This document shows positions 1 through 64,000 of a stretch of 64,000 nt of DNA, piece after piece. Each line of letters opens with the position of its first letter. Positions within the stretch are counted from its first letter, which is position 1. The DNA lies in NCBI GenBank assembly GCA_031266915.1, contig JAISAB010000002.1, positions 12,738 to 76,737 of the forward strand, read 5' to 3'. Made by a program: the position numbers and the translations under genes. The DNA is from Rickettsiales bacterium. GTDB lineage: Bacteria > Pseudomonadota > Alphaproteobacteria > Rs-D84. The notes below the pieces were generated by a model. That model was not told the origin of the DNA. It did no database searches and saw nothing but the letters and a program-made list of their open reading frames with translations.

Positions 1-573
1 GACCTGTTTTTGCGCGACCCCGAAAAGACAACCGCCGTGCGCGAATCGCTGACCGCGCTGCTGCCGGATGGGTTTGTGGTCCGCGACTGGCGCGATTTGA
101 ACCGCGGATTTGTCGGCGCGCTGCAGGTCGAATCCAACGTGATGTTCCTGATTCTGATGCTGATAGTCATCGTCGCGGCGTTCAATATCGTCTCATCCCT
201 GGTCATGCTGGTCAAGGACAAGTCCAAAGACATCGCGGTGCTGCGCACGTTCGGCGTGTCGCGCCGTTCGATGATGAAAATCTTTATCCTGTCGGGGACC
301 AGTATCGGCGTTATCGGCGCTGCGCTGGGGACGGCGCTGGGCGTTTTGATTGCGACTTATATAGAGCCTATACGCCAGTTCTTTCAGTGGCTGACCGGCC
401 GCGATTTGTTTCCGGCCGAATTGTATTACCTGTCGGAATTGCCGTCCAAGCTGATTGCGTCGAATGTTATCGGCATAGCGCTGATTGCGGTGGCGCTGGC
501 GTTTCTGGCGACATTGTATCCGGCGTGGCGGGCCGCGGCCACCGACCCGGTAGAGGTGTTGAGGAACGAATAA
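1..573 (+). CDS. LolC/LolE-family lipoprotein-release permease (FtsX-like), C-terminal part; the gene begins upstream of the window
   Basis: C-terminal transmembrane region typical of FtsX/LolCE permeases (…LRTFGVSRRSMMKIF…), directly upstream of lolD. Confidence 0.75.
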   Translation, partial: DLFLRDPEKTTAVRESLTALLPDGFVVRDWRDLNRGFVGALQVESNVMFLILMLIVIVAAFNIVSSLVMLVKDKSKDIAVLRTFGVSRRSMMKIFILSGTSIGVIGAALGTALGVLIATYIEPIRQFFQWLTGRDLFPAELYYLSELPSKLIASNVIGIALIAVALAFLATLYPAWRAAATDPVEVLRNE

Positions 574-630
574 CATGATTAAATTAATTTAAAATAGTAA
601 GGTTTTTGGATAGCATAAACAGGAATAAAA

Positions 631-1344
631 ATGACAAACATACTGAAATCTTTATCCAAAGTGCAAAAGGGCGGCGACGTGGTCTTAAGCGTGCGCGACA
701 TCAAGAAAACGTTTATCGAGGGCGGCCAGCCTCTGCACATCCTGCGCGGCGGCGGGTTCGATTTGCGCCGCGGCGAAATCGTCGCGATGGTCGGCCCGTC
801 GGGATGCGGCAAATCGACATTGCTGCAATGTGTGGGATTGCTGGACCGGCCATCGTCGGGCAGCATTCTGGTGTCCGGCACTTCGGTTCAAAAAATGGAT
901 GACGAAATGCGCACCCTGACGCGCCGCCGCAAAATCGGATTCGTCTATCAGCGCCACAACCTGCTGTCGGATTTCACGGCGCTGGAAAACGTCGTTCTGC
1001 CTATGCTGGCCAACGGCGCGGACGAGGCCGCGGCCAATTCGCGCGCGAAAATGCTGCTGAAATCCGCGAACGTCCTGCACCGCGCGTCGCACCTGCCGGG
1101 CGAGATGTCCGGCGGCGAGCAGCAGCGCGTCGCCGTCGCGCGCGCCTTGGCGAACGACCCAGACATCCTGCTGGCGGATGAACCCACGGGCAGTCTGGAC
1201 CCTGCGCATGCCGCCGCGGTGTTCGACCTGCTGCTGGACTTGGTGCGCAAAAACAAAATGGCGATGTTGTTCGTGACGCATGACATGAATCTGGCCGCGC
1301 GTGCGGATAGGAGTGTCACAATCACGAACGGCATCGTGGGGTAA
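631..1344 (+). CDS. lolD: Lipoprotein-releasing system ATP-binding protein LolD (ABC ATPase)
   Basis: Walker A (GPSGCGKST), ABC signature (LSGGEQQRVAVARAL), Walker B (ILLADEPTGSLD); follows the lolC/E fragment. Confidence 0.85.
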   Translation: MTNILKSLSKVQKGGDVVLSVRDIKKTFIEGGQPLHILRGGGFDLRRGEIVAMVGPSGCGKSTLLQCVGLLDRPSSGSILVSGTSVQKMDDEMRTLTRRRKIGFVYQRHNLLSDFTALENVVLPMLANGADEAAANSRAKMLLKSANVLHRASHLPGEMSGGEQQRVAVARALANDPDILLADEPTGSLDPAHAAAVFDLLLDLVRKNKMAMLFVTHDMNLAARADRSVTITNGIVG

Positions 1345-1486
1345 AATTAAATATAACGACGCGTCTGACGGCTTTTGCGATGGCTCATGTAGGTTCACTA
1401 CACTTCGCCATCGCCAAAACCGCCATCCACATCATTCTATTTAATTTTACTAATATGAACAATAATAAACAATTAAGGAGAGAAAC

Positions 1487-2170
1487 ATGGAAAATAAAAA
1501 AACATCAAGATTCAGTTGGGGCAAATTCGCAGCGACGATATTCGTATTTTTGGCGCTGTTCGTCCTGGGACTGGCCGCTGGTCTGTTTTGGAACGCGGAC
1601 AAAACAAATGGCAAACGCCTTGAATTCAGCCAATACGAATGCGACAGTTTGTCGAGTCAGATAGTAAATGTTGCAAGAAACGATGGTTCCGACAGGGGAG
1701 AGGTATTGAAAGAACTGAACGATATTTATGCGAAAAACTGCGCTGGCCGCATCGTCGAAAAGCCAAAGCCAGCGTCGGAACCGGAAAAGACGGATGCCGA
1801 GGTCGTCAGAAATTGCGATGCGGTTGAAATGGCCATCAAGGGCAACCGTACGGATTCGGATAATCCGGAATATAGTGTTTCAGATACTTGGTATTATGTG
1901 TCCCGCGCGGAGTTTTACGCAACATTGGCAGCGCGCGGCTGTCAGGAAAATTCCGAGAAATATCGCGAACTGGCCCTGCGTGATATTGAAATTTCGCGCG
2001 CGTTGACGAATGACAAGTTTTATGACGACGGCAAAACTCTGGGATTGATAGAGGCTTATAAAAAACTGGATATGAAGCGCGATGCGGAAATGGTTATCGA
2101 CAAGGTGAAACAGCTGACCGACCCGGCGATTGACTTTATCCTGCAAGTTGAAAAAATCATCAACGAATAA
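1487..2170 (+). CDS. Hypothetical membrane-anchored protein (N-terminal transmembrane/signal anchor)
   Basis: Good Shine-Dalgarno (aaggagagaaacATG) and an N-terminal hydrophobic helix; intrinsic terminator immediately downstream. Confidence 0.55.
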   Translation: MENKKTSRFSWGKFAATIFVFLALFVLGLAAGLFWNADKTNGKRLEFSQYECDSLSSQIVNVARNDGSDRGEVLKELNDIYAKNCAGRIVEKPKPASEPEKTDAEVVRNCDAVEMAIKGNRTDSDNPEYSVSDTWYYVSRAEFYATLAARGCQENSEKYRELALRDIEISRALTNDKFYDDGKTLGLIEAYKKLDMKRDAEMVIDKVKQLTDPAIDFILQVEKIINE

Positions 2171-2175
2171 TCAAA

Positions 2176-2204
2176 AAAACGCCCCGAAACGGGGCGTTTT
2201 TCAA
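2176..2204 (+). terminator. Rho-independent terminator (aaacgccccgaaacggggcgttttt)
   Basis: Perfect GC hairpin followed by a T-run directly after the stop at 2170. Confidence 0.8.
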
Positions 2205-2316
2205 TTAACAGTTAATAAAGAATAGAGAATAAAGAATAAATAGCTCAACTAATAGGAATCTACCAAACTGTAATGTAAATACACAATATGTAATCATTTA
2301 ATAAAAATCCATTATT

Positions 2317-3618
2317 TTAATCCGATATTTTTTGCACTAATACACGAGCAAACCCACTTTTTCCGTTTGTATAAGGTTCATATCGTTTATCTTGAACGAT
2401 TTCATATCCGCGTTCCAATAATCCATCCAAAATAGGATTTGCCGATACGGCAAACGGCTTTTCATAATCGTTCGGAATATATCCATTATCAACCAACAAG
2501 GTTTCTGTATCATCATATTTTTTGTTTTTTTCTGGTATATCTGCCATTGGAATAATTTTTAAACATTTTGCTTTTGGACGATTCATGACGGGCAAGTTTG
2601 TGAACCAATGCCCCGCTGCTGTCATCAACTCTTTTTTCGGATTCAGATACCAACGAACCCGTCTATGCCCAGCCCAAACCTTTCCATTCATAAAATACGG
2701 AATGTATGCTGTATTTATTGTGTTTGTATAATTTGATATAATCAAAAACTTCTTACCGCTTTCAATTATTATTTTCCAATAATCTATTGCCCGCGAAAAT
2801 GGCGGGTTCGTGCAAACTATATCCGCTTCATCGTGCAAGATTCGCAAAGATTCTTTATCGTCAAAACTGCCAGTATAGTTGTCTGGTTCTGTTTTTATCT
2901 CTTGAAACCCGTCCTTGGTAAAAATATACCCTTTGCCTTTTGCATTGAATAAATCAAGACCGCCGCTGTAATGCGCACATATTAACTTTTTCAATCCAAG
3001 TTGCATAAAGTTCTGTATAAAATAAAGTGCAAACGCAGATGTATTATTGCCGTTTCGTGGAATGTCGCCGACCGCATCATCGCAATTACAGAAAACAACC
3101 TTATTTATCCAAATCTCTTTATCATACATTGCGATTTCTTTTTCTATGTCTTCATAGCGGGTATAAAACTCATCATTTTTGACTTTTCTTGCTTTTTGCA
3201 TCAGGTCTTTATGGGTTATATCTCTTTCTTTCAATGTTGGTGTTGTTTTCTTGATGATTTTCACAATGCGCTTTTTCGTATCGGGTTTCATAAAAACCTG
3301 TTTGATAAACAACTGGTGGGACTTTATAAAATCAACATATCCATCAAACAGTGCAGAATTATAAAAATAGATTTCACGCCGCGAATCTTCGCGTAATTGA
3401 GGAAAGTGATTTTTTATATCATTTTCCATTTTCTGCATATCCTTGACTTCGCAGGTAAACAAATACTGATAAACGTTATCTTTTGACCTGCCAGTCATGT
3501 TATTATATTCCGACAACCGCCGTTCAAGATTATCGGTCAATCCAATCTTGCATTTTCCTTGTTCTAACGATGCCTGAACAATATAGATATATTGTTTATT
3601 TTTCTTTTCCATGACCAT
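2317..3618 (-). CDS. Low-GC fusion protein: N-terminal GIY-YIG/T5orf172-like nuclease domain plus C-terminal amino-methyltransferase domain (motif IV 'IVCTNPPF'); putative DNA N6-adenine/N4-cytosine methyltransferase
   Basis: KQYIYIVQ…KIGLTDNLERRLSEY (GIY-YIG-like) then …DIVCTNPPFS. GC is about 33% against about 60% for neighbours. ORF tool start is 3822; ATG at 3618 (MVMEKKNKQ) chosen. Confidence 0.65.
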   Translation of the reverse strand: MVMEKKNKQYIYIVQASLEQGKCKIGLTDNLERRLSEYNNMTGRSKDNVYQYLFTCEVKDMQKMENDIKNHFPQLREDSRREIYFYNSALFDGYVDFIKSHQLFIKQVFMKPDTKKRIVKIIKKTTPTLKERDITHKDLMQKARKVKNDEFYTRYEDIEKEIAMYDKEIWINKVVFCNCDDAVGDIPRNGNNTSAFALYFIQNFMQLGLKKLICAHYSGGLDLFNAKGKGYIFTKDGFQEIKTEPDNYTGSFDDKESLRILHDEADIVCTNPPFSRAIDYWKIIIESGKKFLIISNYTNTINTAYIPYFMNGKVWAGHRRVRWYLNPKKELMTAAGHWFTNLPVMNRPKAKCLKIIPMADIPEKNKKYDDTETLLVDNGYIPNDYEKPFAVSANPILDGLLERGYEIVQDKRYEPYTNGKSGFARVLVQKISD

Positions 3619-3954
3619 TTTATCCCTGTTTCTACACTGATAGCAATTATATGATAAACGTTTTGACATTGCAAGGAATTGCATAACATCTGTGATAATC
3701 TGCTTGCGTAGCTGATTTCTTATGCCTTTAATATCAAAGGATGCAGAACAGATTTGAATTCTGTATGCAAATATGTCGTCAACAAGGCGAAGACAGAGGC
3801 AACTAGATAAATATCTCAACAATTACTGGAAAGGTACATTCTTGGTGGTTTAGCTATATTGATAAAAGAACGCCCTGCGCCGCCGCAGGGAAAATATATT
3901 ATTTATCAAGCACAACCGACAAGAATGTACCTTTTTGGCCCCAAAAGCCCAATA

Positions 3955-4052
3955 CTCGTCACCCCGGCGCAGGCCGGGGTCCATTGTGTTCAAACTATGA
4001 ACAATGCCCGTATGATGAATACATTGGATACCGGCCTGCGCCGGTATGACGC
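3955..4052. repeat. Pair of inverted GC hairpins (ccccggcgcaggccgggg … accggcctgcgccggt) flanking an AT palindrome
   Basis: Seen directly; lies between the low-GC methyltransferase gene and tRNA-Gly. The overlapping ORF 3859..4095 (…TPAQAGVH…) is just the hairpin translated. Confidence 0.5.
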
Positions 4053-4207
4053 CAAGAGAGAAGAATGTCGAAAAAGATACATTCCTATCACTTGAGTGAT
4101 CAATATAAAGCGGAATTTGCGGACATCACCGGGTGGCTTTTGCCGCGTTTAATAAAAACTTGATTTCAGCGGCGGTTAGTATATAATCCAAAGGCTTTTG
4201 AGAAAAC

Positions 4208-4250
4208 GCGGGTATAGTTCAAAGGCTAGAATGTCAGCCTTCCAAGCTGA
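4208..4250 (+). other. Truncated duplicate of the 5' half of tRNA-Gly (acceptor 5' strand, D-arm, anticodon stem-loop)
   Basis: 43 nt identical to 4341..4383 of the intact tRNA-Gly and then diverges; no T-arm. Confidence 0.7.
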
Positions 4251-4340
4251 CTACGAAGCTGCGGAGCAGCGAAGTGGGACGCGAGCATGCAAAGCATGCG
4301 CAGCGGTCAAAATGCAAGTTATCTTGCGAATGGGTGTTAT

Positions 4341-4415
4341 GCGGGTATAGTTCAAAGGCTAGAATGTCAGCCTTCCAAGCTGAAAATGCGGGTTCGAGTC
4401 CCGCTACCCGCACCA
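4341..4415 (+). tRNA. tRNA-Gly (anticodon TCC), CCA encoded
   Basis: Cloverleaf GCGGGTA/TACCCGC acceptor, anticodon loop CTTCCAA, T-loop GGTTCGAGTCC, 3' CCA. Confidence 0.85.
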
Positions 4416-4504
4416 AACAAACATCCACTTTAGTTACCCGAAAAAATCCCTTGTAGATGTTTCTACGCAAGGGGTCCGCCCGTCGTTACGGGTGTTTAGA
4501 GATT

Positions 4505-4591
4505 GGGCGTGCGCCGGAGTTGGAGAGCCGGGGCAGACTGTAAATCTGTTGGCTTATGCCTGAGCTGGTTCGAATCCAGCCACTCCCACCA
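4505..4591 (+). tRNA. tRNA-Tyr (anticodon GTA), type II with long variable arm; atypical C8 and one acceptor-stem mismatch
   Basis: Anticodon stem-loop GCAGA-CTGTAAA-TCTGT, variable arm about 14 nt, T-arm GCTGGTTCGAATCCAGC, CACTCCC-A-CCA end. The 5' strand GGGCGTG gives a C4·T69 mismatch. Confidence 0.55.
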
Positions 4592-4598
4592 AAAATAC

Positions 4599-4628
4599 AA
4601 CCGGTCTTGTGCCGGTTTTATTTTTGTG
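4599..4628 (+). terminator. Terminator after tRNA-Tyr (ccggtcttgtgccgg + T-run)
   Basis: Hairpin plus ttttattttt. Confidence 0.6.
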
Positions 4629-4685
4629 GCCTGGGATGGAGGAAGAACCGCTGGTTTGACAAGGAGTCCAAGAGCGAAGCGATTG

Positions 4686-4758
4686 GGAGTTTGCGAAGCA
4701 AACGATACGACTGCCCCGCAGTGGCAAAGCCACAAGGGAATCCAGCCACTCCCACCAA
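4686..4758 (+). repeat. Degenerate tRNA-Tyr-like copy: GGGAGTT 5' end and an exact duplicate of the tRNA-Tyr 3' end (gaatccagccactcccacca)
   Basis: 21-nt 3'-end identity to 4571..4591; the middle part is not tRNA-like; followed by a terminator hairpin at 4767..4790. Confidence 0.55.
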
Positions 4759-4766
4759 AATAGATT

Positions 4767-4790
4767 CCGCGTCCCCGTGACGCGGTTTTT
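4767..4790 (+). terminator. Terminator hairpin ccgcgtccccgtgacgcgg + ttttt
   Basis: Seen directly. Confidence 0.6.
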
Positions 4791-4851
4791 ATAAAAGAAA
4801 CTTCCACAGAATTATGTTATAATACAATTATAAATCTTGCGGGAATATAAG

Positions 4852-5394
4852 ATGAAAAAAATTGACTTTATTATAAGGGCCGCTGCTCCGGCGGACGCGC
4901 TGCCGACGATACGGATTGGCATCAAGGGCTGGCGGTACGCATACGGAAAAATTATCAGCGAGGGGCGTCTGCGCGAAAACGAGGCGCGAAAAATGTCGCC
5001 TGAGAACATCATGCGGGCGACCGAAGACATCGCTGGCGGCGTTGGCATTCGGCTGGTCGCAACCGACGCGAACGGCAAAGTATTGGGATTCAAATTTAAT
5101 CAGCCGGACGATGACGGCGAATGGCGCGGCGGCGGGACATATATTGACCCGGAATATGTCGGCATGGGAATCGGTCGTGCATTGTTTGTCGAATTTGCGC
5201 GCCGATTGCGCGCGATGGGCAAAGAAAAATTCTGGGTCAGCTGTATGACCGATAATAAATCCATGGATTTTTACAGGAAACTTGGCGGCAAAGTAATAAA
5301 AGAATATCCGTATGAAAAAATGGAAAACAAATCGCTTTCGGAATTGAAGTTCGAGGTCAAAGGTTTCTTCGATAGACATATAATGAAAAAATAA
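4852..5394 (+). CDS. GNAT-family N-acetyltransferase
   Basis: Acetyl-CoA-binding-like motif (VGMGIGRALFVEF) and size typical of GNAT enzymes; start taken at MKKIDF (ORF tool start 4837). Confidence 0.6.
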   Translation: MKKIDFIIRAAAPADALPTIRIGIKGWRYAYGKIISEGRLRENEARKMSPENIMRATEDIAGGVGIRLVATDANGKVLGFKFNQPDDDGEWRGGGTYIDPEYVGMGIGRALFVEFARRLRAMGKEKFWVSCMTDNKSMDFYRKLGGKVIKEYPYEKMENKSLSELKFEVKGFFDRHIMKK

Positions 5395-5424
5395 TTGCGT
5401 TGCCGTGACATGACAACCTAAATC

Positions 5425-5446
5425 AAACCCGCTGGGCGGCGGGTTT
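5425..5446. terminator. Bidirectional terminator hairpin (aaacccgc-tgggcg-gcgggttt) between convergent genes
   Basis: 8-bp stem with flanking A/T; serves both the GNAT gene (+) and the lipoprotein gene (-). Confidence 0.6.
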
Positions 5447-5447
5447 G

Positions 5448-7085
5448 TCACTCGTTCACTTCGACGCTGTCAATCAGCGTCCGGTCGATATGTTCCAGCG
5501 CCGCCGGCTGGAACTCGGTGGATTCTATAACATCGCTGTCATCTTCGGGCAGAATGACGACCGAATCCGCCGCTGGCGCCATCGGCGCGGTCGCCGCCAT
5601 GTTTGCGCCGAACGTCTTGGACGCGTACTTGCCGCGCAGACGTTCGGGAATCCGGATATATTTCATCGGATTGACGCCCGGACCCGTCAATTCCATTTCG
5701 TTCGCGCCGGAAATCTGGCCGGGCGCCGCGCTGTAAATCGGTATCAGAAAGTCCGTCCGCGGCGCGCGGACCAGCCGCGCCGCGCCGCCGCCAGTGATTT
5801 CAAGAATCTGCAAGGCGCGTTCGCTTTCGCCCGTCGGCCGTAATCGGAACAGGCCGTCCAATCCGTTATATCCGCCGGGGTCCAGCAGATAGGCCGCCGG
5901 CGCCCGGGATGAATGCAGCATGCCGATCGCCATGTTCGCGGCGTCGAATCCGAACGTGTCCAAACGCGACGGTTTGCGGCCCCAGACCTGTTCGTACAAT
6001 TTCGAAAAGTCCGCCGACTGCGGACCCAGCGCGGCGTACTTTGCCCCGACGAACGAAAAGTCGTTCAGCAATTCCGTGCCGTCCCACAGCGCCGTTCCAT
6101 AGAATCCGGCGTCGCGCGGCGCGACGTCGAAATAGCGCAGAAACGACGCGATGGCCTTGGTGTCGCCGGCGTTGCCCAGAAACAGGACGGCGTCGTACGG
6201 CACACCGCCCAATGTGTCGGATTTGCCCAGTTTGTCCAGCTGGGCGTTCAGGGACGATTTCTCGACCGCGGTCAGCGTTTCCCGGTTTAAAATATCAGCC
6301 AGGATTTCGCGCGCCTTGGTGTTCGCGGCCGTCCGCGCCCTATGCATAGAGGCCTTTTGCGCGGCGCGCTTGATGGAATCGGAATCGCCCTCGGCGTAAT
6401 AGAACACGCCCGCGACCGGCATGTCGTAGATGTTCGCGCTCTGCACGGCGGCGCCGGCCATTCGCGCGCCGGACGCGGTATCGGGCGCCATGACGATGAT
6501 TCCGCTGATATTGTCGGCGGTCATTTCTTTAACGATAATTTCGACGCTTTGCGACGGTATCAGGGCCATCGTCATAACGCCGTCGCCAATCGCGGACACG
6601 TCGGACGTAAACGACAAGACCGGCAGACTCTGGGGCTTCATATCGCGTAGCAGCGCCGCGTCTTCGGCAAAAACCGGGCCGATGACGATGTCCGGATTCG
6701 CCGCCAGGGCGCTTGTGATTACACCTTGTTTTTGCGATTTGTTTCCCGACAGGTCGTGAAATGTGACGGATATATTATCGTGCTTGCGTTGCAGAAACGC
6801 CATTTCGACGGACGCGTTTATGCCGTCGCCGACCGTCGCGTTCGGACCGGACAGCGGCAGCAGCACAGCGACGTTCTTCAAATCGGACGTCGGGGCGACT
6901 ACGTCCGTCGCATCGCCGCGCCCGTAAAGGCCGTATTCGGGGTAATAGAAATCACTTTGCATTTGGACGGGACGAGACGCCGGCGCTTCGCCGTATTCGC
7001 CGTGCCAGCCGGCCTGCGGCGCGCACGCGCCGACCAACATCGCAAGGCACAGGGCGCAAGGCGCGGACAGTTTTTTTATAAACAT
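5448..7085 (-). CDS. Periplasmic-binding-fold lipoprotein, LpoA/penicillin-binding-protein-activator-like (LivK-like fold)
   Basis: Lipobox LAMLVGAC; Leu/Ile/Val-binding-protein-like domain. Divergent from rsmI as in the E. coli yraM(lpoA)-yraL(rsmI) arrangement. Confidence 0.5.
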   Translation of the reverse strand: MFIKKLSAPCALCLAMLVGACAPQAGWHGEYGEAPASRPVQMQSDFYYPEYGLYGRGDATDVVAPTSDLKNVAVLLPLSGPNATVGDGINASVEMAFLQRKHDNISVTFHDLSGNKSQKQGVITSALAANPDIVIGPVFAEDAALLRDMKPQSLPVLSFTSDVSAIGDGVMTMALIPSQSVEIIVKEMTADNISGIIVMAPDTASGARMAGAAVQSANIYDMPVAGVFYYAEGDSDSIKRAAQKASMHRARTAANTKAREILADILNRETLTAVEKSSLNAQLDKLGKSDTLGGVPYDAVLFLGNAGDTKAIASFLRYFDVAPRDAGFYGTALWDGTELLNDFSFVGAKYAALGPQSADFSKLYEQVWGRKPSRLDTFGFDAANMAIGMLHSSRAPAAYLLDPGGYNGLDGLFRLRPTGESERALQILEITGGGAARLVRAPRTDFLIPIYSAAPGQISGANEMELTGPGVNPMKYIRIPERLRGKYASKTFGANMAATAPMAPAADSVVILPEDDSDVIESTEFQPAALEHIDRTLIDSVEVNE

Positions 7086-7143
7086 TGAAAAACCCATATT
7101 TTGTGCTAGTATCATAACACATAATAACAGAATGTAAAATAAA

Positions 7144-7989
7144 ATGAAACCGAATCACGAATCAAAAATCACAAATCACGACGAACGGCTGCCCGCCGGG
7201 CTGCATATCGTCGGAACGCCCATAGGAAATCTGTCGGATATGTCGCCGCGCGCAATCGATGTCCTGCGCCGCGCGGATTTAATTGCGTGCGAGGACACGC
7301 GTGTTTTCGGCAAGTTGGCCGCGCATTTCGACATAAAAACAAAAAAGGTGTCATTTCACGAGCATAACGAGCGCGCCGCGGTCGCAAACCTGACGGACAA
7401 AATTCAAAACGGCGCCGCCGTTGCCGTGGTCAGCGACGCGGGCATGCCCGGAATATCGGACCCGGGATTTCGCATTGCGCGCGAATGCCGCGCAGTGGGC
7501 CTGCCGGTGTTCGTGGTCCCAGGACCGGTGGCGGCGATTGCCGCGCTGGTGCTGTCGGGCTTTCCGACGGACCGGTTCACGTTCTGCGGATTCTTCGATG
7601 AAAAAAAAGCGCGCGACGACAACAGAATCCGCCACACAATTATTTACTACGAAAGTCCGAACCGCGTCATGGCGACCGTCGCGGCGCTGGCCCTGATTAT
7701 GCCCGAGCGACGCATAGCCATAGTGCGCGAAATCACAAAGATTCACGAAGAGACTATAATCGGCTATGCGGCGGAATTAATGCGCATAGAGCCGCCGCGC
7801 GGCGAAATCGTCATCGTAATCGAGCCTGCGCCGGAAACAAAGATGTCCGATGACGAAATATCCGAAATTGTAAATGATGTCGTCGCGGCGTCCACCAAGT
7901 CCGCGGCGGCAGATGTTGCCGCGCGCAGCGGGATTTCGAAAAAAGAAGCCTATAGGCGATTGATTAAAAAAGATGGGGGCACGCAATGA
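7144..7989 (+). CDS. rsmI: 16S rRNA (cytidine1402-2'-O)-methyltransferase RsmI
   Basis: LHIVGTPIGNLSDMSPRA…ACEDTR…VVSDAGMPGISDPG motifs; the N-terminal extension is encoded by a heptamer repeat. Confidence 0.85.
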   Translation: MKPNHESKITNHDERLPAGLHIVGTPIGNLSDMSPRAIDVLRRADLIACEDTRVFGKLAAHFDIKTKKVSFHEHNERAAVANLTDKIQNGAAVAVVSDAGMPGISDPGFRIARECRAVGLPVFVVPGPVAAIAALVLSGFPTDRFTFCGFFDEKKARDDNRIRHTIIYYESPNRVMATVAALALIMPERRIAIVREITKIHEETIIGYAAELMRIEPPRGEIVIVIEPAPETKMSDDEISEIVNDVVAASTKSAAADVAARSGISKKEAYRRLIKKDGGTQ

Positions 7990-8543
7990 TAAAATTTGTC
8001 GGCAGTTTTGAAAGGGTATCGCAATTGCCCAAAACGCAATTCCCCGAATACGCGTTTATCGGCCGCAGCAATGTCGGCAAGTCTTCACTGATTAACGCGA
8101 TTGCGGGCGCCGCAATTGCGCGCACGTCCAAGACGCCGGGCCGCACGCAGTCGCTGAATCTGTTTAATTTCGACGACCGGATTATAATTACGGACCTGCC
8201 CGGGTACGGATACGCCCGGGTTTCCAAGGCCGACCAGGTGCGCTGGCTGGACAGGTTGGGAGATTATCTGCTGAACCGCCGCCAGCTGGCAAGATTGTTC
8301 GTGCTGGTTGATTCGCGTGTCGGCGTCAAGGAATCCGATTTGGAACTGATGGATTTCTGCGACCGCAACGGAATTTCATACCAGGTCGTTCTGACAAAAA
8401 AAGATAAGAAAATCCGCGAAAAGAATCAGGATGTAATCCGCGCGGACAATCATCCGGCCATGATGGAAGAGGTAATCGAAACTTCGTCCGAAAAGAAATT
8501 CGGCGTCGACATAATGAGGGAGATACTCGGCCTATGCCGGTGA
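7986..8543 (+). CDS. engB: Ribosome biogenesis GTPase EngB/YihA
   Basis: G1 motif GRSNVGKSSLINA and G3 motif DLPGYG; overlaps the rsmI stop (coupled). Confidence 0.85.
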   Translation: MIKFVGSFERVSQLPKTQFPEYAFIGRSNVGKSSLINAIAGAAIARTSKTPGRTQSLNLFNFDDRIIITDLPGYGYARVSKADQVRWLDRLGDYLLNRRQLARLFVLVDSRVGVKESDLELMDFCDRNGISYQVVLTKKDKKIREKNQDVIRADNHPAMMEEVIETSSEKKFGVDIMREILGLCR

Positions 8544-11203
8544 AAAGCAACATCTTCTGCGCAAGCAATCCGGCAAGGCTGATTGACGCCTTGTGGGAAA
8601 TCATAAAGCAGGGCGGGTCGGACTTTTCCGACGACATTATATTCCTGCCGTCGCGGCGCGCTGCGCGCAGCGTTGAAAAAATGCTGGTTGAAAAATCCGG
8701 CGCCGCGGTATTGCTGCCTACGCTGGTGGCATTGGGCGAGGGTGCGGACGAAGACGACGATGACGTCGTCCATTCTGATGTTGTGTCGAATACCGAGCGC
8801 GTCGTCGTTCTGGCGAAACTGCTGAGCGCGGACGCGAACATACGGACGATTTCGAACGCGCTGCCGATTGCGCGCGATTTGACGCGTATGCAGGATTACC
8901 TGGAAAACGAGGGAATTGCCGCCGCCGCGATTGACTGGCCGGCGCTGGTCGATGAAAAGTACGCAGCGCATTTTCAGAAAAAGGCGGAATTTTTGAAATT
9001 ATCCGGCGCGTTCCTGTCTAACATATTTCCCAACAAAATCACCGAAACTCAAAAAAGAAACGCCGACATCCGCGCATGGATTAAATCCGAAATACTAAAT
9101 AATAAATCTAAAATCATTGTCTGCGGATCGACCGGCAGCGTACCGGCGACCGCCGACTTGATGGCCTATGTCGCGGGCATGTCCAACGGCTATATCATTC
9201 TGCCGGGCAAAATTAATTGCGGCCCCGGCGAATGGCCGATGGACGGCGGATTCAACGCGTGCAATCCGTACCATTGCGAAAAAATGTTCCTGGACCGGAT
9301 AAGCGTCGCGCCGTCTGACGTTCAAATTATCGATACAGGCCCGTCGAACATGGATTTCCTGAACGCTGCATTTTCAAATTCGGTTAACGGTTCACGGTTC
9401 ATGGTTTACGGCACGCAGTTGGTCGAATGCGCGCGCGAAAGCGAAGAGGCATGGTGCGTCGCCGAAATTGCTGCCCGCGCCGTGGCAGACAACAAAACCG
9501 TTCTGGTTATAACGCCCGACGCCGCCGGAAACCAGCGCATTGCCGCGGCGCTGAGCCATCGCGGCATAGCGGCCGACTTTTCGGGCGGAAAAAGCGGCGC
9601 CATGACGCTGGCGGGACGCGCGCTGTTGAATCTGTTCGACGATTGGATAGAGGATAAAAATTCGTCCGCATTCGACGGTTTGTATAAACGCAACGATTCC
9701 AATTTGTTCAAAACGTTGGTTGAGATTGTTGAAACAATGCCCGATGTTCTGTCGCCGCGGTTCCAATTCGATTCCGATGAATCGGCCGTCGTCTGGGACG
9801 CGCTGGAAAAGACGTCCGACGCATTGTCAAGGAACGGAATCGCGCTGACATTGTCCGACGCGCGCGCGGTGGTTGCGGACGCGCTGGCCGGCGCGACGGT
9901 CCGCCCGCCGATGAACGACGGCGCGGCCGTCTGCGTGCTGGGGACAATCGAATCCAGAATGCAAAGCGCCAATGTCGTCGTCCTGACCGGCTTGAACGAA
10001 GGGATGTTTCCCGCGCAAGGGTACGAGAATTCGTGGCTGCCGCGCACTATGGCGCAGAAAATCGGATTGCCGCCGGCGGACAGAAAGGTGTCGCTGATGG
10101 CACTGGACTTTATGAATCTGTCCTGCGGCGCGGAAGTTTACTGGCTGCGCAGCAAGACCGCCGGCGGCAGCCAGACCACCGAGAGCCGGTTTCTTTCAAG
10201 AATACAAGTCGCGACAAAGGTCGCAGATCGCAGAGCACAGAGCGAAGGTTTCGCCGCTTCGCGGCAGAGCGTAGAGCGCAGGTCGCAGGTGGAAGGTGTT
10301 GAACCACCTGCGCACTGCGCACTGCGACCTTCCACCTTGCTGCAAGCGGTGCGGGCCCGCGACGAGGTCGAATACAGGCCGCTGGATTATTCGCCGCCGC
10401 GCATTCCGGCCGACCGCAGCGACGTCTATGTGACCGAACTGGAATTGCTGATTCATAATCCTTATGCTTTCTATGCGCGGCATATATTGCGTCTGCGCCC
10501 GTTGGACGATTATTGGCAGGAACCCGATGCGCGCGACTTCGGCAATCTGGTGCACGGCGTGATAGAAGAATGTTCAAAGTTCAAAGTTCAGAGTTCAGAT
10601 GATTTGATAGAAATGATGGACAAACGCGCGAAGCAAATATTGCCGGCGGGCAGTGCCGTATATCATTTCTGGCACAAGCGCTTTGTCGAAATCGCTCCGG
10701 CTGTCGAGGCGCTGCTGCGGGAATCGCAGAGCCTGAACCGGCAGCAATCAGAAATCGACCTTTGTACGACCATCGCGGGTCGTCGCGTCCGTGCGCGCGC
10801 GGATATGGTTTATTACAAGCAATTTCCCGATTCTGCGGAACCGATTACCGTTGCGCTGGACATCAAAACGGGTGCAGTCCCGTCAAGAAGCCAGCTAGAG
10901 CAGGGCAATATGCCGCAATTGCCGCTGGAGGCGCATATGATTCAATCAGGCGGATTCGCCCAGGGGTCGGGGCCCCAGGTTCAAAGCCCGAATGTCGTCA
11001 TGCAGTTTCTGCAACTGAAAAACAATAACGTAAAGCTGATTGAATACGACGCGGACGCGACGCAAAAGATGATTGATGCCGCCGTCGACAAAGTATCACA
11101 GCTGTTCGGTCGATATTCGAATGATGGCGAGCCGTATGAATACTACGAAACGTCCGACCCAAAGTATAAGGTCTATGACGACCTGGCCCGCGTTGACGAT
11201 TAA
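8534..11203 (+). CDS. addB: AddB-like double-strand-break repair nuclease/inactive-helicase subunit, carrying an in-frame palindromic-element insertion
   Basis: N-terminal …IFLPSRRAARSVEKML… and C-terminal PD-(D/E)xK region (ADMVYYKQ…DIKTG), typical of alphaproteobacterial AddB. Confidence 0.6.
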   Translation: MPVKSNIFCASNPARLIDALWEIIKQGGSDFSDDIIFLPSRRAARSVEKMLVEKSGAAVLLPTLVALGEGADEDDDDVVHSDVVSNTERVVVLAKLLSADANIRTISNALPIARDLTRMQDYLENEGIAAAAIDWPALVDEKYAAHFQKKAEFLKLSGAFLSNIFPNKITETQKRNADIRAWIKSEILNNKSKIIVCGSTGSVPATADLMAYVAGMSNGYIILPGKINCGPGEWPMDGGFNACNPYHCEKMFLDRISVAPSDVQIIDTGPSNMDFLNAAFSNSVNGSRFMVYGTQLVECARESEEAWCVAEIAARAVADNKTVLVITPDAAGNQRIAAALSHRGIAADFSGGKSGAMTLAGRALLNLFDDWIEDKNSSAFDGLYKRNDSNLFKTLVEIVETMPDVLSPRFQFDSDESAVVWDALEKTSDALSRNGIALTLSDARAVVADALAGATVRPPMNDGAAVCVLGTIESRMQSANVVVLTGLNEGMFPAQGYENSWLPRTMAQKIGLPPADRKVSLMALDFMNLSCGAEVYWLRSKTAGGSQTTESRFLSRIQVATKVADRRAQSEGFAASRQSVERRSQVEGVEPPAHCALRPSTLLQAVRARDEVEYRPLDYSPPRIPADRSDVYVTELELLIHNPYAFYARHILRLRPLDDYWQEPDARDFGNLVHGVIEECSKFKVQSSDDLIEMMDKRAKQILPAGSAVYHFWHKRFVEIAPAVEALLRESQSLNRQQSEIDLCTTIAGRRVRARADMVYYKQFPDSAEPITVALDIKTGAVPSRSQLEQGNMPQLPLEAHMIQSGGFAQGSGPQVQSPNVVMQFLQLKNNNVKLIEYDADATQKMIDAAVDKVSQLFGRYSNDGEPYEYYETSDPKYKVYDDLARVDD
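10217..10340 (+). repeat. Palindromic element of about 125 bp (terminal inverted repeat AGGTCGCAG…CTGCGACCT) inserted in-frame in addB; RPE-like
   Basis: Near-identical copy at 47946..48079 inside xerC/D; open in several frames on both strands. Confidence 0.8.
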
Positions 11204-11312
11204 AAATCAAATTCTATGGACATCTGCTTGCATTAACTGCCGGTCATGTACCAGTATGTACACTCCCTATGGTTAATGCTGCGCATCTGCCTCATATAAT
11301 TTGATTTTTTAT
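11204..11312 (+). repeat. Post-stop-codon element family B (terminal inverted repeat AAAATCAAATTCTATGG…; core CATGTAC-N6-GTACAC; T-run); a partial second copy follows to about 11332
   Basis: Copies also after fadD, yebC, secB and the 37467 gene; flanking stems covary. Confidence 0.7.
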
Positions 11313-11329
11313 GGGCATCTGCTTGCGTT

Positions 11330-11437
11330 AAACACTAGTGTATAGTTAATAGTCATTAGTCAGTAGTCATTAGTGAATGTGTCGCGCCTTTGGCGCGATG
11401 ACTTTATTAACTATAGACTATTGACTGTGCACTATCG
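11330..11437. repeat. TAGTNNN-heptad long hairpin element with central GC hairpin (gtgtcgcgcctttggcgcgatgac)
   Basis: Arms tagtcat/tagtcag/tagtcat/tagtgaa and their reverse complements. Confidence 0.7.
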
Positions 11438-11695
11438 TTTACTTTCAATGCATTCTTCCCATTTTTTGTTGACGCACTTTTTTGTCCCAAGCAGACCCGT
11501 GGCCGTCAAGCATTGTACAATCATGCCGGATTCGCATACGTTGCTGGCGCATTTCCTGAACAATGCGTCGTCCAGATTTGGATAGCATGATTTCATGGCG
11601 CCAGTCGAAATTAGTTCGTTCGGCGCCGGGCTGTTCGTTTGCGGCGCGGCCCAGACGGCCGACGACGAAAATAAGAGAAAAATTAAAAATATCAT
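11432..11695 (-). CDS. Small secreted cysteine-rich protein (87 aa, signal peptide, 6 Cys)
   Basis: Signal peptide MIFLIFLLFSSSAVWA; preceded by the conserved structured leader. Confidence 0.5.
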   Translation of the reverse strand: MIFLIFLLFSSSAVWAAPQTNSPAPNELISTGAMKSCYPNLDDALFRKCASNVCESGMIVQCLTATGLLGTKKCVNKKWEECIESKR

Positions 11696-11872
11696 ATTTC
11701 AAACCTCGCTTTTCGTTCAGTTAAAAACCACCAAAATTTGGTGGTTGGAGGTTAAGAACTATAAATCAGTATAGCGTGCTTATTTTGCGGCAAGCCGCAT
11801 TATTCACAACCCTCCAACCTGATAAGTTGGAGGATTTTTTCGTCCCCGCGGACGCTGATTTCAGAGGTTCTT
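11696..11872 (-). promoter_or_regulatory. Conserved structured 5' leader (attenuator/riboswitch-like), subtype 1
   Basis: Gene-sense: hairpin CCTCCAAC/GGTTGGAGG; linker GAATAATGCGG; AACCTCCAACC; terminator CCACC-N-GGTGG-UUUUU; RBS; ATG. Confidence 0.65.
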
Positions 11873-12034
11873 AATCCTCGACGTCGGAACACCCGGCGTC
11901 ACCGGCAATGGTAGCATCTGTGAGATTTAAATCAATAAGATTTTTGTGTCAAGGCAAAAGGTAGAAGGCAGAAGTCAGAAGGTAAAAGGCAGAAGTAGGC
12001 AAGCTTGCCCCAAATCATAAATTTATTACTTCTG

Positions 12035-12095
12035 CTTTTAACTAATGGTTAGTGACAGTCCTGTGTGGTCGGCCAGGCGCGGCCTGGTTCATGAA
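12035..12095. repeat. Short repeat aactaatgg-tagtgaca-tcctgtgtggtcgg…gccaggcgcggc (second copy 12993..13060)
   Basis: Two copies seen in the window. Confidence 0.5.
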
Positions 12096-12129
12096 ACACT
12101 TCCGCTGATTAATTTTTCGCTATACTTTT

Positions 12130-12378
12130 CCTGAAAGCAATGCTACAATCCCTGTGTCGCGGAGAATTTCTGCGATGGGGTGTCACAGCCTTGCACATGC
12201 GTCGAGAGATGATTGGCGCGCTTTTGCGCCGATTTTTATATCACGGCGAAAAATAACTCCTGACCGGGTCAGGAGGGCTCGTGAATATATTGAATAAACG
12301 GCACAATTCATGTGATTGTTGTGAACCTCCTGACCGCCATTTACCGGCGGTTTTTCGTTCGAAAAAAAGGAGGTTAGG
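12130..12378 (+). promoter_or_regulatory. Conserved structured 5' leader (attenuator/riboswitch-like), subtype 2, upstream of a cysteine-rich secreted protein gene
   Basis: Hairpin CTCCTGACC/GGTCAGGAG; linker GAATATATTGAATAAACGG; AACCTCCTGACC; terminator GACCGCC-N-GGCGGTT-UUUUU; AAAAAAAGGAGG-ATG. Covaries with the other copies. Confidence 0.7.
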
Positions 12379-13002
12379 ATGAAGTTTAAAATATTAGTGC
12401 GCGCAACGGCATTTTTGATTGCGTTTGGATTCGCATTCGCATCGTCTGATTCATTTGCAGAGGAGCCTGTAGAAGAAGCCCCCGATTGTAGTGGTCAATC
12501 CTGGTGCACTTACTTTACTGGCGGTAGACGTTGTGGTGGTGAAGATTGCAATGTAGGTAGGTATGGTACTTGCGAGTGTGTGGAAATTGTTGCGCAATGC
12601 ATTTGCAACGCCGGATATGAAATTTTTGGCGACGGCGAAGATTGCACTTGCACCGCGAAATGCGCGAACACCTGCCAGTCCAGCGGCACCACGGCATGCG
12701 CCATCCAAAATGGCGCCGGCACCAAGCAGAATACAGGTGGAAACAACTGCACGGGCAACTGCACGTATGGAGCATGCACGGTATCGTCATGCAACAACGG
12801 GTACTATAAAAATGGAAATGTATGCACGGCATGTACGGCGCCCGACGGAATCACTTTGACTAATGGCAGCAATCCGGCTATCGGCATGAATATAAAAAGC
12901 AAGAACAACGGAGTGAATGGAAGAACCGATTGCTATATAGAAGGAAATTTCAACGATTCGACCGGGGCATTCGGCATCACTGGCACCAATTGCACTTATT
13001 AA
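12379..13002 (+). CDS. Secreted cysteine-rich protein (repetitive C-x-C / N-G-T-rich modules)
   Basis: Signal peptide MKFKILVRATAFLIAFGFAFA; more than 25 Cys; strong Shine-Dalgarno. Confidence 0.6.
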   Translation: MKFKILVRATAFLIAFGFAFASSDSFAEEPVEEAPDCSGQSWCTYFTGGRRCGGEDCNVGRYGTCECVEIVAQCICNAGYEIFGDGEDCTCTAKCANTCQSSGTTACAIQNGAGTKQNTGGNNCTGNCTYGACTVSSCNNGYYKNGNVCTACTAPDGITLTNGSNPAIGMNIKSKNNGVNGRTDCYIEGNFNDSTGAFGITGTNCTY

Positions 13003-13060
13003 CTAATGACTAGTGACAATCCTGTGTGGTCGGTCGGCTTGTCGGCCAGGCGCGGCTCCA
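12993..13060. repeat. Second copy of the short repeat seen at 12035..12095
   Basis: actaatgactagtgacaatcctgtgtggtcgg…gccaggcgcggc. Confidence 0.5.
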
Positions 13061-13769
13061 TATCGATTTCGCAATTTTTGATTAGTTTCTGCGCAGCTTT
13101 GTTCGCCAGGAAATAATCCAATCGCAGACCCTGATTCTTTTGCACAGTGTTGCCGCCGCGGTATCCGAACCAAGTGTATCCGACCTCGGTCGGGTGCAGA
13201 TGACGCCATACGTCCAGCCAGCCCGCGTCCAGCCATTTCTGCATGACCGCGCGCGCGGCCGGGGCCGATATGCTGCTGCCACGATAGGCAGTCGGATTCC
13301 ACACGTCGCGGTCTTCGATTGCGACGTTGAAATCGCCGGCCAGAATAACGGCCTCTTCGCTGTCGATGTAACGTTCGATATATTTGGTAAAATGGTTCAT
13401 CCATTCGATTTTGTACGGGAATTTCGGGGAATCAACCGCCTCGCCGTTCGGCATATAGGCATTGATAATGCGGACCCGTCCGTCGACGACGCATTCGATA
13501 AAGCGGGCATTGGCGTCCGGATAGTTCGGCAGGCCGAATGTCGCGTCTTCGATGGAATGCTTGGAAAAGACGGCGACGCCGTTATAGCTTTTCTGGCCGA
13601 ACACCTTGACGTTGTATCCGTATTCGTCGAACAAATTGTGCGGAAAATTGGCGGTTTCGCACTTCAGTTCCTGGACCAGAATTGTGTCGTATCCGCCGCG
13701 GCGCAGGATGTCGATAAAGCTTTCCGCGTGAGCGCGGATTGAATTTATGTTCAAAGTCAGTATTTTCAT
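12999..13769 (-). CDS. xthA: Exodeoxyribonuclease III (Xth, AP endonuclease)
   Basis: MKILTLNINSIRA…, …VQELK…, …LAGDFNV…, …DHTGLSLVI… motifs of the EEP/ExoIII family. Confidence 0.85.
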   Translation of the reverse strand: MKILTLNINSIRAHAESFIDILRRGGYDTILVQELKCETANFPHNLFDEYGYNVKVFGQKSYNGVAVFSKHSIEDATFGLPNYPDANARFIECVVDGRVRIINAYMPNGEAVDSPKFPYKIEWMNHFTKYIERYIDSEEAVILAGDFNVAIEDRDVWNPTAYRGSSISAPAARAVMQKWLDAGWLDVWRHLHPTEVGYTWFGYRGGNTVQKNQGLRLDYFLANKAAQKLIKNCEIDMEPRLADKPTDHTGLSLVIS

Positions 13770-13914
13770 AATATATAATTCCTAATTGCTAATCATGGAT
13801 TCCTGATTTATAATATCTGTTGTCCAATATAAAAACAATAACAAATTCCCACCATGAATAGACATGCACGGGAATAACCTTAAGGGACGCCCGCCTGGCG
13901 CGGGCGCGGAAAAA

Positions 13915-15495
13915 ATGAATATGTTTCAATTGCTGGAAAAGACGACCGGACAGTATCCGAATAATCTTTTCCTGGTGCGCGAGGGCGTGAATTACACGGA
14001 CTTTGTGGATTTGGTGAAAAAACGCGCCGCCGTTCTGGACGGCATGGGCGTCAAAAAGGGCGACGTTGTTGGCATTCTGGCCCATAATATCCCCCAATTC
14101 CCGACCACTTTGTTCGCGATTTGGTATCTGGGCGCGCAATGCCTGCTGCTGGATACTAATCTGACCCCGTTCGAATACAACAACATGGCTGAGCTGACCA
14201 GCTGCAAAATCGTGTTCGCAGAAAACTCGTTCTTTTTCAAGACGAACAAAATCAAGTTCGTGGACATAACCGCCCCGGACGGCGCGGCGAACCCCGATTT
14301 AAAGGCCGCAGCCGTCGAGGCGTCCGACATCGCGACCCTGTCGTTCACATCCGGTTCGACCGGCACGCCCAAGGTCGTTCCACTGACGCACTTTAACTTG
14401 GTTGAATGCGCAAATTCGCTGGAAGACATGAACCGATGGATTAACCCGGGCGATGTCTTGTACGGATTCCTGCCGATGTACCACGTGTTCGGATTCGCGG
14501 TCGAAATCCTGGCGACGCTGCATTACGGCGCCGGGGTCCTGCTGCAGCCGACTGTCAACCCCAAGGACATCATGGATGACTTCAAGACATTTCGTCCGCA
14601 TGTCATTCCGGCCGTTCCGCGTTTGTGGGAGGTATTCCGCAACAAAATTATCGACAATATCAAGTCCCAAAAGAAATGGTGGCTGGTTTCGTTCGTACTG
14701 AAATACGGGAAATCGATGAAAAAAATCGGCTTGGGCTTTCTGGTAAGAAAGGTCCAGGGTCAAATTCTTGGCGTTTTCGGCGGACGCGCGGCGTTGCTGA
14801 TTGCGGGCGGCGCCGCCACCAAGCCTGAGGTCGAAACATTCTACGAGCGCCTGGGGCTGACGTTTATCCAAGGCTATGGCCTGACAGAAACGGTAGGACC
14901 AATTTGCATTTCCAAACCGACAAAAAAACGCTATCCTTTCGCGTTCGGCGGGCCGATAACGAACAACGAATGCGACATCCGTGACAAGAACGACGACGGC
15001 GTCGGCGTGCTGTGGCTGCGCGGGCACCAGGTGTTCGGCGGATATCTGGACAACCCGGACGTGAACGCAGAAGTGTTCGACGAAAAGGGATTCTTCAACA
15101 CAGGCGACATGGTCAGCATGGACCCGAACGGAGAGCTGCATTTCGCCGGCCGCAAAAAGCAGGTCATCGTTCTGGATTCGGGCAAGAACGTTTATCCCGA
15201 CGAGCTGGAGGGATTGTACATAACCATTCCGGGCGTCAAGAATGTCGCCGTATTTGAGCACAAGGTCAAAAACAAAACCGTGTCCTATGCGGTCTTCAGC
15301 GTCGACGACAAGATGACGGTCAACGAGTTGGCGTCCGCCGTCGCGTCAGCCAACAAAAAGGTCGCCAGTTACAAGTGGGTCACGCACTTTGCCATGACGA
15401 CCGAAGACCTGCCGCTGACCAGCACGCAAAAGGTCCGCCATCATGTCGTGCGCGATAAGCTGGTTGCCGGCGATTATCCGACAAGAAAAGAGTAA
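13915..15495 (+). CDS. Long-chain fatty-acid-CoA ligase (AMP-binding family, FadD-like)
   Basis: AMP-binding motifs TSGSTGTPKVV, YGLTET, GDMVSMDPNGELHFAGRKK. Confidence 0.75.
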   Translation: MNMFQLLEKTTGQYPNNLFLVREGVNYTDFVDLVKKRAAVLDGMGVKKGDVVGILAHNIPQFPTTLFAIWYLGAQCLLLDTNLTPFEYNNMAELTSCKIVFAENSFFFKTNKIKFVDITAPDGAANPDLKAAAVEASDIATLSFTSGSTGTPKVVPLTHFNLVECANSLEDMNRWINPGDVLYGFLPMYHVFGFAVEILATLHYGAGVLLQPTVNPKDIMDDFKTFRPHVIPAVPRLWEVFRNKIIDNIKSQKKWWLVSFVLKYGKSMKKIGLGFLVRKVQGQILGVFGGRAALLIAGGAATKPEVETFYERLGLTFIQGYGLTETVGPICISKPTKKRYPFAFGGPITNNECDIRDKNDDGVGVLWLRGHQVFGGYLDNPDVNAEVFDEKGFFNTGDMVSMDPNGELHFAGRKKQVIVLDSGKNVYPDELEGLYITIPGVKNVAVFEHKVKNKTVSYAVFSVDDKMTVNELASAVASANKKVASYKWVTHFAMTTEDLPLTSTQKVRHHVVRDKLVAGDYPTRKE

Positions 15496-15600
15496 ACTTT
15501 ACTATCGGTTCGCGTTGCGGGTGTTTTCGAACATTCATGTACGTTTTGTACACTACATGGTCGAAAACACCCGCAGTCGGCACAATATATGAAAATGATT
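15496..15600 (+). repeat. Divergent member of post-stop element family B (stem cgggtgttttcgaac / gtcgaaaacacccg around CATGTAC-N6-GTACAC)
   Basis: Same conserved core with covarying flanking stem; a T-run follows. Confidence 0.6.
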
Positions 15601-15633
15601 TGGTTTTTTAAGATGTGTATATAAAATACTTTC

Positions 15634-15672
15634 CACAAAAAAACAAACCCGCAGCCTGATTTGGCCTGCGGG
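15634..15672 (-). terminator. Terminator for the minus-strand gene 15723..16520 (cccgcaggc…gcctgcggg + T-run on the minus strand)
   Basis: 7-bp GC stem with an A-run on the plus side. Confidence 0.6.
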
Positions 15673-15722
15673 CAATTCATTTTGATTCGTCGATTTTTAT
15701 GTTCGGAATGTGTCGGAAAACG

Positions 15723-16520
15723 CTATTTGAAACCCAAAGGGTATTCGTCCCTGTTGCTTATGGGGATACCGGGCAAATCAATATTCGGATAACCTTCTGA
15801 TTTTAACAAATCCGTAATTTCATTGCCTGCAAATAGTTTTACATCATCCATACCGTCGTGTTTTGGATAAAATCCATTCGCAACATTATACCCATGTATA
15901 CATTGCAGCCCGCCGACCCCGCGCAAACAAATGGATTTCTGTTCATAGAAAAAATCCTTGTTATGCGCGCCCGGTATATCTCGGATGGTTTTCCCATCAG
16001 TAGACAAATATGCCAAACCTATGGAATTAAGTTTGTGTTCGTGGGTTCCAGTTTTATATGTATTTTCTGAAACGCGCTGAATCTTTCGTATATTCGGTAT
16101 GGAGATGATTGTATTATCAAAGTATCCATCTTTTCTTAAATAAATATTTTGCATATTTTCCATAAAGTTTTTGGGCAGTCCGTCATCATTGTCTATTCGG
16201 AATGTCAGCATGCGTTTTGCCTTTATGTCATCCGGGACGGTCATTTTATCATCTGAAATAAAAACATTTCGCAAAAAGGGAAATTCAGTCTCCAAACCTT
16301 TGAATATCAACCTTGCGTCTTCCGGCATAGTGTCAGAATGGTATAAAAGCAGTATAAAATCTTTGTTCGTTTGTTGCAATAGGCTTGCCAATGTGACCGC
16401 ACGAAATAATTTCAAACGGTCTTGCAAATATGGATTTTTCCACAAATCAACATTCCCTGTTACCGGATGGCCTTTTAAAAAAGCATTCAAGACCGAATAT
16501 CTCACCATTCCAATAATCAT
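15723..16520 (-). CDS. Hypothetical protein, low GC (about 40%), possibly horizontally acquired
   Basis: Long intact ORF with its own terminator; no confidently recognised domain. Confidence 0.5.
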   Translation of the reverse strand: MIIGMVRYSVLNAFLKGHPVTGNVDLWKNPYLQDRLKLFRAVTLASLLQQTNKDFILLLYHSDTMPEDARLIFKGLETEFPFLRNVFISDDKMTVPDDIKAKRMLTFRIDNDDGLPKNFMENMQNIYLRKDGYFDNTIISIPNIRKIQRVSENTYKTGTHEHKLNSIGLAYLSTDGKTIRDIPGAHNKDFFYEQKSICLRGVGGLQCIHGYNVANGFYPKHDGMDDVKLFAGNEITDLLKSEGYPNIDLPGIPISNRDEYPLGFK

Positions 16521-16607
16521 TATTATTTCCCAATTTTTTTCAATTCTTTCGCATTTCGGCAGGCTATGATTGGTTTTCCGAATTCAAGCACCGGTTTTTC
16601 TATCAAA

Positions 16608-17330
16608 TTATTTTCCGGAATTTTGCTTTGCGCGTTTCCATATTTCAAAACGAATTGTCGGGAACGGGGTGTCGGTTTTTTCCAATTTATGTTCGGCTGG
16701 GATGCGTGGCAACAGCTCGGCTTCTTCCTTGGTTTCAACGACCGTGTGATCGGTTGCCTCGTAAATGCCCGGCTCCATGGCGCCCAATCCATATTCTATA
16801 TAGTAATACAATTCGAAATTCGGCGCGGACATAAGCCCTAACATCTTTTCATCCATAGGGACCTTGCCGATCGGGCAAGCGTCTTTCGGCAGAACGGTTT
16901 TAAAGATTGCGTCGACCCGCGGCGTCGTCATCAATTCCGTCCCGGTCTGGCCGGCGCGCAGCACGTTTTGGCACATCGCATGGCCGCCGGTTATGAATGC
17001 CTTGTCATAATTTTTGTAAAAGCGCAGCGCTTCGCCCAAAGGGTCGTAAAAGGCCCCGATACCGAATGTCAGATGGGGGCCACGACTGAACACATCTGGC
17101 ACGATACCGGTGTTGCATTTGTTTGACGCAACCGCGCACGGCCTGTTTCGCAGCGAAAACAACGGCATGTTTTGCGCGGTGGCGCCGTCGAAAATCACCG
17201 GATAACCAATGGTGTTTAGGTCAAACCATTTCAGCGCAAGCGAGGAGTCATACGGTTCGGTAACCAGACCGTTTTCGGCCGTCGTTATAATCAGATTTAC
17301 TTCGGGGAAGTTTGCATACTTGGCGTTCAT
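16608..17330 (-). CDS. Dihydrofolate-reductase-fold protein (RibD C-terminal / DHFR family)
   Basis: NLIITTAENGLV…PYDSSLALKWFDLNTIGYPVIFDGATAQNMP…LRNRPCAVASN parallels the DHFR motifs (I-A-x-x-x-NG-IG; LPW…DL…FK; VIMGRKT; RPLPGR-N-IVLS). ATG at 17330 chosen. Confidence 0.45.
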   Translation of the reverse strand: MNAKYANFPEVNLIITTAENGLVTEPYDSSLALKWFDLNTIGYPVIFDGATAQNMPLFSLRNRPCAVASNKCNTGIVPDVFSRGPHLTFGIGAFYDPLGEALRFYKNYDKAFITGGHAMCQNVLRAGQTGTELMTTPRVDAIFKTVLPKDACPIGKVPMDEKMLGLMSAPNFELYYYIEYGLGAMEPGIYEATDHTVVETKEEAELLPRIPAEHKLEKTDTPFPTIRFEIWKRAKQNSGK

Positions 17331-17390
17331 TGTAAAAACCTTTTTTTGTTTTTTTCGACCACATTGTATATGAAAATATTCGGATTTCAA

Positions 17391-18716
17391 CTATTTCCCC
17401 AAACACAGTTGCCCGAACGCCGCATCCGCGATTTCGTCCGCGCCGATGACGCCCAATATCCTGCCGACGGCGTCAGCCGCGGCGCGCGCGTGTTCTGCGA
17501 ATATATCGTAATCGGTAATCGGTAATCGGTAATCCGACAGGGCGGACCGCAATTCATCGGCGGCGGTTTCCAGCAGTCCGCGCGTTCGTTCATTCACGGC
17601 GATGTCGGATTCCGCGCCATCCAGCATCGCGTGCATTTTTTGCTTAATCGCGTCCAGCAGTTCAGGAATACCGTCGCCGGTAAGGGCGGAGGCATGAATG
17701 GATGATGGATGATGGATAATGGATGACGGGTCGATTAAATCGGATTTGTTGATAACAATAATCTCGTTATCTTTGGCCGCTTCATTCAACATTCCACACT
17801 CAACATTCAACACTTTTATAATCAAATCGGCGTTTTCGATTTCCGCATGCGCGCGCTGGATGCCGATGTTTTCAATCGCGTCGTTCGATTCGCGGATGCC
17901 GGCCGTGTCGGACAGATTGACCAGGTATCCGTCTATGTCCAGTTCCGCGTCGACCACGTCGCGCGTCGTTCCGGGAATGTCTGACACGATGGCGCGCGCA
18001 TGGCCGACCAGTCTGTTGAACAAAGACGATTTGCCGACGTTGGTTTCACCCGTAAAAACGATATTGAAACCGCCGCGGACGGCGCGCGCCGCCGCATAGC
18101 CCGATAACGCGCCGCGGATGTCCGCATGCAGTTTCTTTGTTTGCGCAAATAATTTCTCGCCGATGTTTTCCGGCAATTCGTCGGAGGCATAATCCAAAAT
18201 CGCGGCAGCGTACGCGGCGATTTCCACCATTTGGCTGCGCCATGATTCATAGACGGAACTATCGCCGCCCGTCATGGATTTCAGGGCAAGCATGCGCTGG
18301 CGGTCCGTGCGCGCATCCAGCAGCGCCGCCAGGCCATCGACCGCCGGCAAATCCATTTTATTGTTGTAAAAGGCGCGGCGGGAAAACTCGCCGGGCTGGG
18401 CTATGCGCATTCCATGTGTGCGCAGATGTTCGAATATTTTCTCGATAACGGCCGACGCCCCGTGGCAATGGATTTCGACGACGTCTTCGCCGGTGAACGA
18501 ATTCGGCGCGCGAAAATAAATCGCGATAATTTGGTCAATCAAAGCGCCGCTGTCGTCGCGCAGGTCGGTCAGATAGGCATGGCGCGGAATAATGGATGAT
18601 GGATAATGGATGATGGATGACGGGTTGATTTGGCCGCTGATGCGGATGACGGCGACGCCGGATTTTCCCAGGCCCGATGATAATGCAAAGATTGCGTCGC
18701 CGGTTTCTCGGTTCAT
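17391..18716 (-). CDS. mnmE: tRNA modification GTPase MnmE (TrmE), carrying three in-frame heptamer-repeat insertions
   Basis: G-domain GETNVGKSSLFN, DTAGIRE, NKSDL; C-terminal …CLGK. Confidence 0.85.
   Translation of the reverse strand: MNRETGDAIFALSSGLGKSGVAVIRISGQINPSSIIHYPSSIIPRHAYLTDLRDDSGALIDQIIAIYFRAPNSFTGEDVVEIHCHGASAVIEKIFEHLRTHGMRIAQPGEFSRRAFYNNKMDLPAVDGLAALLDARTDRQRMLALKSMTGGDSSVYESWRSQMVEIAAYAAAILDYASDELPENIGEKLFAQTKKLHADIRGALSGYAAARAVRGGFNIVFTGETNVGKSSLFNRLVGHARAIVSDIPGTTRDVVDAELDIDGYLVNLSDTAGIRESNDAIENIGIQRAHAEIENADLIIKVLNVECGMLNEAAKDNEIIVINKSDLIDPSSIIHHPSSIHASALTGDGIPELLDAIKQKMHAMLDGAESDIAVNERTRGLLETAADELRSALSDYRLPITDYDIFAEHARAAADAVGRILGVIGADEIADAAFGQLCLGK
17512..17535. repeat. 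GGTAATC heptamer tandem repeat (×4) inside the mnmE CDS
   Basis: Seen directly; encodes …DYRLPITDYD… without breaking the ORF. Confidence 0.7.
17696..17728. repeat. TGGATGA/TGGATAA heptamer tandem repeat inside the mnmE CDS (encodes PSSIIH-type repeats)
   Basis: Seen directly; related copies at 18592..18621 and 56727..56830. Confidence 0.7.
18592..18621. repeat. Second TGGATGA heptamer repeat tract inside mnmE
   Basis: aatggatgatggataatggatgatggatga. Confidence 0.7.
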
Positions 18717-18717
18717 A

Positions 18718-19302
18718 TCATTTCCCGCTTATTAATTTCAGCGCCATCGGGACCAGTTTCTCGACGCCGGAATCCGGATTGTCGCCGACCAGTTTCTGGG
18801 CGACCTCGACAATGTCCGCCCGTTTATATCCCAATGATTCCAGCGCTGACAACAAATCCGCCAATGCGGAATAATTCGAACCAGTTCCCGATACCTGATA
18901 CCCAGTACCCGTTTTTCCCTTTAATTCCAGAATAATCTTTTCCGCGACCTTTTTGCCTACGCCCGGCGCTGTATGGATTGTCTTGGCGTCGCCGGCGGCG
19001 ATGGCCGTCAGCAAAACGTCCGTTTTCAACGCGCCCAGGATGGCCATCGCGACCTTGGGGCCTACGCCGGACACGGTCGTCAATTGGTTGAATAATTCCT
19101 GGCTTGCCCGCGTCGCGAATCCGAACAGACGGATGGAATCGTCGCGTACAATCGTTTCAATCCACAATGTTGCTGCGGATTTCGGGTCGCCGATTGCCGA
19201 TTTGTCCGGCGTAAAGACCTTGTATCCCACACCGCCGGACGTCATAATAATCACATAATCGTTATCGATGTAGTCAACAATTCCTTGCAATTTGCCAATC
19301 AT
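18718..19302 (-). CDS. ruvA: Holliday junction branch-migration protein RuvA
   Basis: MIGKLQG…; HhH motifs (LTTVSGVGPKVA, IHTAPGVGKKVAEKI). Confidence 0.85.
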   Translation of the reverse strand: MIGKLQGIVDYIDNDYVIIMTSGGVGYKVFTPDKSAIGDPKSAATLWIETIVRDDSIRLFGFATRASQELFNQLTTVSGVGPKVAMAILGALKTDVLLTAIAAGDAKTIHTAPGVGKKVAEKIILELKGKTGTGYQVSGTGSNYSALADLLSALESLGYKRADIVEVAQKLVGDNPDSGVEKLVPMALKLISGK

Positions 19303-19371
19303 TTTGTATCCTTTTGGAAAATCATAGATTATAAATCGTCAGTCAGCAATAAAAAAACGGAGTCTTTTTAC

Positions 19372-20088
19372 ATGTCGGGACATTCAAAATGGCATAACAT
19401 TATGCATAAAAAGGGCGCCGCCGACGCGGCCCGCAGCGGCTTGTTCACCAAACTGGCGCGCGAAATCACCATGGCGGCCAAGCTGGGCGACAAGAACCCT
19501 GACAACAATCCGCGCCTGCGGCTGGCGATTTTAAACGCGCGCAAGAATTCCATGCCGAACGATAATATCAAGCGCGCGATTGACAAGGCCTCGGCTGGCG
19601 GCATGGACAATTATTCGGCCGTTCGGTACGAGGGGTACGGTCCGGGCTCGGTCCCTGTTATAGTCGAGGCGCTGACCGACAACCCGCGCCGCACCGTGCC
19701 GGAAATCCGCAGCATATTCAACAAGAACGGCGGCAGCATGGGCGAGGAAAATTCCGTATCGTTCCTGTTTACCCGCGCGGGCCAGATTTTCTATGCGCCG
19801 AATGCGGCGGCGAATCCCGACGACATGATGATGGCCGTGATGGAGGCCGGCGGCGACGATGTCGAATCGTCCGAAGACGGATATATCGTAACGACCAAGC
19901 CGGACGATTTCATGGCCGTTCAAAAGGCGCTGGCGGACAAGCTGGGCGACCCCGAGCGGGCCGAGCTGACCTGGATTCCGAACATGCCGGTCGATTTGGA
20001 CGACGAAACGTACGCGCGGCTGGAGAAACTGGTGGACTTGCTGTCTGATAACGACGATGTACAAAAGGTAATAACGGCAGCGGCGTAA
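19372..20088 (+). CDS. yebC: YebC/PmpR-family transcriptional regulator
   Basis: MSGHSKWHNIMHKKG… canonical N-terminus; start ATG at 19372. Confidence 0.85.
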   Translation: MSGHSKWHNIMHKKGAADAARSGLFTKLAREITMAAKLGDKNPDNNPRLRLAILNARKNSMPNDNIKRAIDKASAGGMDNYSAVRYEGYGPGSVPVIVEALTDNPRRTVPEIRSIFNKNGGSMGEENSVSFLFTRAGQIFYAPNAAANPDDMMMAVMEAGGDDVESSEDGYIVTTKPDDFMAVQKALADKLGDPERAELTWIPNMPVDLDDETYARLEKLVDLLSDNDDVQKVITAAA

Positions 20089-20210
20089 AATTAAATTCTA
20101 TGGATGTCTGCTTGCATTAACCGTCGGGTCGTGTACGTCTTTGTACACTCCCCTTTGGTTAATGCGGCGCATTCATCTCATATAAATTTAATTTTTTAAA
20201 ATATAAAAAA
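20088..20210 (+). repeat. Post-stop element family B copy (terminal inverted repeat AAATTAAATTCTATGG…CTCATATAAATTTAATTTTTT; stem gcattaacc/ggttaatgc; core CGTGTAC-N6-GTACAC)
   Basis: Seen directly; begins at the yebC stop. Confidence 0.7.
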
Positions 20211-20220
20211 AGGTGTATCA

Positions 20221-20628
20221 ATGAAAATAGTGCAAAAAATAACAGACAAACTGTTTACAGCCGGTGGAAGAATCATATTACCGCCAAGGCGGACCGACCC
20301 GAACAAGCCGACCGACACACAAGCCATGTACGAAGACCAATACGGCCGGGATATTACGGCGGCTTTGGATTCGCACCACAATCTGGACGCCGCGGGCGCT
20401 GTCGGCGAAGCTGTCAGGATATACACCGGCGGTTACAAATTGACGGACAAACGGCGCGATGTGTTTCCGTTCTATATCCTGTCGCCAAGCAGATTGAATT
20501 TTGGCAATCAGGATATTACGGACCGGGTCACGCAGAATTTTATAACTGAAAAATATGCCGAAGTAATTAACAGCGCCGCATATAGGTTTCGCGTAAGCCT
20601 TGGTCAGAATACCAGGGAAGGCCGATAG
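20221..20628 (+). CDS. Hypothetical protein (135 aa)
   Basis: Shine-Dalgarno aaggtg; intact ORF between yebC and ruvC; no recognised domain. Confidence 0.4.
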   Translation: MKIVQKITDKLFTAGGRIILPPRRTDPNKPTDTQAMYEDQYGRDITAALDSHHNLDAAGAVGEAVRIYTGGYKLTDKRRDVFPFYILSPSRLNFGNQDITDRVTQNFITEKYAEVINSAAYRFRVSLGQNTREGR

Positions 20629-20638
20629 GGGTTATGAT

Positions 20639-21124
20639 ATGACGCGCATTTTGGGGATTGACCCCGGGCTTTTGCACACGGGATGGTCTGTGATTGATTC
20701 GGCCGGCAACGCGCGGGCCTATGTCGCCAGCGGCGTGATTCTGCCGCCAAAGACCGAGGAGCTGGCCGTGCGCCTGGCATTTATTTTCCGCGAAGTGTCG
20801 AAATTGCTGGATATATGGAAACCTGACGAATGCTCGGTCGAAATCATATTTGTGAACAAGAATCCGAAAACGACGCTGGTTCTGGGCCAGGCGCGCGCGG
20901 CCGCGCTGATTGCCGTCGCGGACAAGGTTATCCCGGTTTTCGAGTACGAGCCGAACAAGATAAAAAAAGCGCTGAGCGGCGCGGGCCACGCCGACAAGGA
21001 ACAGATTTATAAAATGGTGAAGCTGCTGCTGCCGGTGGCCAATCCGAAAACGTCGGACGAAAGCGACGCGATTGCCATCGCGCTGGCGCATAGTAATATG
21101 AGCAGGGTAATAGTTAGTAAATAG
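20639..21124 (+). CDS. ruvC: Crossover junction endodeoxyribonuclease RuvC
   Basis: MTRILGIDPGLLHTGWSV…; catalytic D/E pattern; …AIAIALAH… C-terminal motif. Confidence 0.85.
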   Translation: MTRILGIDPGLLHTGWSVIDSAGNARAYVASGVILPPKTEELAVRLAFIFREVSKLLDIWKPDECSVEIIFVNKNPKTTLVLGQARAAALIAVADKVIPVFEYEPNKIKKALSGAGHADKEQIYKMVKLLLPVANPKTSDESDAIAIALAHSNMSRVIVSK

Positions 21125-21212
21125 TGATTAGTGCTTAGTTGATAGTGCATAGTTAATTAGTTCACTAATCACTATAAACTATTCACTATACACTACCAAC
21201 TATTTGTTTTTC
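21104..21212. repeat. TAGTNNN-heptad hairpin element between convergent ruvC and the 21211 gene
   Basis: tagtgat tagtgct tagttga tagtgca tagttaa … cactaat cactata aactatt cactata. Confidence 0.7.
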
Positions 21213-21609
21213 AGTTTCCGCACAGCGTGTGCGTGCCGGACGAATCGCGGACCTGGATGCATCCGTTTTGAAACCATATCTTTGCGCGTCCGGCCGGGGC
21301 CGCGGCCGATGGTTCCGATGTCTTGACGGTGTCGAAACGCGCGTCGTCGCCGGCCGCGACGGTGCCTGTATCCGTACCGACGGGAATCCGCGCGATACCT
21401 AATGTTCCACTTGTTATATTCGCCGCATTCGTCTGGTCCAAGTTCTGAACGTTACCGAGGCCGACCTGGGCCGCCGTCACGTTATGCGGATTGTCAGTTC
21501 GCGCGGTGTGCGCGTCGACATAGCTCTTGCCGGCAATTTCCGCCAATGCCGGCGTCGCGGCAAAAAAACATAATAAAAACATAATTCGTTTTTTCATATT
21601 CACAGCCAT
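21211..21609 (-). CDS. Secreted tail-fibre-like protein, short paralog (signal peptide + 'EIAGKSYVD…DNPHNVTAAQVGLGNVQN…' N-module + small Cys C-terminus)
   Basis: N-module about 80% nucleotide-identical to the start of the upstream gene 21600..22475; motifs recalled from phage tail-fibre N-terminal domains. Confidence 0.55.
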   Translation of the reverse strand: MAVNMKKRIMFLLCFFAATPALAEIAGKSYVDAHTARTDNPHNVTAAQVGLGNVQNLDQTNAANITSGTLGIARIPVGTDTGTVAAGDDARFDTVKTSEPSAAAPAGRAKIWFQNGCIQVRDSSGTHTLCGN

Positions 21610-22475
21610 ATGTCCGACAGCATATTTATCATGTCGCCGCCGGACAGGTAATAGACTTCGTCATTGCAGCTGTTGACGCAATTGGTATAGCTGTTGCCGC
21701 CAAGCTGGTTCCAGTTTGAATTTGTCGGGTAATACCATCGGGACGTGCGGCCGTATTTGTCCGTTGCGCGAATCCAGCAATATCTGCGGGCGTGGTATTC
21801 CATAGTCTGGTCAATCGCGACTTCTTCGATAACGCGTCCGGTGCCGCCGGGCCGCGTGGTCGACGAGCATGTCGCGACCAGGAAAAATTTCTGGCCCAGA
21901 TGCGCCGCCAGCGCCCCGGCGCACAAATTCGACGTGCAGCTTTTGCCGCAATACTCGCCCCGATACAAACTAACGCTTACCAAGGTCCCGTTCGGCCCCA
22001 TTACCAATCCGGCGGTTTCGCCCGCGACGCCGCACATCAGTCCCAGCTCGTGTTTGCTGACGTAATCGACCGGCTGTCCGGCGCCGTTTTCGCACAGGGC
22101 GGGGGTCGTCACGCCGCCGCTGCGAACATAAAGGCATCCGTTTTCATACCATACCTTATCGCGGCCGTCGGCGGGAAGGCGCCAGGGCTCGGCCAATTCG
22201 ACGGTGTCGAACCGTGCGTCGTCGCCGGCCAAGACAGTGTTTTCATTTGTTCCAATGGGAATTCGCGCGGCATCCAATATGCCGGCGGTTATGTTCGCCG
22301 CGTTCGTCTGGTCCAAATTCTGGACGTTTCCCAGACCGACTTGGGTCGCCGTCACGCTATGCGGATTATCCGTGCGCGCGGCGTGCGCGTCGATGTACGC
22401 GTTGCCGGCGACATCAGCCCTGGCGTTTGCAACGCATGCGATTATGCAAATAAGACCGGCGGCGATGGATTTCAT
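21600..22475 (-). CDS. Secreted tail-fibre-like protein with Cys-rich C-terminal domain (long paralog)
   Basis: Signal peptide MKSIAAGLICIIACVANARA; same N-module as 21211; ATG at 22475 chosen (ORF tool start 22505 is GTG). Confidence 0.6.
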   Translation of the reverse strand: MKSIAAGLICIIACVANARADVAGNAYIDAHAARTDNPHSVTATQVGLGNVQNLDQTNAANITAGILDAARIPIGTNENTVLAGDDARFDTVELAEPWRLPADGRDKVWYENGCLYVRSGGVTTPALCENGAGQPVDYVSKHELGLMCGVAGETAGLVMGPNGTLVSVSLYRGEYCGKSCTSNLCAGALAAHLGQKFFLVATCSSTTRPGGTGRVIEEVAIDQTMEYHARRYCWIRATDKYGRTSRWYYPTNSNWNQLGGNSYTNCVNSCNDEVYYLSGGDMINMLSDIWL

Positions 22476-22665
22476 TTTTAACCTGTTTGACACAAAGCCA
22501 CCCACAGCGAACGCAAGGGTGGTTGGAGGTTAAAGACTATAATTTTCAGAAAATAGCGGGCTTATTCGATATATTCGCCGCCCTCCAACCGATGGTTGGA
22601 GGTTTTTATCGTCCCCGCGGACGCTGAAAATTAAGAGGTCTTTACGCCCCGCCGCAGGCCTTTGC
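22476..22665 (-). promoter_or_regulatory. Conserved structured 5' leader, subtype 1 (as 11696..11872)
   Basis: Hairpin AACCTCCAACC-atc-GGTTGGAGG; linker CGAATATATCGAATAAGC; AACCTCCAACC; hairpin CCACCC-N-GGGTGG; shared distal module cgtccccgcggacgctga…agaggtc. Confidence 0.65.
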
Positions 22666-22719
22666 CGCCCGCGACAAATATAGTTTAGCAAAAACGAGAA
22701 TGTAAATCAATAGGTTCGT

Positions 22720-22835
22720 GAAACCGTGATACGTGACACGAAATACGTAATACGAAATTGGCACAATAATGATTATATCGCACGATTTACGTATCACGAG
22801 TCACGTATTTCGTATTACGGCCTGCCGGATTCCTT
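22720..22835. repeat. Inverted repeat built from CGTGATA/CGTAATA-type heptads (about 30-bp arms, about 40-bp spacer)
   Basis: cgtgatacgtgacacgaaatacgtaatacg … cgtatcacgagtcacgtatttcgtattacg. Confidence 0.6.
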
Positions 22836-22919
22836 TCCTGTGATTTTCCCCTGCGCGTTTTGATAAAATACCAGGGTCATGACTCAATGACTTCAAACGC
22901 ATAACCAAAAGGATTCATT

Positions 22920-23216
22920 ATGAAAGATATGCCAAAAGACCAAATGGAACGCATCATGCACAAGTTGTATCACAAACGCAACTTTCTGCTGCGCGCGTTC
23001 GTAATCAACCTGGTTCTGATAATAGCGGTGTGGGGACTGTCCATGACGGATTTCTATGCGAATATGGCGGGACACTTTATGCACTGTCCGGCGGCGCAGG
23101 CGGAAACGTATACCATGGATTTGCTGGGCGCGTGGAAAATCGCGGGCGTTCTGTTCTTCCTGGTGCCTGCGCTGGCCGCATGGTGGGAACTGCATGCATG
23201 CCGGAAACGCCAATAG
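22920..23216 (+). CDS. Small hypothetical membrane protein (2 transmembrane helices)
   Basis: Two hydrophobic helices; intact ORF with upstream AT-rich promoter region. Confidence 0.45.
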   Translation: MKDMPKDQMERIMHKLYHKRNFLLRAFVINLVLIIAVWGLSMTDFYANMAGHFMHCPAAQAETYTMDLLGAWKIAGVLFFLVPALAAWWELHACRKRQ

Positions 23217-23312
23217 TTATTAGTGCATAGTGATTAGTGCTTAGTTTATAGTACATAGTTAAAATTTACTAAACACTAAGCACTATAAACTATGCACTAC
23301 TCACTAATGACT
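23214..23312. repeat. TAGTNNN-heptad hairpin element (7 heptads per arm) between convergent genes
   Basis: tagttat tagtgca tagtgat tagtgct tagttta tagtaca tagttaa | tactaaa cactaag cactata aactatg cactact cactaat gactatt. Confidence 0.75.
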
Positions 23313-23637
23313 ATTTTCTTATCGTCACCTTTGCCACGGCGTCATAGCCGAAGTATTTGTTTATCTTTGCCGCGATGTCGTCTTTCATATAGGATAATTG
23401 CAGCGCGAACGCCGGATTCGCGGCGCGCACGGCGATATTGAATTTCTTGTCGCGGGTCTTGGTTATCGCGGCCAGCCGCGCAATCGACGCGATGTCGCCG
23501 CCCATGATTTCATCCCAGCGATTGCTCAAATCAGCGTCTGATGCGCGGACGCCGAACAGCCGCATCAATCCCCCGAACGTCGACGCGATGGTCTGGGGGC
23601 GGGCAGTGCGTTTGTTAAGATTAACAGGATTGGCCAT
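23311..23637 (-). CDS. DUF721/DciA-like protein (putative helicase-loader family)
   Basis: …RWDEIMGGDIASIARLAAI…FNIAVRAANPAFALQLSYMKDDIAAKINKYFG…VKVTIRK fits the DUF721 pattern. Confidence 0.5.
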   Translation of the reverse strand: MANPVNLNKRTARPQTIASTFGGLMRLFGVRASDADLSNRWDEIMGGDIASIARLAAITKTRDKKFNIAVRAANPAFALQLSYMKDDIAAKINKYFGYDAVAKVTIRK

Positions 23638-23645
23638 TGTTGAAC

Positions 23646-23740
23646 CATTAGTTTATAGTGATTAGTGCTTAGTTTATAGTGCATAGTTAAATAGCTTACT
23701 AATCACTAAGCACTATTCACTATACACTACAAACTAGTGT
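23646..23740. repeat. TAGTNNN-heptad hairpin element between dciA-like gene and mltA
   Basis: tagtttatagtgattagtgcttagtttatagtgcatagtt … aatcactaagcactattcactatacactacaaactag. Confidence 0.7.
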
Positions 23741-24832
23741 CTAGTAAGGTTTCACATACACGTATTCTTTGGGCATCAGGATGTACATCTCGCCCTGGGA
23801 ATGCTGGCCTTGGGCGTATTTGTACGCGTCGTCGCCCTTGCCGAAGAATATGTCCGCGCGTATCCAGCCGCGGATGGCGCTGCCGGTGTCTTGGGCAATC
23901 ATCAGCCGGCGGAACTTGCGCCCGTCGGATAGGTTCGTGTTGACATATACGGGCAGCCCCAGCGTATACAGCGAATCGTCCATCGCGATGCTGCGGATTT
24001 TCGACAGCGGCGTGCCGATTTTGCCAATCACGTCCGGCGGCACCGACACATAGAAATACACATAGCGCGGATTGTTGTAAATAACCTCGCGCGCAAGCGC
24101 CGGGTTCTGGCGTAGATGCTGCCATACGGCCTCGGACGAATATCCGTTTGCCGGGCGGATGTTTTTCGCCTTCAGCTGTTCCCCAATCGATTTGAACGGC
24201 ATGTCGTTCACGGCCGCGAAGTTCAATTTGACCAGGGTGCCGTCTTCCAGCTGCAGCATGCCGCTGCCTTGGATTTGGATGTTCTGAACATCGACAATGT
24301 TCGCCCAGTACAGAACTTTGCCGATTTGGTTGTTCACGATTGTCTTCTTGTCCACGCCTTTGTACGCTCGCCCGTCAGTCGGAATGCCCATCAGGGGTTC
24401 GTTATACTGTGTGCTTTTGCTTTTCGAGGCAGGGATAATCGGCGAATAATATCCTGTGTATGTTCCTTTGTCTTTGCCGGCATCGTCATGGATTTTATAC
24501 GGCTGGAAGTGCGATTCGAACCAAGCGCGCACGGTCGCGGTGTCCGCGGACGCCGCGGGCAGCATTTTGCACTTTTCTTCGAACAGCGCCGCGTCAGGCA
24601 CGACCCGGCCGACATATTGGATGCGGGCCTTGCAGCTGTTGCGGAACGACTGCAGGGCGTATCGGACGTCATCCTCGCGCCAGCCGGGCAGCTGCGAGTA
24701 CGAAACCGCGCGCAGATTGGACGGCACGGTCGACCGGTTGCCTGTATGATGTGTCGGGCTCGGCGCAGGCCCGCTTAAATCGCAAGATGCCAAAAACAGG
24801 CATAGCACGCCAAGTATCGATATTTTTTTCAT
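23741..24832 (-). CDS. mltA: Membrane-bound lytic murein transglycosylase A (MltA-like lipoprotein)
   Basis: Lipobox LFLASC; MltA/3D-domain motifs (…QDTGSAIRG…); size about 360 aa. Confidence 0.7.
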   Translation of the reverse strand: MKKISILGVLCLFLASCDLSGPAPSPTHHTGNRSTVPSNLRAVSYSQLPGWREDDVRYALQSFRNSCKARIQYVGRVVPDAALFEEKCKMLPAASADTATVRAWFESHFQPYKIHDDAGKDKGTYTGYYSPIIPASKSKSTQYNEPLMGIPTDGRAYKGVDKKTIVNNQIGKVLYWANIVDVQNIQIQGSGMLQLEDGTLVKLNFAAVNDMPFKSIGEQLKAKNIRPANGYSSEAVWQHLRQNPALAREVIYNNPRYVYFYVSVPPDVIGKIGTPLSKIRSIAMDDSLYTLGLPVYVNTNLSDGRKFRRLMIAQDTGSAIRGWIRADIFFGKGDDAYKYAQGQHSQGEMYILMPKEYVYVKPY

Positions 24833-24899
24833 AAATTTTAATCCTTGCTTGAAAAATATTGTGTTTGTACTATAATATCATAAAACAGGAGTAAAAATA

Positions 24900-25331
24900 A
24901 TGCCAAAATTTAACATCATTCAGCAATTCTTGAGAGACATCTCGTTCGAGAGCCCGAATGTTCCGGAATTGTTCTTCAAACAAGACAACGGCAACGCCAA
25001 GCTGGAAATCAGCATCGACGTTCAAATCAAGGGCGCCGAGAACAATCTGTTCATGGTCGATTTGATTACCAAGGTTCATTCCAAGCTGGAGGCGGACGGC
25101 AAAACGATTTTCCTGATTGAATCCAGCTATGCGGGCCTGGTTCAGATGGAAGAGGAAAAGGACGAGGAAGTCAAAAAGCGCACCTTGCTGATTGATATTC
25201 CGAAGATGCTGTTTCCATCCGTGCGTGCGCTGGTCGCCAGACTGACGTCCGAATCTGGATTTCCGACGTTCGCGATGCAGCCGGTTGATTTCCAGGCGCT
25301 GTATGAAGAAAAGCAGAAGCAGGGACAATAA
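24900..25331 (+). CDS. secB: Protein-export chaperone SecB
   Basis: MPKFNIIQQFLRDISFESPN… typical SecB N-terminus and acidic C-terminal tail. Confidence 0.85.
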   Translation: MPKFNIIQQFLRDISFESPNVPELFFKQDNGNAKLEISIDVQIKGAENNLFMVDLITKVHSKLEADGKTIFLIESSYAGLVQMEEEKDEEVKKRTLLIDIPKMLFPSVRALVARLTSESGFPTFAMQPVDFQALYEEKQKQGQ

Positions 25332-25437
25332 ATCAAATTCTGCGGGTTCTTGTCGCGTTTGCTGATTCTCATGTACGTTATGTACACTTCGAATCATCAA
25401 ACACTTCCAATAACCTCGCATAATTTGATTTCTTAAA
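25329..25437 (+). repeat. Post-stop element family B copy after secB (core TCATGTAC-GTTATG-TACACT; stem gtttgctgattc/gaatcatcaaac)
   Basis: Seen directly. Confidence 0.65.
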
Positions 25438-25462
25438 AAAACCGGCGAAAGCCGGTTTTTTA
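25434..25462. terminator. Bidirectional Rho-independent terminator (aaaaaaaccggcgaaagccggtttttt)
   Basis: Perfect hairpin flanked by A- and T-runs. Confidence 0.8.
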
Positions 25463-25554
25463 AATAGCAAATATCAAATAGCAATTTGGTGCAGAATTGG
25501 GCTATAACACCATAAACGGCACCCCATTTGCTATTTGATATTTGCTAATTGCTA

Positions 25555-25720
25555 TTTTTCTTCTGGACACGGGCGTCACAAAGGCGCACAATGCCATCAC
25601 AGGACCGCTAATCCAAACCATCCTTGGATTGTACATAGTTCCCGTTTTCAAAAATCCCGCATTTCCGCCGTCTCTTATTTCCCATTTATTGCCTAATCTA
25701 AACCATGGTTTTTATATCAT
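25555..25720 (+). promoter_or_regulatory. 165-bp duplicated promoter/5'-UTR block (second copy 63805..63965) containing TTATTGCCTAATCTAAACCATGGTTTTTATATC (-35/-10-like)
   Basis: About 90% identical to 63805..63965; the TTGCCT-N17-TATAT motif is also at 44290 and 44395; upstream of a secreted tail-fibre-like gene. Confidence 0.55.
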
Positions 25721-25743
25721 TCTTGGCAATGGGGAAAAGAGAG

Positions 25744-26385
25744 ATGAACAGAATAATTTCCAAGTTATCACGTGTGTTATTATGTGTGGCGCTTATCGCG
25801 TTATTTGCACCCATGTCGGCCCGGGCCGAAATCGCGTCTAAGTCCTATGTAGATAGTCTGGCGATGCCGAACGGTGACGATTACTTGCAAAAAGCCGGCG
25901 GCACGATGACCGGTGAAATCGCGATGGGCGGAAATAAAATAGCAGGTTTGGGCGCGCCGACGGACGGCGACGATGCGACGACCAAGGACTATGTTGATAA
26001 TCTGGCCGCGGCCGGCGGAGGGACCATCGGCGGCGGTTCCGTCCCATCGTGGGCCGCGCTGAACGGCGAAGACTGGGCGGACAGCGGCTGGGGCGTCAAA
26101 TGGGTTGTCGATAACGGAACATATATGGTTGACGGCGTCGGCACATGCCTGTCGACAGATAGCAGAAGCGGCATCCTACCCAGCACATTCGGTTACGGCC
26201 CGAACTGCTGGTGCAGGGTCGAAGGAATAAACAATACGCGCGTTTTGGGCGCCTGGGTGTTCAAGCATACTGAAAGCGGCGGCTATGAAGATTGTTATGC
26301 GACCTGCGCGTCAAGATGCGCCAATTGCGTACGCGTAGGCTCGTCCGATGGATGCAGCCGCGCCGCGTTGTTCACTGCGCCATGA
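25744..26385 (+). CDS. Secreted tail-fibre-like protein ('EIASKSYVD…GGTMTGEI…KDYVDN' N-terminus) with Cys-rich C-terminus
   Basis: Signal peptide MNRIISKLSRVLLCVALIALFAPMSARA; motifs recalled from phage tail-fibre/collar N-termini; C-terminal CWC…CYATCASRCANC. Confidence 0.55.
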   Translation: MNRIISKLSRVLLCVALIALFAPMSARAEIASKSYVDSLAMPNGDDYLQKAGGTMTGEIAMGGNKIAGLGAPTDGDDATTKDYVDNLAAAGGGTIGGGSVPSWAALNGEDWADSGWGVKWVVDNGTYMVDGVGTCLSTDSRSGILPSTFGYGPNCWCRVEGINNTRVLGAWVFKHTESGGYEDCYATCASRCANCVRVGSSDGCSRAALFTAP

Positions 26386-26389
26386 TAAT

Positions 26390-26605
26390 AAATAATAAAG
26401 AATAGATAATAAAGAATAAAAATATGTTCGGTCTAATTTCCCCTCCTATGGAGGGGTGGCGCGCGGATGCGCGACGGGGTGGTTAGAGGTTTCGAGATTA
26501 AATTTTGATTATCCAACCACCTCCCGGTCTTCGACCGTACTCCTCCAAAGGAGGAGAACTTAGACCGAACATATTTTTATTCTTTATTATTTATTCATTA
26601 AAAAG
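26390..26605. mobile_element. MITE-like non-coding element with terminal inverted repeats of about 30 bp (ataataaagaataaaaatatgttcggtctaa … ttagaccgaacatatttttattctttattat) enclosing several GC hairpins
   Basis: Terminal inverted repeats seen directly; a solo repeat-like sequence (aataaagaatagagaataaagaataaa) occurs at 2213..2245 next to the low-GC island. Confidence 0.55.
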
Positions 26606-26698
26606 GGCAAATATGATTCGCCCCTACATCACCTGGGTCGCGGGGTCAAGCCCCGCGATGACAAAGCAAGGAGTGACAGCCACTGGATGACAGCTTGA

Positions 26699-26822
26699 GA
26701 AATAGTCTATAGTCGATAGTCATTAGTCTATAGTGATTAGTATTTAGTTGATAATGCATAGTTGACTAGTTTACTGAACACTAACGACTATTGACTATAG
26801 ACTAATGATTATTGACTACACC
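26699..26822. repeat. TAGTNNN-heptad hairpin element
   Basis: tagtctatagtcgatagtcattagtctatagtgattagtatttagttgataatgcatagttgactagtt … and reverse-complement arm. Confidence 0.7.
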
Positions 26823-26863
26823 GTGTGGTTTTGTGATATGATGTTCCAACGGGGGGCGTCTGT

Positions 26864-28048
26864 ATGGCCAAAGACAAATATATTTCTATGAAAAAGTCCG
26901 TAAACGGATTCTCGTTCGCGAATCTGGGACTGTTCACCGGATTCGGAAACGGAATTTACAACGCCGTCTATTCGCTGGTTCTGCTGGAGATTTTCAAGAA
27001 TTCCGCGACGGTCGGAATCTATGTGTCAATCTATTCGGTGTTCTGCATGCTGGTCGCGCTGTTCGCGAACGAGCTTCTGCGCTATTTTTCCAAGGCCAAG
27101 CTGTTCTATTTCGCGATGATGGCGATGGCGGCGGGATATTTCATGATGGGATTTTCAATCAAGCCGGGAACGTTCATCTCGCTGGATTACGCGACGGGCG
27201 TCGCAATTGTGCTGGTGTCGGTGCTGCTGCCGCTGTTTATGGCGGATTTCTCGCGTAATGTCGGAATGGCGAAACTGAACGCGCGGTATCATCTGTGGCT
27301 GAATGCGGGCGCGCTGCTGGCGCCGATGGTTGCGATGTTCGTCGCCGGGCAGTTCGGAAACCGCAGCGCGTTTTTCGCATCGGCCATGGTGTATATGCTG
27401 GGATTCTGGTTCTTCAAGTATTTTAAAATCGTCCAGGAAGACAAAAAAGCGCGCAAGCCCAATCCGCGCCGCACGCTGAAATCGCTATGGCGCAACACGG
27501 CGTCGTTCTTTGTCCGCCGCGACCTGATGCGCGCGTATGTCGTGAATTTCGGGCATTACGCGCTGGCCAATATGCGGTATCTGTACGTGCCCATCATGAT
27601 GATTGAAAACGGTTTCAGCAAGGATACCCTGGGTCTGGTCCTGACAATCGGCATTATTCCCTATTTGATTCTGTCCGAGCCCATGGGCCGCCTGGCGCGT
27701 CGATTCGGAACCAAGCTGTGGATGTCTATTGGATTCCTGACGTTCGCGGGATTTTCCGTATGGGCCACGTTTGCGGGCGGGTGGACGCTGCCGCTTATCT
27801 TTATATTATGGCAAATATCGGGCGCGCTGATGGAGCCGGTGCACGATTTGATGTTCTTTAACGCCGCGAAAAAGGCCGAGCAGTCCAAATATTACGGCGT
27901 GTTCCGCACGTCCCAGAATCTGCCCAGCGTCGTCGCGCCGATGGTGGGCGCCGGCTTTATAACGTTTTTCGGCGGAACGTGGGCGGTATGGCTGGTGACG
28001 GCGGCCATCGGCGTTTTGTCGACATGGGTGCTGCTTTCTAAAAAATAG
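26864..28048 (+). CDS. MFS-family transporter
   Basis: 12 predicted transmembrane segments; MFS-like loop motifs. Confidence 0.75.
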   Translation: MAKDKYISMKKSVNGFSFANLGLFTGFGNGIYNAVYSLVLLEIFKNSATVGIYVSIYSVFCMLVALFANELLRYFSKAKLFYFAMMAMAAGYFMMGFSIKPGTFISLDYATGVAIVLVSVLLPLFMADFSRNVGMAKLNARYHLWLNAGALLAPMVAMFVAGQFGNRSAFFASAMVYMLGFWFFKYFKIVQEDKKARKPNPRRTLKSLWRNTASFFVRRDLMRAYVVNFGHYALANMRYLYVPIMMIENGFSKDTLGLVLTIGIIPYLILSEPMGRLARRFGTKLWMSIGFLTFAGFSVWATFAGGWTLPLIFILWQISGALMEPVHDLMFFNAAKKAEQSKYYGVFRTSQNLPSVVAPMVGAGFITFFGGTWAVWLVTAAIGVLSTWVLLSKK

Positions 28049-28049
28049 C

Positions 28050-28185
28050 GGATAGCATATAGCGGTAGTTGATAACCATTAGTGATTAGTGCATAGTGTT
28101 TAATTATTAGTAAACTAGTTAACTATTCACTATAAACTAATCACTATTAACTACTGACTAATGACTATTGACTAACAGTTGTTTT
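28050..28185. repeat. TAGTNNN-heptad hairpin element between MFS gene and recA
   Basis: …cattagtgattagtgcatagtgtttaattattagtaaactagttaactattcactataaactaatcactattaactactgactaatgactattgacta. Confidence 0.7.
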
Positions 28186-28223
28186 CTCTGTACCATTTGT
28201 CTTAAGAAAAAAGAGGAAAGGTT

Positions 28224-29309
28224 ATGGCAAAAAAAGAAGTCGCAAAGGCGCCGTCGGCGCCCGCGAAAAATCCCGCGCTGGAATCCGCTTTGGCGCAAAT
28301 TCAAAAACAATTCGGCAAGGACGCCATCATGAAAATGGGCGACGGCTCGCAGCAGAATATTGAGGCCATATCATCCGGCTCGCTGGGGCTGGACATCGCG
28401 CTGGGAATCGGCGGATACCCAAAGGGACGCATTGTCGAGATATACGGCCCGGAAAGTTCGGGCAAGACGACGCTGGCGCTGCATGCCGTGGCCGAGGCGC
28501 AGAAAAAAGGCGGAACATGCGCCTATATTGACGCCGAAAACGCGCTGGACCCGTCGTATGCCAAGAAACTGGGCGTGGACGTCGCGAACCTGATTATATC
28601 CCAGCCGTCCAGCGGCGAAGAGGCGCTGGAGATTGCTAACACCCTGATTTCCAGCGGCGCCGTCGACGTGGTCGTCGTGGATTCGGTCGCGGCCTTGATT
28701 CCCAAGGCCGAGCTGGAGGGTAACATCGGCGACACATTCATGGGCACGACGGCGCGCCTGATGTCGCAGTCTTTGAAAAAGCTGTCGGGCTCGGTGTCGC
28801 GTAGCAACACGCTGATGATTTTCATCAACCAAATCCGTATGAAAATCGGCGTCATGTTCGGTAATCCTGAAACTACGTCGGGCGGCAACGCGCTGAAATT
28901 CTACGCCTCGGTCCGCCTGGATATTCGCCGCATCGGCGCGATTAAGGACAAAGAGAGCGTGGTCGGAAACGAAACGCGCGTCAAGGTCGTCAAGAACAAG
29001 GTCGCGCCGCCTTTCCGCATCGTGGATTTCAAAATCATGTATGGCGAAGGCATTTCCCGCCTCAGCGAAATCATGGACATGGGCATCAAGTATGACCTGA
29101 TTGAAAAAGCCGGAAGCTTTTATTCGTACAACAACGAGCGCATGGGCCAGGGCGAGGCCAACGCCCGCCAGTGGTTGAAGGACAGGCCGGAAGTTCAGAA
29201 CGAATTGCTGAATAAAATTATGGCTAAATCGACCGGAATCGCCGAAGAAATGACGACCGGCCCGATTGCCGGCGAAGATGAAGACACGGACGCACCAGTC
29301 GGCGAATAG
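28224..29309 (+). CDS. recA: Recombinase RecA
   Basis: [20 protein letters not shown]2 loop, …acidic C-terminal tail. Confidence 0.95.
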
Positions 29310-29336
29310 GGTAGCGCAATGGATTAAAGCAAGAGG

Positions 29337-30239
29337 ATGGGTATGAATTTTCCAAGATTCTGGGCGTTGACCAAGATTCTGTTTCAGTCGCATGTGTTCA
29401 ATTGGTTTTGGCGCCCGCGCGCGCGCCGCAGCGAAGTCAGAACGCGCGTTCTGTCCAGCGTCGCGCCGGGTTATTTCAAGCGATATTTGCACGCGGCCGC
29501 CGCGGTTCGCGAAGAAGAAGTCATCCGGGACGACCGGCGCGACAAAATATTCACCATCTGGCAGCAGGGCGAGCAAGCCGCCCCCGAATTGGTCAAGGCG
29601 TGCTTTCGCGCTATCCGCAAAAATTGCAAACAGGAATTGGTCGTCTTGGACGACAATAATCTATTCGACTATATCGATTTGCCGAAAATCATCGTCGACA
29701 AATACAAAAAAGGCCGAATCCGGCGCGCGCACTTCGCGGATATTTGCCGCGTGGAATTGCTGTACCGCTACGGCGGATATTGGATGGACGCGACCGACTT
29801 TGCGGTCGGCCCGATTCCAAAATCCATCGAAGACCTGGATTTCTTCGTCTATCTGGTGGGGGACCATGTCGGACAGAAATACATGTATATGCAGAACTGC
29901 TTTATCCGCGCGCGCCGTGGCGCGTATCTGCTGGCCGCGTGGCGCGCCATGATTTTGGAATACTGGATTCACGAACCGAAAAGCTTTGATTACTTCATGC
30001 ACCAGATGCTGTTCCAAACGCTGGTGGAGAACGACCCGCGCGCCAAAAAATATTTCGCCGAAATGCCGCACGTCGACCAGTATCTGACGCACATCTTGTG
30101 GCATGCTTATAAATACAGGCCGTTCGACCGGAAAAAGTTCGAGGAGTTAACAGCCGGTGTGTTTTTTCAAAAGATTAGCTATAATGATGCGGTCAAACGC
30201 GGAACTTATGCCGACGCCATGACGCAAATGTACAAATAA
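29337..30239 (+). CDS. Glycosyltransferase with DxD sugar-binding region (GT32/Och1-like)
   Basis: …DICRVELLYRYGGYWMDATD… typical of the Gly_transf_sug / GT32 DxD motif. Confidence 0.55.
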   Translation: MGMNFPRFWALTKILFQSHVFNWFWRPRARRSEVRTRVLSSVAPGYFKRYLHAAAAVREEEVIRDDRRDKIFTIWQQGEQAAPELVKACFRAIRKNCKQELVVLDDNNLFDYIDLPKIIVDKYKKGRIRRAHFADICRVELLYRYGGYWMDATDFAVGPIPKSIEDLDFFVYLVGDHVGQKYMYMQNCFIRARRGAYLLAAWRAMILEYWIHEPKSFDYFMHQMLFQTLVENDPRAKKYFAEMPHVDQYLTHILWHAYKYRPFDRKKFEELTAGVFFQKISYNDAVKRGTYADAMTQMYK

Positions 30240-30252
30240 CTGGGGGTGCGCT

Positions 30253-31260
30253 ATGCCGGCAATATCGGTCGTGATACCTGTATATAATGTTGAAAAATAC
30301 CTGCGGCGCTGTTTGGACAGCGTCGCGGGTCAGACTTTCTCGGACTGGGAGGCGATTTGCGTCAACGACGGCAGCCCTGACAACAGCGCCGCGATACTGG
30401 CCGAATACGCCGCACGCGACAAGCGGTTCAAAGTCATCACCAAGGAAAACGGCGGCCTGTCCGACGCGCGCAATGTCGGCACGGACGCCGCGACCGGCGA
30501 CTATCTGATTTATTTGGATTCGGACGATTTTATTCATCCCCAGACGATGGAATTTTCCTATGCGCTGGCGCAGCGCGACGGTTCCGACATCGTATCCTGG
30601 TACAAGGATAAGTTCTTTCGCCCGCAGTTGCTGATATGGTACAAGCTGGGGTTCGACATCGATTCCATGATGCCGCGCCGAATCAAAAAAAGGTACAAGC
30701 TGGAAAAAATCAGGACATGCGTCACGGACGATGTCTTCGCGCATACGACCGAGCGTCCGAACAGCAGCATCAAATGGCCCATCAAGCATTTTTACGTATG
30801 GCGCCATTTAATCCGCCGCGAATTCATCAAAGGAATAAAATTCATCAAGGGAATCACTTTCGAGGATTTTCCCTGGTGGTCCGAGGTCATGCTGCACCAT
30901 CCGCGCGTCACGATTACCAAGCTGCCGTTCCTTTATTACTTTCCGAACCTTAATTCCATCGACATGGCGTCCAACGAGGTCAAGAAAGTGCGCAACTGGA
31001 TAATCGGTTTGGAATCGTCTTACAATATGTACAGGGCACGGGCGACCGATTATGAAAAGATCGCATGGGAACGCGAAGTCATGTGGCCGGTCATCGTCTA
31101 TCAGATTTTTCGCAAGGTAAGATATATCAAAAAGTCGGCGGATGCCGAATTTATCAAAGAGACGTTGCTGCGTTTCAAAGAAATGGGCATGTTCGACAAT
31201 CCACAGACCTGGCGGGCAAAAATATATCAGCGCAGAATTTTGAAGTATATCAATCAATAG
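30253..31260 (+). CDS. Family 2 glycosyltransferase
   Basis: ISVVIPVYNVEKYLRRCLDSV…NDGSPD…YLDSDD GT2 motifs. Confidence 0.8.
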   Translation: MPAISVVIPVYNVEKYLRRCLDSVAGQTFSDWEAICVNDGSPDNSAAILAEYAARDKRFKVITKENGGLSDARNVGTDAATGDYLIYLDSDDFIHPQTMEFSYALAQRDGSDIVSWYKDKFFRPQLLIWYKLGFDIDSMMPRRIKKRYKLEKIRTCVTDDVFAHTTERPNSSIKWPIKHFYVWRHLIRREFIKGIKFIKGITFEDFPWWSEVMLHHPRVTITKLPFLYYFPNLNSIDMASNEVKKVRNWIIGLESSYNMYRARATDYEKIAWEREVMWPVIVYQIFRKVRYIKKSADAEFIKETLLRFKEMGMFDNPQTWRAKIYQRRILKYINQ

Positions 31261-31352
31261 TCATTAGTGAGTAGTGCATAGTTTATAGTGATTAGTGAAT
31301 TAGTTAACTATGCACTATAAACTAAGCACTAATCACTATGCACTAACTATTA
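31256..31352. repeat. TAGTNNN-heptad hairpin element between convergent glycosyltransferase genes
   Basis: tagtcattagtgagtagtgcatagtttatagtgattagtgaattagtt | aactatgcactataaactaagcactaatcactatgcactaacta. Confidence 0.7.
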
Positions 31353-32210
31353 AATATTGTATTCCCGGAATCGCGATGGGATTTTTGTGACCAGTTTGAT
31401 GCCAAACATAAACGGCTTGTTCCATGCATATGGCGGTCGGAATACCGTCTGCATCGCGCGCGCCAATTTGATATAGGACGCGCGGCGGCGCTTTTTCCGT
31501 GTGATGATAAAAATCGTTTCGGCGCGGCGCGCCAGATGTTTCCGCCAATTCGGATTCCGGTCGCCGATTTTGTTTCGAAGCATCTCGTAATCAACACTGC
31601 CGAAATGCAACAGGTGCAGATTTTTATCAATATGGAAATTGTGTCTTTTGACGCTGTGAAATCCGCTGCCCCAGCGCAGCGGTTTCGCCAAGACCACAGG
31701 CTTGGTATAGCGCGTCGACAGCAGGGCGTATTCGCGCTGCGCCAGGAATGGCTCGTTCGCGTCCAATGGATATTCGCGATTCAAATCCTGACCGACGTCC
31801 AGGCCCAGGCCTGAAACAGAGGTTTTAATGTCCGCGTCCGACAAATATTGTTTCAGCGTCTTGCCAACCGCCGGGTTGACGACCAGGAATTCGTCGCAAT
31901 CGCATCCGATAACCAAGTCATATCCCTGGGCAAACAATTCCGTGGCCCGTTTTGACAGCAATCTGATGCGGTGTTTGTCGCCGGCCCGGCGGGACAGCCC
32001 GTCGATATGTTCCATCTTGGTTATATGGGCGTTTCGGGCGCCGCCTGGGATTTTCTGGTCCAGACCGTCAAGGTAGATGTACAGATTTTCTTCGCCCAAT
32101 TGTTCGCCGTAATAGGCAATCCAACGGTTCAGAAAGAACTCGTCATTTCGCGCCATAGTTATCGCGGCGATTCTATTCCCGCGCCGACGGGAATCCTTTG
32201 TATTTGACAT
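31350..32210 (-). CDS. Putative glycosyltransferase (GT2-like fold)
   Basis: Within the glycosyltransferase cluster; IAAITMARNDEFFLNRWIAYY…YLDGLD resembles GT2-type N-terminal motifs (weak). Confidence 0.45.
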   Translation of the reverse strand: MSNTKDSRRRGNRIAAITMARNDEFFLNRWIAYYGEQLGEENLYIYLDGLDQKIPGGARNAHITKMEHIDGLSRRAGDKHRIRLLSKRATELFAQGYDLVIGCDCDEFLVVNPAVGKTLKQYLSDADIKTSVSGLGLDVGQDLNREYPLDANEPFLAQREYALLSTRYTKPVVLAKPLRWGSGFHSVKRHNFHIDKNLHLLHFGSVDYEMLRNKIGDRNPNWRKHLARRAETIFIITRKKRRRASYIKLARAMQTVFRPPYAWNKPFMFGIKLVTKIPSRFREYNI

Positions 32211-32212
32211 TT

Positions 32213-33085
32213 TTAAAATCCCCCAGAAGTTGATTTATACAACGCGTAGCGAATGTTTCGGAATAATATCTTGAACGGATTGCGCGTCAGCAGTTTCGAC
32301 ACGTATTCGCGGCCATACTGTCGTTCGGCATTTTGAATCACTGCGCTGCGAACATGCGCGGGCGCGCGATTCAGCACGTACAATATCTGCCGCCCCAGCG
32401 CACCGTTGTGGCGGGTTAGCGCCAGCTTTTTCATAAAGGGAAAACCGCGGTGGAACAGCCGCGCGACCCGGTTGTAAATCCCGCGGTTTTTTATCGTGTA
32501 CGCGCATCCCCACGGAATGTTCCTTTTAATAAGATTGCGGGTAAAGCCTTGTTCGTAAAGACGGGTTATGGCGCCTTTTTCATTATGACGCGCCACGCCG
32601 CGCATAAATGTGCCAAACCAATCCGCGGCGAAGACGCTTGGGGACATGCCGATAAACCAGGACTGGATATGCGGATGTTTGGGATTCGGATTGCAAGTGG
32701 CGCCGGTCGCGTCCCAACGGGACGATTCCATCCGTTCGACAAGCGGCCCCAACGGGCGCAGCGGCGCGTACACCGAATCGTTAACCATATAGACCCAGTC
32801 ATAACCGGATAAATCAAGATTCTCGGACGCCCAGATATAGGCGCGCTTGTAACTGCCGAAATCATATTCTTTGTGACGATTGGCGCCGGCGTGCAGCACG
32901 AACGGCGCGACCTTATTTAATTCGTCGGCCGCGACGTCGTTGTCCATATACAGGACGACGTCGCCCAATTCATTCAGCGCTGACAGATAAACCAGCAGGG
33001 AATCGTCGACAATTCCATGATTCTGGTCCTTCGGGTCGAATGCCGCGAATAAAAACAGGCGTTTTGGCGTCATTTTTTTGTACAT
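32213..33085 (-). CDS. Putative polysaccharide-biosynthesis glycosyltransferase (rhamnan-synthesis RgpF-like)
   Basis: Cluster context and weak remembered similarity; no search was run. Confidence 0.4.
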   Translation of the reverse strand: MYKKMTPKRLFLFAAFDPKDQNHGIVDDSLLVYLSALNELGDVVLYMDNDVAADELNKVAPFVLHAGANRHKEYDFGSYKRAYIWASENLDLSGYDWVYMVNDSVYAPLRPLGPLVERMESSRWDATGATCNPNPKHPHIQSWFIGMSPSVFAADWFGTFMRGVARHNEKGAITRLYEQGFTRNLIKRNIPWGCAYTIKNRGIYNRVARLFHRGFPFMKKLALTRHNGALGRQILYVLNRAPAHVRSAVIQNAERQYGREYVSKLLTRNPFKILFRNIRYALYKSTSGGF

Positions 33086-33147
33086 CTTTTCTTGGAACGT
33101 ATATATAATATACCTGTTTGATTATCAATTTGCAACAGGCAGGTACA

Positions 33148-34353
33148 ATGTCGTATAAAATCTATGCGCCGGACGGTTTCGGAAAATACTTCGAAAGAAA
33201 GACCAGAAAACAAATCATCAAGTCGGGACTGCCGATTGAAAACGTGGCCGGTGGAGTTATCGCCGTGGACCAACAGACGCGTGCGTACGGCGTGTTTACC
33301 AAAGATTTCAAATTCGTGAAGTCGTCGCTGCAGAAACGCAACCAAGACGGCCAGTTTATTCCGAAAATCGCCCGACAAAAGGATATTCCGTTCATCGACG
33401 CGGATGCGCTGTATTTGGGAAATGTTTATCCGCAGTTCGGACACTTTCTGCTGGAACATATGAACAGGGCCTGGGGCCTGCTTGACGACAGGTACGGGAA
33501 CGCAAAGGTCGTCCTGGTCCGAAATAAAAAATGCGATGTGCCGGAATGGATGTACGCCCTGGTGGAAATGATTGGCGTCCGCCGCGACGACATTATCGTC
33601 CTGGACCGGACCACACGGTTCCGCAGCGTTATTGTCCCGGCCCAGGGCTTTAACATTCCCGTGTATTCGTCCCGGGAATATCAGACCGCATTCGACAAGA
33701 TGGCCGCCCGTGCGTCCGCGCCGGACGTCGTTCACGAGAAGATCTATTTGTCGCGCGCGGCGCTGAGTCCAAGGCGCATACATGGCGAAGAAAAAATCCA
33801 AAGAATATTTGAAAAGAACGGCTTTTACATCGCATATCCCGAAAAGATGCCGCTGAGGGAACAAGTGTCGCTGATGAAGAATTGCAAAGTGCTGGCCGGT
33901 TTGGCAGGGACTGCGCTGCATCTGGCGCTGTTTATGCCCGCCGGCGGCCGGGTCATTCAAATAAAAAGAAACCGTCGGAATAAATGCAATGCGCCGATAC
34001 AATATCTGATAAATAAAAACAAGAATATCGATTCGGTATTCATATGGGCATCGCTGGAAAAATACAAAACCGACCACGGAACGCTGGGCTTGCAGATTGT
34101 CGGCGTCACCAGATACATGCGCGAATTCTTTCGCGATTTCGGTTTTGAGTGCAGCCAGGAAGACCTGTGCCCTGACGTCGCCGAATGGAATCGATACAAA
34201 GACGCGCTGGCCGCATATAAAAAGGAAAAGGGCGGCATGCTGGCGAACGATGTCAAACGACTGGCGATCAAATTGTCGGCCTGCGCGGTTCCAGGCCGGA
34301 TGCGGCGCGGGCGCTTTCGCAAATGGATGAAAAGGAGATTAAAGGTGGAATAA
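33148..34353 (+). CDS. GT61/DUF563-like glycosyltransferase
   Basis: …KVLAGLAGTALHLALFMPAGGRVIQI… matches the characteristic DUF563 C-terminal motif; ATG at 33148 (MSYKIY). Confidence 0.5.
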   Translation: MSYKIYAPDGFGKYFERKTRKQIIKSGLPIENVAGGVIAVDQQTRAYGVFTKDFKFVKSSLQKRNQDGQFIPKIARQKDIPFIDADALYLGNVYPQFGHFLLEHMNRAWGLLDDRYGNAKVVLVRNKKCDVPEWMYALVEMIGVRRDDIIVLDRTTRFRSVIVPAQGFNIPVYSSREYQTAFDKMAARASAPDVVHEKIYLSRAALSPRRIHGEEKIQRIFEKNGFYIAYPEKMPLREQVSLMKNCKVLAGLAGTALHLALFMPAGGRVIQIKRNRRNKCNAPIQYLINKNKNIDSVFIWASLEKYKTDHGTLGLQIVGVTRYMREFFRDFGFECSQEDLCPDVAEWNRYKDALAAYKKEKGGMLANDVKRLAIKLSACAVPGRMRRGRFRKWMKRRLKVE

Positions 34354-34426
34354 AGAATGGTTTCGTTCGAAAATCAAAACATGCGGGAACAAAAGCTCTG
34401 CGGATTGTTGTTTTGAATTCTCGTCA

Positions 34427-34858
34427 TTATTCGCATTCGTTTTTTATGCAAGGAATGTCATTATAAACCGCAGTTGCCTGTTCCTTGTTTAATTTTCGAA
34501 CAATTATGCATTCCATTGCATTGTCACCAGTGTAAAGCCTTTGAGTCGGAGCATAAGGATTTTCAGCTTTGAAATAAATCCAACTATCGTTTGTGTTCCA
34601 AAGCGCGGAGACTTTGGAGTAATCTTCTTCATATTTTATCGTGCCATTATCGTTCGTAGCCTGTGTCATTGTCACGGTATATCCGGCACCCGCGCCAACC
34701 AAAACGGATGAATCAAAAATCAAAATATCCAACTCTTGTGAAAAATTTTCATTTTTACATAACAGGCTTATGCCGGATATTGGCAATCGGGCTGGATTGT
34801 CATTCGCAGCGCAAGACGCCAGCAAGCCGATTAATACGGTGCTTATAAGTTTCTTCAT
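34427..34858 (-). CDS. Hypothetical lipoprotein (low GC)
   Basis: Lipobox LLASCA; about 40% GC. Confidence 0.5.
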   Translation of the reverse strand: MKKLISTVLIGLLASCAANDNPARLPISGISLLCKNENFSQELDILIFDSSVLVGAGAGYTVTMTQATNDNGTIKYEEDYSKVSALWNTNDSWIYFKAENPYAPTQRLYTGDNAMECIIVRKLNKEQATAVYNDIPCIKNECE

Positions 34859-34876
34859 ATTGTTTGCACGTTTTTC

Positions 34877-36709
<1,833 letters not shown>

Positions 36710-36918
36710 TTTTTTACCTTTGTTATTGCGGGATGTTCCGCCTTTGCGAAACGAACGCATCCGATTTTTTCACAATCCCAAGATTATACTATAAAATCGC
36801 GATTTCAACAAATAATACGGCCATTTTGCAGAAAAATCGCGAGCGGCCAAAGTTACTGTTGACAAAATATAATATTTGTGTTATTATTACGATTGTAAGA
36901 GCCTAAGGAAAAACGATA

Positions 36919-37239
36919 ATGTTTACTGAGAAATATGAACTTTTTGACGAACGCGCCGTTAATGTCGGAATCCCCTGTAACCGCTATTCGTGCATTTACG
37001 CGCCGCGCGCGACGGCCATCGCCGGCGTTGCGGCCGATATTATTTTCTGCGGCGACGCGACCAAGCTTGACATAGCATGCCAAGACGTTCGCCGCGGCCG
37101 GTGGGTTTTCAAAGACGGCGTCATACGCAGCCGAACGGACAAGGCGTTCGAATATATCCCAGAAACAGACCCAAACAGCCAGATTGCGAATGTTTTGGTC
37201 GAGGCGGGGGCGCTGTTGAAAGAGATTAGGGGAAGATAA
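36919..37239 (+). CDS. Hypothetical protein (106 aa)
   Basis: Shine-Dalgarno aaggaaaaacgataATG; followed by a strong terminator. Confidence 0.45.
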   Translation: MFTEKYELFDERAVNVGIPCNRYSCIYAPRATAIAGVAADIIFCGDATKLDIACQDVRRGRWVFKDGVIRSRTDKAFEYIPETDPNSQIANVLVEAGALLKEIRGR

Positions 37240-37249
37240 GCCTTTGTTG

Positions 37250-37276
37250 AAAACCGCCCGCCCGGGCGGTTTTTTC
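37250..37276 (+). terminator. Rho-independent terminator (aaaaccgcccgcccgggcggttttttc)
   Basis: GC hairpin plus T-run. Confidence 0.75.
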
Positions 37277-37280
37277 GTAA

Positions 37281-37306
37281 ATCGTGACTCGTGATTCGTG
37301 AATCGC
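37281..37306. repeat. TCGTGAC/TCGTGAT/TCGTGAA heptamer tract (reverse complement of the CGAATCA repeat found in ftsK and rsmI)
   Basis: atcgtgactcgtgattcgtgaatcg. Confidence 0.6.
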
Positions 37307-37319
37307 AAGATGGCATATA

Positions 37320-37370
37320 AAACAGTAGTGAGTAGTGAACTAGTTAACTATGCACTAATCACTACTGATT
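37320..37370. repeat. Short TAGTNNN-heptad hairpin element
   Basis: agtagtgagtagtgaactagttaactatgcactaatcactactg. Confidence 0.6.
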
Positions 37371-37466
37371 GTTTCATATTCGCCATCCTTTGGATATTTG
37401 TTTTGAAACGATTCCCATAGGGCGTGCGGCGGAATTTTGATACGATATTCAAAAAGGTGTGCGCCA

Positions 37467-37889
37467 ATGAATTTATTAATCGCGGCGGTATTGTCGATTC
37501 TGCTGGCGGGCGCGTCGCATGCGGCAAATGATGCGCTGGTCGATACATTGTTCGAAGGGCCCTATACCGATTTATCATACGGCGATTATTCGACGATGTC
37601 CCAGCGCGTGCGCGTCTGCCGCCGCGTGGCGGACGTTGGCACGGACGCCGATTATGTTCTGCAGTGTTTGAAACGTCCGGAGCTGACCGAAATCGCTGAA
37701 CGCGAAGATGGCGAAAGGCTGTTCTTTGCGGCCGGGGATATAATCGCCGCCGCAGCGTCAGACGACCGGTATGTTTTTGTAAACGTCGTGTCGGACGCAG
37801 GCAAAACATGTTACCGCATTATTCGCGAAATAGACGAGGCGCGCGATGGGTATTATGCGGTGGAGGTGTGCGAACGAAATGAAAATTAA
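37467..37889 (+). CDS. Hypothetical secreted protein (signal peptide MNLLIAAVLSILLAGASHA)
   Basis: Shine-Dalgarno aaggtg 7 nt upstream of ATG at 37467 (ORF tool start 37437 is TTG). Confidence 0.5.
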   Translation: MNLLIAAVLSILLAGASHAANDALVDTLFEGPYTDLSYGDYSTMSQRVRVCRRVADVGTDADYVLQCLKRPELTEIAEREDGERLFFAAGDIIAAAASDDRYVFVNVVSDAGKTCYRIIREIDEARDGYYAVEVCERNEN

Positions 37890-37990
37890 TTTCTATGGGC
37901 GCCTGCTGGTTGTTGGCTTGCTCATGTACCTGTTTGTACACTACGCTCGCCAACAACTGCGCATTCGCCTCATATAAATTAATTTTTGCC
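37887..37990 (+). repeat. Post-stop element family B copy (terminal inverted repeat AAATTAATTTCTATGG…CCTCATATAAATTAATTTTT; stem gttgttggc/gccaacaac; core TCATGTAC-CTGTTT-GTACACT)
   Basis: Seen directly. Confidence 0.7.
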
Positions 37991-38082
37991 CAACGGACAG
38001 GAATGTTGTTTTTCGCGGTTTACCACTACCCTGTCTTCACGCTTCGCGTGAATCCACCCCTTCGCCAAGCGAAGGGGATTTA

Positions 38083-39360
38083 TTAATGTTTCCCGCCGAT
38101 TTTTATGCGGCCGCCCATAAGCGGCTGCAATTTTTTCGGAACGTTGACGCTGCCGTCGGCGTTCTGGTGGTTTTCAATCACCGCAGCCAAAGAGCGCGGC
38201 AGAGCCATGGCCGTATTGTTCAATGTCGCGACGAATTTGACCTCGTTGGTGCCGTTTTCGCGATAGCGCGTGTTTGTGCGGCGCGCCTGGAATTCACCGA
38301 TGGATGAACAGCTGCCCAGTTCCACGTATTTATCCTGGCCGGGCATGAAGGCTTCGATGTCATGCTGTTTGACTTTGTTAAAGCCCATGTCGCCCGTCGA
38401 AATGGCCAGCGTGCGGTACGGCATTTCCAAATCTTCCATAATTTCTTCCAAGATTGCGCGCAGCAAATCATGCATTTCGTCGCTTTGCTCGGGCTTGCAA
38501 AAAATAAACTGCTCGACTTTGTGGAATTGATGCACGCGAATCAATCCGCGCGTGTCGCGGCCGGCAGCGCCGGCCTCTTTGCGGAAACAGGGCGACCAGC
38601 CGGCATACTTTACGGGCAAATCGTTGTCGGATAAAATCTCGCCGTTGTGCAAAGAGTTCAATACGATTTCGCCCGTTCCGGACAGACATCGGTCCGTATC
38701 TTCCAGCATAAAGACGTCATTATTCATGACAGATAAATCAGCGCCCATAAAATGCCCGGCGTTAAAGACAGATTCGGGCTTGGTAATGGACGGCACCTGG
38801 ATGTACGTAAATCCGCGCGAAATCAATTTCTGCAAGACAAATGTTTGGATTGCCAAATCAAGCTCTGCGACTTCGCCCATCAGGCAATAGGTTCGCGAAC
38901 CGCAAACTTCGGCAATCTTTTCAGGCGACCACCACTTGTTCATATCCAAAATATCCCAGTGGGCAAGCGGAGTGAAACCAAAATCGCGAACTTTGCCCGC
39001 GCGCTTTATTTCCGTATTGGCGCTTTCGTCGCCGATTGGCGAATCGGCCGACGGGATTTGCGGAACGCGGTGCAGCAGGTCGTTCAATTGTGCCTCTTTA
39101 TCCGCCAATTCGGCCATGTCCGCGGCGATTTCGTCGCCGATAGCCTTGGATTGCGCAATCAGCGCGGCCTTGTCGGCGGCGGTCGGGATTTGTTTTGAGA
39201 TTTTATTTTTTTCCGCCGTTTTGGTTTGCGTTATTGTTTTCAATTCGCGGATGCGCGCATCCAGCGCGATAATGGCGTCCGTGTGGTCCGCGAATCCCTT
39301 GACCCGGCAGGCGTTCTTGACGACATCCGGGTTTTCGCGGATAAATTTTATGTCCAGCAT
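38083..39360 (-). CDS. serS: Serine-tRNA ligase SerS
   Basis: N-terminal coiled coil MLDIKFIREN…; class II motifs (…TGEI…, …GWSPCFRKEAGAAGRDTRGL…). Confidence 0.9.
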   Translation of the reverse strand: MLDIKFIRENPDVVKNACRVKGFADHTDAIIALDARIRELKTITQTKTAEKNKISKQIPTAADKAALIAQSKAIGDEIAADMAELADKEAQLNDLLHRVPQIPSADSPIGDESANTEIKRAGKVRDFGFTPLAHWDILDMNKWWSPEKIAEVCGSRTYCLMGEVAELDLAIQTFVLQKLISRGFTYIQVPSITKPESVFNAGHFMGADLSVMNNDVFMLEDTDRCLSGTGEIVLNSLHNGEILSDNDLPVKYAGWSPCFRKEAGAAGRDTRGLIRVHQFHKVEQFIFCKPEQSDEMHDLLRAILEEIMEDLEMPYRTLAISTGDMGFNKVKQHDIEAFMPGQDKYVELGSCSSIGEFQARRTNTRYRENGTNEVKFVATLNNTAMALPRSLAAVIENHQNADGSVNVPKKLQPLMGGRIKIGGKH

Positions 39361-39589
39361 GTTTGTACCTATTTTTGATTTCTGATTTAGTTTGGCTAAA
39401 TCATAAATTATATAATTGATTATAATGATGGCGCGCGTCAGCGCAATAGAAATTACATCCCCGACGGGGACGAGAATTTAGAGCACAGATAACAGCTAGC
39501 AGAGCACATATTTTTCATGATGCTTGGATTATAAACGATTCCCTTGATGAAATCAAGGATTGAAACACCTTATATTGCGCGACGTGCAA

Positions 39590-39883
39590 TCATAAGCCCC
39601 TTAGCATGCTGTGAGAGCGAACATGCGCCACCAGCGTCCGCAATTCCGCATAGATTATCTTATTTTTAACAAGATGGTCGCGAGTCCAATTTTGAGCCGC
39701 CCGTCTGTCTTTCGTTTCCATTTCTCGCTTTACGCGCAAAAGGTGCCCGACTTCAATCGCCTTGCGTTCGCCGTTCGGTATGATGTCGTTCAGTTCAACG
39801 AAATCATAATGCGCGGCCACCGCGTTCGGATAAAAAGACGGCGGATAATCAAATATGGACAATTCGGTTCTTAGCATAGGCAT
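39590..39883 (-). CDS. Hypothetical protein (97 aa)
   Basis: Intact ORF upstream of serS; no recognised domain. Confidence 0.35.
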   Translation of the reverse strand: MPMLRTELSIFDYPPSFYPNAVAAHYDFVELNDIIPNGERKAIEVGHLLRVKREMETKDRRAAQNWTRDHLVKNKIIYAELRTLVAHVRSHSMLRGL

Positions 39884-39898
39884 TTTGCACTCCTTTGA

Positions 39899-40438
39899 TT
39901 AGGCCGCGACAACCTTTTTGTCGTCGGTTTCCATTTCGTCCCGGAACAAGGCCGGCTGGGACTGGGCGCGCTCGAAGCTTTTGACGAACAAAAAATCGCT
40001 GAGCCTGTTCAGATACTGGATAACCGGCGCCAGGTTCATCCCGTATCTTTCAATTTCGGGCAGGGCGCGCTCGCCCTCCATCAATTCGACGACGCGCCGT
40101 TCCGCGCGGCGGCAAATCGCGCGCGCCAGCGACACGTATCCGCGCGGATTGACAAAGAACGGCGGAATGGAATTGTTGTGCGTGGTGATGTAATCCTCCA
40201 GCTGCCAAATCTGCTGGGCGACGCGGCGCTCGTCCACGTTCTTGTAATAGAAATAGCCCATCAGTTCGGACAGGAATGTCTGGACGTTGTCGAATTTGTC
40301 GTCGGCCAGACCCAGCGCGCAGGACAGCTCGTCCAGTTCGCCCTGAATCGTGATGACAGGATGAGTCTTGCTGGCAATCCTGTTCGGATTCAGCTGGGTC
40401 ATTCCCGTATCTCCGCCTTTTGTTGTAATCAGTGCCAT
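39899..40438 (-). CDS. ATP:cob(I)alamin adenosyltransferase, PduO type
   Basis: ITTKGGDTGMTQL… N-terminal signature of the PduO/MMAB family; adjacent to the B12-dependent RNR. Confidence 0.75.
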   Translation of the reverse strand: MALITTKGGDTGMTQLNPNRIASKTHPVITIQGELDELSCALGLADDKFDNVQTFLSELMGYFYYKNVDERRVAQQIWQLEDYITTHNNSIPPFFVNPRGYVSLARAICRRAERRVVELMEGERALPEIERYGMNLAPVIQYLNRLSDFLFVKSFERAQSQPALFRDEMETDDKKVVAA

Positions 40439-40482
40439 TTCAAAAATCCTCCGGATTTTTTAATTTATAAGTTATAAAGGAT

Positions 40483-40833
40483 AAGTTATAACTTTTTAAC
40501 CTTTTTTATAATCGATGTCAGAATCTTTTCCAATTCTACGCAATCCTTGTAAATATCATCAAACTGTTTCTTTGTAATAAAACCAGACTTTTGCAACAGC
40601 CGCAGCCAAAACAGTGTTTAGGAACATTCGCGCTGCGATATTTCAAGCTTTGCAACAAAATCCCTGTCGCTTGATGCATGCACCGCTTCCGCCGCATTCG
40701 CACCAATGCTTGTGCCTGAGCGAAAAATCTGTTTCGAAATAATGAACTCTTTTTTATTATTAAGATATTTAAAGAGTTTTATTATTCTTAAGGCGAAATC
40801 TTCGCTTTTTTGCAAAATCAGACTCTCGGCCAT
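40483..40833 (-). pseudogene. Four-helix-bundle ('23S rRNA intervening sequence') protein interrupted by an in-frame TAA
   Basis: …GTSIGANAAEA…KLEISQRECS*TLFWLRLLQKSGFITKKQFDDIYKDCVELEKIL… continuous in one frame across the stop at 40615..40617; low-GC region. Confidence 0.55.
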
Positions 40834-40881
40834 ATTATAACTTATCCCTTATAACTTATAATTGGTTTGACAGCTTCGCTG

Positions 40882-42747
40882 TCAAACCAATTCGCATCCG
40901 CCGGCGGCGCAGGCCGCCTCGGCGCCAAAGTTAACGAAATTCTTTTCCTCGTGAATTCTTTCCAAGTGCAGGTCGCGGACCCGGTTCGCGAATTCCCTGT
41001 ACACGTCTTCGTTCGTGTCTTCGAACGGCGCCTGGACATAGGACGAATCGGAATAAGGCAGCAGCGAGATTCCCGTATAGCTGCCGCGGTTGTTCCACAT
41101 CCATTCGCGCACCTCGTCCCATTCGTGGTTCTTGACGTTGCAGGTGCAGGACACGTTGTTGTAATTCTCGCCCTTGACGTGGCCGGGCACGACCCAGTTT
41201 TCAAAGATATACTTCACGCGTTCCAGAAATTCGACGGCCGTTTCATTGCGGCGCGTCACCGCGCCTTCAGGCGCGCGGATGACCAGCGACACGACGGCGT
41301 TCTTGTTGGGGTTCATTTCTTCGTCCTCGACCAAATCGGGAAAATTTTCGACCATATAGGCGTATAAGGGTTCCATCTTGTTCACGCGCAGGCGGCGGAT
41401 ATAATGCTTGGCGTGCCACGGGTGAATTCCGCTGGATGTTCCCAAGACCAAGCTGCCCGTGCCGTCAGGCTTTACAGTCGTCAGCCTGTCAGCCGTCTTG
41501 ATGCCGATTTTATCGGCAATGTGTTTGTTCGCGTCCTTGACATGGCCGGCCGCTTCCTTGAAATTCAAGGCGGATAAATCCGGGTGTGACGCGATGCCCG
41601 TCAGCGATACGCCAATCAGCGCCATATCATCAGCCCTTTCTTTCCACCGCGGGTCGATATACTTAAAGTCCGTATACGCGGCCTGCAGCGTGCCCAAGAC
41701 CGATGCATAGTACGCGCGTTCGTTGAAATCTTCCTGGGATTCGACGCTGCCCAGATTGACGGACGTCAGATTGCAGAAACCGTTCGACGGCATGGAAATC
41801 TCGCAGCAGGGATTGACCAACCAGTCGTTCGCGTTCGACAATACCACGCCCGGTTCGCCGCAGCCCGATGCCTGGCACTGGGCGAAGATTCTGTCGAAGT
41901 CTTCGCGCGTCATGTCTTCGCGGTCGAATTGCACGGAATTGTTGGACAGGCCGCGCTGGGGGTTTGTTTCCCACCAGTTGCCTTCCTTGGCATGCAGCAT
42001 AAGCTCGTCGTCCTTGTCGAACAGGCAAATCATAGCGCTGCGGCGCACGCCGCCGGCCAGGACGGCCTCGGATATAAAGCAGCAGATGTCATAGCAGTCC
42101 AGCGATGTCAGTTTCTTTTCGCCGTCCGCGATTTTCCGGTCCATCAGCTTTTTCAAATTATCCAGGCTTTGGCGCAGCGGCTCTGGTCCCGGCGCGGCGC
42201 ACATCGACGATTTAATCAGCGCGCCCTTTGGGCGAATAGCCGACAAGTCGAATTCAATATCATCGCCCGTTTCAAAATAAGCCTTGAACAATGCGCGCGT
42301 GCAGTCCGCCCAGCCCTCGATGGAATCATCCGGCTTGAACACGGTTTTCCTGCCGCTGCGCGCAACCATTTCCGGCAGTTTTTCCACAAAATTCCGGCGG
42401 ACGGAAAAACCGACGCCCGTGCCGCATAATAATAAATAGAACAGGTCCGAAAAGGCCTCGACCTTGTCGATTCCAATCGCGCTGCAGTTATACATGCGCG
42501 CGTTGTTGCGGAATATGCCGTCACCGCCGAACTGCATCGAGCGCATGGACGGCAATATCTTTTTTTCCAGCACCAGCTGATAGGCGCGTTCAATCTTGTC
42601 GGCGACTTGGGGGAATTTCGCCATGTGCATGTCCTTGTTGCGCTGGATGGTCTCTTCCCAAGTCTCGCGGCGCTTTTTGTCCGGCATGTATTTGGAGTAC
42701 TTCATATAATAGGTCAAATCGGATAAAAGTTTAAGGGTCTCGTTCAT
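40882..42747 (-). CDS. nrdJ: Adenosylcobalamin-dependent ribonucleotide reductase, class II (NrdJ-like, monomeric type)
   Basis: 621 aa; RNR active-site features (…NPCCEI…), C-terminal Cys pair; neighbours the PduO adenosyltransferase. Confidence 0.7.
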   Translation of the reverse strand: MNETLKLLSDLTYYMKYSKYMPDKKRRETWEETIQRNKDMHMAKFPQVADKIERAYQLVLEKKILPSMRSMQFGGDGIFRNNARMYNCSAIGIDKVEAFSDLFYLLLCGTGVGFSVRRNFVEKLPEMVARSGRKTVFKPDDSIEGWADCTRALFKAYFETGDDIEFDLSAIRPKGALIKSSMCAAPGPEPLRQSLDNLKKLMDRKIADGEKKLTSLDCYDICCFISEAVLAGGVRRSAMICLFDKDDELMLHAKEGNWWETNPQRGLSNNSVQFDREDMTREDFDRIFAQCQASGCGEPGVVLSNANDWLVNPCCEISMPSNGFCNLTSVNLGSVESQEDFNERAYYASVLGTLQAAYTDFKYIDPRWKERADDMALIGVSLTGIASHPDLSALNFKEAAGHVKDANKHIADKIGIKTADRLTTVKPDGTGSLVLGTSSGIHPWHAKHYIRRLRVNKMEPLYAYMVENFPDLVEDEEMNPNKNAVVSLVIRAPEGAVTRRNETAVEFLERVKYIFENWVVPGHVKGENYNNVSCTCNVKNHEWDEVREWMWNNRGSYTGISLLPYSDSSYVQAPFEDTNEDVYREFANRVRDLHLERIHEEKNFVNFGAEAACAAGGCELV

Positions 42748-42956
42748 TACATTCCTTTTTACGTCTGGTCAGCACTTGAATCACGCAACCTTGCAAATCA
42801 CATTACAATTCGCCGCTAATAACGCGGCTCATCAAATGTTCATATGCTCGGTTTCGTTCATATCACAGTTACTTTGTTGTTATTCCTGTTTTTTTGCGTC
42901 CCTCCCCCCATAAATACGCAAAAATCAACAGGTAGTATTAATTTAGCTGGTTTTAA

Positions 42957-42972
42957 CACAATATATAGTATT
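42957..42972. promoter_or_regulatory. Candidate NrdR box (ACACAATATATAGTAT, 13/16 to consensus ACACTATATATAGTGT) upstream of nrdJ
   Basis: Single palindrome-like site about 210 bp upstream of the RNR start; no clear second box. Confidence 0.3.
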
Positions 42973-43255
42973 TCGAGTCGAAATGGTTAAAAAAAATTTG
43001 ATAAAAACGATAATTTGGGCTTGACTTAAAAATATGCCCGTTTTCCGCACGATTCATAAGGGGACGAAGCAGCGGACTTTTGCACAAAAAACCGGTTTGT
43101 ATTAATAATTTTGGGAATCGGAAGACAATTGATTTAGAATCGGTTCCGAATCCGTTGCGAATCATGGCGGACAGGGCGGTTTTTAAAAATGACTTTTATC
43201 GGCGGATTTTATATGGTATGCTGCCCCAATCAAAACTAAGATGGAGAACTATAGT

Positions 43256-44167
43256 ATGTATGACGTTATTATTTTGGGCTCGGGACCGGCCGGATTGACG
43301 GCGGCGCTGTATTGCGCCCGCGCAGGAAAGCGGACGCTGGTCCTGGGCGGCGACAAGCTGGGCGGCCAGACGGCCGGCATCGCCATATTGGAAAATTACC
43401 CGGGCTGGGCCGGCAGTGGGCTGGAACTGTCCAAATTCATAAAGAACCAGGCGACTAGCTTCGGCGCTGAGATTATTCTCGCCAGCGCGAAATCTGTTAC
43501 GGCGAATCAGAAACAGGGAATCGGATTTACGGTCGTTGCCGACAACGCGGCGGAATATGAATCGCGGGCCGTCATCGCGTCGACCGGCGCGTCGCCGCGC
43601 AAGTTGGAAATCGCCGGCGCGCGCGAATTGTTCGGCCGTGGCGTATCCTATTGCGCGACGTGCGATGGATTCTTTTACAACGGCAAGAGCGTACTGGTCA
43701 TCGGCGGCGGGAATTCCGCGCTGAACGACGCGCTGTATCTGGCGGATTTGGCCGAAACGGTAAAGATTGTTTATCGCAAGGATTCCTTTGCCCGCGCCGA
43801 ACAGGTTATGGTCGACCGCGTCAATGAAAGGTCCAACATCGAATGTCTGTTCAACACGGAACTGGCAAGCCTGGCGCTTAAACCGGACAGCGCGGATGGC
43901 GAATTGATTGCGACCACGACAAGCGGCGATACGATTGCATGCGACGGCGTGTTTGTCGCCATCGGGCACGAGGCCAATACGGATTATCTGCCCGAAGACA
44001 TCAAGCGCGACGACATGGGGCGTCTGGCGCAAAGCGAATTGCCGCCGGGCCTGTTTGTTGCCGGCGACGTGCAAAGCGACCTGAAGATGCAGATTGCAAC
44101 TGCGGTCGGCACTGGCTGTTCGGCCGCGATGGACGCGATTGCGTTTATTAACACCAGTAGTGAATAG
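43256..44167 (+). CDS. trxB: Thioredoxin-disulfide reductase TrxB
   Basis: MYDVIILGSGPAGLTAALYCARAG…CATCDGF…GGGNSALNDALYL; ATG at 43256 with GGAGA Shine-Dalgarno. Confidence 0.9.
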   Translation: MYDVIILGSGPAGLTAALYCARAGKRTLVLGGDKLGGQTAGIAILENYPGWAGSGLELSKFIKNQATSFGAEIILASAKSVTANQKQGIGFTVVADNAAEYESRAVIASTGASPRKLEIAGARELFGRGVSYCATCDGFFYNGKSVLVIGGGNSALNDALYLADLAETVKIVYRKDSFARAEQVMVDRVNERSNIECLFNTELASLALKPDSADGELIATTTSGDTIACDGVFVAIGHEANTDYLPEDIKRDDMGRLAQSELPPGLFVAGDVQSDLKMQIATAVGTGCSAAMDAIAFINTSSE

Positions 44168-44262
44168 TCATTAGTCAGTAGTCTATAGTCAATTAGTTAA
44201 TAAAGTCGTCGGCTCCGCCGACACATTCACTAGTGACTATTGACTAATGACTATTCACTAGC
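44160..44262. repeat. TAGTNNN-heptad hairpin element with central GC hairpin (gtcgtcggctccgccgacac)
   Basis: agtgaatagtcattagtcagtagtctatagtcaattagtt … cactagtgactattgactaatgactattcactag. Confidence 0.7.
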
Positions 44263-44509
44263 GTTTTAATAGTTGACTTTTTTCACGATAAATACTATTG
44301 TCAGCGTGACGGATTGCCTAATCTAAACCAGCGTTTTTGCGACGCTTTTTTTATGTTTTTTATTCATTGGTTTTCTCGGCTTTTTTCATTTCTTTTATTG
44401 CCTAATCCAAACGCTGGTTTTGATTAGCAGTCTGGGGGTTGCCATAAAGGCGCGGGTTTCCCAGTGTTTTTTGCCTTTTAAACAGGTTGCGAAAATCGGG
44501 GTTCCGATT

Positions 44510-45229
44510 ATGGCGATATTGCTGTGTTTATTCGCGTTCGGCCCGGCGCATGCCTATGATAGAGACTGTAACGACGAATATGAAAATTACTGTGGATTTG
44601 TGCTTCAAATTGGAAGAAGAGATACGGTAACTTGTTCTGGGGAGTATTATATGGGCGAATATATCGGAGACGTTACATGCGGTTGTAGTGATCCCGAAAA
44701 AGAACTTTCACGTGAAGCTGGCGGTTGTGTTTGTATGTCGGGATATTATGGTCTGGGCGGTAACGAAGCCTGCAATAAATGTCCGGACAACGGTCTTGCG
44801 GACAGCGGTGGGGATAACAAAGGTGGCTTGCTCAATGGTAGTATAGAAGATTGCTATAAAATCATGAATAATGTTTCTGATTCGTCGGCTCATGCCACGC
44901 TAAGGCAAATGTGTTTTTATAAAGACGGTTCGTACAGCGACTGCACGATGACATCGATTGTTAGGTGCGAGGCGGGATATTACCGCGTTAACGCGTCAGA
45001 TTTATCGTGTGTCGCGGTCGGCGTGAATTATTACAGCGTTTCGCCTTTTTCCCGCCAGTTGTGCGAGTCTTATACCAATCCGTCAGGCGGCGCGTCCTAT
45101 GGTCAGACAAGCGGTTACGGTACCGACGCAGACGCCAAAACCGATTGCAAAATCCCGGGAACCGAGGTCTTTACCGACACCACCGGCAGTTGGAATTACG
45201 ACTACGGCGGATGCCCGTGGAGCAATTAA
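44510..45229 (+). CDS. Secreted cysteine-rich protein (signal peptide MAILLCLFAFGPAHA; more than 25 Cys)
   Basis: Cys-rich repeats (CGC, CVC, CNKC…); upstream TTGCCTAATC(T/C)AAAC motifs. Confidence 0.55.
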   Translation: MAILLCLFAFGPAHAYDRDCNDEYENYCGFVLQIGRRDTVTCSGEYYMGEYIGDVTCGCSDPEKELSREAGGCVCMSGYYGLGGNEACNKCPDNGLADSGGDNKGGLLNGSIEDCYKIMNNVSDSSAHATLRQMCFYKDGSYSDCTMTSIVRCEAGYYRVNASDLSCVAVGVNYYSVSPFSRQLCESYTNPSGGASYGQTSGYGTDADAKTDCKIPGTEVFTDTTGSWNYDYGGCPWSN

Positions 45230-45276
45230 TGGTACTGGGTGCTGGCGAGAGAGAATAAACCGAAAATGAAACAACG

Positions 45277-47001
45277 ATGAAATACACATTGAAAAACAAC
45301 CTGATAAAGATGGCGGTCTGGTCGAAATCGGCTGCATTGACAGCATTAATGTTCATGGCGGCATGCGACGGGACGGAGCCGATTGAACCGGTCAATCCGA
45401 CGCCGGAACCAGGACCGGAACCGAAAACGGAAAAGGTTCAAATAAATCTGAATGCCTTGTCCGATTTCGAATCGAATCTGAAAACTCCGCGACGCGACGG
45501 CAAGACCTATGACGCGTTTGTTTTGCAAGACATCGCCGCGGATTCGGTTGGTCTGGCGAAAACCTTGGCCGACTGGAAATCGATGAACGACACCGTGCCG
45601 AATTTAAAAACGGATTGGAAAGGTAAGGGAATTTACGTTCCAAAAAAGAAAACCGTTTACGCGTTCGGCGATTATGTTGCGGCTGGAATGCCAAAGATTA
45701 TCGCGAACCCTGAAAACGGCGTTATGCCGTCTGCGGCCAGCGCGGCCGATTCGACGGAATACAGCAAGCTGGGGCTGACGCTTGAAGTCCGCCGGGAAAA
45801 AGCGTCGAACGACGCTGAAACTGTCGAGGATTTAGCGAACTTGGTCAACGCTGCGCAGGTCGCAACGGAGCCGGTCGTTATCAACGTGACGGACGTTCTA
45901 GAGGTCGGCAACGGCAATGCCGGGAAGCTGGAAGCCGCTTTGGCGCAGATAGTTGCAAGCCCAAACATAAGCGTCGGGGGAAAGATAGAGATTGCGCCTA
46001 CAAGTGATTCGGTCGCGGTAACGAATGCCTTTATTGGGAATCTGGCTGCGACGAATGGTCGGATAGTCGGCGGCGGCGCGAACGCGTTGTTTATAAATGA
46101 TGTCAAAGATTCGGAAACCCTGCGCACAGTTCTGGCCGATGGCGCGCGGGTCAGAACGGACGTGTCCGTGAACTTCGCGAATACGGATATTGCGATTCCG
46201 AATCAAATAATCTATAACGCAAATGCGCAATTAATGGGCGCCGCGACAAAATCCGCCGCGGTCGCGCCGACATTCGCCCAGGGCGTCAGGGGACTGCCGT
46301 CGCGCAATGGGTGGCGGAATAAGAACTATCGCCTGCGGACTGAATCCAGCATCGACCTGTATAATAACGAGGAGGAAATACTGTCGCGCATATCGCAGCC
46401 GTCCGTTCGCGGCACGGTCGATTATCCGAATCCTGACATCTGGTGCGATAACGACCCGGTTTATCGAAACATATTTCTGGACAAGACACGGGTGTATTCT
46501 GATTCAGTCGGTTTGGCGATTAACCAGCGCGTCAAAGGCTCGCACGGTCAGACCAAGATACGCACGGTCAGCATGTCGTCGGCTATGTCGTATGACATCG
46601 CGCATTATTACGAAGATGCGAACATGGTGACAAAATCGCCGGGCGGCATAGAGCGGCTGCAGGTTATTCTGCTGCATATTAACAGCGCGAGATTGCCGCT
46701 GAATAATCCTGTATTGGCCGAGCATGCGGACTTGCACGTTTTTCCGTATACGATTGACGCGATGAAGTATTGCTTTGTGGTGCCAGATAATGTCGTTTTG
46801 GAAAAAGGGGATGGATTTGAAGTTATGTTTGAGAACGACAGAAAGGTGATGAAGCTGATAGAGGGCGCCGGCGTTATCACAATATCGAACCGCAAGGTGA
46901 ATGATGCGGGCGCGGGCATTCTGGGTCAGAGAAAGAGTTTCTTTTGGATAACGTCCGAAGAGTACGCCCAGTACGTCGCCGATGGAAAACGGGCAAGATA
47001 A
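45277..47001 (+). CDS. Large hypothetical lipoprotein (574 aa)
   Basis: Lipobox LMFMAAC; Pro/Glu-rich linker then a long soluble domain; no recognised family. Confidence 0.55.
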   Translation: MKYTLKNNLIKMAVWSKSAALTALMFMAACDGTEPIEPVNPTPEPGPEPKTEKVQINLNALSDFESNLKTPRRDGKTYDAFVLQDIAADSVGLAKTLADWKSMNDTVPNLKTDWKGKGIYVPKKKTVYAFGDYVAAGMPKIIANPENGVMPSAASAADSTEYSKLGLTLEVRREKASNDAETVEDLANLVNAAQVATEPVVINVTDVLEVGNGNAGKLEAALAQIVASPNISVGGKIEIAPTSDSVAVTNAFIGNLAATNGRIVGGGANALFINDVKDSETLRTVLADGARVRTDVSVNFANTDIAIPNQIIYNANAQLMGAATKSAAVAPTFAQGVRGLPSRNGWRNKNYRLRTESSIDLYNNEEEILSRISQPSVRGTVDYPNPDIWCDNDPVYRNIFLDKTRVYSDSVGLAINQRVKGSHGQTKIRTVSMSSAMSYDIAHYYEDANMVTKSPGGIERLQVILLHINSARLPLNNPVLAEHADLHVFPYTIDAMKYCFVVPDNVVLEKGDGFEVMFENDRKVMKLIEGAGVITISNRKVNDAGAGILGQRKSFFWITSEEYAQYVADGKRAR

Positions 47002-47003
47002 AT

Positions 47004-47122
47004 AATAGTCAATAGTCTATAGTCGTTAGTTATTAGTGAAGGTGTCGCGCAACCTGTCCACCGAAGCCTTGGCGAAGGTGGAAGCGCGACGACTTTATTA
47101 ACTATTGACTAATAACTATTTC
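47004..47122. repeat. TAGTNNN-heptad hairpin element with extended central GC hairpin (gtgtcgcgc…ccaccgaagccttggcgaaggtgg…gcgcgacgac)
   Basis: The central hairpin is related to that of 11330..11437. Confidence 0.7.
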
Positions 47123-47619
47123 TTGTAATATGTCTGCAGCGTCTTGTACGCGTCGGCCAGCTTGGCAAAGGCGTCGGCCGATGCGTCCTTTTTATTTCGG
47201 GCGGTATCAGGATGCAGCTGTTTGGCCAGCGCGCGGTACCGGGCCGCGATTTCGCGCGCGTTGGCGCTGATGGGCAGTTCCAAAACCTTTAGCGCAGATA
47301 CGATTTTCGACGGCAAGGATTTCGGTTTCGGCGACAGGTCGAACATCGCGCGGCCCGCGATAAAGCTGTGGATAAACTGCTCGTATTCTTTGGCGTCTTT
47401 GTTGGCGGCGTCCTTGTCCCTCAGCTGCGTGCCGAATGTTTGTTTTTCCCAATCGGCCTCGATTTCATCGGCGCTCATGTCCGCATAGAAATTCCAATTC
47501 CTGTTGTATTCCGCCGCGTGTTCGGGGCAGAAATACCAATAGTCTTTCAAATCGCGGGATTTCGGCGCTCGGCAGGTTCCGGCTTTGCCGCATCCGGCAT
47601 GGTCGCATTTCTTAATCAT
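47116..47619 (-). CDS. J-domain protein with N-terminal Cys-rich region (DnaJ-like co-chaperone)
   Basis: C-terminal J-domain with the HPD motif (…LAKQLHPDTARNKKDA…); N-terminal CDHAGCGK…C. Confidence 0.65.
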   Translation of the reverse strand: MIKKCDHAGCGKAGTCRAPKSRDLKDYWYFCPEHAAEYNRNWNFYADMSADEIEADWEKQTFGTQLRDKDAANKDAKEYEQFIHSFIAGRAMFDLSPKPKSLPSKIVSALKVLELPISANAREIAARYRALAKQLHPDTARNKKDASADAFAKLADAYKTLQTYYKK

Positions 47620-47659
47620 AAAAAATTACTCCGTAATTTTTTTAGTTATAATTTATAAC

Positions 47660-48631
47660 TTATAACTTCCTCCGCGCCAGCGGATGGTGCTGTTCGACGG
47701 TGTCCCGCAGTTTCTGGGGCAGGACGTGCGTGTATATCTGCGTGGTGGAAATATCCTCGTGCCCCAGCATGGTCTGAATCGCGCGCAGGTTCGCGCCGCC
47801 CGCCAGCAGATGCGACGCGAACGAATGCCGCAGGACGTGCGGGCTGACGCGATTCGGGTCGATTCCGGCCAGGACCGTGCACTTTTTCAATATCTTGAAA
47901 AATCCGTCGCGGGTTATGTGACCCGTCTTGCTGTTTGATGGAAAAACATATTTTGAGGTCGCAGAGCGCAGAGCACAGAGCGCAGGTTTCGCCGCTTCGC
48001 GGCAGAGCGAAGAGCGCAGGTCGCAGGTAGAAGGTGTTGATAATGACGAACCACCTTCGCTCTGCGTTCTGCGACCTTCCACCTGTTGCGCATCCATCCA
48101 CTTGCCCAGCGCGCGCTGGGCGGATTCGTGCATCGGGACCAGACGTTCCTTGGCGCCCTTGCCGTGAATCAGCAACTTGTCGCCCAAGACGGCGGTAACG
48201 GGCAGCTCGCACAGCTCGGACACGCGCAAACCCGACGCGTACAGCAATTCCAGCATGGCCCGCAGGCGCAGTGAATTTTTAATATCGCCGGCGCTGGATA
48301 TTAGCAGCTCGATTTCGTCGACCGACAGGAATTTCGGCAACGTTTTCTGGCGCTTGGGCAATTCCAAGCCAATCGACGGATTGGCATGGATGATTTTTTC
48401 CAACATCAGGAATTTGTAAAATCCGCGCAGAGAGCTGGCCTTGCGCGCAACCGACGACGCGCGGCAGGGCAGGGACGACAGATACGACTGCAGCGCCTCG
48501 GCGGTCGTGGCCGTCAAATCGCCCAGATGATTCTGCGCGTGCGACAGGTCGCTGCCATAGCTTTCCAGCGTTTTTCTGCTGCGGCCTTTTTCGGCCGACA
48601 GGGCCTCTAAAAATATCTCGATACAATTCAT
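47660..48631 (-). CDS. XerC/XerD-family tyrosine recombinase carrying an in-frame palindromic-element insertion
   Basis: …HVLRHSFASHLLAGGANLRAIQTMLGHEDISTTQIYTHV… catalytic R-H-R-Y box; start at MNCIEIF (ATG 48631). Confidence 0.8.
   Translation of the reverse strand: MNCIEIFLEALSAEKGRSRKTLESYGSDLSHAQNHLGDLTATTAEALQSYLSSLPCRASSVARKASSLRGFYKFLMLEKIIHANPSIGLELPKRQKTLPKFLSVDEIELLISSAGDIKNSLRLRAMLELLYASGLRVSELCELPVTAVLGDKLLIHGKGAKERLVPMHESAQRALGKWMDAQQVEGRRTQSEGGSSLSTPSTCDLRSSLCREAAKPALCALRSATSKYVFPSNSKTGHITRDGFFKILKKCTVLAGIDPNRVSPHVLRHSFASHLLAGGANLRAIQTMLGHEDISTTQIYTHVLPQKLRDTVEQHHPLARRKL
47946..48079 (+). repeat. Second copy of the palindromic element of about 130 bp (terminal inverted repeat AGGTCGCAG…CTGCGACCT), in-frame in xerC/D in the opposite orientation relative to the host gene
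   Basis: About 85-90% identical to 10217..10340; adds about 45 aa (…QQVEGRRTQSEGGSSLSTPSTCDLRSSLCREAAKPALCALRSATS…). Confidence 0.8.
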
Positions 48632-48775
48632 CGGAACAATACGATTTCGGTTGTATTCTGCGTCGGCGCGAACGAGACAATCATCAGCACCACAACGATG
48701 GCGACGACCGTCCAAACGATAATTTTGTTGCGCGTCGTGTTTTTCTTCTTCAGTGGCATATCGGATTCCTTTTGC

Positions 48776-49837
48776 TCAGGCCGTGTCGAAACTGGCGATG
48801 AATGCGCCGGATGCGGCGATTATAATCAGCGGCGGCGCGACGACCGCCAGCAACGCCGGCAGCGCGCCCGTCGCGCCCAGCGCGTTGAACATGTTCGTCA
48901 GAAAATACAGCGCAAAGCAGGTGACGATTCCGGCGCCGAACTTGACGCCAAAGCTATAGTTGCGGCGCTGGCGGGTCTGCGAAAATGCGACGCCCAGCGC
49001 CGTCATCGCAATCATGGTCAGCGGCATGAACAGCAATGTCCAGAACTGGACCATGTGGGTGCGGACGGACGCGCCTATTTTGCCCATCTTTTCGATAAAG
49101 GACGGCAGACGCCAGAATGAAATCTGGCTGGGCTGCAGATAGCGGTCCAAAACCGTCTTGGGATTCAGCAGCGTGTCGGCATGCCACGGCGCGGTCCTTT
49201 GGTGGCTTTTTGCATTCCAGACCGTCGCCCGTTTTGCGTCCAGACCATTGTCTGATAGTGTGATTTCTGTGGATTCCACGCGCTCGCTTAATTTAAAGTC
49301 GGCGGTCTGGACGAACACGGTCGCGTTTTTGAACAACAGCGCGTCACCGTCGCCGGCGACATTTTCGGACTTCATCGTGATATAGCCGTTTTCCGATGAT
49401 TCGCGCAGCCAAATCGCGTCGTCGATCAGATGCAGGCTGTCCGCGCTGATATTCTTCGACGACAGGCCGACCGAATACGGATTTACGACCGTCGTCGTCA
49501 GCAATCCGATTATTAACGCCCCAATCAGAAAGGGCTTGGATGCCTGGTACGGCGACAGTCCCGCACCTGACACGATGATGTTTTCGGTAGATTTGGTCAG
49601 CTTGTAAGACGCGAACAGCGTTCCCATGAACACCGCCAGCGGCAGAAATAGCGGAATGTATTCCATCAGGCGGACCCAGGCCTCCGAAACAGCGGCGCCG
49701 GCCGTCGGGTTTGATGGCAATCTTTCGACGAAGGTGATGGCCAGGATAATGCCGCACACCACCAGCAGGACCGTACCGAGACTCTCGAGCCATCGGACCA
49801 TCAAAAATCGGGTTAAAATTCTGGGTCGTAAAAACAT
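48776..49837 (-). CDS. LPS export permease LptF/LptG family (YjgP/YjgQ)
   Basis: 6 transmembrane segments with a large periplasmic loop; start at MFLRPRILTRF (ATG 49837). Confidence 0.65.
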   Translation of the reverse strand: MFLRPRILTRFLMVRWLESLGTVLLVVCGIILAITFVERLPSNPTAGAAVSEAWVRLMEYIPLFLPLAVFMGTLFASYKLTKSTENIIVSGAGLSPYQASKPFLIGALIIGLLTTTVVNPYSVGLSSKNISADSLHLIDDAIWLRESSENGYITMKSENVAGDGDALLFKNATVFVQTADFKLSERVESTEITLSDNGLDAKRATVWNAKSHQRTAPWHADTLLNPKTVLDRYLQPSQISFWRLPSFIEKMGKIGASVRTHMVQFWTLLFMPLTMIAMTALGVAFSQTRQRRNYSFGVKFGAGIVTCFALYFLTNMFNALGATGALPALLAVVAPPLIIIAASGAFIASFDTA

Positions 49838-49939
49838 AAATTCGCGCGTTCGTACGGATAACCGTGGCAGTATAGCCTGTTCGATTGACAATTGCAAAAT
49901 TAAAATGAATACTGTCTGGTAAACAATAGGAAGACCGAA

Positions 49940-50410
49940 ATGGATAAAAAGCCGATTTCTCGCGCGGGTTTCGACGCCCTGGTAAAAGAACTGAAGCAAC
50001 TGCAGGAAACCGACAGGCCCGAAATCCTGAAGGTTGTCCAATGGGCGCGCTCGCTGGGTGATTTGTCCGAAAACGCGGATTACAGCGCGGCCAAGGAAAA
50101 ACAGCGCACCATCGACAAGCGCATCCGCTTTATCGAAGAGACGGTCTTGGCCGCCGCCGTGGTCGACATCGACGGCCTGTCCGGCGACCGCGTAGTTTTC
50201 GGCGCGCGCGTCGTCGCCCAGGACCAGGACGGCAACGTCATGCAGTGCCGCATACTGTCCGATATAGAATCCGACGGCAAGCAGGTAATTTCATGCACGT
50301 CGCCGGTGGGCCGCAGCATGATTGGCAAGTGCGTCGGCGACACCTGCGTCGTGCGCCTGCCGGGCGGCGAAAAGGAATACGATATTCTGGAAATAAAATT
50401 CAAGGAATGA
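49940..50410 (+). CDS. greA: Transcription elongation factor GreA
   Basis: N-terminal coiled coil and C-terminal FKBP-like domain motifs (…SENADYSAAKE…). Confidence 0.9.
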   Translation: MDKKPISRAGFDALVKELKQLQETDRPEILKVVQWARSLGDLSENADYSAAKEKQRTIDKRIRFIEETVLAAAVVDIDGLSGDRVVFGARVVAQDQDGNVMQCRILSDIESDGKQVISCTSPVGRSMIGKCVGDTCVVRLPGGEKEYDILEIKFKE

Positions 50411-50465
50411 CTAAAGATTTCTGATTTTTTTAATCCCAAATCAGAAATCATAAATCAGAAATAAC

Positions 50466-52208
50466 ATGTCAATTCGCATACTGCCTGATTCACTAATCGA
50501 TCAAATCGCCGCCGGCGAAGTGGTCGAGCGTCCCGCCAGCGTCGTCAAAGAACTGGTCGAAAACGCGCTGGATGCCGGCGCGGATGCGATTATCGTCGAC
50601 GCGGTCGACGGCGGGCGCACGCTGCTCAGCGTCATCGACAACGGATGCGGGATGTCGCGCGACGATTTGGAAAAAAGCATTACCCGGCACGCGACGTCGA
50701 AACTGCCCGACAACGATTTGATGAACATCAATTACATGGGATTCCGCGGCGAGGCGCTGCCGTCCATCGCGTCCGTGTCCGACATGACCATCGATACGCG
50801 AAGCATGACAGAATCACACGGCTGGCAGATGGATTGCGCCACTGGCCAGATAAAGCCGTCAGCGTGGGAGGCCGGCACGCGCATCCGCGTCGCGAATCTG
50901 TTTGCTAAAACGCCGGCCCGATTGAAATTCCTGCGGACCGACCGTGCCGAGATGATGTCCGTGACCGAGGTCGTAAAGCGCCTGGCGATGGCGCGCCCGG
51001 ACGTTGGATTCACGCTGAACAATCGCTGGCGTTTTCCAAAGGGCCAGAGTCTGGCCGAGCGCATTATCTCCGTCATGGGCGAAGAAGTTCGCGGCCGGAT
51101 GCTGGCGGTCGGCGACGCGTCAAATTCCGCCGGCACGCTGTCGCTGCGCGGATTTATTTCCGAACCGACGCTGCGCCGCGCGTCGTCAGTCGACCAGTAT
51201 CTGTTCGTCAACGGCCGGCCGGTCAAGGACAAGGTTTTGGTCGGCGCGCTGCGCGCCGCATATATGGATGTCATGCATGCGCGCGAATTTCCGCTGTGCG
51301 CGCTGTATCTGGAACTGGACCCGCGCAGCGTCGACGTGAACGTGTCGCCCGCCAAGACCGAGGTTCATTTTCTGGAACCGTCGCGCGTGCGCGGCTTTAT
51401 CATCCGAACATTGCGCGAAGTCCTGGCCAAAACAATGTTCGATTCTTTTTCAGAATCCGTGTCGGACGGCGGCGCGCCCTTTGTTCCCGCGCCGCACCAA
51501 GCGTCCTTTATGATGGGATTCAGTGACGTCGGCACTGTGGTGCGCAGCCGCCCGGCGGCATTTTTCGATACACAAATCCCTGTCAGTTTTGACGGATTCA
51601 GACCAGAAACGCCGGCCGTCGTCGACGAAGATACCGTCCATACCCGGCCGCTGGGGCGCGTCATTGGTCAATACAGCAAAAAATATATCGTTGCCGAAAG
51701 CGAACAGGGATTCGTAATCGTAGACCAGCACGCGGCGCACGAAAGAATCGTCTACGAAACCCTGCGCATGCATGCTATCAAGGTCCAGCCACTGTTAGCG
51801 CCGATTGTAATCAATATGAAGCCCGAGCAGGTCGACGCCGTTCTGACCGTCCGGGACGAGATGAAAAACTGCGGTCTGGCAATCGACCAATTCGGCGCGG
51901 ACAGCATCGCGATATTCGAAAAGCCCGCCGACTGGGATTTGAACTGGCAGACATTGCTGTCCGATATTGCGGACGAGGTGACGGCCCACGGGCATTCGTC
52001 CCAGCTGCATGAAAAACTGCACCTGAAGCTGGCGAATCACGCCTGCCACCATTCCGTACGCGCCGGCCAGCGACTGGATTACGCGCAGATGGACGCGCTG
52101 CTGCGCGATATTGAAAACACCGAGCGCGCCGGCCAATGCAACCACGGCCGCCCGGTATATAAGATTATAAAACAGCGAGAGCTGGATGGCTGGTTCGAGC
52201 GTATTTAA
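50466..52208 (+). CDS. mutL: DNA mismatch repair protein MutL
   Basis: MSIRILPDSLIDQIAAGEVVERPASVVKELVENALDAGA… GHKL ATPase N-terminus; C-terminal dimerisation domain. Confidence 0.9.
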   Translation: MSIRILPDSLIDQIAAGEVVERPASVVKELVENALDAGADAIIVDAVDGGRTLLSVIDNGCGMSRDDLEKSITRHATSKLPDNDLMNINYMGFRGEALPSIASVSDMTIDTRSMTESHGWQMDCATGQIKPSAWEAGTRIRVANLFAKTPARLKFLRTDRAEMMSVTEVVKRLAMARPDVGFTLNNRWRFPKGQSLAERIISVMGEEVRGRMLAVGDASNSAGTLSLRGFISEPTLRRASSVDQYLFVNGRPVKDKVLVGALRAAYMDVMHAREFPLCALYLELDPRSVDVNVSPAKTEVHFLEPSRVRGFIIRTLREVLAKTMFDSFSESVSDGGAPFVPAPHQASFMMGFSDVGTVVRSRPAAFFDTQIPVSFDGFRPETPAVVDEDTVHTRPLGRVIGQYSKKYIVAESEQGFVIVDQHAAHERIVYETLRMHAIKVQPLLAPIVINMKPEQVDAVLTVRDEMKNCGLAIDQFGADSIAIFEKPADWDLNWQTLLSDIADEVTAHGHSSQLHEKLHLKLANHACHHSVRAGQRLDYAQMDALLRDIENTERAGQCNHGRPVYKIIKQRELDGWFERI

Positions 52209-52777
52209 TATGGGCAATCAGATGTATATGTAAAGCTGCCGGTGGAATCTGAACCAGCGGTGCCAGCCGGTATATAGCAGCTGTTGACCGATGTCGCACC
52301 TGTACCGGACGTTGTGCCGCCGCCCGAGCATGGTTCGCAAATGGAACCGGACAAATAAAATCCCTTGTTGCATGTAATAGAACAATTTCCCGCCGACTTG
52401 GTGCACGAAGTATTACACTCGTTTGTGCCGCTGCATGCTTGATAACGCTTGGATGCGCCATTTGTTGGCTGTGTGCAACCGGTTGTGCTGTATGTCTGGT
52501 CACATTCGCAGATGTTTGGGTCGCAGGTTTCCCAATATGAGTTTTTGCATACATAACCGTCAATTTTTGTTCCGTTCTGTTGGTTTTTATTACATGTTTT
52601 GCCATTGCATTCCGAAACGACAGAGCAATCCATGTTTGCGCACGCGTAGCATTGACCGTTGTTTGCCAAAAGAAAGTACCCGTGGCCGCTTTCGGGAACA
52701 GATGCCGCTGCGCAGGGCCCCGTGTTGGCAAAGATGCATAAAGCCGTGTATAAAAATATAAATCCTGATTTCTTCAT
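52205..52777 (-). CDS. Secreted cysteine-rich protein (signal peptide; C-x-C/T-rich repeats)
   Basis: MKKSGFIFLYTALCIFANTGPCAAA signal peptide; more than 25 Cys; preceded by the conserved leader. Confidence 0.6.
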   Translation of the reverse strand: MKKSGFIFLYTALCIFANTGPCAAASVPESGHGYFLLANNGQCYACANMDCSVVSECNGKTCNKNQQNGTKIDGYVCKNSYWETCDPNICECDQTYSTTGCTQPTNGASKRYQACSGTNECNTSCTKSAGNCSITCNKGFYLSGSICEPCSGGGTTSGTGATSVNSCYIPAGTAGSDSTGSFTYTSDCPY

Positions 52778-53050
52778 TCCAAACCTCCTTTTTTAGCGAA
52801 TGAAAAAACCGCCGGGAAAAAGGCGGTCGGGAGGTTTACGACAATCCAATGAATTGTGCCGCTTATTCAATATATTCGCGAGCCCTCCCAACCAAGTCGG
52901 GAGATATTTTTCGCCGCAATAACAAAAATGGCGCGAAAGCGCGCCGATTTGTCAACAGCGCATTGGAAAGAGGTCGTAACACCCCGTCGCGGAAACTCTC
53001 CGCGGCACTTGAATCATACCAATAGTGAAATGTTTTTACAAGTGGTATAA
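52778..53050 (-). promoter_or_regulatory. Conserved structured 5' leader, subtype 2 (as 12130..12378)
   Basis: Gene-sense: CTCCCGAC/GTTGGGAG hairpin; GAATATATTGAATAAGCGG; AAACCTCCCGACC; terminator GACCGCC-N-GGCGGTT-UUUUUU; CATTCGCTAAAAAAGGAGG-ATG; distal module ccccgtcgcggaaactctccgcggcac. Confidence 0.7.
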
Positions 53051-53123
53051 TTACTAAAAAAAGGAATACGGATGAAAATTGCGACTATCTGAATCATAGG
53101 GGCCCGCCGCGCATTGGTATGCG

Positions 53124-53672
53124 TCATGGCGCGAAAGCCGATAGCAGCGCGGACACGAAAGCGGAACTGCTGGCGTCAGTTGAAGATACGCACTCATTCG
53201 CACACTTCGTTGCGCAATTGGCACCCCCGCTAAGTGACCCGTAATAAACCCAGCCGGCATAGTTTACATTATCGGAAATTCTTTTCAAACGGCACCAGCA
53301 GTACCATTCGGGGTAATTTAACTCCGTACCGCTGTGATTTCTGACGATATTGCAGCTCGCAATACCGGAACCGGCGGCAGAGGTAAGGCTGCATACGCTC
53401 TGAATAAGGTAGCCTCTGACCGCATTATTCGGAGTATGAGAAGATTGATAAACAGTGTATCCTTTGTATTCAAGTTCCAAGCCGGCATAGTTGCTGCCGG
53501 AATTATACTGCGTGTAGATGCCGTCCGCATAGTCTTCTGCCGGGTTCGCGTTTCCGGCATCGCCGCCGATTTCAAACTTCCCAGTTTCATCCTCTAAGGC
53601 TAAAACGGCAAAAGCGCCGCGCATTGCAGATACAAGCGCCCATGCGAATACGGCCAGGGTTAATTTTTTCAT
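53124..53672 (-). CDS. Hypothetical secreted protein with several Cys (signal peptide MKKLTLAVFAWALVSA)
   Basis: ATG at 53672 chosen (signal peptide); preceded by the conserved leader. Confidence 0.55.
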   Translation of the reverse strand: MKKLTLAVFAWALVSAMRGAFAVLALEDETGKFEIGGDAGNANPAEDYADGIYTQYNSGSNYAGLELEYKGYTVYQSSHTPNNAVRGYLIQSVCSLTSAAGSGIASCNIVRNHSGTELNYPEWYCWCRLKRISDNVNYAGWVYYGSLSGGANCATKCANECVSSTDASSSAFVSALLSAFAP

Positions 53673-53900
53673 CCAAACCTCCTTTTTTTTTGCGAATGAA
53701 AAAACCACCAGAAATTGGTGGTTGGAGGTTAGCGACTATCATTGCAAATAGCGGCGGTATTCGATATATTCCCGCGCCCTCCAACCGAAACGATTGGAGA
53801 CACAAAAAACATGCACGACAACGCTTCGTGCCAGCGTGCAATGAAGGAGGTCGCTAAACCCCGTCGCGGAAACTCTCCGCGGCACAAAGATTATGCACCG
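53673..53900 (-). promoter_or_regulatory. Conserved structured 5' leader, subtype 2: candidate attenuator/riboswitch
   Basis: Gene-sense: CTCCAA/TTGGAG hairpin; GGTTGGAGG…linker GAATATATCGAATACCGCC…AACCTCCAACC; terminator CCACC-AATTTCT-GGTGG-UUUUUU; CATTCGCAAAAAAAAAGGAGG-ATG. Confidence 0.7.
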
Positions 53901-53985
53901 CTGCCATCCGCAATGCAAGATGTATTTTGCGCTGGACGCGCATGCCTTTTTCTACTACGATTTCCCCATAAATAAGGAGAAAAAT

Positions 53986-54297
53986 ATGAATACAGAAGTA
54001 ATTGAAGTCGTCGGCAACGCCGCCGCAGCGCCAAAGAACGATACCTGGGCGCTGGTGGTATATTGTCTGGTTATCTTCGCCATCGTCTATTTCTTGATGA
54101 TACGCCCGAACCGCCGCCGCATGGCTGAATACCAGAAAATGCTGGATTCCCTGAAGGTGGGCAACCGCGTCATGGCCGCCGGCATTTACGGCACCATCAA
54201 AAAGATAAACGAAAAATCCGTCGAACTGGAAGTTTCCAAGGGCGTCGTCATCGAAGTGAACAAAAACGCCGTGGCGGGAATCGAAGGACAGAAATAA
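53986..54297 (+). CDS. yajC: Preprotein translocase subunit YajC
   Basis: Single transmembrane segment plus …MIRPNRRRMAEYQKMLDSLKVGNRVMAAGIYGTI…; Shine-Dalgarno aaggagaaaaatATG. Confidence 0.8.
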   Translation: MNTEVIEVVGNAAAAPKNDTWALVVYCLVIFAIVYFLMIRPNRRRMAEYQKMLDSLKVGNRVMAAGIYGTIKKINEKSVELEVSKGVVIEVNKNAVAGIEGQK

Positions 54298-55850
54298 TGT
54301 TTAAAAAACTGGCGATAATATTCGTTGCGGTGTTCGGCGTGCTGCTGGCCGTGCCGACCATCGCGCCGCAGGCGGCGAAATATTTCCCGTCCTGGATTGG
54401 ACCGGTCAACCTGGGTCTGGATTTGAAGGGCGGCGCGCAGCTGCTGCTGGAGGTCGACACCGAAGTCATGTTCCACGAAAAGGCCGCGCAATTGTACGAG
54501 GGCGCGCGCTCCGCGCTGATTAACCGCGAAAAGGGCGTCATCCGCTTTTCGGATTTGCGCAATGCGGGCGGCAAAGTGTCTTTGACAATCCGCGACGAAT
54601 CCGACGTGTCCCGCGCCAAGGGCCGCTTGAAAAGCGAGCTTGGCGACGGCGTCGACATAGATTCGTCTGGCGCGGCGATAACGATTTCCTATTCCGACAA
54701 ACAGAAATCTGAGATGGTTCGTGACGCGCTGTCGCGCAGCATCGAGATTGTGCGCCGCCGCATCGATGCGCTGGGCACCAAAGAGCCGTCCATCCAGACC
54801 CAGGGCGGAAAATATATTCTGGTGCAGCTGCCGGGCGTCGACAATCCCGAACGTATCAAGGAACTTATCGGCCAGACCGCGAAGATGAGCTTTCATCTGG
54901 TGAACGAAAGCGTGACGGTGGAGCAAATCGCGTCGGGCCGCGCGCCGACTGGCACGGAATATCTGCCGTCGCAGGACGCGCCTTGGCAGATGATCCCGGT
55001 CTATTCGCGCGTCGAGGTCTCGGGCGATTCGCTGAAGGATTCCCAGGCGGATTTCGACCAAAGCAATATGCCGGTCGTCACGACCGTCTTTGATTCGACG
55101 GGCGCACGCAAGTTCGCCAAGCTGACGACCGAGCACGTGAACGAAAGATTTGCAATCGTTTTGGACGGCAAAGTCCTGAGCGCACCGACAATCCGCGAGC
55201 CAATTCCCGGCGGCCGCGGCCAGATTTCTGGCGGATTCTCGCTGCAGGGCGCGAAAGATTTGGCAGTATTATTGCGCTCGGGCGCGCTGCCTGCGCCATT
55301 GTCGGTTATCGAAGAACGCACCGTCGGCGCGGGCCTGGGCGCGGACAGCATCGCCGCGGGCAAGCTGGGCTCGGCGGTCGCGGTGCTGCTGATTATGCTG
55401 TTCATGCTTTATTACTATCGCGGATTCGGAATGGTCGCCAATATCGTATTGCTGGTCAACGTCGCCATGATTATCGGCGTGACGGCGCTGCTGGGCGGAA
55501 CGCTGACGCTGCCCGGAATCGCGGGAATCGCGCTGACGCTGGCGATGGCGGTGGACGCCAATATCCTGCCGTTCGAGCGAATGCGCGACGAAGTCCGCGG
55601 AGGTGTGCCGACCCTAAAGGCTGTGGAATACGGTTTCCATCGGTCGACAAAGACCGTGATGGACGGAAATCTGACCAATCTGATTTGTTCGCTGATTCTG
55701 TTCCAATTTGGCGCGGGGCCGATTCGCGGATTCGCGGTGACCTTGTCGGTCGGCGTTATCACGACGCTGTTCACGTGTCTGGTGCTGTCCAAGGTCATCA
55801 TCGAATGGCACATGGACGGCAAGAACAAGAAAATCGGATTTATTAAATAA
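54297..55850 (+). CDS. secD: Protein translocase subunit SecD
   Basis: …GLDLKGGAQLLLEVD… and C-terminal transmembrane bundle typical of SecD. Confidence 0.9.
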   Translation: MFKKLAIIFVAVFGVLLAVPTIAPQAAKYFPSWIGPVNLGLDLKGGAQLLLEVDTEVMFHEKAAQLYEGARSALINREKGVIRFSDLRNAGGKVSLTIRDESDVSRAKGRLKSELGDGVDIDSSGAAITISYSDKQKSEMVRDALSRSIEIVRRRIDALGTKEPSIQTQGGKYILVQLPGVDNPERIKELIGQTAKMSFHLVNESVTVEQIASGRAPTGTEYLPSQDAPWQMIPVYSRVEVSGDSLKDSQADFDQSNMPVVTTVFDSTGARKFAKLTTEHVNERFAIVLDGKVLSAPTIREPIPGGRGQISGGFSLQGAKDLAVLLRSGALPAPLSVIEERTVGAGLGADSIAAGKLGSAVAVLLIMLFMLYYYRGFGMVANIVLLVNVAMIIGVTALLGGTLTLPGIAGIALTLAMAVDANILPFERMRDEVRGGVPTLKAVEYGFHRSTKTVMDGNLTNLICSLILFQFGAGPIRGFAVTLSVGVITTLFTCLVLSKVIIEWHMDGKNKKIGFIK

Positions 55851-55861
55851 GGAAAAATGTC

Positions 55862-56728
55862 ATGCAATTGAAATTTATGAAGTACAGAAAGCTGTCGTAC
55901 TGGGTTTCCGGCATTTTGGTGGCGCTTAGCGTTCTGTCACTGGCGACGCGCGGATTGAATTACGGCATCGATTTCGCGGGCGGCATTTCGATGGAGGTCA
56001 CGCCAATCTCGGCCGACTACACAATCGACAAGATGCGCCACGACTTGGCCGAATTTGGCCCAGAACTGCAATCGGTGGACAACAACAAATCCATCTTGGT
56101 GCGCGTCGGCCTGCCCAAGGGCGCCACGGACGAGCAGCAGAACCAGCGCGTCCGCGAAATTAAAGAAATCTTGGGCGAAAAAGTTCAATACTCCCAGGTT
56201 CAAATCGTCGGTCCGAAAATCGGCGGCGAACTGGTCCGCGGCGGCATATGGGCGATTCTGATTTCATTCATACTGATGTCGGTTTATATCTGGATTCGAT
56301 ACAAGGGCGGATATGCGGTGGGCTCGTTCGTGTCGCTGGTGCTGGACTTTGTTTTGATGTTCGGATTCTTCTCGGTCGCGGGACTGGAATTCAACCAGAC
56401 GTCCATCGCGGTCATCTTGATGGGTATCGGATATTCCATCAACGACAAGGTCGTGAATTATGACCGCATCGACGAGAACATCAGAAGATACCACAAGATG
56501 CCGATGACGGATTTAATCGACCTGTCGGTGAACGAGATGATGCGCCGGACAATCATGACCTCTGTTTCCACCATCCTGGCCATGATAGGGCTGTACTTGT
56601 TCGGCGGCGGCATGCTGCGGGATTTCTCGGTCGCGATGACGTTCGCGGTCGTTATGGGCACGCTGACAAGCATCTATATATCCAACGTCGTGCTGTATCA
56701 CTTTAACCTGCGCGAGACGGACTATTAA
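55862..56728 (+). CDS. secF: Protein translocase subunit SecF
   Basis: …GIDFAGGISMEV… SecF signature and 6 transmembrane segments. Confidence 0.9.
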   Translation: MQLKFMKYRKLSYWVSGILVALSVLSLATRGLNYGIDFAGGISMEVTPISADYTIDKMRHDLAEFGPELQSVDNNKSILVRVGLPKGATDEQQNQRVREIKEILGEKVQYSQVQIVGPKIGGELVRGGIWAILISFILMSVYIWIRYKGGYAVGSFVSLVLDFVLMFGFFSVAGLEFNQTSIAVILMGIGYSINDKVVNYDRIDENIRRYHKMPMTDLIDLSVNEMMRRTIMTSVSTILAMIGLYLFGGGMLRDFSVAMTFAVVMGTLTSIYISNVVLYHFNLRETDY

Positions 56729-56745
56729 TGGATGAGGGATAAGGG

Positions 56746-58284
56746 ATGATGGGATTTAAAAAAATATTCGACATAAAGATATTATTTGCGTTGATGTCTT
56801 TTCTGCCATCATCCATCATTTATCATCCATTGTTCGCAACCGATTTGTTCCATGAAGATGAAACCGTCCAGGCTGGGCTGAATGTGTTCGCGGTCTCGGA
56901 TGTCTTCGCCGATATATATCAAAAGCTGGACGGGATGTCCTGGGGCGGCAAGACCATCAACGTCGCCATCGAATCGGTGGAAAACATTCACCCTGACGCG
57001 CATATTGCCGCAACGGACGAGCGCGTCGTCCTGGTCTGGCGCGATTCGATTGTCTCGAATTATCCGCGGCCCGCGGCCGGCGACTGGCAGGGATTCGGCC
57101 AGATTACGACCGCGCTGATTGTGAAACTGCGCCAGCTGATTCCCGAATTCGGTCGCGCGTCGGAAAGCGCCATGTACCAAACGGTGGTCGACAGCCTGAT
57201 GCGCGGCGTGGATGAAAACGGCCGGTATATCTATTCGCGCGCGGCCGAAATCGACGAAGATGGTCGGATTCTGACCAGCGCCGGGTTGCAGGGTGGACGC
57301 GACAACCGCGGCAATTTCCGCGTGACCGGCATTTACAAGGATTCACCCGCGGACGTCGGTGGCGTCAAAGCCGGCGATTTGATTACGAAAATGAACGGCG
57401 CGCGCGTCGCGGATATGTCAGAAGCGGATGTGGCGTCCGTGCTGTCGGGCTTTAATTCCGGCACTTTGAAACTGACGGTTCTGGCCCCCGGCGGCGAAAA
57501 GCAGGTAGTTCTACGCCGTGCGACAATCGTTCTGGCGGATGCGGACATCGTTCATCGCGCCGATGCCGACAGCGGCGCGGGATTGCTGGAAATCGTCGTG
57601 CACAAGGTATCGAACGCCTCGGTTTCCATCGTCAACGAAGCCTTGGCAAAATATCCCGATGTGACGGGAATCGTTCTGGACCTGCGCGGCGCGATTGGCG
57701 ACGACGAGCGTGCGGCCGCGAAACTATCCGGCCTGTTTATCGGTCAGGTTCCGGTCATGCGCATTGTCGAGACGGCCCGCGCCGAGGTCGAAATCGTCCC
57801 GGGCGCCGGCAAAGTCGCCGACGCGCCGATTGTCGTTCTAATATCTAACACGACGCGCGGCACGGCCGAGGCCATCGCCGCCGCGTTTTATGAAAACAAT
57901 CGCGGCGTCTTGGTCGGAACGCCGACCGCCGGCAGCGCGCGCATCGCGACAAAAATCGATTTGGAAAACGGCGGCGCGCTGGAATTGCTGAACAAGTCCG
58001 TCAAAACCGGCCGCGGCAGCATAATCGACGGCCGCGGAATTTTCCCACTGGTATGCCTGTCCAATATCCGTTCGAACGAACAGCAGGGCGCCTTTTTCCT
58101 GAACGTGCTGAACGGCGATTTCAAGGCCCAGGACTTTAACGGAAATATGAATCTGACGCCGGACGCCATCCGCAAGGGATGCCCGACCATCACCAGCGGC
58201 GCGGACGAGGATGCGCTGTCCGCCGCCGTTTCGGTTCAGATACTGACGGATAGGAAGATTTATAATAAGCTTATAAGTGAATGA
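56746..58284 (+). CDS. Carboxy-terminal-processing (S41) peptidase with PDZ domain; the N-terminus contains TGGATGA-type heptamer repeats
   Basis: PDZ (…GVKAGDLITKMNGARV…) and S41 motifs (…GIVLDLRGA…, …VLISNTTRGTAEAIAAAF…). Confidence 0.7.
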   Translation: MMGFKKIFDIKILFALMSFLPSSIIYHPLFATDLFHEDETVQAGLNVFAVSDVFADIYQKLDGMSWGGKTINVAIESVENIHPDAHIAATDERVVLVWRDSIVSNYPRPAAGDWQGFGQITTALIVKLRQLIPEFGRASESAMYQTVVDSLMRGVDENGRYIYSRAAEIDEDGRILTSAGLQGGRDNRGNFRVTGIYKDSPADVGGVKAGDLITKMNGARVADMSEADVASVLSGFNSGTLKLTVLAPGGEKQVVLRRATIVLADADIVHRADADSGAGLLEIVVHKVSNASVSIVNEALAKYPDVTGIVLDLRGAIGDDERAAAKLSGLFIGQVPVMRIVETARAEVEIVPGAGKVADAPIVVLISNTTRGTAEAIAAAFYENNRGVLVGTPTAGSARIATKIDLENGGALELLNKSVKTGRGSIIDGRGIFPLVCLSNIRSNEQQGAFFLNVLNGDFKAQDFNGNMNLTPDAIRKGCPTITSGADEDALSAAVSVQILTDRKIYNKLISE

Positions 58285-58408
58285 AATTCCCCTTTCCTGT
58301 GGAAAGGGGTGGACGCGAAGCGGACGGGTATGGGTAAAAATATTAATTTAACCACTACTCCGCCGTCCGAAAACGGACGGCACCCCTTCGCCAGCGAAGG
58401 GGATTACA

Positions 58409-59095
58409 ATGTTTCTGCGAAGCGACAACACTTTGAAATGGAATTGGATTGCGGTCGGCTTTGCCGCGACCGCGGCGCTGTGCCTGGGCGGGATTTTCTG
58501 GCTGGACAAGTCGGTCTATCTGTTTATGCGCGGTTTTGATTGGGTGGGCTTGCGCGTTTTGGACGACGTTTTTTCGACCAAGGCTTGGCTGGTTTTCGGC
58601 GCGGTATGGACTGGTATTTTCTTTATTAAAAACCTGGTAAAATCAGATAAAAAATCAGAAAAACAAAAGTTCAGCTTTAAAAGATTTTTGACGAATTTTA
58701 TAGCGAAATCGAAAAGCAATCCGGGCTTTTTAATTTTGTGCAGCGTCGTTGCCGCCAGTCTGGTTGGCGGCGCGTTAAAGGTGCTGATTGGCCGCGCCCG
58801 GCCGATTTTTTTCGATGCCCTGGGACAGACAGGATTCTATCCGCTTAATTTCGACTGGGCGTTCAATTCAATGCCGTCTGGGCACGCGGCCGCCAGCTTT
58901 GCGGGCCTGGTCATGATGGGGATGTTGTTTCCAAAAATCAAACCTGCGACATGGACGATTGCGATTATCATAGGCGCGTCGCGCGTATGCTATGGCGCGC
59001 ACTGGCCGACGGATGTGATTCTGGGCGCTTTTATCGGGATGGTGGCCGCCGATATTATAAAATGCAAATATAACGACGAATCTGCTGGCGTTTGA
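58409..59095 (+). CDS. PAP2-family phosphatase (membrane)
   Basis: KVLIGRARP…PSGH…SRVCYGAHWPTDV acid-phosphatase signature. Confidence 0.7.
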   Translation: MFLRSDNTLKWNWIAVGFAATAALCLGGIFWLDKSVYLFMRGFDWVGLRVLDDVFSTKAWLVFGAVWTGIFFIKNLVKSDKKSEKQKFSFKRFLTNFIAKSKSNPGFLILCSVVAASLVGGALKVLIGRARPIFFDALGQTGFYPLNFDWAFNSMPSGHAAASFAGLVMMGMLFPKIKPATWTIAIIIGASRVCYGAHWPTDVILGAFIGMVAADIIKCKYNDESAGV

Positions 59096-59099
59096 ACCA

Positions 59100-59360
59100 A
59101 TGGAAGTAATGCCAATGGATAAAATCATAGACAATTTGCATACGACCCCGATGGGGCAGGCGCGCGTGCGCCGCAATATCGGCATTGCGAATGACGCGGA
59201 TGTTATCGATTGGGCAAGGTCCGTGATTGCGGCGGCGCCGGAATCGGCGATTGTCCGGCGGGGCAAGAACTGGTATATCGCGCATGACAAATGCATTCTG
59301 ACCGTCAACGCCCGCAGCCACACATTAATAACCGCGCATAAGGAAAAGGAATCAAAATGA
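59100..59360 (+). CDS. Small hypothetical protein (86 aa)
   Basis: Intact ORF; no confident domain. Confidence 0.35.
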   Translation: MEVMPMDKIIDNLHTTPMGQARVRRNIGIANDADVIDWARSVIAAAPESAIVRRGKNWYIAHDKCILTVNARSHTLITAHKEKESK

Positions 59361-59932
59361 AAAACGCGATAATCATACACGGTATACTAGAGACGCGTGA
59401 AGAATTGTTTGATTCGCCCGTCAGTGCGTCCAATTTTTCTTGGCTGCCGGGGGTTCAAAGACAGTTGGTTCAACGTGGGATTTTGACACAGACCCCCGAA
59501 ATGCCCACGCCGTATATGCCTGATGTTGATTTTGATGGATGGGTTGCGGTTTTCGAACAATTTAACATAGGCAGGGACACATTATTGATAGGACATTCAG
59601 CCGGCGGCGGATTCCTGTTGAAATATTTGTCTTTGAATCCGCAAATTAATCCGGGCCGCTTGATATTGGTCGCGCCGTGGCTGGATATAGATGCCGAGCA
59701 TCCGACATTTTTTCAGAATTTTGACTTGGATATAGATTTGCCGAAACGTATAAACAGAATAGATGTTCTCTATTCGACAGACGATATGAATATAATTATC
59801 AAGTCAATTGATAAAATAAAAAAAGTTTATGGCAATCGGATAAATTATCATGAATTTTCCGACAGAGGTCATTTTGATGAAATTGATACAGGCAAAGATT
59901 TTCCGGAATTGCTGGATGTCATAAATCAATAG
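59357..59932 (+). CDS. Alpha/beta-hydrolase-fold serine hydrolase (RBBP9/YdeN-like), low GC
   Basis: GHSAGG nucleophile elbow; about 190 aa; about 40% GC. Confidence 0.55.
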   Translation: MKNAIIIHGILETREELFDSPVSASNFSWLPGVQRQLVQRGILTQTPEMPTPYMPDVDFDGWVAVFEQFNIGRDTLLIGHSAGGGFLLKYLSLNPQINPGRLILVAPWLDIDAEHPTFFQNFDLDIDLPKRINRIDVLYSTDDMNIIIKSIDKIKKVYGNRINYHEFSDRGHFDEIDTGKDFPELLDVINQ

Positions 59933-60240
59933 TCATTAGTCTATAGTGTTTAGTTGATAGTGCATAGTACCCCTGCTTTCGCAGGGGTGACGAGTCTTGA
60001 GTTTTTGGGACCAAAAAGATACATTCCTGTCAATTGAGCATAAATCCCCCACCGGCGCCAACCAACAATCTCCCTGAATTTTCATCGGCAACAAGTTGCC
60101 GGAAAATTCTCCCCCTCTTTAAACAAGAGGGGCAGGTGTCTGATGCAACTAATCACTATATATACTATGCACTACTCACTATCGACTACTTACTACAGAC
60201 TAATGACTATAGACTACTGACTAACCACTGACACTAACGC
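59928..60240. repeat. Composite element: TAGTNNN-heptad arms (59930..59972 and 60148..60240) flanking about 180 bp of GC hairpins
   Basis: Internal hairpins cccctgctttcgcagggg, cggcaacaagttgccg, ccccctctttaaacaagagggg; MITE-like architecture. Confidence 0.6.
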
Positions 60241-60275
60241 TTACACTGTCCGCTTTTTTATGATAAAATGCGCCC

Positions 60276-62504
60276 ATGGCCGATAATTCGAAATTCTTGC
60301 CGGAACGCGTTTCCGGCGCGTTAAAAAGTCTGGGCGTCCGCGCGGCGGGGGCTGCTTTGTCGCTGTTGGGCGTTTGGCTTGTCTTTGCGCTGGTGTTCGG
60401 CGACCCATATCTGAACGGATTCGCCGCCGCCGGCGGATTTGGAAAACAAAGCCTGGTCGGCAATATCGTCGGATTTATCCGCTACGGCATCGGCTTTGTG
60501 CCGGCATTGTTTCTGTTCCTGTGCCTGGCGCGGACTGGTTTATCGTTTATGCTGAACCGGCCGGCAGAACGCGCGCCGGAATATAATTTATTGCGCGGCT
60601 TTATCGCGGTGTGCGCGGGCGCGGCCGGATTGGGCGCGATGGCGCCATCAGGCACCCTGGGCGGACTGGCGGGCAGCATTGTTGCGAATGACATAGGCGG
60701 AATACTGGGCGGCTGGACAGTCCTGGCGGGGATTCTGTTCTTCGGCGTTTTTGTGCTGATAGCGTGCCGGCTGCTGAATATAAAGCTGAGCGATTTGCGC
60801 GGCATTATCCGCGCAATCTTCAGGTCCGTCGTCTGGCTGCTGTCCGTGTTCCATCTAATCAAGCCGACCGCTGCGCCGAACCAAGACGACGAGGAATACG
60901 AGTACGACGCCGCCACCGACGCTGTGCCCGCAAAAAAAAGCAAAAGGCAAAAGGCCGAGGTTCCGGCAACAAAGCAACCACCGCGTCGGCGAATCACGAG
61001 TCACGAATCACGAGTCACGAACGAATACGAATTGCCGCCGCCGGAATTCCTGGAAAAATCCGTGATGGGCAAGACTTCGATTACGCCGGATCTAAAGCGC
61101 AACGCCGGCGCCCTGGAAACACATTTCGAGGAGTTCGGCGTATACGGACGCGTGATGGGAATCAAGCCGGGTCCCATCGTCACGCTGTATGAATTCCAGC
61201 CCGATTCCGGCGTCCGCATCGCCAAGGTCACCGATACCGTCAAGGACATGACGCGCGCGATGGCGACCGAAAACATCCGTATTGCACATATTCCGCGCAC
61301 CAACTATATCGGCGTTGAGATGGTGAATTTGAACCGCCAGACCCTGCGTTTCCAGTCACTGATAACCAATCCGTCGTTCATGAATTCCAAGTATCGGATA
61401 CCGCTGGCGCTGGGGGTGGACATCGGCGGAAATTCCATGTACTTTGATTTGGCCAGAATGCCGCACGTGCTGATTGCGGGACGCACGGGCTCGGGCAAGT
61501 CCGTGTTCGTGCAATCTATTATAATGTCCGTGCTGTATCACTTTACGCCGGACCGGTGCAAGCTGATGATTGTCGACCCAAAGGGCGTCGATTTTACGCT
61601 GTGGGACAACATACCGCATCTGGTAACGCCCGTTCTGACCGATCCGGCGTCTTCGGTGAACGCGCTGAAGTGGTCCGTGCGCGAAATGGAAGAGCGGTAT
61701 AAAAAACTGAAAGACCTGGGCGTCCAGAATATCGAGGGATACAACGACGCCGTCGCGAAGCTGCGCGCCGCCGGAAAACCGGTCACCAAGCAGATTGCCG
61801 TCGGCACCGACGAAGAGACCGGCGGCTTGATATTCGAGAACCAGGAAATCGATTTATCGGACATGCCGTATCTGGTCATTATTATCGACGAGGTCGCGGA
61901 CCTGATGTCCGTCGCGCGAAAAGAGGTCGAGGCCTGCGTCCAGCGCCTGGCGCAAAAGGCGCGCGCCGCCGGAATCCACCTGGTCGCGGCGACCCAGCGT
62001 CCGGACACGACCGTCATCACCGGCGTCATCAAGGCCAATTTCCCGACGCGCATATCGTTCCAGGCGCGCAGCAACATCGACAGCATGACCACATTGGGCG
62101 AGAAGGGCGCCGAGCAATTGCTGGCGTTCGGCGACATGCTGTTCAGCGAGGCCGGGCGCGTCCCCGTCCGCATCCACGGGTCGCTGATTGAAAATTCCGA
62201 AATCAACAAGGTGGCCGATTTCCTGCGCGCCCAGGGCGAGCCGACGTATGCCGCCGGCGTGACCGACGGAGACGGCGACGACGGATTCGCGGGCGGCGGC
62301 ATGCCGATGTCCAAGGGCGACAAGGATTCCGATTTGTACGAGCAGGCCAAGCAATACGTCGTGCGCGACAAAAAGCCGACGATTTCCTATATCCAGCGCC
62401 GGCTGGGCGTGGGCTATAACAAGGCCGCGGGCTTTATGGAACGCATGGAGGCCGAGGGCGTCGTCAGCCCGCCCGACGCCAACAACAAAAGGCAGATATT
62501 GTAA
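60276..62504 (+). CDS. ftsK: DNA translocase FtsK (with an in-frame CGAATCA/CGAGTCA heptamer tract in the linker)
   Basis: N-terminal transmembrane segments, Walker A GRTGSGKSV, DEVADLM, and a C-terminal winged-helix gamma domain. Confidence 0.9.
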   Translation: MADNSKFLPERVSGALKSLGVRAAGAALSLLGVWLVFALVFGDPYLNGFAAAGGFGKQSLVGNIVGFIRYGIGFVPALFLFLCLARTGLSFMLNRPAERAPEYNLLRGFIAVCAGAAGLGAMAPSGTLGGLAGSIVANDIGGILGGWTVLAGILFFGVFVLIACRLLNIKLSDLRGIIRAIFRSVVWLLSVFHLIKPTAAPNQDDEEYEYDAATDAVPAKKSKRQKAEVPATKQPPRRRITSHESRVTNEYELPPPEFLEKSVMGKTSITPDLKRNAGALETHFEEFGVYGRVMGIKPGPIVTLYEFQPDSGVRIAKVTDTVKDMTRAMATENIRIAHIPRTNYIGVEMVNLNRQTLRFQSLITNPSFMNSKYRIPLALGVDIGGNSMYFDLARMPHVLIAGRTGSGKSVFVQSIIMSVLYHFTPDRCKLMIVDPKGVDFTLWDNIPHLVTPVLTDPASSVNALKWSVREMEERYKKLKDLGVQNIEGYNDAVAKLRAAGKPVTKQIAVGTDEETGGLIFENQEIDLSDMPYLVIIIDEVADLMSVARKEVEACVQRLAQKARAAGIHLVAATQRPDTTVITGVIKANFPTRISFQARSNIDSMTTLGEKGAEQLLAFGDMLFSEAGRVPVRIHGSLIENSEINKVADFLRAQGEPTYAAGVTDGDGDDGFAGGGMPMSKGDKDSDLYEQAKQYVVRDKKPTISYIQRRLGVGYNKAAGFMERMEAEGVVSPPDANNKRQIL
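60990..61027. repeat. CGAATCA/CGAGTCA heptamer tandem tract inside the ftsK linker
   Basis: gaatcacgagtcacgaatcacgagtcacgaacgaatacg encodes …RRITSHESRVTNEYE…; related tracts at 7150..7185 and 37281..37306. Confidence 0.7.
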
Positions 62505-62540
62505 AATTGGATTTTTATTGCTGAAAATAGCGAGGATAAA

Positions 62541-63725
62541 GTGAAAAAGCGCAAAAAGCTGTTATGGAAATCGTATATTAAACAAACAGTACTGACATTG
62601 ACCATAACGGTTGCCAGCAGCTGGTTGATTTTCAAAGCAATCGATTCTTTTACGGTCGGCAATCCAAAGCAATCGGCGCAGTCGTCGCGGTCTGCCGCCG
62701 AAACCCGGGCAGATTCCCTGCAGATGGTGCTTAAAAGCTTATCGCCGGAAAAATTATCAAAGATAAAAGCATTGTATGAAGATACCTATGCATTTTCGGA
62801 GCCTGATGCAAAACTGGGCAGTTCGGAAAATCCCGGCGCAGAATCAAATCGCGGCCCAACGTTGAGCGTATCGGATTGGCCCATATTCAATGAATTAAAA
62901 AAAATTGATATAGGAATCGAATGGAGAAAAATGGGCTATGTCGCCATAAACAACGATACCGTTTATATTCAAGACAGAGACACGTTGGCGCTTGGCATAG
63001 AATATGGGTGCGCATACAATAATGTGCCGCAGATAGACATACATTATTTTAAATACGACGGGGATATAGAAGCGCTGAAAAAAATCGCCGAGCAACACAA
63101 TTCCTATGAATTTCGTACGGAAATCGTCTGTCACGAGATTCGTCACGCCGATAATTTCAGACATATCATAAGGGTCCCGAAAGAGCAAAGGACGCGCGCG
63201 GTTGCGGCGGCCGATGAATTGTTTGCGACAATCGCCGGCAACCTGAGCGATTATGCCGAGATGGGTCCCGAATCAAAAGGCTGGAATAAATCGTTTCGCC
63301 AAAAAATAAGCGTATGGGATGTGGATTATAAGCTTCCGGAAAATTCCCGGCCAATCATAGATTCTGCGATAACTTCGGCTTTGGATGCGCTGGAAGGTCA
63401 ACACTCTTACAGAAAACGTTTTATAGACAGGGAAGGATATGAATACCACCATTTGATTGAAGAGCGTTACGGAGCAAAAATCAGGACCGCCGCAGATGCC
63501 GTATTCATGATGCGACACGGATTAAAAATAAATGGCAAATTGACCGATATATTCAGCCTGGCGTCTGAAAAGGTGCGCAGGCGCGCGAATGATTTTATAA
63601 ATTCCAATGACGACGATATGAGGCTTGTCATCGGATTGCACGACAACAATGTAAAGTTCTTTAATCCGCCCGTATTTATATTGTCGAACCTTTTTAAACC
63701 GGCACATACTGAAACCAAAAATTAA
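62541..63725 (+). CDS. Hypothetical membrane-anchored protein with HExxH motif (putative zinc metallopeptidase-like), low GC
   Basis: N-terminal transmembrane helix; …IVCHEIRHADN…; about 43% GC. Confidence 0.45.
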   Translation: MKKRKKLLWKSYIKQTVLTLTITVASSWLIFKAIDSFTVGNPKQSAQSSRSAAETRADSLQMVLKSLSPEKLSKIKALYEDTYAFSEPDAKLGSSENPGAESNRGPTLSVSDWPIFNELKKIDIGIEWRKMGYVAINNDTVYIQDRDTLALGIEYGCAYNNVPQIDIHYFKYDGDIEALKKIAEQHNSYEFRTEIVCHEIRHADNFRHIIRVPKEQRTRAVAAADELFATIAGNLSDYAEMGPESKGWNKSFRQKISVWDVDYKLPENSRPIIDSAITSALDALEGQHSYRKRFIDREGYEYHHLIEERYGAKIRTAADAVFMMRHGLKINGKLTDIFSLASEKVRRRANDFINSNDDDMRLVIGLHDNNVKFFNPPVFILSNLFKPAHTETKN

Positions 63726-63800
63726 TAGTCAATAGTGCATAGTGCTTAGTAAGCGGTTTAACTATGCACGACTTGCTATTCGTCCATATCACTAACCAGT
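63726..63800. repeat. TAGTNNN-heptad element after the stop of the 62541 gene
   Basis: taatagtcaatagtgcatagtgcttagtaag…aactatgcac. Confidence 0.6.
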
Positions 63801-63804
63801 ATTT

Positions 63805-63965
63805 ATTTTTTTGCTGGACACGGGCGCCACAAAGGCGCACAATGCGCTTACGGGACCGCTAATCCAAACCATCCTTGGATTGTACATAGTTGCTATTCTT
63901 AAAAATCCCGCATTTCCGCCATATCTTATTTCCCATTTATTGCCTAATCTAAACAATGGTTTTTA
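63805..63965 (+). promoter_or_regulatory. Second copy of the 165-bp promoter/5'-UTR block (see 25555..25720)
   Basis: ctggacacgggcgccacaaaggcgcacaatg…ttattgcctaatctaaacaatggtttttatg; the downstream gene lies beyond the window. Confidence 0.55.
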
Positions 63966-64000
63966 TGTTTTTTCTGAGAATCACAAAACGCTATTGCAGA

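Follow-up and report, generated by a model that had tools for sequence, protein, structure and literature searches.

The feature considered here lies within a gene for a XerD-type tyrosine recombinase, which stands in the gene order GreA-LptG-small ORF-XerD-DnaJ-like, common to this locus and to those of its orthologues. The locus was studied as part of a 64-kb window, by which is meant throughout the whole stretch of DNA that was analysed. The encoded protein has a two-domain architecture (Pfam domains PF02899 and PF00589), among solved structures its best match is E. coli XerD (1A0P, E = 6e-47), and the catalytic residues R136, K158/K161, H265, R268, H291 and Y300, as aligned to the E. coli XerD motifs, all fall in invariant columns. 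The MAG that is the source of the corresponding NCBI entry, MDR1337549.1, is labelled 'Rickettsiales bacterium' by NCBI, and the closest XerD loci are found in termite-gut MAGs bearing the same label together with MAGs of Candidatus Enterousia; Enterousia belongs to the order Rs-D84, members of which have genomes of ~1 Mb or less and are probably partner-dependent (PMC12306168). Table 1 collects the coordinates of the features that are relevant to what follows.

Table 1 Features of the XerD and AddB loci and parts of the repeat, in positions of the 64-kb window. Parts of the repeat are those of the XerD copy.
Feature	Position	Strand or orientation	Remarks
AddB host gene	8534-11203	plus	889 aa, alphaproteobacterial type; identical to NCBI MDR1337511.1; best NCBIfam match addB_alphas
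AddB copy of repeat	10218-10335	plus	~118 nt, with 9-nt loop deletion; plus-strand translation VADRRAQSEGFAASRQSVERRSQVEGVEPPAHCALRPST
XerD-type tyrosine recombinase	47660-48631	minus	323 aa, start MNCIEIF; identical to NCBI MDR1337549.1
XerD copy of repeat	47956-48081	plus	126 nt, 42 codons; translated from minus strand as XerD V184-T225
Left arm	47956-47990	plus	five tandem heptamers AGGTCGC AGAGCGC AGAGCAC AGAGCGC AGGTTTC; pairs with right arm in fold
Central mini-hairpin	47991-48003	plus	13 nt, GCCGC-TTC-GCGGC (GCCGCTTCGCGGC); identical in both window copies
Second direct array	48004-48038	plus	five heptamers AGAGCGA AGAGCGC AGGTCGC AGGTAGA AGGTGTT
Loop	48039-48052	plus	14 nt, GATAATGACGAACC; 5 nt in AddB copy (9 nt missing)
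Right arm	48053-48081	plus	complementary heptamers ACCTTCG CTCTGCG TTCTGCG ACCTTCC A

Between ...GKWMDA and KYVFPSN... this XerD has 45 residues (QQVEG...RSATS), of which all but three are encoded by the repeat listed in Table 1; the earlier note on this DNA had put the addition at about 45 aa. That this is a genuine insertion relative to the orthologues is shown by alignments of 17 and then of 96 sequences, in both of which the extra segment is unique to this XerD. Among thousands of orthologues, nearly all of those listed have lengths of 283-290 aa, and in the syntenic loci L001 and L002, the orthologues in which rank among the closest, the site is empty at the DNA level.

When aligned with E. 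coli XerD the insert maps between residues 187 and 203, at a point that follows the helix coming after the catalytic-lysine beta-hairpin and precedes the short KYVFPS strand. This is the family's only length-variable loop: of 75 relatives, 74 have 8-14 aa separating K-W from K-Y-V-F-P and one has 21 aa, as against 48 aa here. (The 21-aa loop, that of L007, was considered as a possible element in its own right and rejected, being neither palindromic nor repeated.) In the AlphaFold2 model, for which the best structural match is again 1A0P, the pLDDT falls below 50 for residues 189-223, so that the insert is predicted to be disordered; it should be borne in mind that the overall pTM is 0.50 and that part of the C-terminal domain is also of low confidence. 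Unrelated inserts occupy the same loop in other lineages. In one (L083/P0022) a different heptamer palindrome, of (GGATGAT) type and with a folding energy of -45 kcal/mol, is present in-frame, while a third genome (P0010/L085) has heptamer arrays there; taken together, these inserts from other genomes indicate that the XerD loop is a recurrent and tolerant landing site within the clade.

The segment encoding the insert is not confined to xerD, a second copy being present in-frame in addB. A 32-mer taken from the repeat matches the window only at 10217-10248 and 47955-47986, in both cases on the plus strand, where zero matches would be expected by chance (100 shuffles), and this result together with the alignment of the two copies bears out the earlier claim that the element in the XerD region is the same as that in AddB and has the same plus-strand orientation. 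Since, as also claimed, the recombinase gene is on the minus strand and addB on the plus strand, it follows that the element is read from the opposite strand in XerD. When aligned pairwise, the copies are 95% identical in their first 85 nt and ~89% identical in the right arm, with a 9-nt indel in the loop separating the two, and the similarity ends abruptly on either side. The limits of the copies were set using this divergence of the flanks in combination with DNA alignment to the empty-site orthologues (L001 and L002); the coordinates originally proposed for the XerD copy, 47946-48079, do indeed contain the repeat, but their left edge is ~10 nt too far to the left and their right edge 2 nt short. 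Sensitive blastn and tblastn searches revealed no third copy in the 64-kb window, and no intergenic copy either, although with a coding density of ~85% the fact that both of the two copies are genic is not significant.

As regards its construction, the element begins with two sets of five heptamers, separated by a mini-hairpin, after which come a loop and four complementary heptamers, making 14 heptamers in total; the first set follows the form AG[AG][GT]CGC. Across the known copies its length is ~117-126 nt. The right and left terminal arms show an inverted match at 19 of 20 nt, and terminal inverted repeats are thus present, AGGTCGCAGAGCGCAGAGC pairing with GCTCTGCGTTCTGCGACCT. TRF reports a period of 7 at 47960-47985 in the XerD copy and at 10308-10326 in the AddB copy. 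The element had been described as palindromic, and RNA folds of both strands agree with this, each giving a long hairpin (-62 to -66 kcal/mol, z = -4.2 to -5.7). Stop codons are few and are confined to particular places on the plus strand: TAG inside the AGGTAGA unit of the second array closes one plus frame, and the loop of the XerD copy carries the TGA/TAA/TGA stops of another. In the peptides of other copies the loop segment is kept as DNDEPP or DNNEPP.

The element is stop-free in the frame of XerD, as had been stated, the 323-codon ORF being open throughout with neither a frameshift nor a stop codon. The earlier note had itself raised the question of whether this xer gene might be a pseudogene, of which there is no sign. 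Comparison with L001 and L002 gives a pN of 0.09-0.10 against a pS of 0.82 (which is saturated), so that outside the insert XerD is, to judge from its substitutions, under strong purifying selection; in addition, the catalytic residues are conserved and the protein is annotated as such by NCBI. That xerD has been inactivated by the insertion, or is in the course of becoming a pseudogene, the open frame being simply a recent accident, therefore seems to us very improbable. One could cite in its favour the reduced genomes of relatives (PMC12306168), the score of 283.8 obtained with the XerD equivalog model TIGR02225, which is below the cutoff of 329.6, and the low confidence of AlphaFold2 in part of the catalytic domain. 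The match to TIGR02225 is broken in two by the insert. However, a score of 298.9 was obtained with NF001399, the general model for tyrosine recombinases, and this exceeds the cutoff of 279; non-synonymous divergence is low, and the insert lies in the one loop whose length differs between relatives. Between the two copies in the window there is, moreover, already a divergence of 5% plus an indel, which suggests that the insertion is not brand-new, yet no frameshift has appeared.

Repeats are a frequent cause of misassembly in MAGs, and as this genome is very repeat-rich it could be argued that the insert is an artefact, arising from a repeat that was collapsed or mis-joined into xerD during metagenome assembly. 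Several observations make this exceedingly improbable: on both sides of the insert xerD continues without a change of frame and in collinearity with the orthologues, the copies in XerD and AddB are not identical, the gene order around xerD is as in relatives, and further in-frame copies exist in four other genes, distributed over three contigs. These last emerged largely from a protein search against 5.8 billion sequences, for which the open-frame translations of both window copies served as queries. In addition to AddB, the repeat peptide was found in-frame in three proteins of the same MAG (with LBJ73_ locus tags), namely RlmN (MDR1337418.1), which has one full and one partial copy, QueH, and a terminase-like protein. 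It must be remembered that the resulting copy count is a lower bound, as the word-indexed search missed AddB even though AddB is in that database.

The element was found in one MAG only. When 1.84 billion representatives were searched exhaustively with the plus-frame peptide (phmmer), only two matches were obtained (P0124 and P0125), both of which were rejected as further copies, being unrelated translated tandem repeats. A search of 1.39 Mb from 82 related loci using blastn and tblastn gave no match, and when the insert peptides were compared with Pfam and NCBIfam no family was found at E ≤1. Exact scans for the central 22-mer, in genome and metagenome contig collections that do not contain this MAG, and for the right-arm 24-mer, in a metagenome contig collection likewise without it, found neither; given that the source MAG is not in these collections, such scans say little beyond the fact that they hold no close relatives with the element.

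Turning to the reading frames, the earlier note held that the element is ORF-compatible in both orientations and in several frames, and concluded from this that there must be selection or design for coding compatibility. The first of these statements needs to be qualified, in that only four of the element's six frames are open (one plus and three minus), and that number is not unusual for the composition. Dinucleotide shuffling of the element yields at least four open frames in 5-19% of cases; among 126-nt segments of the window the figure is 20% overall, and 52% for those having a GC content of at least 0.60. The second statement does not survive these comparisons, particularly when the heptameric construction is also taken into account. 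Whichever phase is read, neither the unit GCAGAGC nor its complement has a TAA, TAG or TGA, and since 7 is not a multiple of 3 each frame will have met all the phases of the unit after 21 nt; arms built of heptamers that are stop-free in every phase are consequently open in all six frames, and the stops that close two of the plus frames are found only in the loop and in the one variant unit mentioned above. Similarly, the resemblance between the peptide in the XerD frame and that in the plus frame (48% identity over 29 residues) is a consequence of the dyad symmetry. Composition and dyad symmetry thus account for the four open frames, and design is not needed.

A rather different question is which of the open frames are actually used. 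The copies in RlmN, QueH, the terminase-like protein and AddB all employ the single open plus-strand frame, with the consensus V-x-E-R-R-A-Q-S-E-G-F-A-A-S-R-Q-S-V-E-R-R-S-Q-V-E-G-V-D-N-N-E-P-P-S-L-C-A-L-R-P-S-T, and in the AddB and terminase copies the indels are in-frame, so that the reading frame is kept. Among the copies found, that in XerD alone is read from the opposite strand. One plus frame therefore serves five of the six known in-frame copies, for which P would be ~0.005 were the four open frames equally likely. This frame is the most hydrophilic (GRAVY -0.91), and the frame used in XerD is the most hydrophilic of the three minus frames (GRAVY -0.54). Selection probably filters which insertions survive, bearing in mind that the copies are few and come from a non-exhaustive search, and the bias in frame suggests either a bias in the orientation of insertion or selection on the peptide that goes beyond simple tolerance.

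Such a bias could also be taken to mean that the insert has been co-opted, either because the 42-residue peptide confers some new property on its hosts (as a disordered linker or an interaction surface) or because a hairpin in the mRNA or DNA regulates the host genes. The great stability of the hairpin predicted for both strands (z of about -4 to -6) and the in-frame nature of the indels just described would be consistent with this. However, the survival of a host gene requires preservation of its frame anyway, and the peptide differs between the two orientations, is without a Pfam or NCBIfam match and, in XerD, is predicted to be disordered. The host genes are also unrelated in function, and the element is absent from all the relatives examined, including the closest orthologues. 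On balance we regard co-option as decidedly unlikely.

The repeat occurs against a background of many other heptameric sequences. TRF gives 50 rows of period-7 arrays in the window, where 2.2 would be expected from order-3 Markov simulations, and after merging 15 of 52 arrays lie inside ORFs; arrays of this period are present in some relatives and not in others. About a dozen sites in the window are AT-rich palindromes of the type (TAGTNNN)n...(NNNACTA)n, which contain stop triplets in every unit and are found only in intergenic positions or overlapping the ends of ORFs. MnmE, too, contains an in-frame array, of (GGATGAT) type, which encodes PSSIIHHPSSI and is present in two copies.

Both copies in the window have the same orientation although their host genes are on opposite strands, and the GC skew is uniformly positive there. 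It is conceivable, though in our estimation unlikely, that these are members of an undescribed class of gene-dwelling heptamer-array repeats, the insertion of which is oriented by the replication fork rather than by the host gene; for such a scheme two copies amount to no evidence. Were it correct, the common orientation relative to the skew would suggest insertion dependent on a hairpin or on single strands, as in the IS200/IS605 or RAYT systems, stop-free heptamers would allow an element to colonise coding sequence from either strand, and a single generating mechanism could lie behind both the AT-rich intergenic (TAGTNNN)n palindromes and the intragenic ones, whether GC-rich or of GGATGAT type.

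The explanation that we consider likely, and hold with some confidence, is that the segment is a copy of a lineage-specific, non-autonomous, selfish palindromic repeat that is tolerated in a permissive loop of XerD. According to this explanation an inverted repeat built of heptamers would have spread to several places in the genome of this uncultured gut alphaproteobacterium, one copy landing in the variable loop of xerD, where a length that is a multiple of three, together with the stop-free heptamers, would have kept the frame in spite of the reverse orientation relative to xerD. The insertion would in this way have added 42 hydrophilic residues, predicted to be disordered, which would presumably be translated as part of the protein and be neutral for the function of XerD; more generally, insertions would persist only where the host protein tolerates them, and the copies now observed would be the survivors. 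As to how the repeat may have moved, no target-site duplication is visible at either of the window copies. The AddB copy is flanked as ...ACAA|element|TTGCTG and the XerD copy as ...TTTTG|element|GTTGCG, without common or duplicated bases, and the ancestral XerD loop cannot be reconstructed exactly. Of the 10 least-characterised ORFs of the window, none carries a transposase domain or represents a partner insertion sequence.

When palindromic repeats lying in-frame were first presented, they were taken to be peculiar to Rickettsia, and a selfish repeat of the kind proposed would represent an independent family, unrelated in sequence, in another reduced-genome lineage of alphaproteobacteria from animal and termite guts. 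It would speak for the idea that coding sequence is open to selfish repeats wherever there are surface loops to accommodate them, and that disordered segments are in this way added to essential proteins; coding compatibility on both strands and in several frames can be explained by the combination of stop-free 7-nt units with dyad symmetry. There is also a practical aspect, in that inserts of this sort push the scores of family-specific HMMs under their cutoffs, as with the XerD model here, and can mislead both annotation and the calling of pseudogenes in MAGs.

It remains to set the element beside systems that are already known. Heptamer repeats have been described in Calothrix and Nostoc, as have arrays of GGGAATC in Xanthomonas, some of them as inverted repeats (PMC4692102), and the present element shares with heptanucleotide tandem repeats the excess of period 7, arrays of typically ~4 units, and inverted pairs that are able to form stem-loops. 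Those arrays, however, are reported to lie mostly between genes and to expand locally (PMC4692102), whereas here a compound arrangement has been copied to distant loci, inside genes, at 95% identity. The resemblance to the REP/BIME sequences mobilised by RAYTs is that these too are palindromic, dispersed and capable of forming hairpins. REPs, however, are extragenic sequences of 20-40 bp having a GTAG or CGTC tag (PMC3733652), in contrast to which the element is ~126 nt long, intragenic, and starts with AGGTCGC.

Closer parallels are provided by the MITEs that have been found fused in-frame to genes, namely the 107-bp form of Correia/NEMIS, ERIC and YPAL (reviewed by Delihas 2007/2008, PMC2229807). 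For in-frame MITEs in general, forms with an open frame occur inside genes and stop-bearing forms stay intergenic, and in the 107-bp form of Correia two reading frames can be used (PMC2229807). Like Correia, ERIC and YPAL, the element is small and non-autonomous, with inverted-repeat ends and transcripts that would form stem-loops; those families differ from it in having a TA target duplication or TA termini and sometimes a candidate cognate transposase, neither of which was found here at the two window copies and among the 10 ORFs examined, respectively. Measured against the features that define a MITE, the element as sequenced thus has terminal inverted repeats and shows no target-site duplication.

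The closest parallel of all is with the Rickettsia palindromic elements (RPEs), RPE-1 and related families of which were reportedly described by Ogata et al. in 2000 and 2002; RPE-like repeats are also said to have been reported in Wolbachia, by Ogata et al. in 2005. RPEs are palindromic repeats of 100-150 bp that are present in-frame in many conserved genes and encode a conserved peptide (PMC10969869, PMC2229807, PMC1779305), and for one host, guanylate kinase, the RPE-bearing protein is translated and active (PMC2229807, PMC10969869). The element described here is likewise an interspersed repeat of ~100-150 bp having dyad symmetry and a stable predicted stem-loop. It is found in-frame in several unrelated conserved genes that have empty orthologues (demonstrated here for XerD), it encodes a recognisable hydrophilic peptide, and its host is an alphaproteobacterium with a reduced genome. 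A transposase and a clear target-site duplication were not found here and none is known for RPEs, the target-site duplication of which is given as '?' in Table 1 of the review (PMC2229807).

There are nevertheless clear differences. The affinities of the host lie with Candidatus Enterousia (order Rs-D84), and it belongs neither to Rickettsia nor to the Rickettsiaceae; the element is GC-rich and built of tandem heptamers; one copy, that in XerD, is translated from the opposite strand; and within the 64-kb window the element is without intergenic copies. In addition it matches no curated family at the protein level (NCBIfam and Pfam). NCBIfam inherits the TIGRFAM models of RPE domains. On the sequence evidence, then, the element works like an RPE, but by its sequence and its host it stands outside the RPE families. 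It is accordingly a new, lineage-specific example of the known protein-coding palindromic repeats and not a new kind of system, the details that distinguish it being its construction from heptamers and its use from both strands.

The loop that precedes the KYVFP strand of XerD varies in length, and it carries heptamer-built sequence in other genomes as well as in the window, where it holds the 126-nt palindromic element. In L083, a locus from a different genome, a full palindrome of the (GGATGAT) type (L083:1649-1741) lies in-frame in XerD (P0022), inserted into this same loop. The XerD of another relative (P0010; L085:10538-10633) shows an in-frame lengthening of the loop that is composed of heptamer arrays, GAGAGTT-like units being followed by AATCTCA units; this extension folds only weakly, and no second copy of it was found within 21 kb. 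In the window itself, arrays of the (GGATGAT) type occur twice in-frame in the MnmE gene, where they encode the peptide PSSIIHHPSSI, and a related copy is found elsewhere (see table). QueH (P0122), encoded in the same MAG, has at residues ~181-205 an odd segment, AFAIHLRRGYGGQEATAGRQEQG, additional to its copy of the 126-nt element, and this looks like a translated copy of a further GC-rich repeat.

Heptamer periodicity is common across the whole window, with 50 period-7 rows in the tandem-repeat finder output against 2.2 expected. About 12 large AT-rich palindromes, all of them either intergenic or with no more than an ORF end in overlap, are built on one plan, a tandem heptamer array (TAGTNNN)n with a second array, (NNNACTA)n, after it, and some of them flank a GC-rich hairpin (e.g. 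that between convergent genes at 47040-47095). A heptamer CGAATCA/CGAGTCA, or its complement, occurs at three sites, two of them at the 5' edge of an ORF and the third within the ORF 60276-62504. A separate intergenic family, distinct from the 126-nt element, comprises the 144-nt pair with the 43-nt pair close by. The 178-nt direct repeat has both its copies in intergenic DNA, separated by 38 kb; it could have arisen by duplication of a promoter, a leader or a small RNA.

Coordinates of repeats and associated features in the window
Feature	Coordinates	Strand	Remarks
MnmE gene	17391-18716	minus	
(GGATGAT)-type arrays within MnmE	17697-17736; 18591-18630		
Copy related to MnmE array	56720-56759		
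AT-rich heptamer palindromes (examples)	11330-11455; 21108-21216; 23205-23327; 23643-23764; 26697-26839; 28064-28188; 31252-31359; 44156-44281; 47000-47120; 59918-60237		
144-nt inverted repeat pair	12212-12355; 52805-52948		intergenic; 81% identity
43-nt direct repeat pair	52966-53008; 53843-53885		91% identity
178-nt direct repeat	25553-25730; 63804-63981		88% identity
CGAATCA/CGAGTCA sites	7151-7181; 37275-37305; 60990-61021		
Low-GC island	2001-4000		36.5% GC
Island ORF	2317-3822	minus	T5orf172/GIY-YIG-like domain fused to EcoRI-type adenine methyltransferase
tRNA genes	4341-4412; 4505-4588		adjoin the island

The GC content of the window is ~52%, as against ~40% in its closest syntenic relatives (L001-L003), and synonymous sites in xerD are saturated (proportion of synonymous differences 0.82), so the base composition of the window's lineage has undergone a marked shift. 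The low-GC island, well below the ~52% of the window, was probably acquired horizontally.

Follow-up and report, generated by a model that had tools for sequence, protein, structure and literature searches.

In the window, that is, the whole 64-kb stretch of Rickettsiales (Rs-D84) DNA analysed here, a structured RNA leader precedes secreted-protein genes five times; it resembles an on/off switch for transcription and seems to derive from a phage regulatory RNA. On sequence grounds, each copy has the look of a complete transcription unit, made up of a sigma70-type promoter, the leader RNA, the terminator T2, an SD and a start codon. The explanation that we favour, and regard as moderately probable, is that of a cis-acting attenuator, in which promoter and folded leader would form one unit of Xcc1-type origin and the choice between strands R1 and R3 as partner of R2 would decide whether T2 is read through.

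A common leader architecture at five sites had been claimed in the first-pass annotation, and all five are present as described there. A covariance model built from relatives matched them at 84.4, 79.3, 75.0, 72.3 and 65.5 bits (copies D, C, B, A and E, respectively; E <= 1.6e-13), no other locus of the 64 kb scored above 11 bits with this model, and the antisense strand at the five loci reached only 13-30 bits, which bears out the claim of a conserved, strand-specific structured 5' leader. The start codons lie at 53672(-) for copy A, 52777(-) for B, 12379(+) for C, 22475(-) for D and 11695(-) for E. As had also been noticed, the products are signal-peptide proteins, mostly Cys-rich: 5/5 have a signal-peptide-like N-terminus, and they contain 6-21 Cys each. 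The linker motif GAATATATYGAATAA occurs four times in the window (0.38 expected by chance), and copy E is a fifth copy in which a hairpin is inserted within this motif. The fold of the copy A leader has z = -4.97 relative to dinucleotide shuffles.

Copy A, on the minus strand, has a -35 hexamer TTGCAT (53913..53918) and a -10 hexamer CATAAT (53890..53895) that ends 6 nt ahead of the first paired base of P0; a promoter motif TTGnnn-N16-19-TAnnnT, ending 6-7 nt before P0, is found at the same place in 81/99 relatives. The 5'-terminal hairpin P0 (CGCGGA/UCCGCG, 53863..53883), whose sequence differs among copies, is followed by the 5' half of a pseudoknot (53846..53862), in which G1 (GGGG, 53859-53862, then a 2-nt linker) pairs with C0 (CUCC, 53846-53849) to give stem S1, with V5 (UAGCGAC, 53850-53856) as its loop. 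The P2 hairpin and its U-run (GCACGAAGCGTTGTCGTGC and ATGTTTTTTG) make up a terminator-like site, T1 (53803..53839), beyond which lie R1 (UCUCCAAUC, 53792..53800), the 5' arm pairing with R2 and the putative anti-antiterminator strand, and R2 itself (GGUUGGAGG, 53778..53786), whose partner is R1 or R3. Hairpin P4 (53751..53777) has GAAUAUAUCGAAUA as its conserved loop, which in the family at large takes the form of an AAUA/AAUA internal loop, and hairpin P5 (CUAU/AUAG, 53736..53751) leads to the junction strand V3 (GUCGCUA, 53730..53736), which is complementary to V5, the V5:V3 duplex being stem S2. R3 (CCUCCAACC, 53720..53728), the putative 3' strand of the antiterminator, has its last 4 nt within the intrinsic terminator T2 (AACCACC-AAUUUCU-GGUGGUU plus U6, 53699..53723); the consensus terminator scan called both T1 and T2 in copies A and B. 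At 53670..53683 follow the SD AGGAGG (53678-53683) and the ATG (53670-53672) of a gene (53124..53672) for a 182-aa protein with a signal peptide, 7 Cys and no Pfam family.

Against this map, the interval first annotated, 53673-53900, spans nearly the entire copy A leader, but the unit begins ~120 nt further upstream, at the promoter. The switch part of the proposed architecture is supported; the leader is about twice as long, however, and its pseudoknot had been missed. What was taken for a linker is indeed a conserved motif but belongs to the internal loop of P4, with the further hairpin P5 behind it. The terminator does not sit on the ribosome-binding site (RBS), as had been supposed, but ends ~15-25 nt before the SD; in the general scheme of the unit, a structured leader of ~150-205 nt (typically ~185 nt) and T2 are followed by 15-40 nt and then the SD. 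The CATTCGC/A-run segment is common to copies A-C only.

Copy B occupies 52775..53042 of the minus strand, with the promoter TTGTAA-17-TATGAT, P0 at 52986-53006, G1-V5-C0 at 52969-52985, P2/T1 at 52912-52961, R1 at 52896-52904, R2 at 52884-52892, P4 at 52859-52882, P5 at 52841-52857, V3 at 52836-52842, R3 at 52826-52834, T2 at 52803-52828, the SD at 52784-52789 and the ATG at 52775-52777. Copy C, on the plus strand (12144..12381), runs from a -10 hexamer TACAAT (12144-12149) through P0 (12156-12176), G1-V5-C0 (12177-12193), P2/T1 (12199-12248), R1 (12256-12265), R2 (12267-12276), P4 (12278-12301), P5 (12303-12319), V3 (12318-12324), R3 (12326-12335) and T2 (12332-12355) to the SD (12368-12373) and ATG (12379-12381). 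The remaining two are again on the minus strand. Copy D (22473..22710) comprises the -35 (22705-22710) and -10 (22682-22687) hexamers, P0 (22651-22675), G1-V5-C0 (22634-22650), P2 (22610-22623), R1 (22594-22602), R2 (22582-22590), P4 (22556-22581), P5 (22537-22556), V3 (22531-22537), R3 (22521-22529), a T2 with a weak U-run (22493-22522) and the ATG (22473-22475). Copy E (11693..11935) has its -35 at 11930-11935, -10 at 11908-11913, P0 at 11880-11905, G1-V5-C0 at 11863-11879, P2 at 11841-11854, R1 at 11826-11833, R2 at 11811-11819, P4 with its inserted apical hairpin at 11777-11809, P5 at 11759-11774, V3 at 11753-11759, R3 at 11743-11751, T2 at 11723-11746 and the ATG at 11693-11695.

Uncultured gut Alphaproteobacteria (Ca. 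Enterousia / Rs-D84) contain more than 100 further copies, almost all of them in the same orientation as the gene that follows; 109 sense copies were counted over the window and 99 loci, and additional searches yielded more. The relatives were collected with a search pattern that partly fixes the GGAGG/CCUCC and GAAUA boxes, so the invariance of these boxes is overstated. In this wider alignment, pairs changed on both sides are seen in R2:R3, R1:R2, S1, S2 and P5. R2:R3 is 99.7% paired, with 4/9 pairs changed on both sides, and R1:R2 is 91.5% paired, with 4/8 pairs so changed and the outermost pair missing in 44/110 copies. R2:R3 closes a three-way junction that encloses P4 and P5, the latter with 100% of cells paired and 4/4 pairs changed on both sides. 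The H-type pseudoknot joins V5, the 7-nt loop of the promoter-proximal hairpin, to V3, a 7-nt strand directly ahead of R3 and 100-150 nt downstream; both-sided changes affect 4/4 pairs of S1 and 6/6 of S2, the S2 anchor in alignment A4 having been picked by complementarity. A cognate V3 complement exists in 103/106 leaders as compared with 29% for non-cognate pairs, and the V5:V3 duplex energy is -8.2 kcal/mol for cognate and -5.6 kcal/mol for non-cognate pairs. P0 has a mean MFE of -9.1, as against -3.2 when shuffled, and 94 different sequences are seen among its 99 copies; P2 is optional, a T1-like site being found in 34/102 relatives. Frequent G-U pairs (for example, 24, 37 and 17 alignment cells) argue that the element acts as RNA on the gene-sense strand.

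Some further structural candidates were set aside. An internal promoter, with TTGAAT in the P4 loop as -35 and TATAGT in P5 as -10, was rejected because its spacing would differ greatly with the length of the P5 loop, and because GATTGT stands in place of the -10 in the CUGAC subtype. The palindromic AAUAUAUU loop is a poor kissing-dimer site, as its four central bases vary freely, and pairing of R3 with the SD means little when any CCUCC is complementary by default and the flanking extension is conserved only in copies A-D. The long helix between G1 (GGGG) and the CCUC of R3 drawn by RNAfold is broken by uncompensated G1 variants, whereas G1:C0 co-varies; a G1:R3 helix, formable in ~85% of copies, may still act as an OFF-state lock.

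The boxes R1/R2/R3, of the form CCUCCAACC / GGUUGGAGG / CCUCCAACC, show three-way covariation, with the variants CAACC, CUGAC, CCGAC, CUGCC, CAGCC and GGAGU/ACUCC. The two alternative states have predicted energies of -23.3 and -22.8 kcal/mol over 108 copies (pseudoknot and tertiary contacts ignored), R2:R3 being the better predicted state in 57/108. T2 is present in 101/108 copies, and its stem overlaps 3-4 nt of R3 in 89/101 terminators; ~10-20% of copies have little R3/T2 overlap. The covariation, the near-equal energies and the overlap uphold the earlier proposal of two alternative pairings for R3, with the 3' arm of the upstream hairpin or within the terminator, and they support a model with a terminator, an antiterminator and an anti-antiterminator. 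We infer that termination is modulated as follows. R2:R3 would be the antiterminator, leaving the gene ON; R1, an upstream copy of R3, would pair with R2 as the anti-antiterminator and free R3, whose last 3-4 nt would then form the base of the T2 stem, turning the gene OFF. The 3'-most G of R2, usually left unpaired by R1, could offer R3 a toehold for co-transcriptional strand displacement, and the choice between R1 and R3 might be set by pseudoknot formation, a protein on P4, a ligand or a terminated RNA in trans.

A same-strand, SD-preceded ORF follows, at a median of 55 nt past R3, in 93/114 pattern matches (111 inside model-confirmed loci). The gap is too short to hold a separate promoter, so expression of the downstream gene would depend entirely on read-through of T2. 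The genes controlled had been called a family of secreted-protein genes, which is mostly so in the relatives, but small XRE-like HTH proteins, an ABC exporter and others are found as well; Bro-N and Rha are not among the downstream genes in Enterousia. At two loci, orphan units were seen, in which leader and terminator are directly followed by another promoter and leader with no intervening ORF, an arrangement compatible with an RNA that is functional by itself. We estimate ~10-70 copies per genome, extrapolated from the five in the window, and the host genomes measure 0.75-1.0 Mb (PMC12306168). In the literature on Enterousia, Rs-D84 or attenuators of this kind, we did not find the RNA described.

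The first-pass annotation recognized no known RNA family, and indeed nothing in the window matched Rfam at the gathering level; the core nonetheless is, as far as model scores and alignment tell, a three-way junction that represents a diverged, below-threshold relative of sRNA-Xcc1 (RF02221). The Xcc1 model gave 27.2 bits for copy B, below its gathering threshold of 53 bits, and 37.0 bits for the best Enterousia copy (L047), with no Enterousia copy at the threshold; an intermediate phage copy (L126) scored 44.4 bits (E 1e-4) and bona fide members 61-70 bits. The model aligned end to end (positions 1-87) on R2-P4-P5-R3. Conversely, the Enterousia-core model had no match to bona fide Xcc1 under default filters; with filters off, it hit L165 at 21.1 bits (E 0.004) and L169 at 17.2 bits (E 0.035), both at the Rfam coordinates. 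On viral contigs, Xcc1 is located in leaders of antirepressor genes (Bro-N, Rha). An upstream hairpin loop complementary to the junction strand is present, by inspection, at 6/7 bona fide Xcc1 loci, as it is in the Enterousia leaders; this complementarity and the downstream box are our extension and lie outside Rfam's definition of Xcc1. In Enterousia, a second downstream box near the RBS had a frequency of 27.6% in cognate and 16.6% in non-cognate pairs, and no significant target box was found downstream. BLAST searches found no match for the phage-type leader among annotated phages, nor for the Xcc1 consensus in E. coli genomes. The unit probably arose from a phage-borne Xcc1-family core with C4-like three-box complementarity in antirepressor leaders; in the Enterousia lineage, a terminator would have taken the place of the 3' box at the RBS, and the unit would have multiplied before genes for secreted or surface proteins.

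The units could instead be stand-alone sRNA genes, whose promoter-to-T2, promoter-to-T1 or processed junction RNA acts in trans like Xcc1 or C4, T2 being a constitutive terminator and the downstream gene expressed by leak only. Each unit does have its own promoter and terminator, T1-like sites could free a short RNA with V5 exposed in a hairpin loop, bona fide Xcc1 loci show antisense-target-style three-box complementarity, the orphan tandem units lack a following ORF, and in Xanthomonas sRNA-Xcc1 is seen as a discrete ~88-100-nt RNA (PMC2996969). Yet V5, V3, R1, R2 and R3 are all partnered in cis, leaving no obvious free seed; in most copies an SD and ORF of the same orientation follow closely, at a nearly constant distance that leaves no space for another promoter; a constitutive terminator needs neither balanced R1:R2 and R2:R3 energies nor R3/T2 overlap; and the downstream target box in Enterousia is not significant. 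We consider this alternative unlikely, if worth keeping in mind. More speculative, and rather improbable in our view, is an RNA-only, self-referential network descended from phage immunity RNAs, in which units would release Xcc1-like RNAs that act in trans on nascent leaders of their own or other loci, with V5/V3 (>30 variants) and the R-box type as barcode; feedback or mutually exclusive expression of surface proteins could result, in an uncultured host with a <1 Mb genome that probably depends on other cells.

The label of riboswitch, also applied in the first-pass annotation, has fared poorly: no ligand has emerged, and the downstream genes lack metabolic coherence. On such an account, pseudoknot and junction would serve as an aptamer that binds a small molecule or second messenger, and binding would stabilize R2:R3 and turn the gene on. 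A leader of ~150-200 nt with a pseudoknot and a three-way junction would suit an aptamer; the invariant internal loop in P4, the terminator expression platform and the many copies per genome also speak for this reading, and riboswitches for second messengers typically govern genes for surface and secreted proteins. However, strong conservation is almost confined to the P4 loop and the strands that switch, the junctions being short or variable and V3 hypervariable, and the control of antirepressors by RNA-RNA complementarity in the phage relatives points to an RNA- or protein-driven mechanism. Rfam riboswitch models found no match in the window or the Enterousia copies, and we judge a riboswitch improbable. 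A DNA-level element, be it a mobile cassette with a promoter, a MITE, a site at which DNA recombines or inverts, or a row of protein-binding sites (the R1/R2 inverted repeat plus the R3 half-site), would account for the multiple copies, the inverted and direct repeats and the promoter carried along. It is nevertheless very improbable: G-U pairs and compensatory changes keep the helices in >30 sequence variants, including long-range V5:V3 and the variable P0, P4 and P5; several box variants coexist within one genome (copies A-E); antisense scores are far lower; and orientation is fixed relative to the gene, unlike the orientation-independent DNA repeat that had been named as evidence against the leader. 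Strand-specific covariation and fixed orientation likewise disfavour invertible DNA or an attC-like site, and to our knowledge known invertases need a spacer longer than the 55-60 bp present between the boxes. Leader-peptide (ribosome-mediated) attenuation, to which we give almost no credence, could draw on the 1:2 / 2:3 / 3:4-style arrangement, as in a trp-type attenuator, and on the SD-like GGAGG inside R2, but the leaders have no position-conserved start codon or ORF, and the sole recurrent candidate, a GUG 3 nt past GGAGG in 31/99 copies, is too close to the SD.

If the cis-attenuator reading is true, it provides a mechanism-level anatomy (pseudoknot, three-box complementarity and leader context) for the poorly understood Xcc1 family, whose sole annotation to date is that of a trans-acting sRNA. 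A phage antirepressor-type leader RNA would have been rebuilt as a Rho-independent attenuator and amplified within small genomes, in front of apparent surface and secreted proteins of the organism. It would also offer a rare handle on gene regulation in uncultured Ca. Enterousia / Rs-D84, and a compact, covariation-rich system in which co-transcriptional strand-displacement switching could be studied directly.

With Xcc1, the Enterousia leaders share the three-way junction, in which a G-rich/C-rich closing stem encloses first a hairpin whose internal loop contains AAUA and then a second hairpin. Both elements are placed in a 5' leader and point the same way as the gene behind. Near the promoter, both have a hairpin of the form GGAG-NN-7 nt-CUCC, its loop being complementary to the junction strand that precedes the closing stem, and a hairpin plus U-run separates the two domains. 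The Enterousia leaders differ in that the P4 apical hairpin is cut to 4 nt (copy E excepted), no 3' target-box copy lies next to the RBS, the closing stem shares bases with a Rho-independent terminator, R1 is a long, co-varying competitor, the genes behind the units encode secreted orphan proteins rather than antirepressors or symE, and there are tens of copies per genome. The C4 RNAs of P1/P7 and the CI RNA of P4 are similar in having co-varying same-strand boxes in the order target, antisense, target (compare R1-R2-R3 and V5-V3), located in the leader of the controlled operon, with specificity variants kept by three-way compensatory change; C4 and P4 CI leader RNAs reportedly cause premature termination, as Citron & Schuster 1990 and Sabbattini et al. 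1995 are said to have described. In Enterousia, however, the 3' box overlaps an intrinsic terminator and not the RBS or a Rho-dependent site, the Rfam C4 model (RF01695) found no match, and the c4-a1b1 model (RF03163) reached 16.8 and 17.2 bits, where 46.7 is the gathering score, too weak for membership. Processing by RNase P into a stable small RNA that works in trans is a further trait of the C4/CI type. Finally, a mutually exclusive terminator/antiterminator expression platform is predicted in the Enterousia leaders, and as in the pyr (PyrR-binding), T-box and trp leaders three mutually exclusive helices would decide an intrinsic terminator just before the coding region. The effector in those systems is a protein, a tRNA or a leader peptide, whereas the Enterousia leader, with no known effector, is set apart by its long-range pseudoknot, its phage-type ancestry and its regulon of orphan secreted proteins.

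All five copies of the leader in the window (start codons at 53672(-), 52777(-), 12379(+), 22475(-) and 11695(-) for copies A to E, respectively) carry the modules listed in the first-pass annotation, as judged by reading each site and aligning the five. The alignment contains a hairpin with a GGTTGGAGG-like 3' arm, the motif GAATATATYGAATAA, a AACCTCCAACC-like segment that repeats the 5' arm of the first hairpin, and then a GC hairpin with a U-run, the Shine-Dalgarno sequence (SD) and ATG. The linker motif GAATATATYGAATAA occurs four times against 0.38 expected; in copy E a hairpin is inserted within it. A covariance model (model R1) built on relatives from other genomes scored the five sites at 65.5-84.4 bits and exceeded 11 bits nowhere else in the window, and the leader of copy A is more stably folded than dinucleotide shuffles (z = -4.97). 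The CATTCGC/CGTTCG segment is confined to copies A, B and C, whose A-runs between terminator and SD differ in length (A9 at 53684-53692, A6 at 52790-52795 and A7 at 12361-12367, respectively). The divergent spacer separating units E and C holds, directly upstream of the unit E promoter, a 7-nt tandem repeat at 11951-11995 (AAGGCAG x 6.4; CTGCCTT on the minus strand), possibly a slipped-strand site.

The conserved unit is longer than originally annotated, reaching up to a promoter (TTGnnn-N16-19-TAnnnT, in 81 of 99 copies) that ends 6-7 nt ahead of the first paired base of the 5' hairpin P0. The stretch from P0 through R3, the last of three complementary boxes (R1-R3), has a median length of 154 nt (range 128-205). 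P0 is followed by G1 (GGGG, GAGG and variants), a 2-nt linker, the seven variable nucleotides of V5, and C0; then come the optional hairpin P2, an A-rich linker, R1, a short loop, R2 and a single G, the hairpins P4 and P5, V3, a single A and R3, and finally the terminator T2 with its U-run, 15-40 nt, SD and ATG. The CUGAC subtype and copies A-C have an enlarged P2 with an inner hairpin and U-run. This second terminator-like site, T1 (53803-53839 in A, 52912-52961 in B, 12199-12248 in C), lies between the 5' half of the pseudoknot described below and R1; it recurs in 34 of 102 relatives, mostly of the CUGAC subtype, as well as in phage relatives, and could release a short 5' RNA with V5 exposed in a hairpin loop. 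P2 is missing in short leaders preceding small HTH genes. In this subfamily (L006, L028, L029, L035, L036, L111, L112, L116 and others), R1 has 5 nt and the XRE-like HTH proteins 60-90 residues; since R1:R2 is weaker, these copies should favour read-through.

A degenerate pattern scan with one genome per species returned at least 119 stretches, and the matches listed derive almost entirely from Alphaproteobacteria of the gut or rumen that have not been cultured and bear the labels Candidatus Enterousia, 'Alphaproteobacteria bacterium' or 'Rickettsiales bacterium'; those few in other phyla were not confirmed by the covariance model and are ascribed to chance. With the model, the window and 99 loci together yielded 109 sense copies, and the remaining loci additional ones. 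Enterousia, of the order Rs-D84, has genomes of ~0.75-1.0 Mb without TCA cycle and respiration (PMC12306168); our literature search found no description of an RNA element in this lineage. A same-strand, SD-preceded ORF comes next in 93 of 114 pattern matches (111 in model-confirmed loci), starting a median of 55 nt past R3. A rough test assigned a signal peptide to 61 of these 93 ORFs, and many are Cys-rich. Pfam families were found for none of the five window proteins, save a sub-threshold DUF6520 match (copy C). Other downstream genes encode the small XRE-like proteins (sub-threshold HTH_19/HTH_31 matches), a protein that by eye resembles ABC exporters, and further products. Two leaders (L017, L076) precede very large repeat proteins of 751 and 1093 residues, whose FxxCxxLTSIP-type repeats resemble, by eye alone, BspA-type surface LRR proteins. 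Copies A and B are flanked by mutL on one side and yajC-secDF on the other, and their context is therefore chromosomal rather than prophage.

The wider alignment shows covariation for R1:R2, R2:R3, P5 and both pseudoknot stems. Across 110 sequences, 99.7% of R2:R3 cells are paired, with both-side changes at 4 of 9 pairs; for R1:R2 the values are 91.5% and 4 of 8, the outermost pair being absent in 44 of the 110 copies, and in P5 all four pairs change on both sides. The boxes co-vary three ways (CAACC/GGUUG, CUGAC/GUCAG, CCGAC, CUGCC, CAGCC), and a GGAGU/ACUCC variant alters in all three the otherwise invariant GGAGG/CCUCC, although the pattern by which the sequences were gathered partly constrained the GGAGG, GAATA and CCTCC boxes. 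V3 exists in 32-40 distinct versions, its complement being found in the cognate leader in 103 of 106 cases versus 29% of non-cognate pairs (V5:V3 duplex energy -8.2 versus -5.6 kcal/mol). In an ungapped pseudo-alignment of the two pseudoknot segments (A4), stem S2 (V5:V3) has both-side changes at 6 of 6 pairs, its anchor having been picked by complementarity, and stem S1 (G1:C0) at 4 of 4, one pair being GC in 58, AU in 12 and GU in 10. RNAfold, which cannot draw pseudoknots, gave an alternative in which G1 extends V5:V3 by pairing with CCUC of R3; 5-11 of 82 sequences disrupt this pairing. Because S1 and S2 co-vary, whereas G1:R3 shows no compensatory change, G1:C0 and V5:V3 are read as a putative H-type pseudoknot whose loop 1 has 2 nt and which lacks loop 2, a geometry that would be canonical.

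With R2:R3 enforced, the R1-R3 core averages -23.3 kcal/mol over 108 copies, and with R3 blocked and R1:R2 allowed, -22.8 kcal/mol, the former state being better in 57. When the terminator is included, the minimum-energy fold is R1:R2 plus T2 in 83 of the 108. Downstream of R3, 101 copies have a hairpin with 5 bp or more and a U-rich tail, the 5' arm of T2 taking in 3-4 nt of R3 in 89, and a terminator consensus scan called T2, plus T1, in copies A and B. These energies and the T2/R3 overlap therefore fit a terminator/antiterminator/anti-antiterminator design. The switch between alternative pairings proposed earlier is thus supported, while its terminator, thought to sit on the ribosome-binding site (RBS), lies upstream of it. 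In such a design, T2 would be the terminator, R2:R3 the antiterminator and R1:R2 the anti-antiterminator; the last G of R2, left free by R1, may provide a toehold for displacement by R3 while R3 is transcribed. Candidate inputs are pseudoknot formation, a factor that binds P4 at its AAUA/AAUA internal loop (the sole sequence element common to sRNA-Xcc1 through Enterousia), a ligand, or the terminated RNA itself.

On this modelling, the element is probably a cis-acting attenuator. Each unit is autonomous in promoter and terminator, as stand-alone Xcc1-like small RNA genes would be, and tandem complete units without an ORF after the first exist (L098:700-1160(+), L015:6880-7300(-)); such orphans could be remnants or RNAs with their own function. 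Beside the ORFs that follow most copies, we regard the small RNA reading as unlikely. A riboswitch, with a ligand as the deciding input to the same pairings, seems less likely still. The antisense strands of the five loci reach only 13-30 bits with the covariance model, and a repeat acting at the DNA level is very improbable, even with so many copies. Leader-peptide attenuation, which would share the terminator architecture, is the least credible reading; no conserved start codon or ORF was found within the leader. P4/P5 as an internal promoter was dismissed for inconsistent spacing.

At gathering thresholds, an Rfam search of the window returned two tRNAs and nothing else (4341-4412 and 4505-4588, the second low-scoring at 39.3 bits). 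Among Rfam families only sRNA-Xcc1 (RF02221) gave a recurrent signal; its model aligns end to end over R2-P4-P5-R3 with 27.2 bits for copy B and 37.0 for the relative L047, so that the window element stays below the gathering score of 53 for membership. When viral contigs were scanned with the same degenerate pattern, Enterousia-like copies were recovered along with distant relatives (L121, L122, L123, L126/127, L133) scoring 38-58 bits with the Enterousia-derived model; L126 reaches 44.4 bits (E 1e-4) with the Xcc1 model. The distant relatives share the upstream G1-V5-C0 hairpin, the hairpin with U-run and V3, and the gene that follows immediately is Bro-N in four loci and Phage_pRha in one. 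A second scan recovered bona fide Xcc1 members (61-70 bits, Xcc1 model), two of which the Enterousia-derived model, with filters off, matched at identical positions (21.1 bits, E 0.004; 17.2 bits, E 0.035).

Like Enterousia leaders, bona fide Xcc1 loci are flanked by a promoter-proximal GGAG-NN-7 nt-CUCC hairpin that carries in its loop the complement of the junction strand. They have a second box copy in a hairpin after the junction or adjoining the SD, their three boxes co-vary between loci, and the genes they precede are Bro-N or Rha-like. On viral contigs, the junction strand is complementary to two boxes in bona fide L135, L142, L144, L163, L165 and L176 and intermediate L121, L122, L123 and L133, where the post-RNA box often abuts the SD of the Bro-N or Rha gene. 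P1/P7 C4 RNA uses an a1-a'-a2 logic and P4 CI RNA a seqA-seqB-seqC logic, and the Xcc1 arrangement follows both; it is C4-like a1-a'-a2, of which our literature search found no mention for Xcc1 loci. Consistent with this leader position ahead of Bro-N/Rha genes, Xcc1 has been reported to precede symE in integron cassettes of Xanthomonas (bioRxiv 10.1101/2025.06.18.660453) and an ORF6N gene in phages of the APSE type (bioRxiv 10.1101/2020.03.17.996009), and to adjoin IsrK and C4 in a prophage of Xylella (PMC12189769).

Unlike bona fide Xcc1, Enterousia leaders have no significant downstream box (cognate 27.6% versus non-cognate 16.6%). From these comparisons we conclude that the window element, initially assigned to no known RNA family and indeed without a gathering-threshold match, is a diverged relative of Xcc1-type leaders, in which an intrinsic terminator, coupled to the closing stem, would have taken the place of RBS occlusion. 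The element's kind is already known, though poorly understood; the window version differs from it, and stands out by its size, by unusually clear covariation, including that of the pseudoknot and three-box switch, and by amplification in a very small genome ahead of likely surface proteins.

Follow-up and report, generated by a model that had tools for sequence, protein, structure and literature searches.

An inserted TAGT-heptad palindrome with probably nested repeats at the hydrolase-ftsK junction of a Rickettsiales bacterium

A composite repeat of 299 bp (positions 59930-60228) lies between an alpha/beta-hydrolase gene and ftsK in the genome of an uncultured alphaproteobacterium. Comparison with the orthologous locus of a relative shows that it is a lineage-specific insertion between the last sense codon of the hydrolase gene and the old TGA stop codon of this gene. 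We consider it probable that the element is a single TAGT palindrome insertion, and that its middle represents the debris of later events at the hairpin apex and not a payload. All positions refer to the analyzed stretch of 64 kb of DNA, called the window in the following. The hydrolase is 100% identical to the NCBI entry LBJ73_00855 ('MAG: Rickettsiales bacterium'), its next-best relative is only 62% identical and no closer one was found; the exact FtsK sequence has no database record. According to isolate and sample names, the habitat is probably the termite gut.

Insertion at the hydrolase-ftsK junction

The composite and its immediate surroundings consist of the following parts (all on the plus strand):

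59930-59969: left arm, six TAGTnnn heptads (59930-59968) followed by A at 59969
59970-60040: solo right end of an IS1595-family MITE, 80% identical over 80 nt to window positions 3980-3901 (E 2.6e-14) and alignable with MITE or IS ends in the contigs L240, L228, L231, L247, L260 and L273; its parts are a GC hairpin (59970-59987), TGACGAG, a small A/T hairpin (60002-60017) and the terminal repeat AAAAAGATACATTCCTGTCAATTGAGCA (60013-60040)
60041-60133: filler sequence that includes the palindromes 60076-60109 (with CGGCAACAAGTTGCCG as core) and 60111-60132 (CCCCCTCTTTAAACAAGAGGGG)
60134-60151: AGGTGTCTGATGCAACTA, apparently the collapsed remnant of the apex hairpin GGTGTCGCGC...GCGCGAYGAC...AACTA known from the sibling copies 11336, 47006 and 44158
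60148-60228: right arm, 11 nnnACTA heptads and one degenerate unit, pairing with the left arm
60229-60239: ancestral bases outside the element, the relic of the former TGA of the hydrolase gene (60229-60231) and the bases next to it, colinear with L310 1871-1881
60240-60269: ftsK promoter, which follows the element without being part of it; its conservation extends to L001-L003, L005-L007 and L310

The contig L310 has the same gene order PAP2-DUF3781-hydrolase-ftsK as the window (hydrolase 62%, FtsK 72% identical), with a hydrolase-ftsK spacer of 44 bp versus 343 bp in the window. The alignment of the two is colinear to window position 59922 and resumes at 60229, and TGACACTATCAC...TTTTTTATGATAAAATGGCCACATG in L310 corresponds to TGACACTAACGC...TTTTTTATGATAAAATGCGCCCATG in the window. 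Since the same genes are separated by only 44 bp in L310, the whole composite is to be regarded as inserted DNA. The present stop codon of the hydrolase gene (59357-59932) is the first TAG of the array (59930-59932), and the hydrolases of the window and of L310 terminate at equal length (..PELLQVILA* and ..PELLDVINQ*). An earlier sequence-only reading of this region had extended the element to 60240; its end has to be moved to 60228, because the bases 60229-60239 (TGACACTAACG) are common to the window and L310 and thus ancestral. The same reading had made its case depend on a polymorphism between empty and filled sites, and on this point it is not contradicted, since L310 provides an orthologous empty site. 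The ftsK promoter was shown to lie outside the element; it has the -35 box CTTACA and an extended -10 box, TGATAAAAT, which stops 6 nt upstream of the ATG (60276). In six relatives, it is a PAP2 gene that adjoins ftsK.

The composite is no assembly artefact. That two loci were wrongly joined at the palindrome 60076-60109 is extremely improbable: the independent Logan assembly of run SRR14710922 indeed breaks within this palindrome, at 60085-60105, but both of its contigs are identical to the window (L081 over 59860-60105, L320 from 60085 on), and their overlap of 21 nt is located inside the palindrome. Moreover, the palindrome core is single-copy in the window, and the adjacency of hydrolase and ftsK is the ancestral order seen in L310.

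The two arms, which are separated by approximately 180 nt, are unequal, with six units on the left versus 11 to 12 on the right. Their complementarity amounts to 78% over 51 nt, with 202 nt between the paired arms. The ACTA units of the right arm start at 60148, 60155, 60164, 60171 and so on to 60220, and the degenerate unit reaches 60228. At least three GC hairpins had been proposed between the arms, and all three are present at slightly corrected coordinates: 59970-59987, 60086-60101 (60076-60109 with the extension GAATTTTC/GAAAATTC) and 60111-60132. The composite region folds with -105.5 kcal/mol (z = -8.5), and the minus strand of the composite folds more strongly than the plus strand (-124 versus -110 kcal/mol). 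A T run such as follows the GC-rich stem of a Rho-independent terminator is missing after each of the three GC palindromes, and no terminator-like site was found in 59800-60400; a home-made terminator scan was dropped as evidence because it was too permissive. A search with Rfam covariance models gave a single match at chance level in 59850-60330 (E 1.8) and no tRNA was found in the composite region, so that the identity with a known RNA or tRNA was rejected for want of a credible match.

The TAGT family and other heptad arrays

At least 12 hairpins in which a short apex joins (TAGTnnn)4-8 to (nnnACTA)3-9 are present in the window, namely at 11336, 21115, 23214, 23649, 26703, 28066, 31258, 37325, 44158, 47006, 59930 (the composite) and 63726. 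The pattern TAGTN3TAGTN3TAGTN3TAGT has 55 matches in the window, while 0.00 were expected from 100 shuffles. As a diagnostic, the generic TAGT-heptad pattern was rejected, because among the viral-contig matches listed it hit unrelated tandem repeats. Tandem Repeats Finder (TRF) reported repeats with periods of 7, 14 or 21 nt (69-82% match), and within the unit only TAGT is fixed. The simple copies fold with z values of -4 to -11, and the short degenerate copy 63726 with -2.2.

The units are drawn from a small vocabulary, and whole runs of the same unit order are common to several loci, which indicates that the TAGT copies were copied and did not grow independently. The copies differ by indels of whole units (7 or 21 nt), and this points to slippage, which reshapes them after copying. 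The arms of the composite behave alike. Apart from indels of entire units, they agree with sibling arms at 92-95%: the left arm agrees with the left arm of 26703 at 41 of 43 positions plus one 7-nt indel, and the inner part of the right arm with arms of 31258 and 23214 at 36 of 39 positions. These comparisons at the sequence level show the arms of the composite to be members of the dispersed TAGT family. Arms of different copies can pair with each other at up to 43 of 46 positions. The complementarity of an arm to its own partner versus foreign partners was abandoned as a test of arm pairing, since all arms share one vocabulary and the comparison is therefore uninformative. A strand asymmetry was likewise discarded as a sign of selection at the RNA level: the sense direction gives the better fold in five of seven informative elements, the composite and 63726 being exceptions, and the difference is not significant.

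In at least 8 of the 12 copies, including the composite, the upstream ORF has an array TAG as its stop codon. As 7 mod 3 is 1, each of the three frames meets a TAG within three consecutive units, and the mirror arm provides for the opposite strand in like manner; thus, an element situated at a gene end always supplies a stop codon. What the elements changed at other loci can be seen by comparison with L312, which is colinear with window 20.6-32 kb (MltA 81% identical) and in which no TAGT-type or inverted heptad arrays were found, TRF detecting only one 14-nt repeat with 2.1 copies:

MltA to DciA: 3 bp in L312, 104 nt in the window
DciA to RuvC: in L312 a spacer of 31 bp that contains a canonical bidirectional terminator, in the window 2.1 kb with a TAGT hairpin on either side of three unknown ORFs
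Convergent GT2 pair: genes overlapping by 20 bp in L312, an 88-bp hairpin between them in the window

In the window, an array TAG has taken the place of the stop codon of both MltA and DciA. In RuvC (..SRVIVSK* versus ..SRFLI*) and GT2 (..KYINQ* versus ..KFIKPQDS*), the array has altered the final codons. The contigs L312, L311 and L314 are without elements at MltA/DciA, DciA/RuvC, MFS/RecA and the GT2 pair. At the 3' side of the element 44158, a canonical terminator is present, and hence the TAGT hairpins need not be terminators themselves.

The statement that other copies carry a small central GC hairpin holds for three siblings, with hairpins at 11379-11402, 47041-47093 (extended) and 44205-44224 (in the opposite orientation). 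The common ends that had been noticed in them are also real: all three have GTGTCG...GAYGAC, and a conserved junction between arm and centre, for which a comparison had been suggested, exists in the form TAGTGAAK/GTGTCG...GAYGAC/TTTATTAACTA. Two siblings have an empty apex, TAGTGAAT-TAG-TTAACTA in 31258 and TAGTGAAC-TAG-TTAACTA in 37325, and the filled apex TAGTGAAK-(GTGTCG..GAYGAC)-TTTA-TTAACTA is found in 11336, 47006 and 44158; in 47006, an extra hairpin is nested inside the apex hairpin. The contents enclosed by the arms are thus variable, as claimed before: nothing, a GC hairpin, a hairpin in a hairpin, or approximately 180 nt. The coexistence of empty and filled forms suggests that the apex is a recurrent site of small insertions. 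The GTGTCGCGC GC hairpin also occurs outside of heptad elements, at 12156 and 26637. Since the composite retains AGGTGTC..GATGCAACTA, that is, both flanks of the sibling apex hairpin, it looks like a member of the GTGTC subfamily whose apex was struck again and partly deleted.

TAGT is not the only heptad with inverted arrays. Other inverted heptad pairs surround centres at 22720-22815, 25462-25557, 26385-26600 and 56726-56830; some heptad arrays of the window lie inside genes, and contigs of related organisms contain inverted pairs built of yet other heptads. Arms of 27 nt made of TAAGTTA units (40461-40491 and 40835-40861) enclose a pseudogene of the '23S rRNA intervening sequence protein' (IVP; PF05635, E 1.2e-28) with an in-frame TAA, and these arms and the synteny RNR-IVP-adenosyltransferase are kept in L315 (83%) and L317 (70%). 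In L316/L321, the TAG stop codon of secA is the first unit of an arm TAGTTAT TAGTTAT TATACC, which is followed by an intact IVP ORF, the mirror arm and dnaE, and then by the same arms around 38 nt only. The same arms are thus found around an IVP ORF and around a short centre, which means that ORF-bearing and ORF-less heptad elements coexist.

The middle of the composite and its probable history

The segment 59969-60045 is 80% identical to the other strand of the window at 3980-3901 (E 2.6e-14), and matches to its terminal 26 nt lie at 4071-4096 and 38013-37982; all three window copies are without heptad arms. A metagenome scan with AAAAANNNACATTCYTRTCNNTTG yielded 106 stretches, about fifteen of which are true homologs from a coherent sample set. 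The motif occurs as inverted pairs approximately 200 bp apart in the window (3901-4100), in L228 (631-843) and in L231 (3492-3725). In L240, it bounds an element of 2281 bp (1294-3574) with an ORF of 302 aa matching DDE_Tnp_IS1595 (2.2e-17) and Zn_ribbon_IS1595, with terminal inverted repeats agreeing at 26 of 28 positions and a perfect 8-bp duplication (AATAATTA); in L208, the repeat adjoins a 70%-identical transposase N-terminus. The composite segment can be aligned with both ends of the L240 element and with MITE ends, and it takes its place in an alignment of 14 ends, in which its aligned part begins with the GC hairpin and reaches the terminus ..TTGAGCA at 60040. By this homology, approximately 71-77 nt of the middle are shown to be a solo, truncated MITE terminus of the IS1595 family.

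An 8-bp target duplication is an expected trait of the IS1595 family (ISfinder family traits). No left MITE end was found within 59900-60260, and there is no such duplication at the right one: TAAATCAA (59922-59929) and TAAATCCC (60041-60048) match at six of eight positions. This TAAATC match was judged coincidental, since ATMAATCAA followed by TAGTCATTAGT also ends the element 31258. We also considered that the middle might be a promoter or UP-element module, as AAAAAGATACATTCCTGTCAATTG lies upstream of genes and points at them four times in the window. This was rejected, because the motif in L228 belongs to an inverted pair of ends and abuts a gene stop, a transposase gene is bounded by it in L240, and the real ftsK promoter is downstream of the element. 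For the remaining filler (60041-60133), no homolog was detected in the window or in any of the other loci compared.

Thus, what had been called the cargo of the element includes the broken end of a different transposon, which exists elsewhere without heptad arms, together with unrelated palindromes. Nested insertion and decay are the best reading of the middle and fit it better than a carried payload. Probably, a TAGT hairpin would have inserted first at the stop codon of the hydrolase gene, with apex insertions and a deletion following. The AT-rich apex would have taken up the one-ended IS1595-family MITE and two unrelated GC palindromes, and the GTGTC...GAYGAC hairpin would have collapsed. 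Several findings weigh against this reading: the MITE end and the right arm are not contiguous, approximately 93 nt of unassigned sequence separating them, so that at least two further events have to be postulated; a left MITE end and an 8-bp duplication are missing; the arms are unequal in unit number; and the fold of the minus strand is the stronger one. Alternatively, a ready-made composite may have been inserted in a single step, as it is present in one genome only and its nearest empty site is that of a species-level relative.

The description of the heptad arms as inverted repeats with variable inserts is correct insofar as the arms are true inverted partners, while the reading as a MITE carrying cargo is not supported. 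It is unlikely that the arms are terminal inverted repeats recognized by a transposase, mobile together and able to carry inserts. Such a unit would account for the inverted arms, the absence of the whole 299 bp from the orthologous site in L310, the variable centres within conserved arms, the junction conserved in three copies, and the arms in L321 (TAGTTAT..TATACC / ATAACTAATAACTAA) which surround the IVP ORF in the secA-dnaE spacer and, at a distance of 3.4 kb, a 38-nt centre. However, no direct repeat was found at the outer ends of 11 TAGT copies, and the target-site duplications that had been suggested for comparison are absent at the boundaries defined by the empty sites in L310 and L312, at five sites including the composite. 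The arm ends are ragged, unit numbers differ and no fixed termini were found; the proposed search for a cognate transposase gave none among the approximately 60 ORFs of the 64-kb window, whose only recombinase is XerC/D-like (47660-48715). The IVP ORF flanked by similar arms in L321 does not correspond to a known transposase. Further, the inserted DNA is a fragment of a different transposon, and no second copy of the composite was found.

Even less convincing are two other histories, both of which we consider quite improbable. The composite could be a decayed cassette comparable to an intervening sequence (IVS), in which an S23p four-helix-bundle ORF once located between the arms was lost and overwritten. 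Heptad arms do flank the IVP pseudogene at 40461-40861, with arms and synteny kept in L315 and L317, and TAGT-type arms surround the intact ORF in L316/L321. When 120 IVP proteins were compared with 59900-60260 by tblastn, though, the matches were weak (E of at least 0.016 in a database of 361 nt), inconsistent in frame and mostly located within the heptad arm itself, so that an IVP remnant in the middle was rejected; the MITE end explains 71-77 nt of this middle in another way. In the other history, two half-elements were joined by recombination between TAGT copies (through deletion, inversion or insertion of a gene block), and foreign or intergenic DNA was trapped between them. The copies are alike enough to recombine, as the cross-pairing at 43 of 46 positions illustrates, and two full TAGT hairpins bracket the 2.1-kb block of three ORFs between dciA and ruvC that distinguishes the window from L312. 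Against it, each arm of the composite is uniform in orientation and has nothing of a partner arm beside it, the inner end of the left arm corresponds to the apex position of the sibling 26703, and the right junction keeps the family apex motif AGGTGTC.

At the level of RNA, the arms in a read-through transcript of the hydrolase gene could pair to a long-range stem closing a loop with three hairpins. Such a stem might act like the IVS stems of 23S rRNA, in processing, termination or insulation ahead of the ftsK promoter.

Relation to known systems and significance

The IVSs of 23S rRNA are bounded by inverted repeats, are excised by RNase III and exist in ORF-bearing and ORF-less forms (PMC4990558). 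Like the IVS of Coxiella burnetii, whose terminal inverted repeats form a stem of 28 bp, the heptad elements have a variable centre with an optional S23p (PF05635) four-helix-bundle ORF (PMC4990558). They also share the sporadic, lineage-specific distribution; heptad-armed siblings carry the S23p ORF (window 40461-40861, L315, L317 and L321), and the composite itself has an inverted-repeat stem of at least 20 bp around a variable centre. They differ in that they reside on stop codons in the spacers of protein-coding genes, with no rRNA in the window, and in that their stems are built of 7-nt units; the composite contains no ORF, and any excision by RNase III is putative here.

MITEs and nested MITEs of the Correia, Nezha or RPE type resemble the TAGT elements in being short, multicopy, palindromic, located in intergenic regions or at gene ends, absent from the orthologous sites of relatives, and prone to be struck by other small elements. 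In contrast to them, the TAGT arms have an internal period and differ among copies by entire units; neither a target-site duplication nor fixed termini were found, nor, in the 64-kb window, an autonomous transposase partner. With IS1595 elements and their MITEs, only 59970-60040 is comparable: it has the terminal repeat ...AAAAAGRTACATTCYTGTCAGTTGAGCA, which in L240 bounds a transposase gene with an 8-bp duplication, whereas the composite keeps one end and has no duplication. REP, BIME and REPIN sequences are likewise abundant extragenic palindromes at the 3' side of genes and targets of IS insertion, but the TAGT stems are much longer, AT-rich and built of heptads, and no RAYT gene is present in the window.

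Heptanucleotide repeats are known from other bacteria as well. TAACTGA repeats occur in Beggiatoaceae, Cyanobacteria and Bacteroidetes (PMC4679880), and in Geobacter metallireducens, heptanucleotide sites form pairs across the two strands, with variable spacing and in some cases in the vicinity of IS elements (PMC2700814). With these and with the cyanobacterial STRR sequences, the arrays described here share the 7-nt period, the intergenic location, the restriction to lineages, the presence of many heptad families per genome and indels in 7-nt steps. Here, however, only four of seven positions are fixed, the arrays are the complementary arms of one hairpin, the unit order is shared across loci, and the location is on stop codons and not just upstream of start codons. 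Hairpins with heptad-periodic stems landing on stop codons were not found described in our literature search.

It is tempting to propose, although we rate this as speculative and rather unlikely, that the heptad-stem palindromes are a distinct class of selfish, IVS-like elements, located at stop codons in the spacers of protein operons. The versions with an IVP ORF would be the full elements and the ORF-less TAGT hairpins MITE-like derivatives; the 7-nt units would assure stop codons and let the arms grow by slippage, and the apex would serve as landing pad or cargo bay, with the composite caught with foreign DNA there.

The composite itself is one repeat nested in another and as such ordinary mobile-DNA archaeology. 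Its importance lies in the exact boundaries of this insertion, which belongs to a type of repeat that brings its own stop codon. The TAGT elements rewrite protein C-termini, as in RuvC and the GT2 gene, and they break short-read assemblies. The siblings carrying an IVP suggest that IVS-like elements are not restricted to rRNA. The TAGT system bears on two old questions: why some bacterial genomes become filled with heptanucleotide repeats, and what the role of the S23p/IVP protein is.

Genes and other sequences between heptad arms

The 23S rRNA intervening sequence protein (IVP, PF05635) was found between heptad arms, i.e. inverted arrays of 7-nt units, in the window and in contigs of related organisms:

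Window 40461-40861, minus strand, IVP pseudogene flanked by heptad arms
L315 1472-1874, counterpart of this locus
L317 1473-1887, counterpart of this locus
L321 10016-10440 (also L316), TAGTTAT-armed IVP locus in a related MAG contig

The pseudogene carries an in-frame TAA at the position of a Glu in the relatives, and its arms are inverted, 27 nt long and made of TAAGTTA heptads. These arms and the order RNR, IVP, Cob(I)alamin adenosyltransferase are kept in L315 and L317, where the protein identities are 83% and 70%, respectively. In L321, the TAGTTAT arm begins at the TAG stop codon of secA itself and is followed by an intact IVP ORF, the mirror arm and dnaE. The same arm type recurs past dnaE (13808-13906) around 38 nt only; thus the same arms exist with and without the ORF at a distance of 3.4 kb.

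While dciA and ruvC are separated in L312 by 31 bp with a canonical terminator, the window holds between them a 2.1-kb block (21115-23313) with three ORFs, for which a Pfam search gave no matches. The block is flanked on each side by a complete TAGT hairpin, a member of the dispersed palindromic family with TAGTnnn stems, and includes an inverted pair of CGTGA heptads (22720-22815).

IS1595-type elements and hairpin-rich repeats

A degenerate full-length IS1595-type MITE, consisting of two inverted ends and internal GC hairpins, is present at window 3901-4100 between the tRNA genes and the gene listed here:

Window 2317-3822, minus strand, EcoRI-like methylase/T5orf172 fusion gene

A further solo MITE end (37975-38013) adjoins the serS stop. 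The related contig L240 harbors a complete IS1595-family element (1294-3574) with a perfect 8-bp duplication and two passenger ORFs, of which the one of 185 aa had no Pfam match and the one of 96 aa a weak Cas2-like match (E 0.004).

Another composite, at window 26385-26600, combines AATAAAG-type heptad arms and a perfect 19-bp inverted repeat (AAAAATATGTTCGGTCTAA) with a centre of about 140 nt of GC hairpins. This centre includes a piece resembling a repeat of approximately 135 nt, which is present in two copies in the window (11739-11872 and 22517-22642; GGTGGTTGGAGGTTAAGAACTATAA...CCTCCAACC..GGTTGGAGG TTTTT..TCGTCCCCGCGGACGCTG). The repeat contains terminator-like hairpins and had no match in Rfam; it may represent an sRNA or a further small mobile element.

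In the window, 43 nt from the 5' part of tRNA-Gly(TCC), reaching through its anticodon loop, are perfectly duplicated: the extra copy (4207-4249) precedes the matching stretch of the intact gene (4341-4383) by 134 nt and looks like an old scar of integration or recombination.

Heptad arrays in genes and the ftsK promoter

Heptad arrays also occur within coding regions of the window:

60990-61021, array
9381-9411, array
17508-17534, array
17698-17726, array
18589-18620, array

The regions concerned are the FtsK linker (CGAATCACGAGTCA, 2.3 units), the gene for an AddB-like nuclease and that for MnmE; in the last, a GGATAATGGATGACGGGTYGATT segment recurs in almost identical form at a distance of about 890 nt. 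Single, non-inverted arrays (50438-50462 and 7151-7181) are located immediately 5' of a start codon or shortly past one; an AAATCAG array of 3.6 units precedes that of mutL. In this they resemble the TAACTGA repeats of Beggiatoaceae, for which a location upstream of start codons has been described.

In the ftsK promoter region (60240-60276), the extended -10 (TGATAAAAT) ends 6 nt 5' of the ATG, and the equivalent position and 6-nt gap were found in all relatives (L001-L003, L005-L007, L310). Such a short distance implies that, in the clade comprising the window and these relatives, the ftsK mRNA would be leaderless or nearly so.
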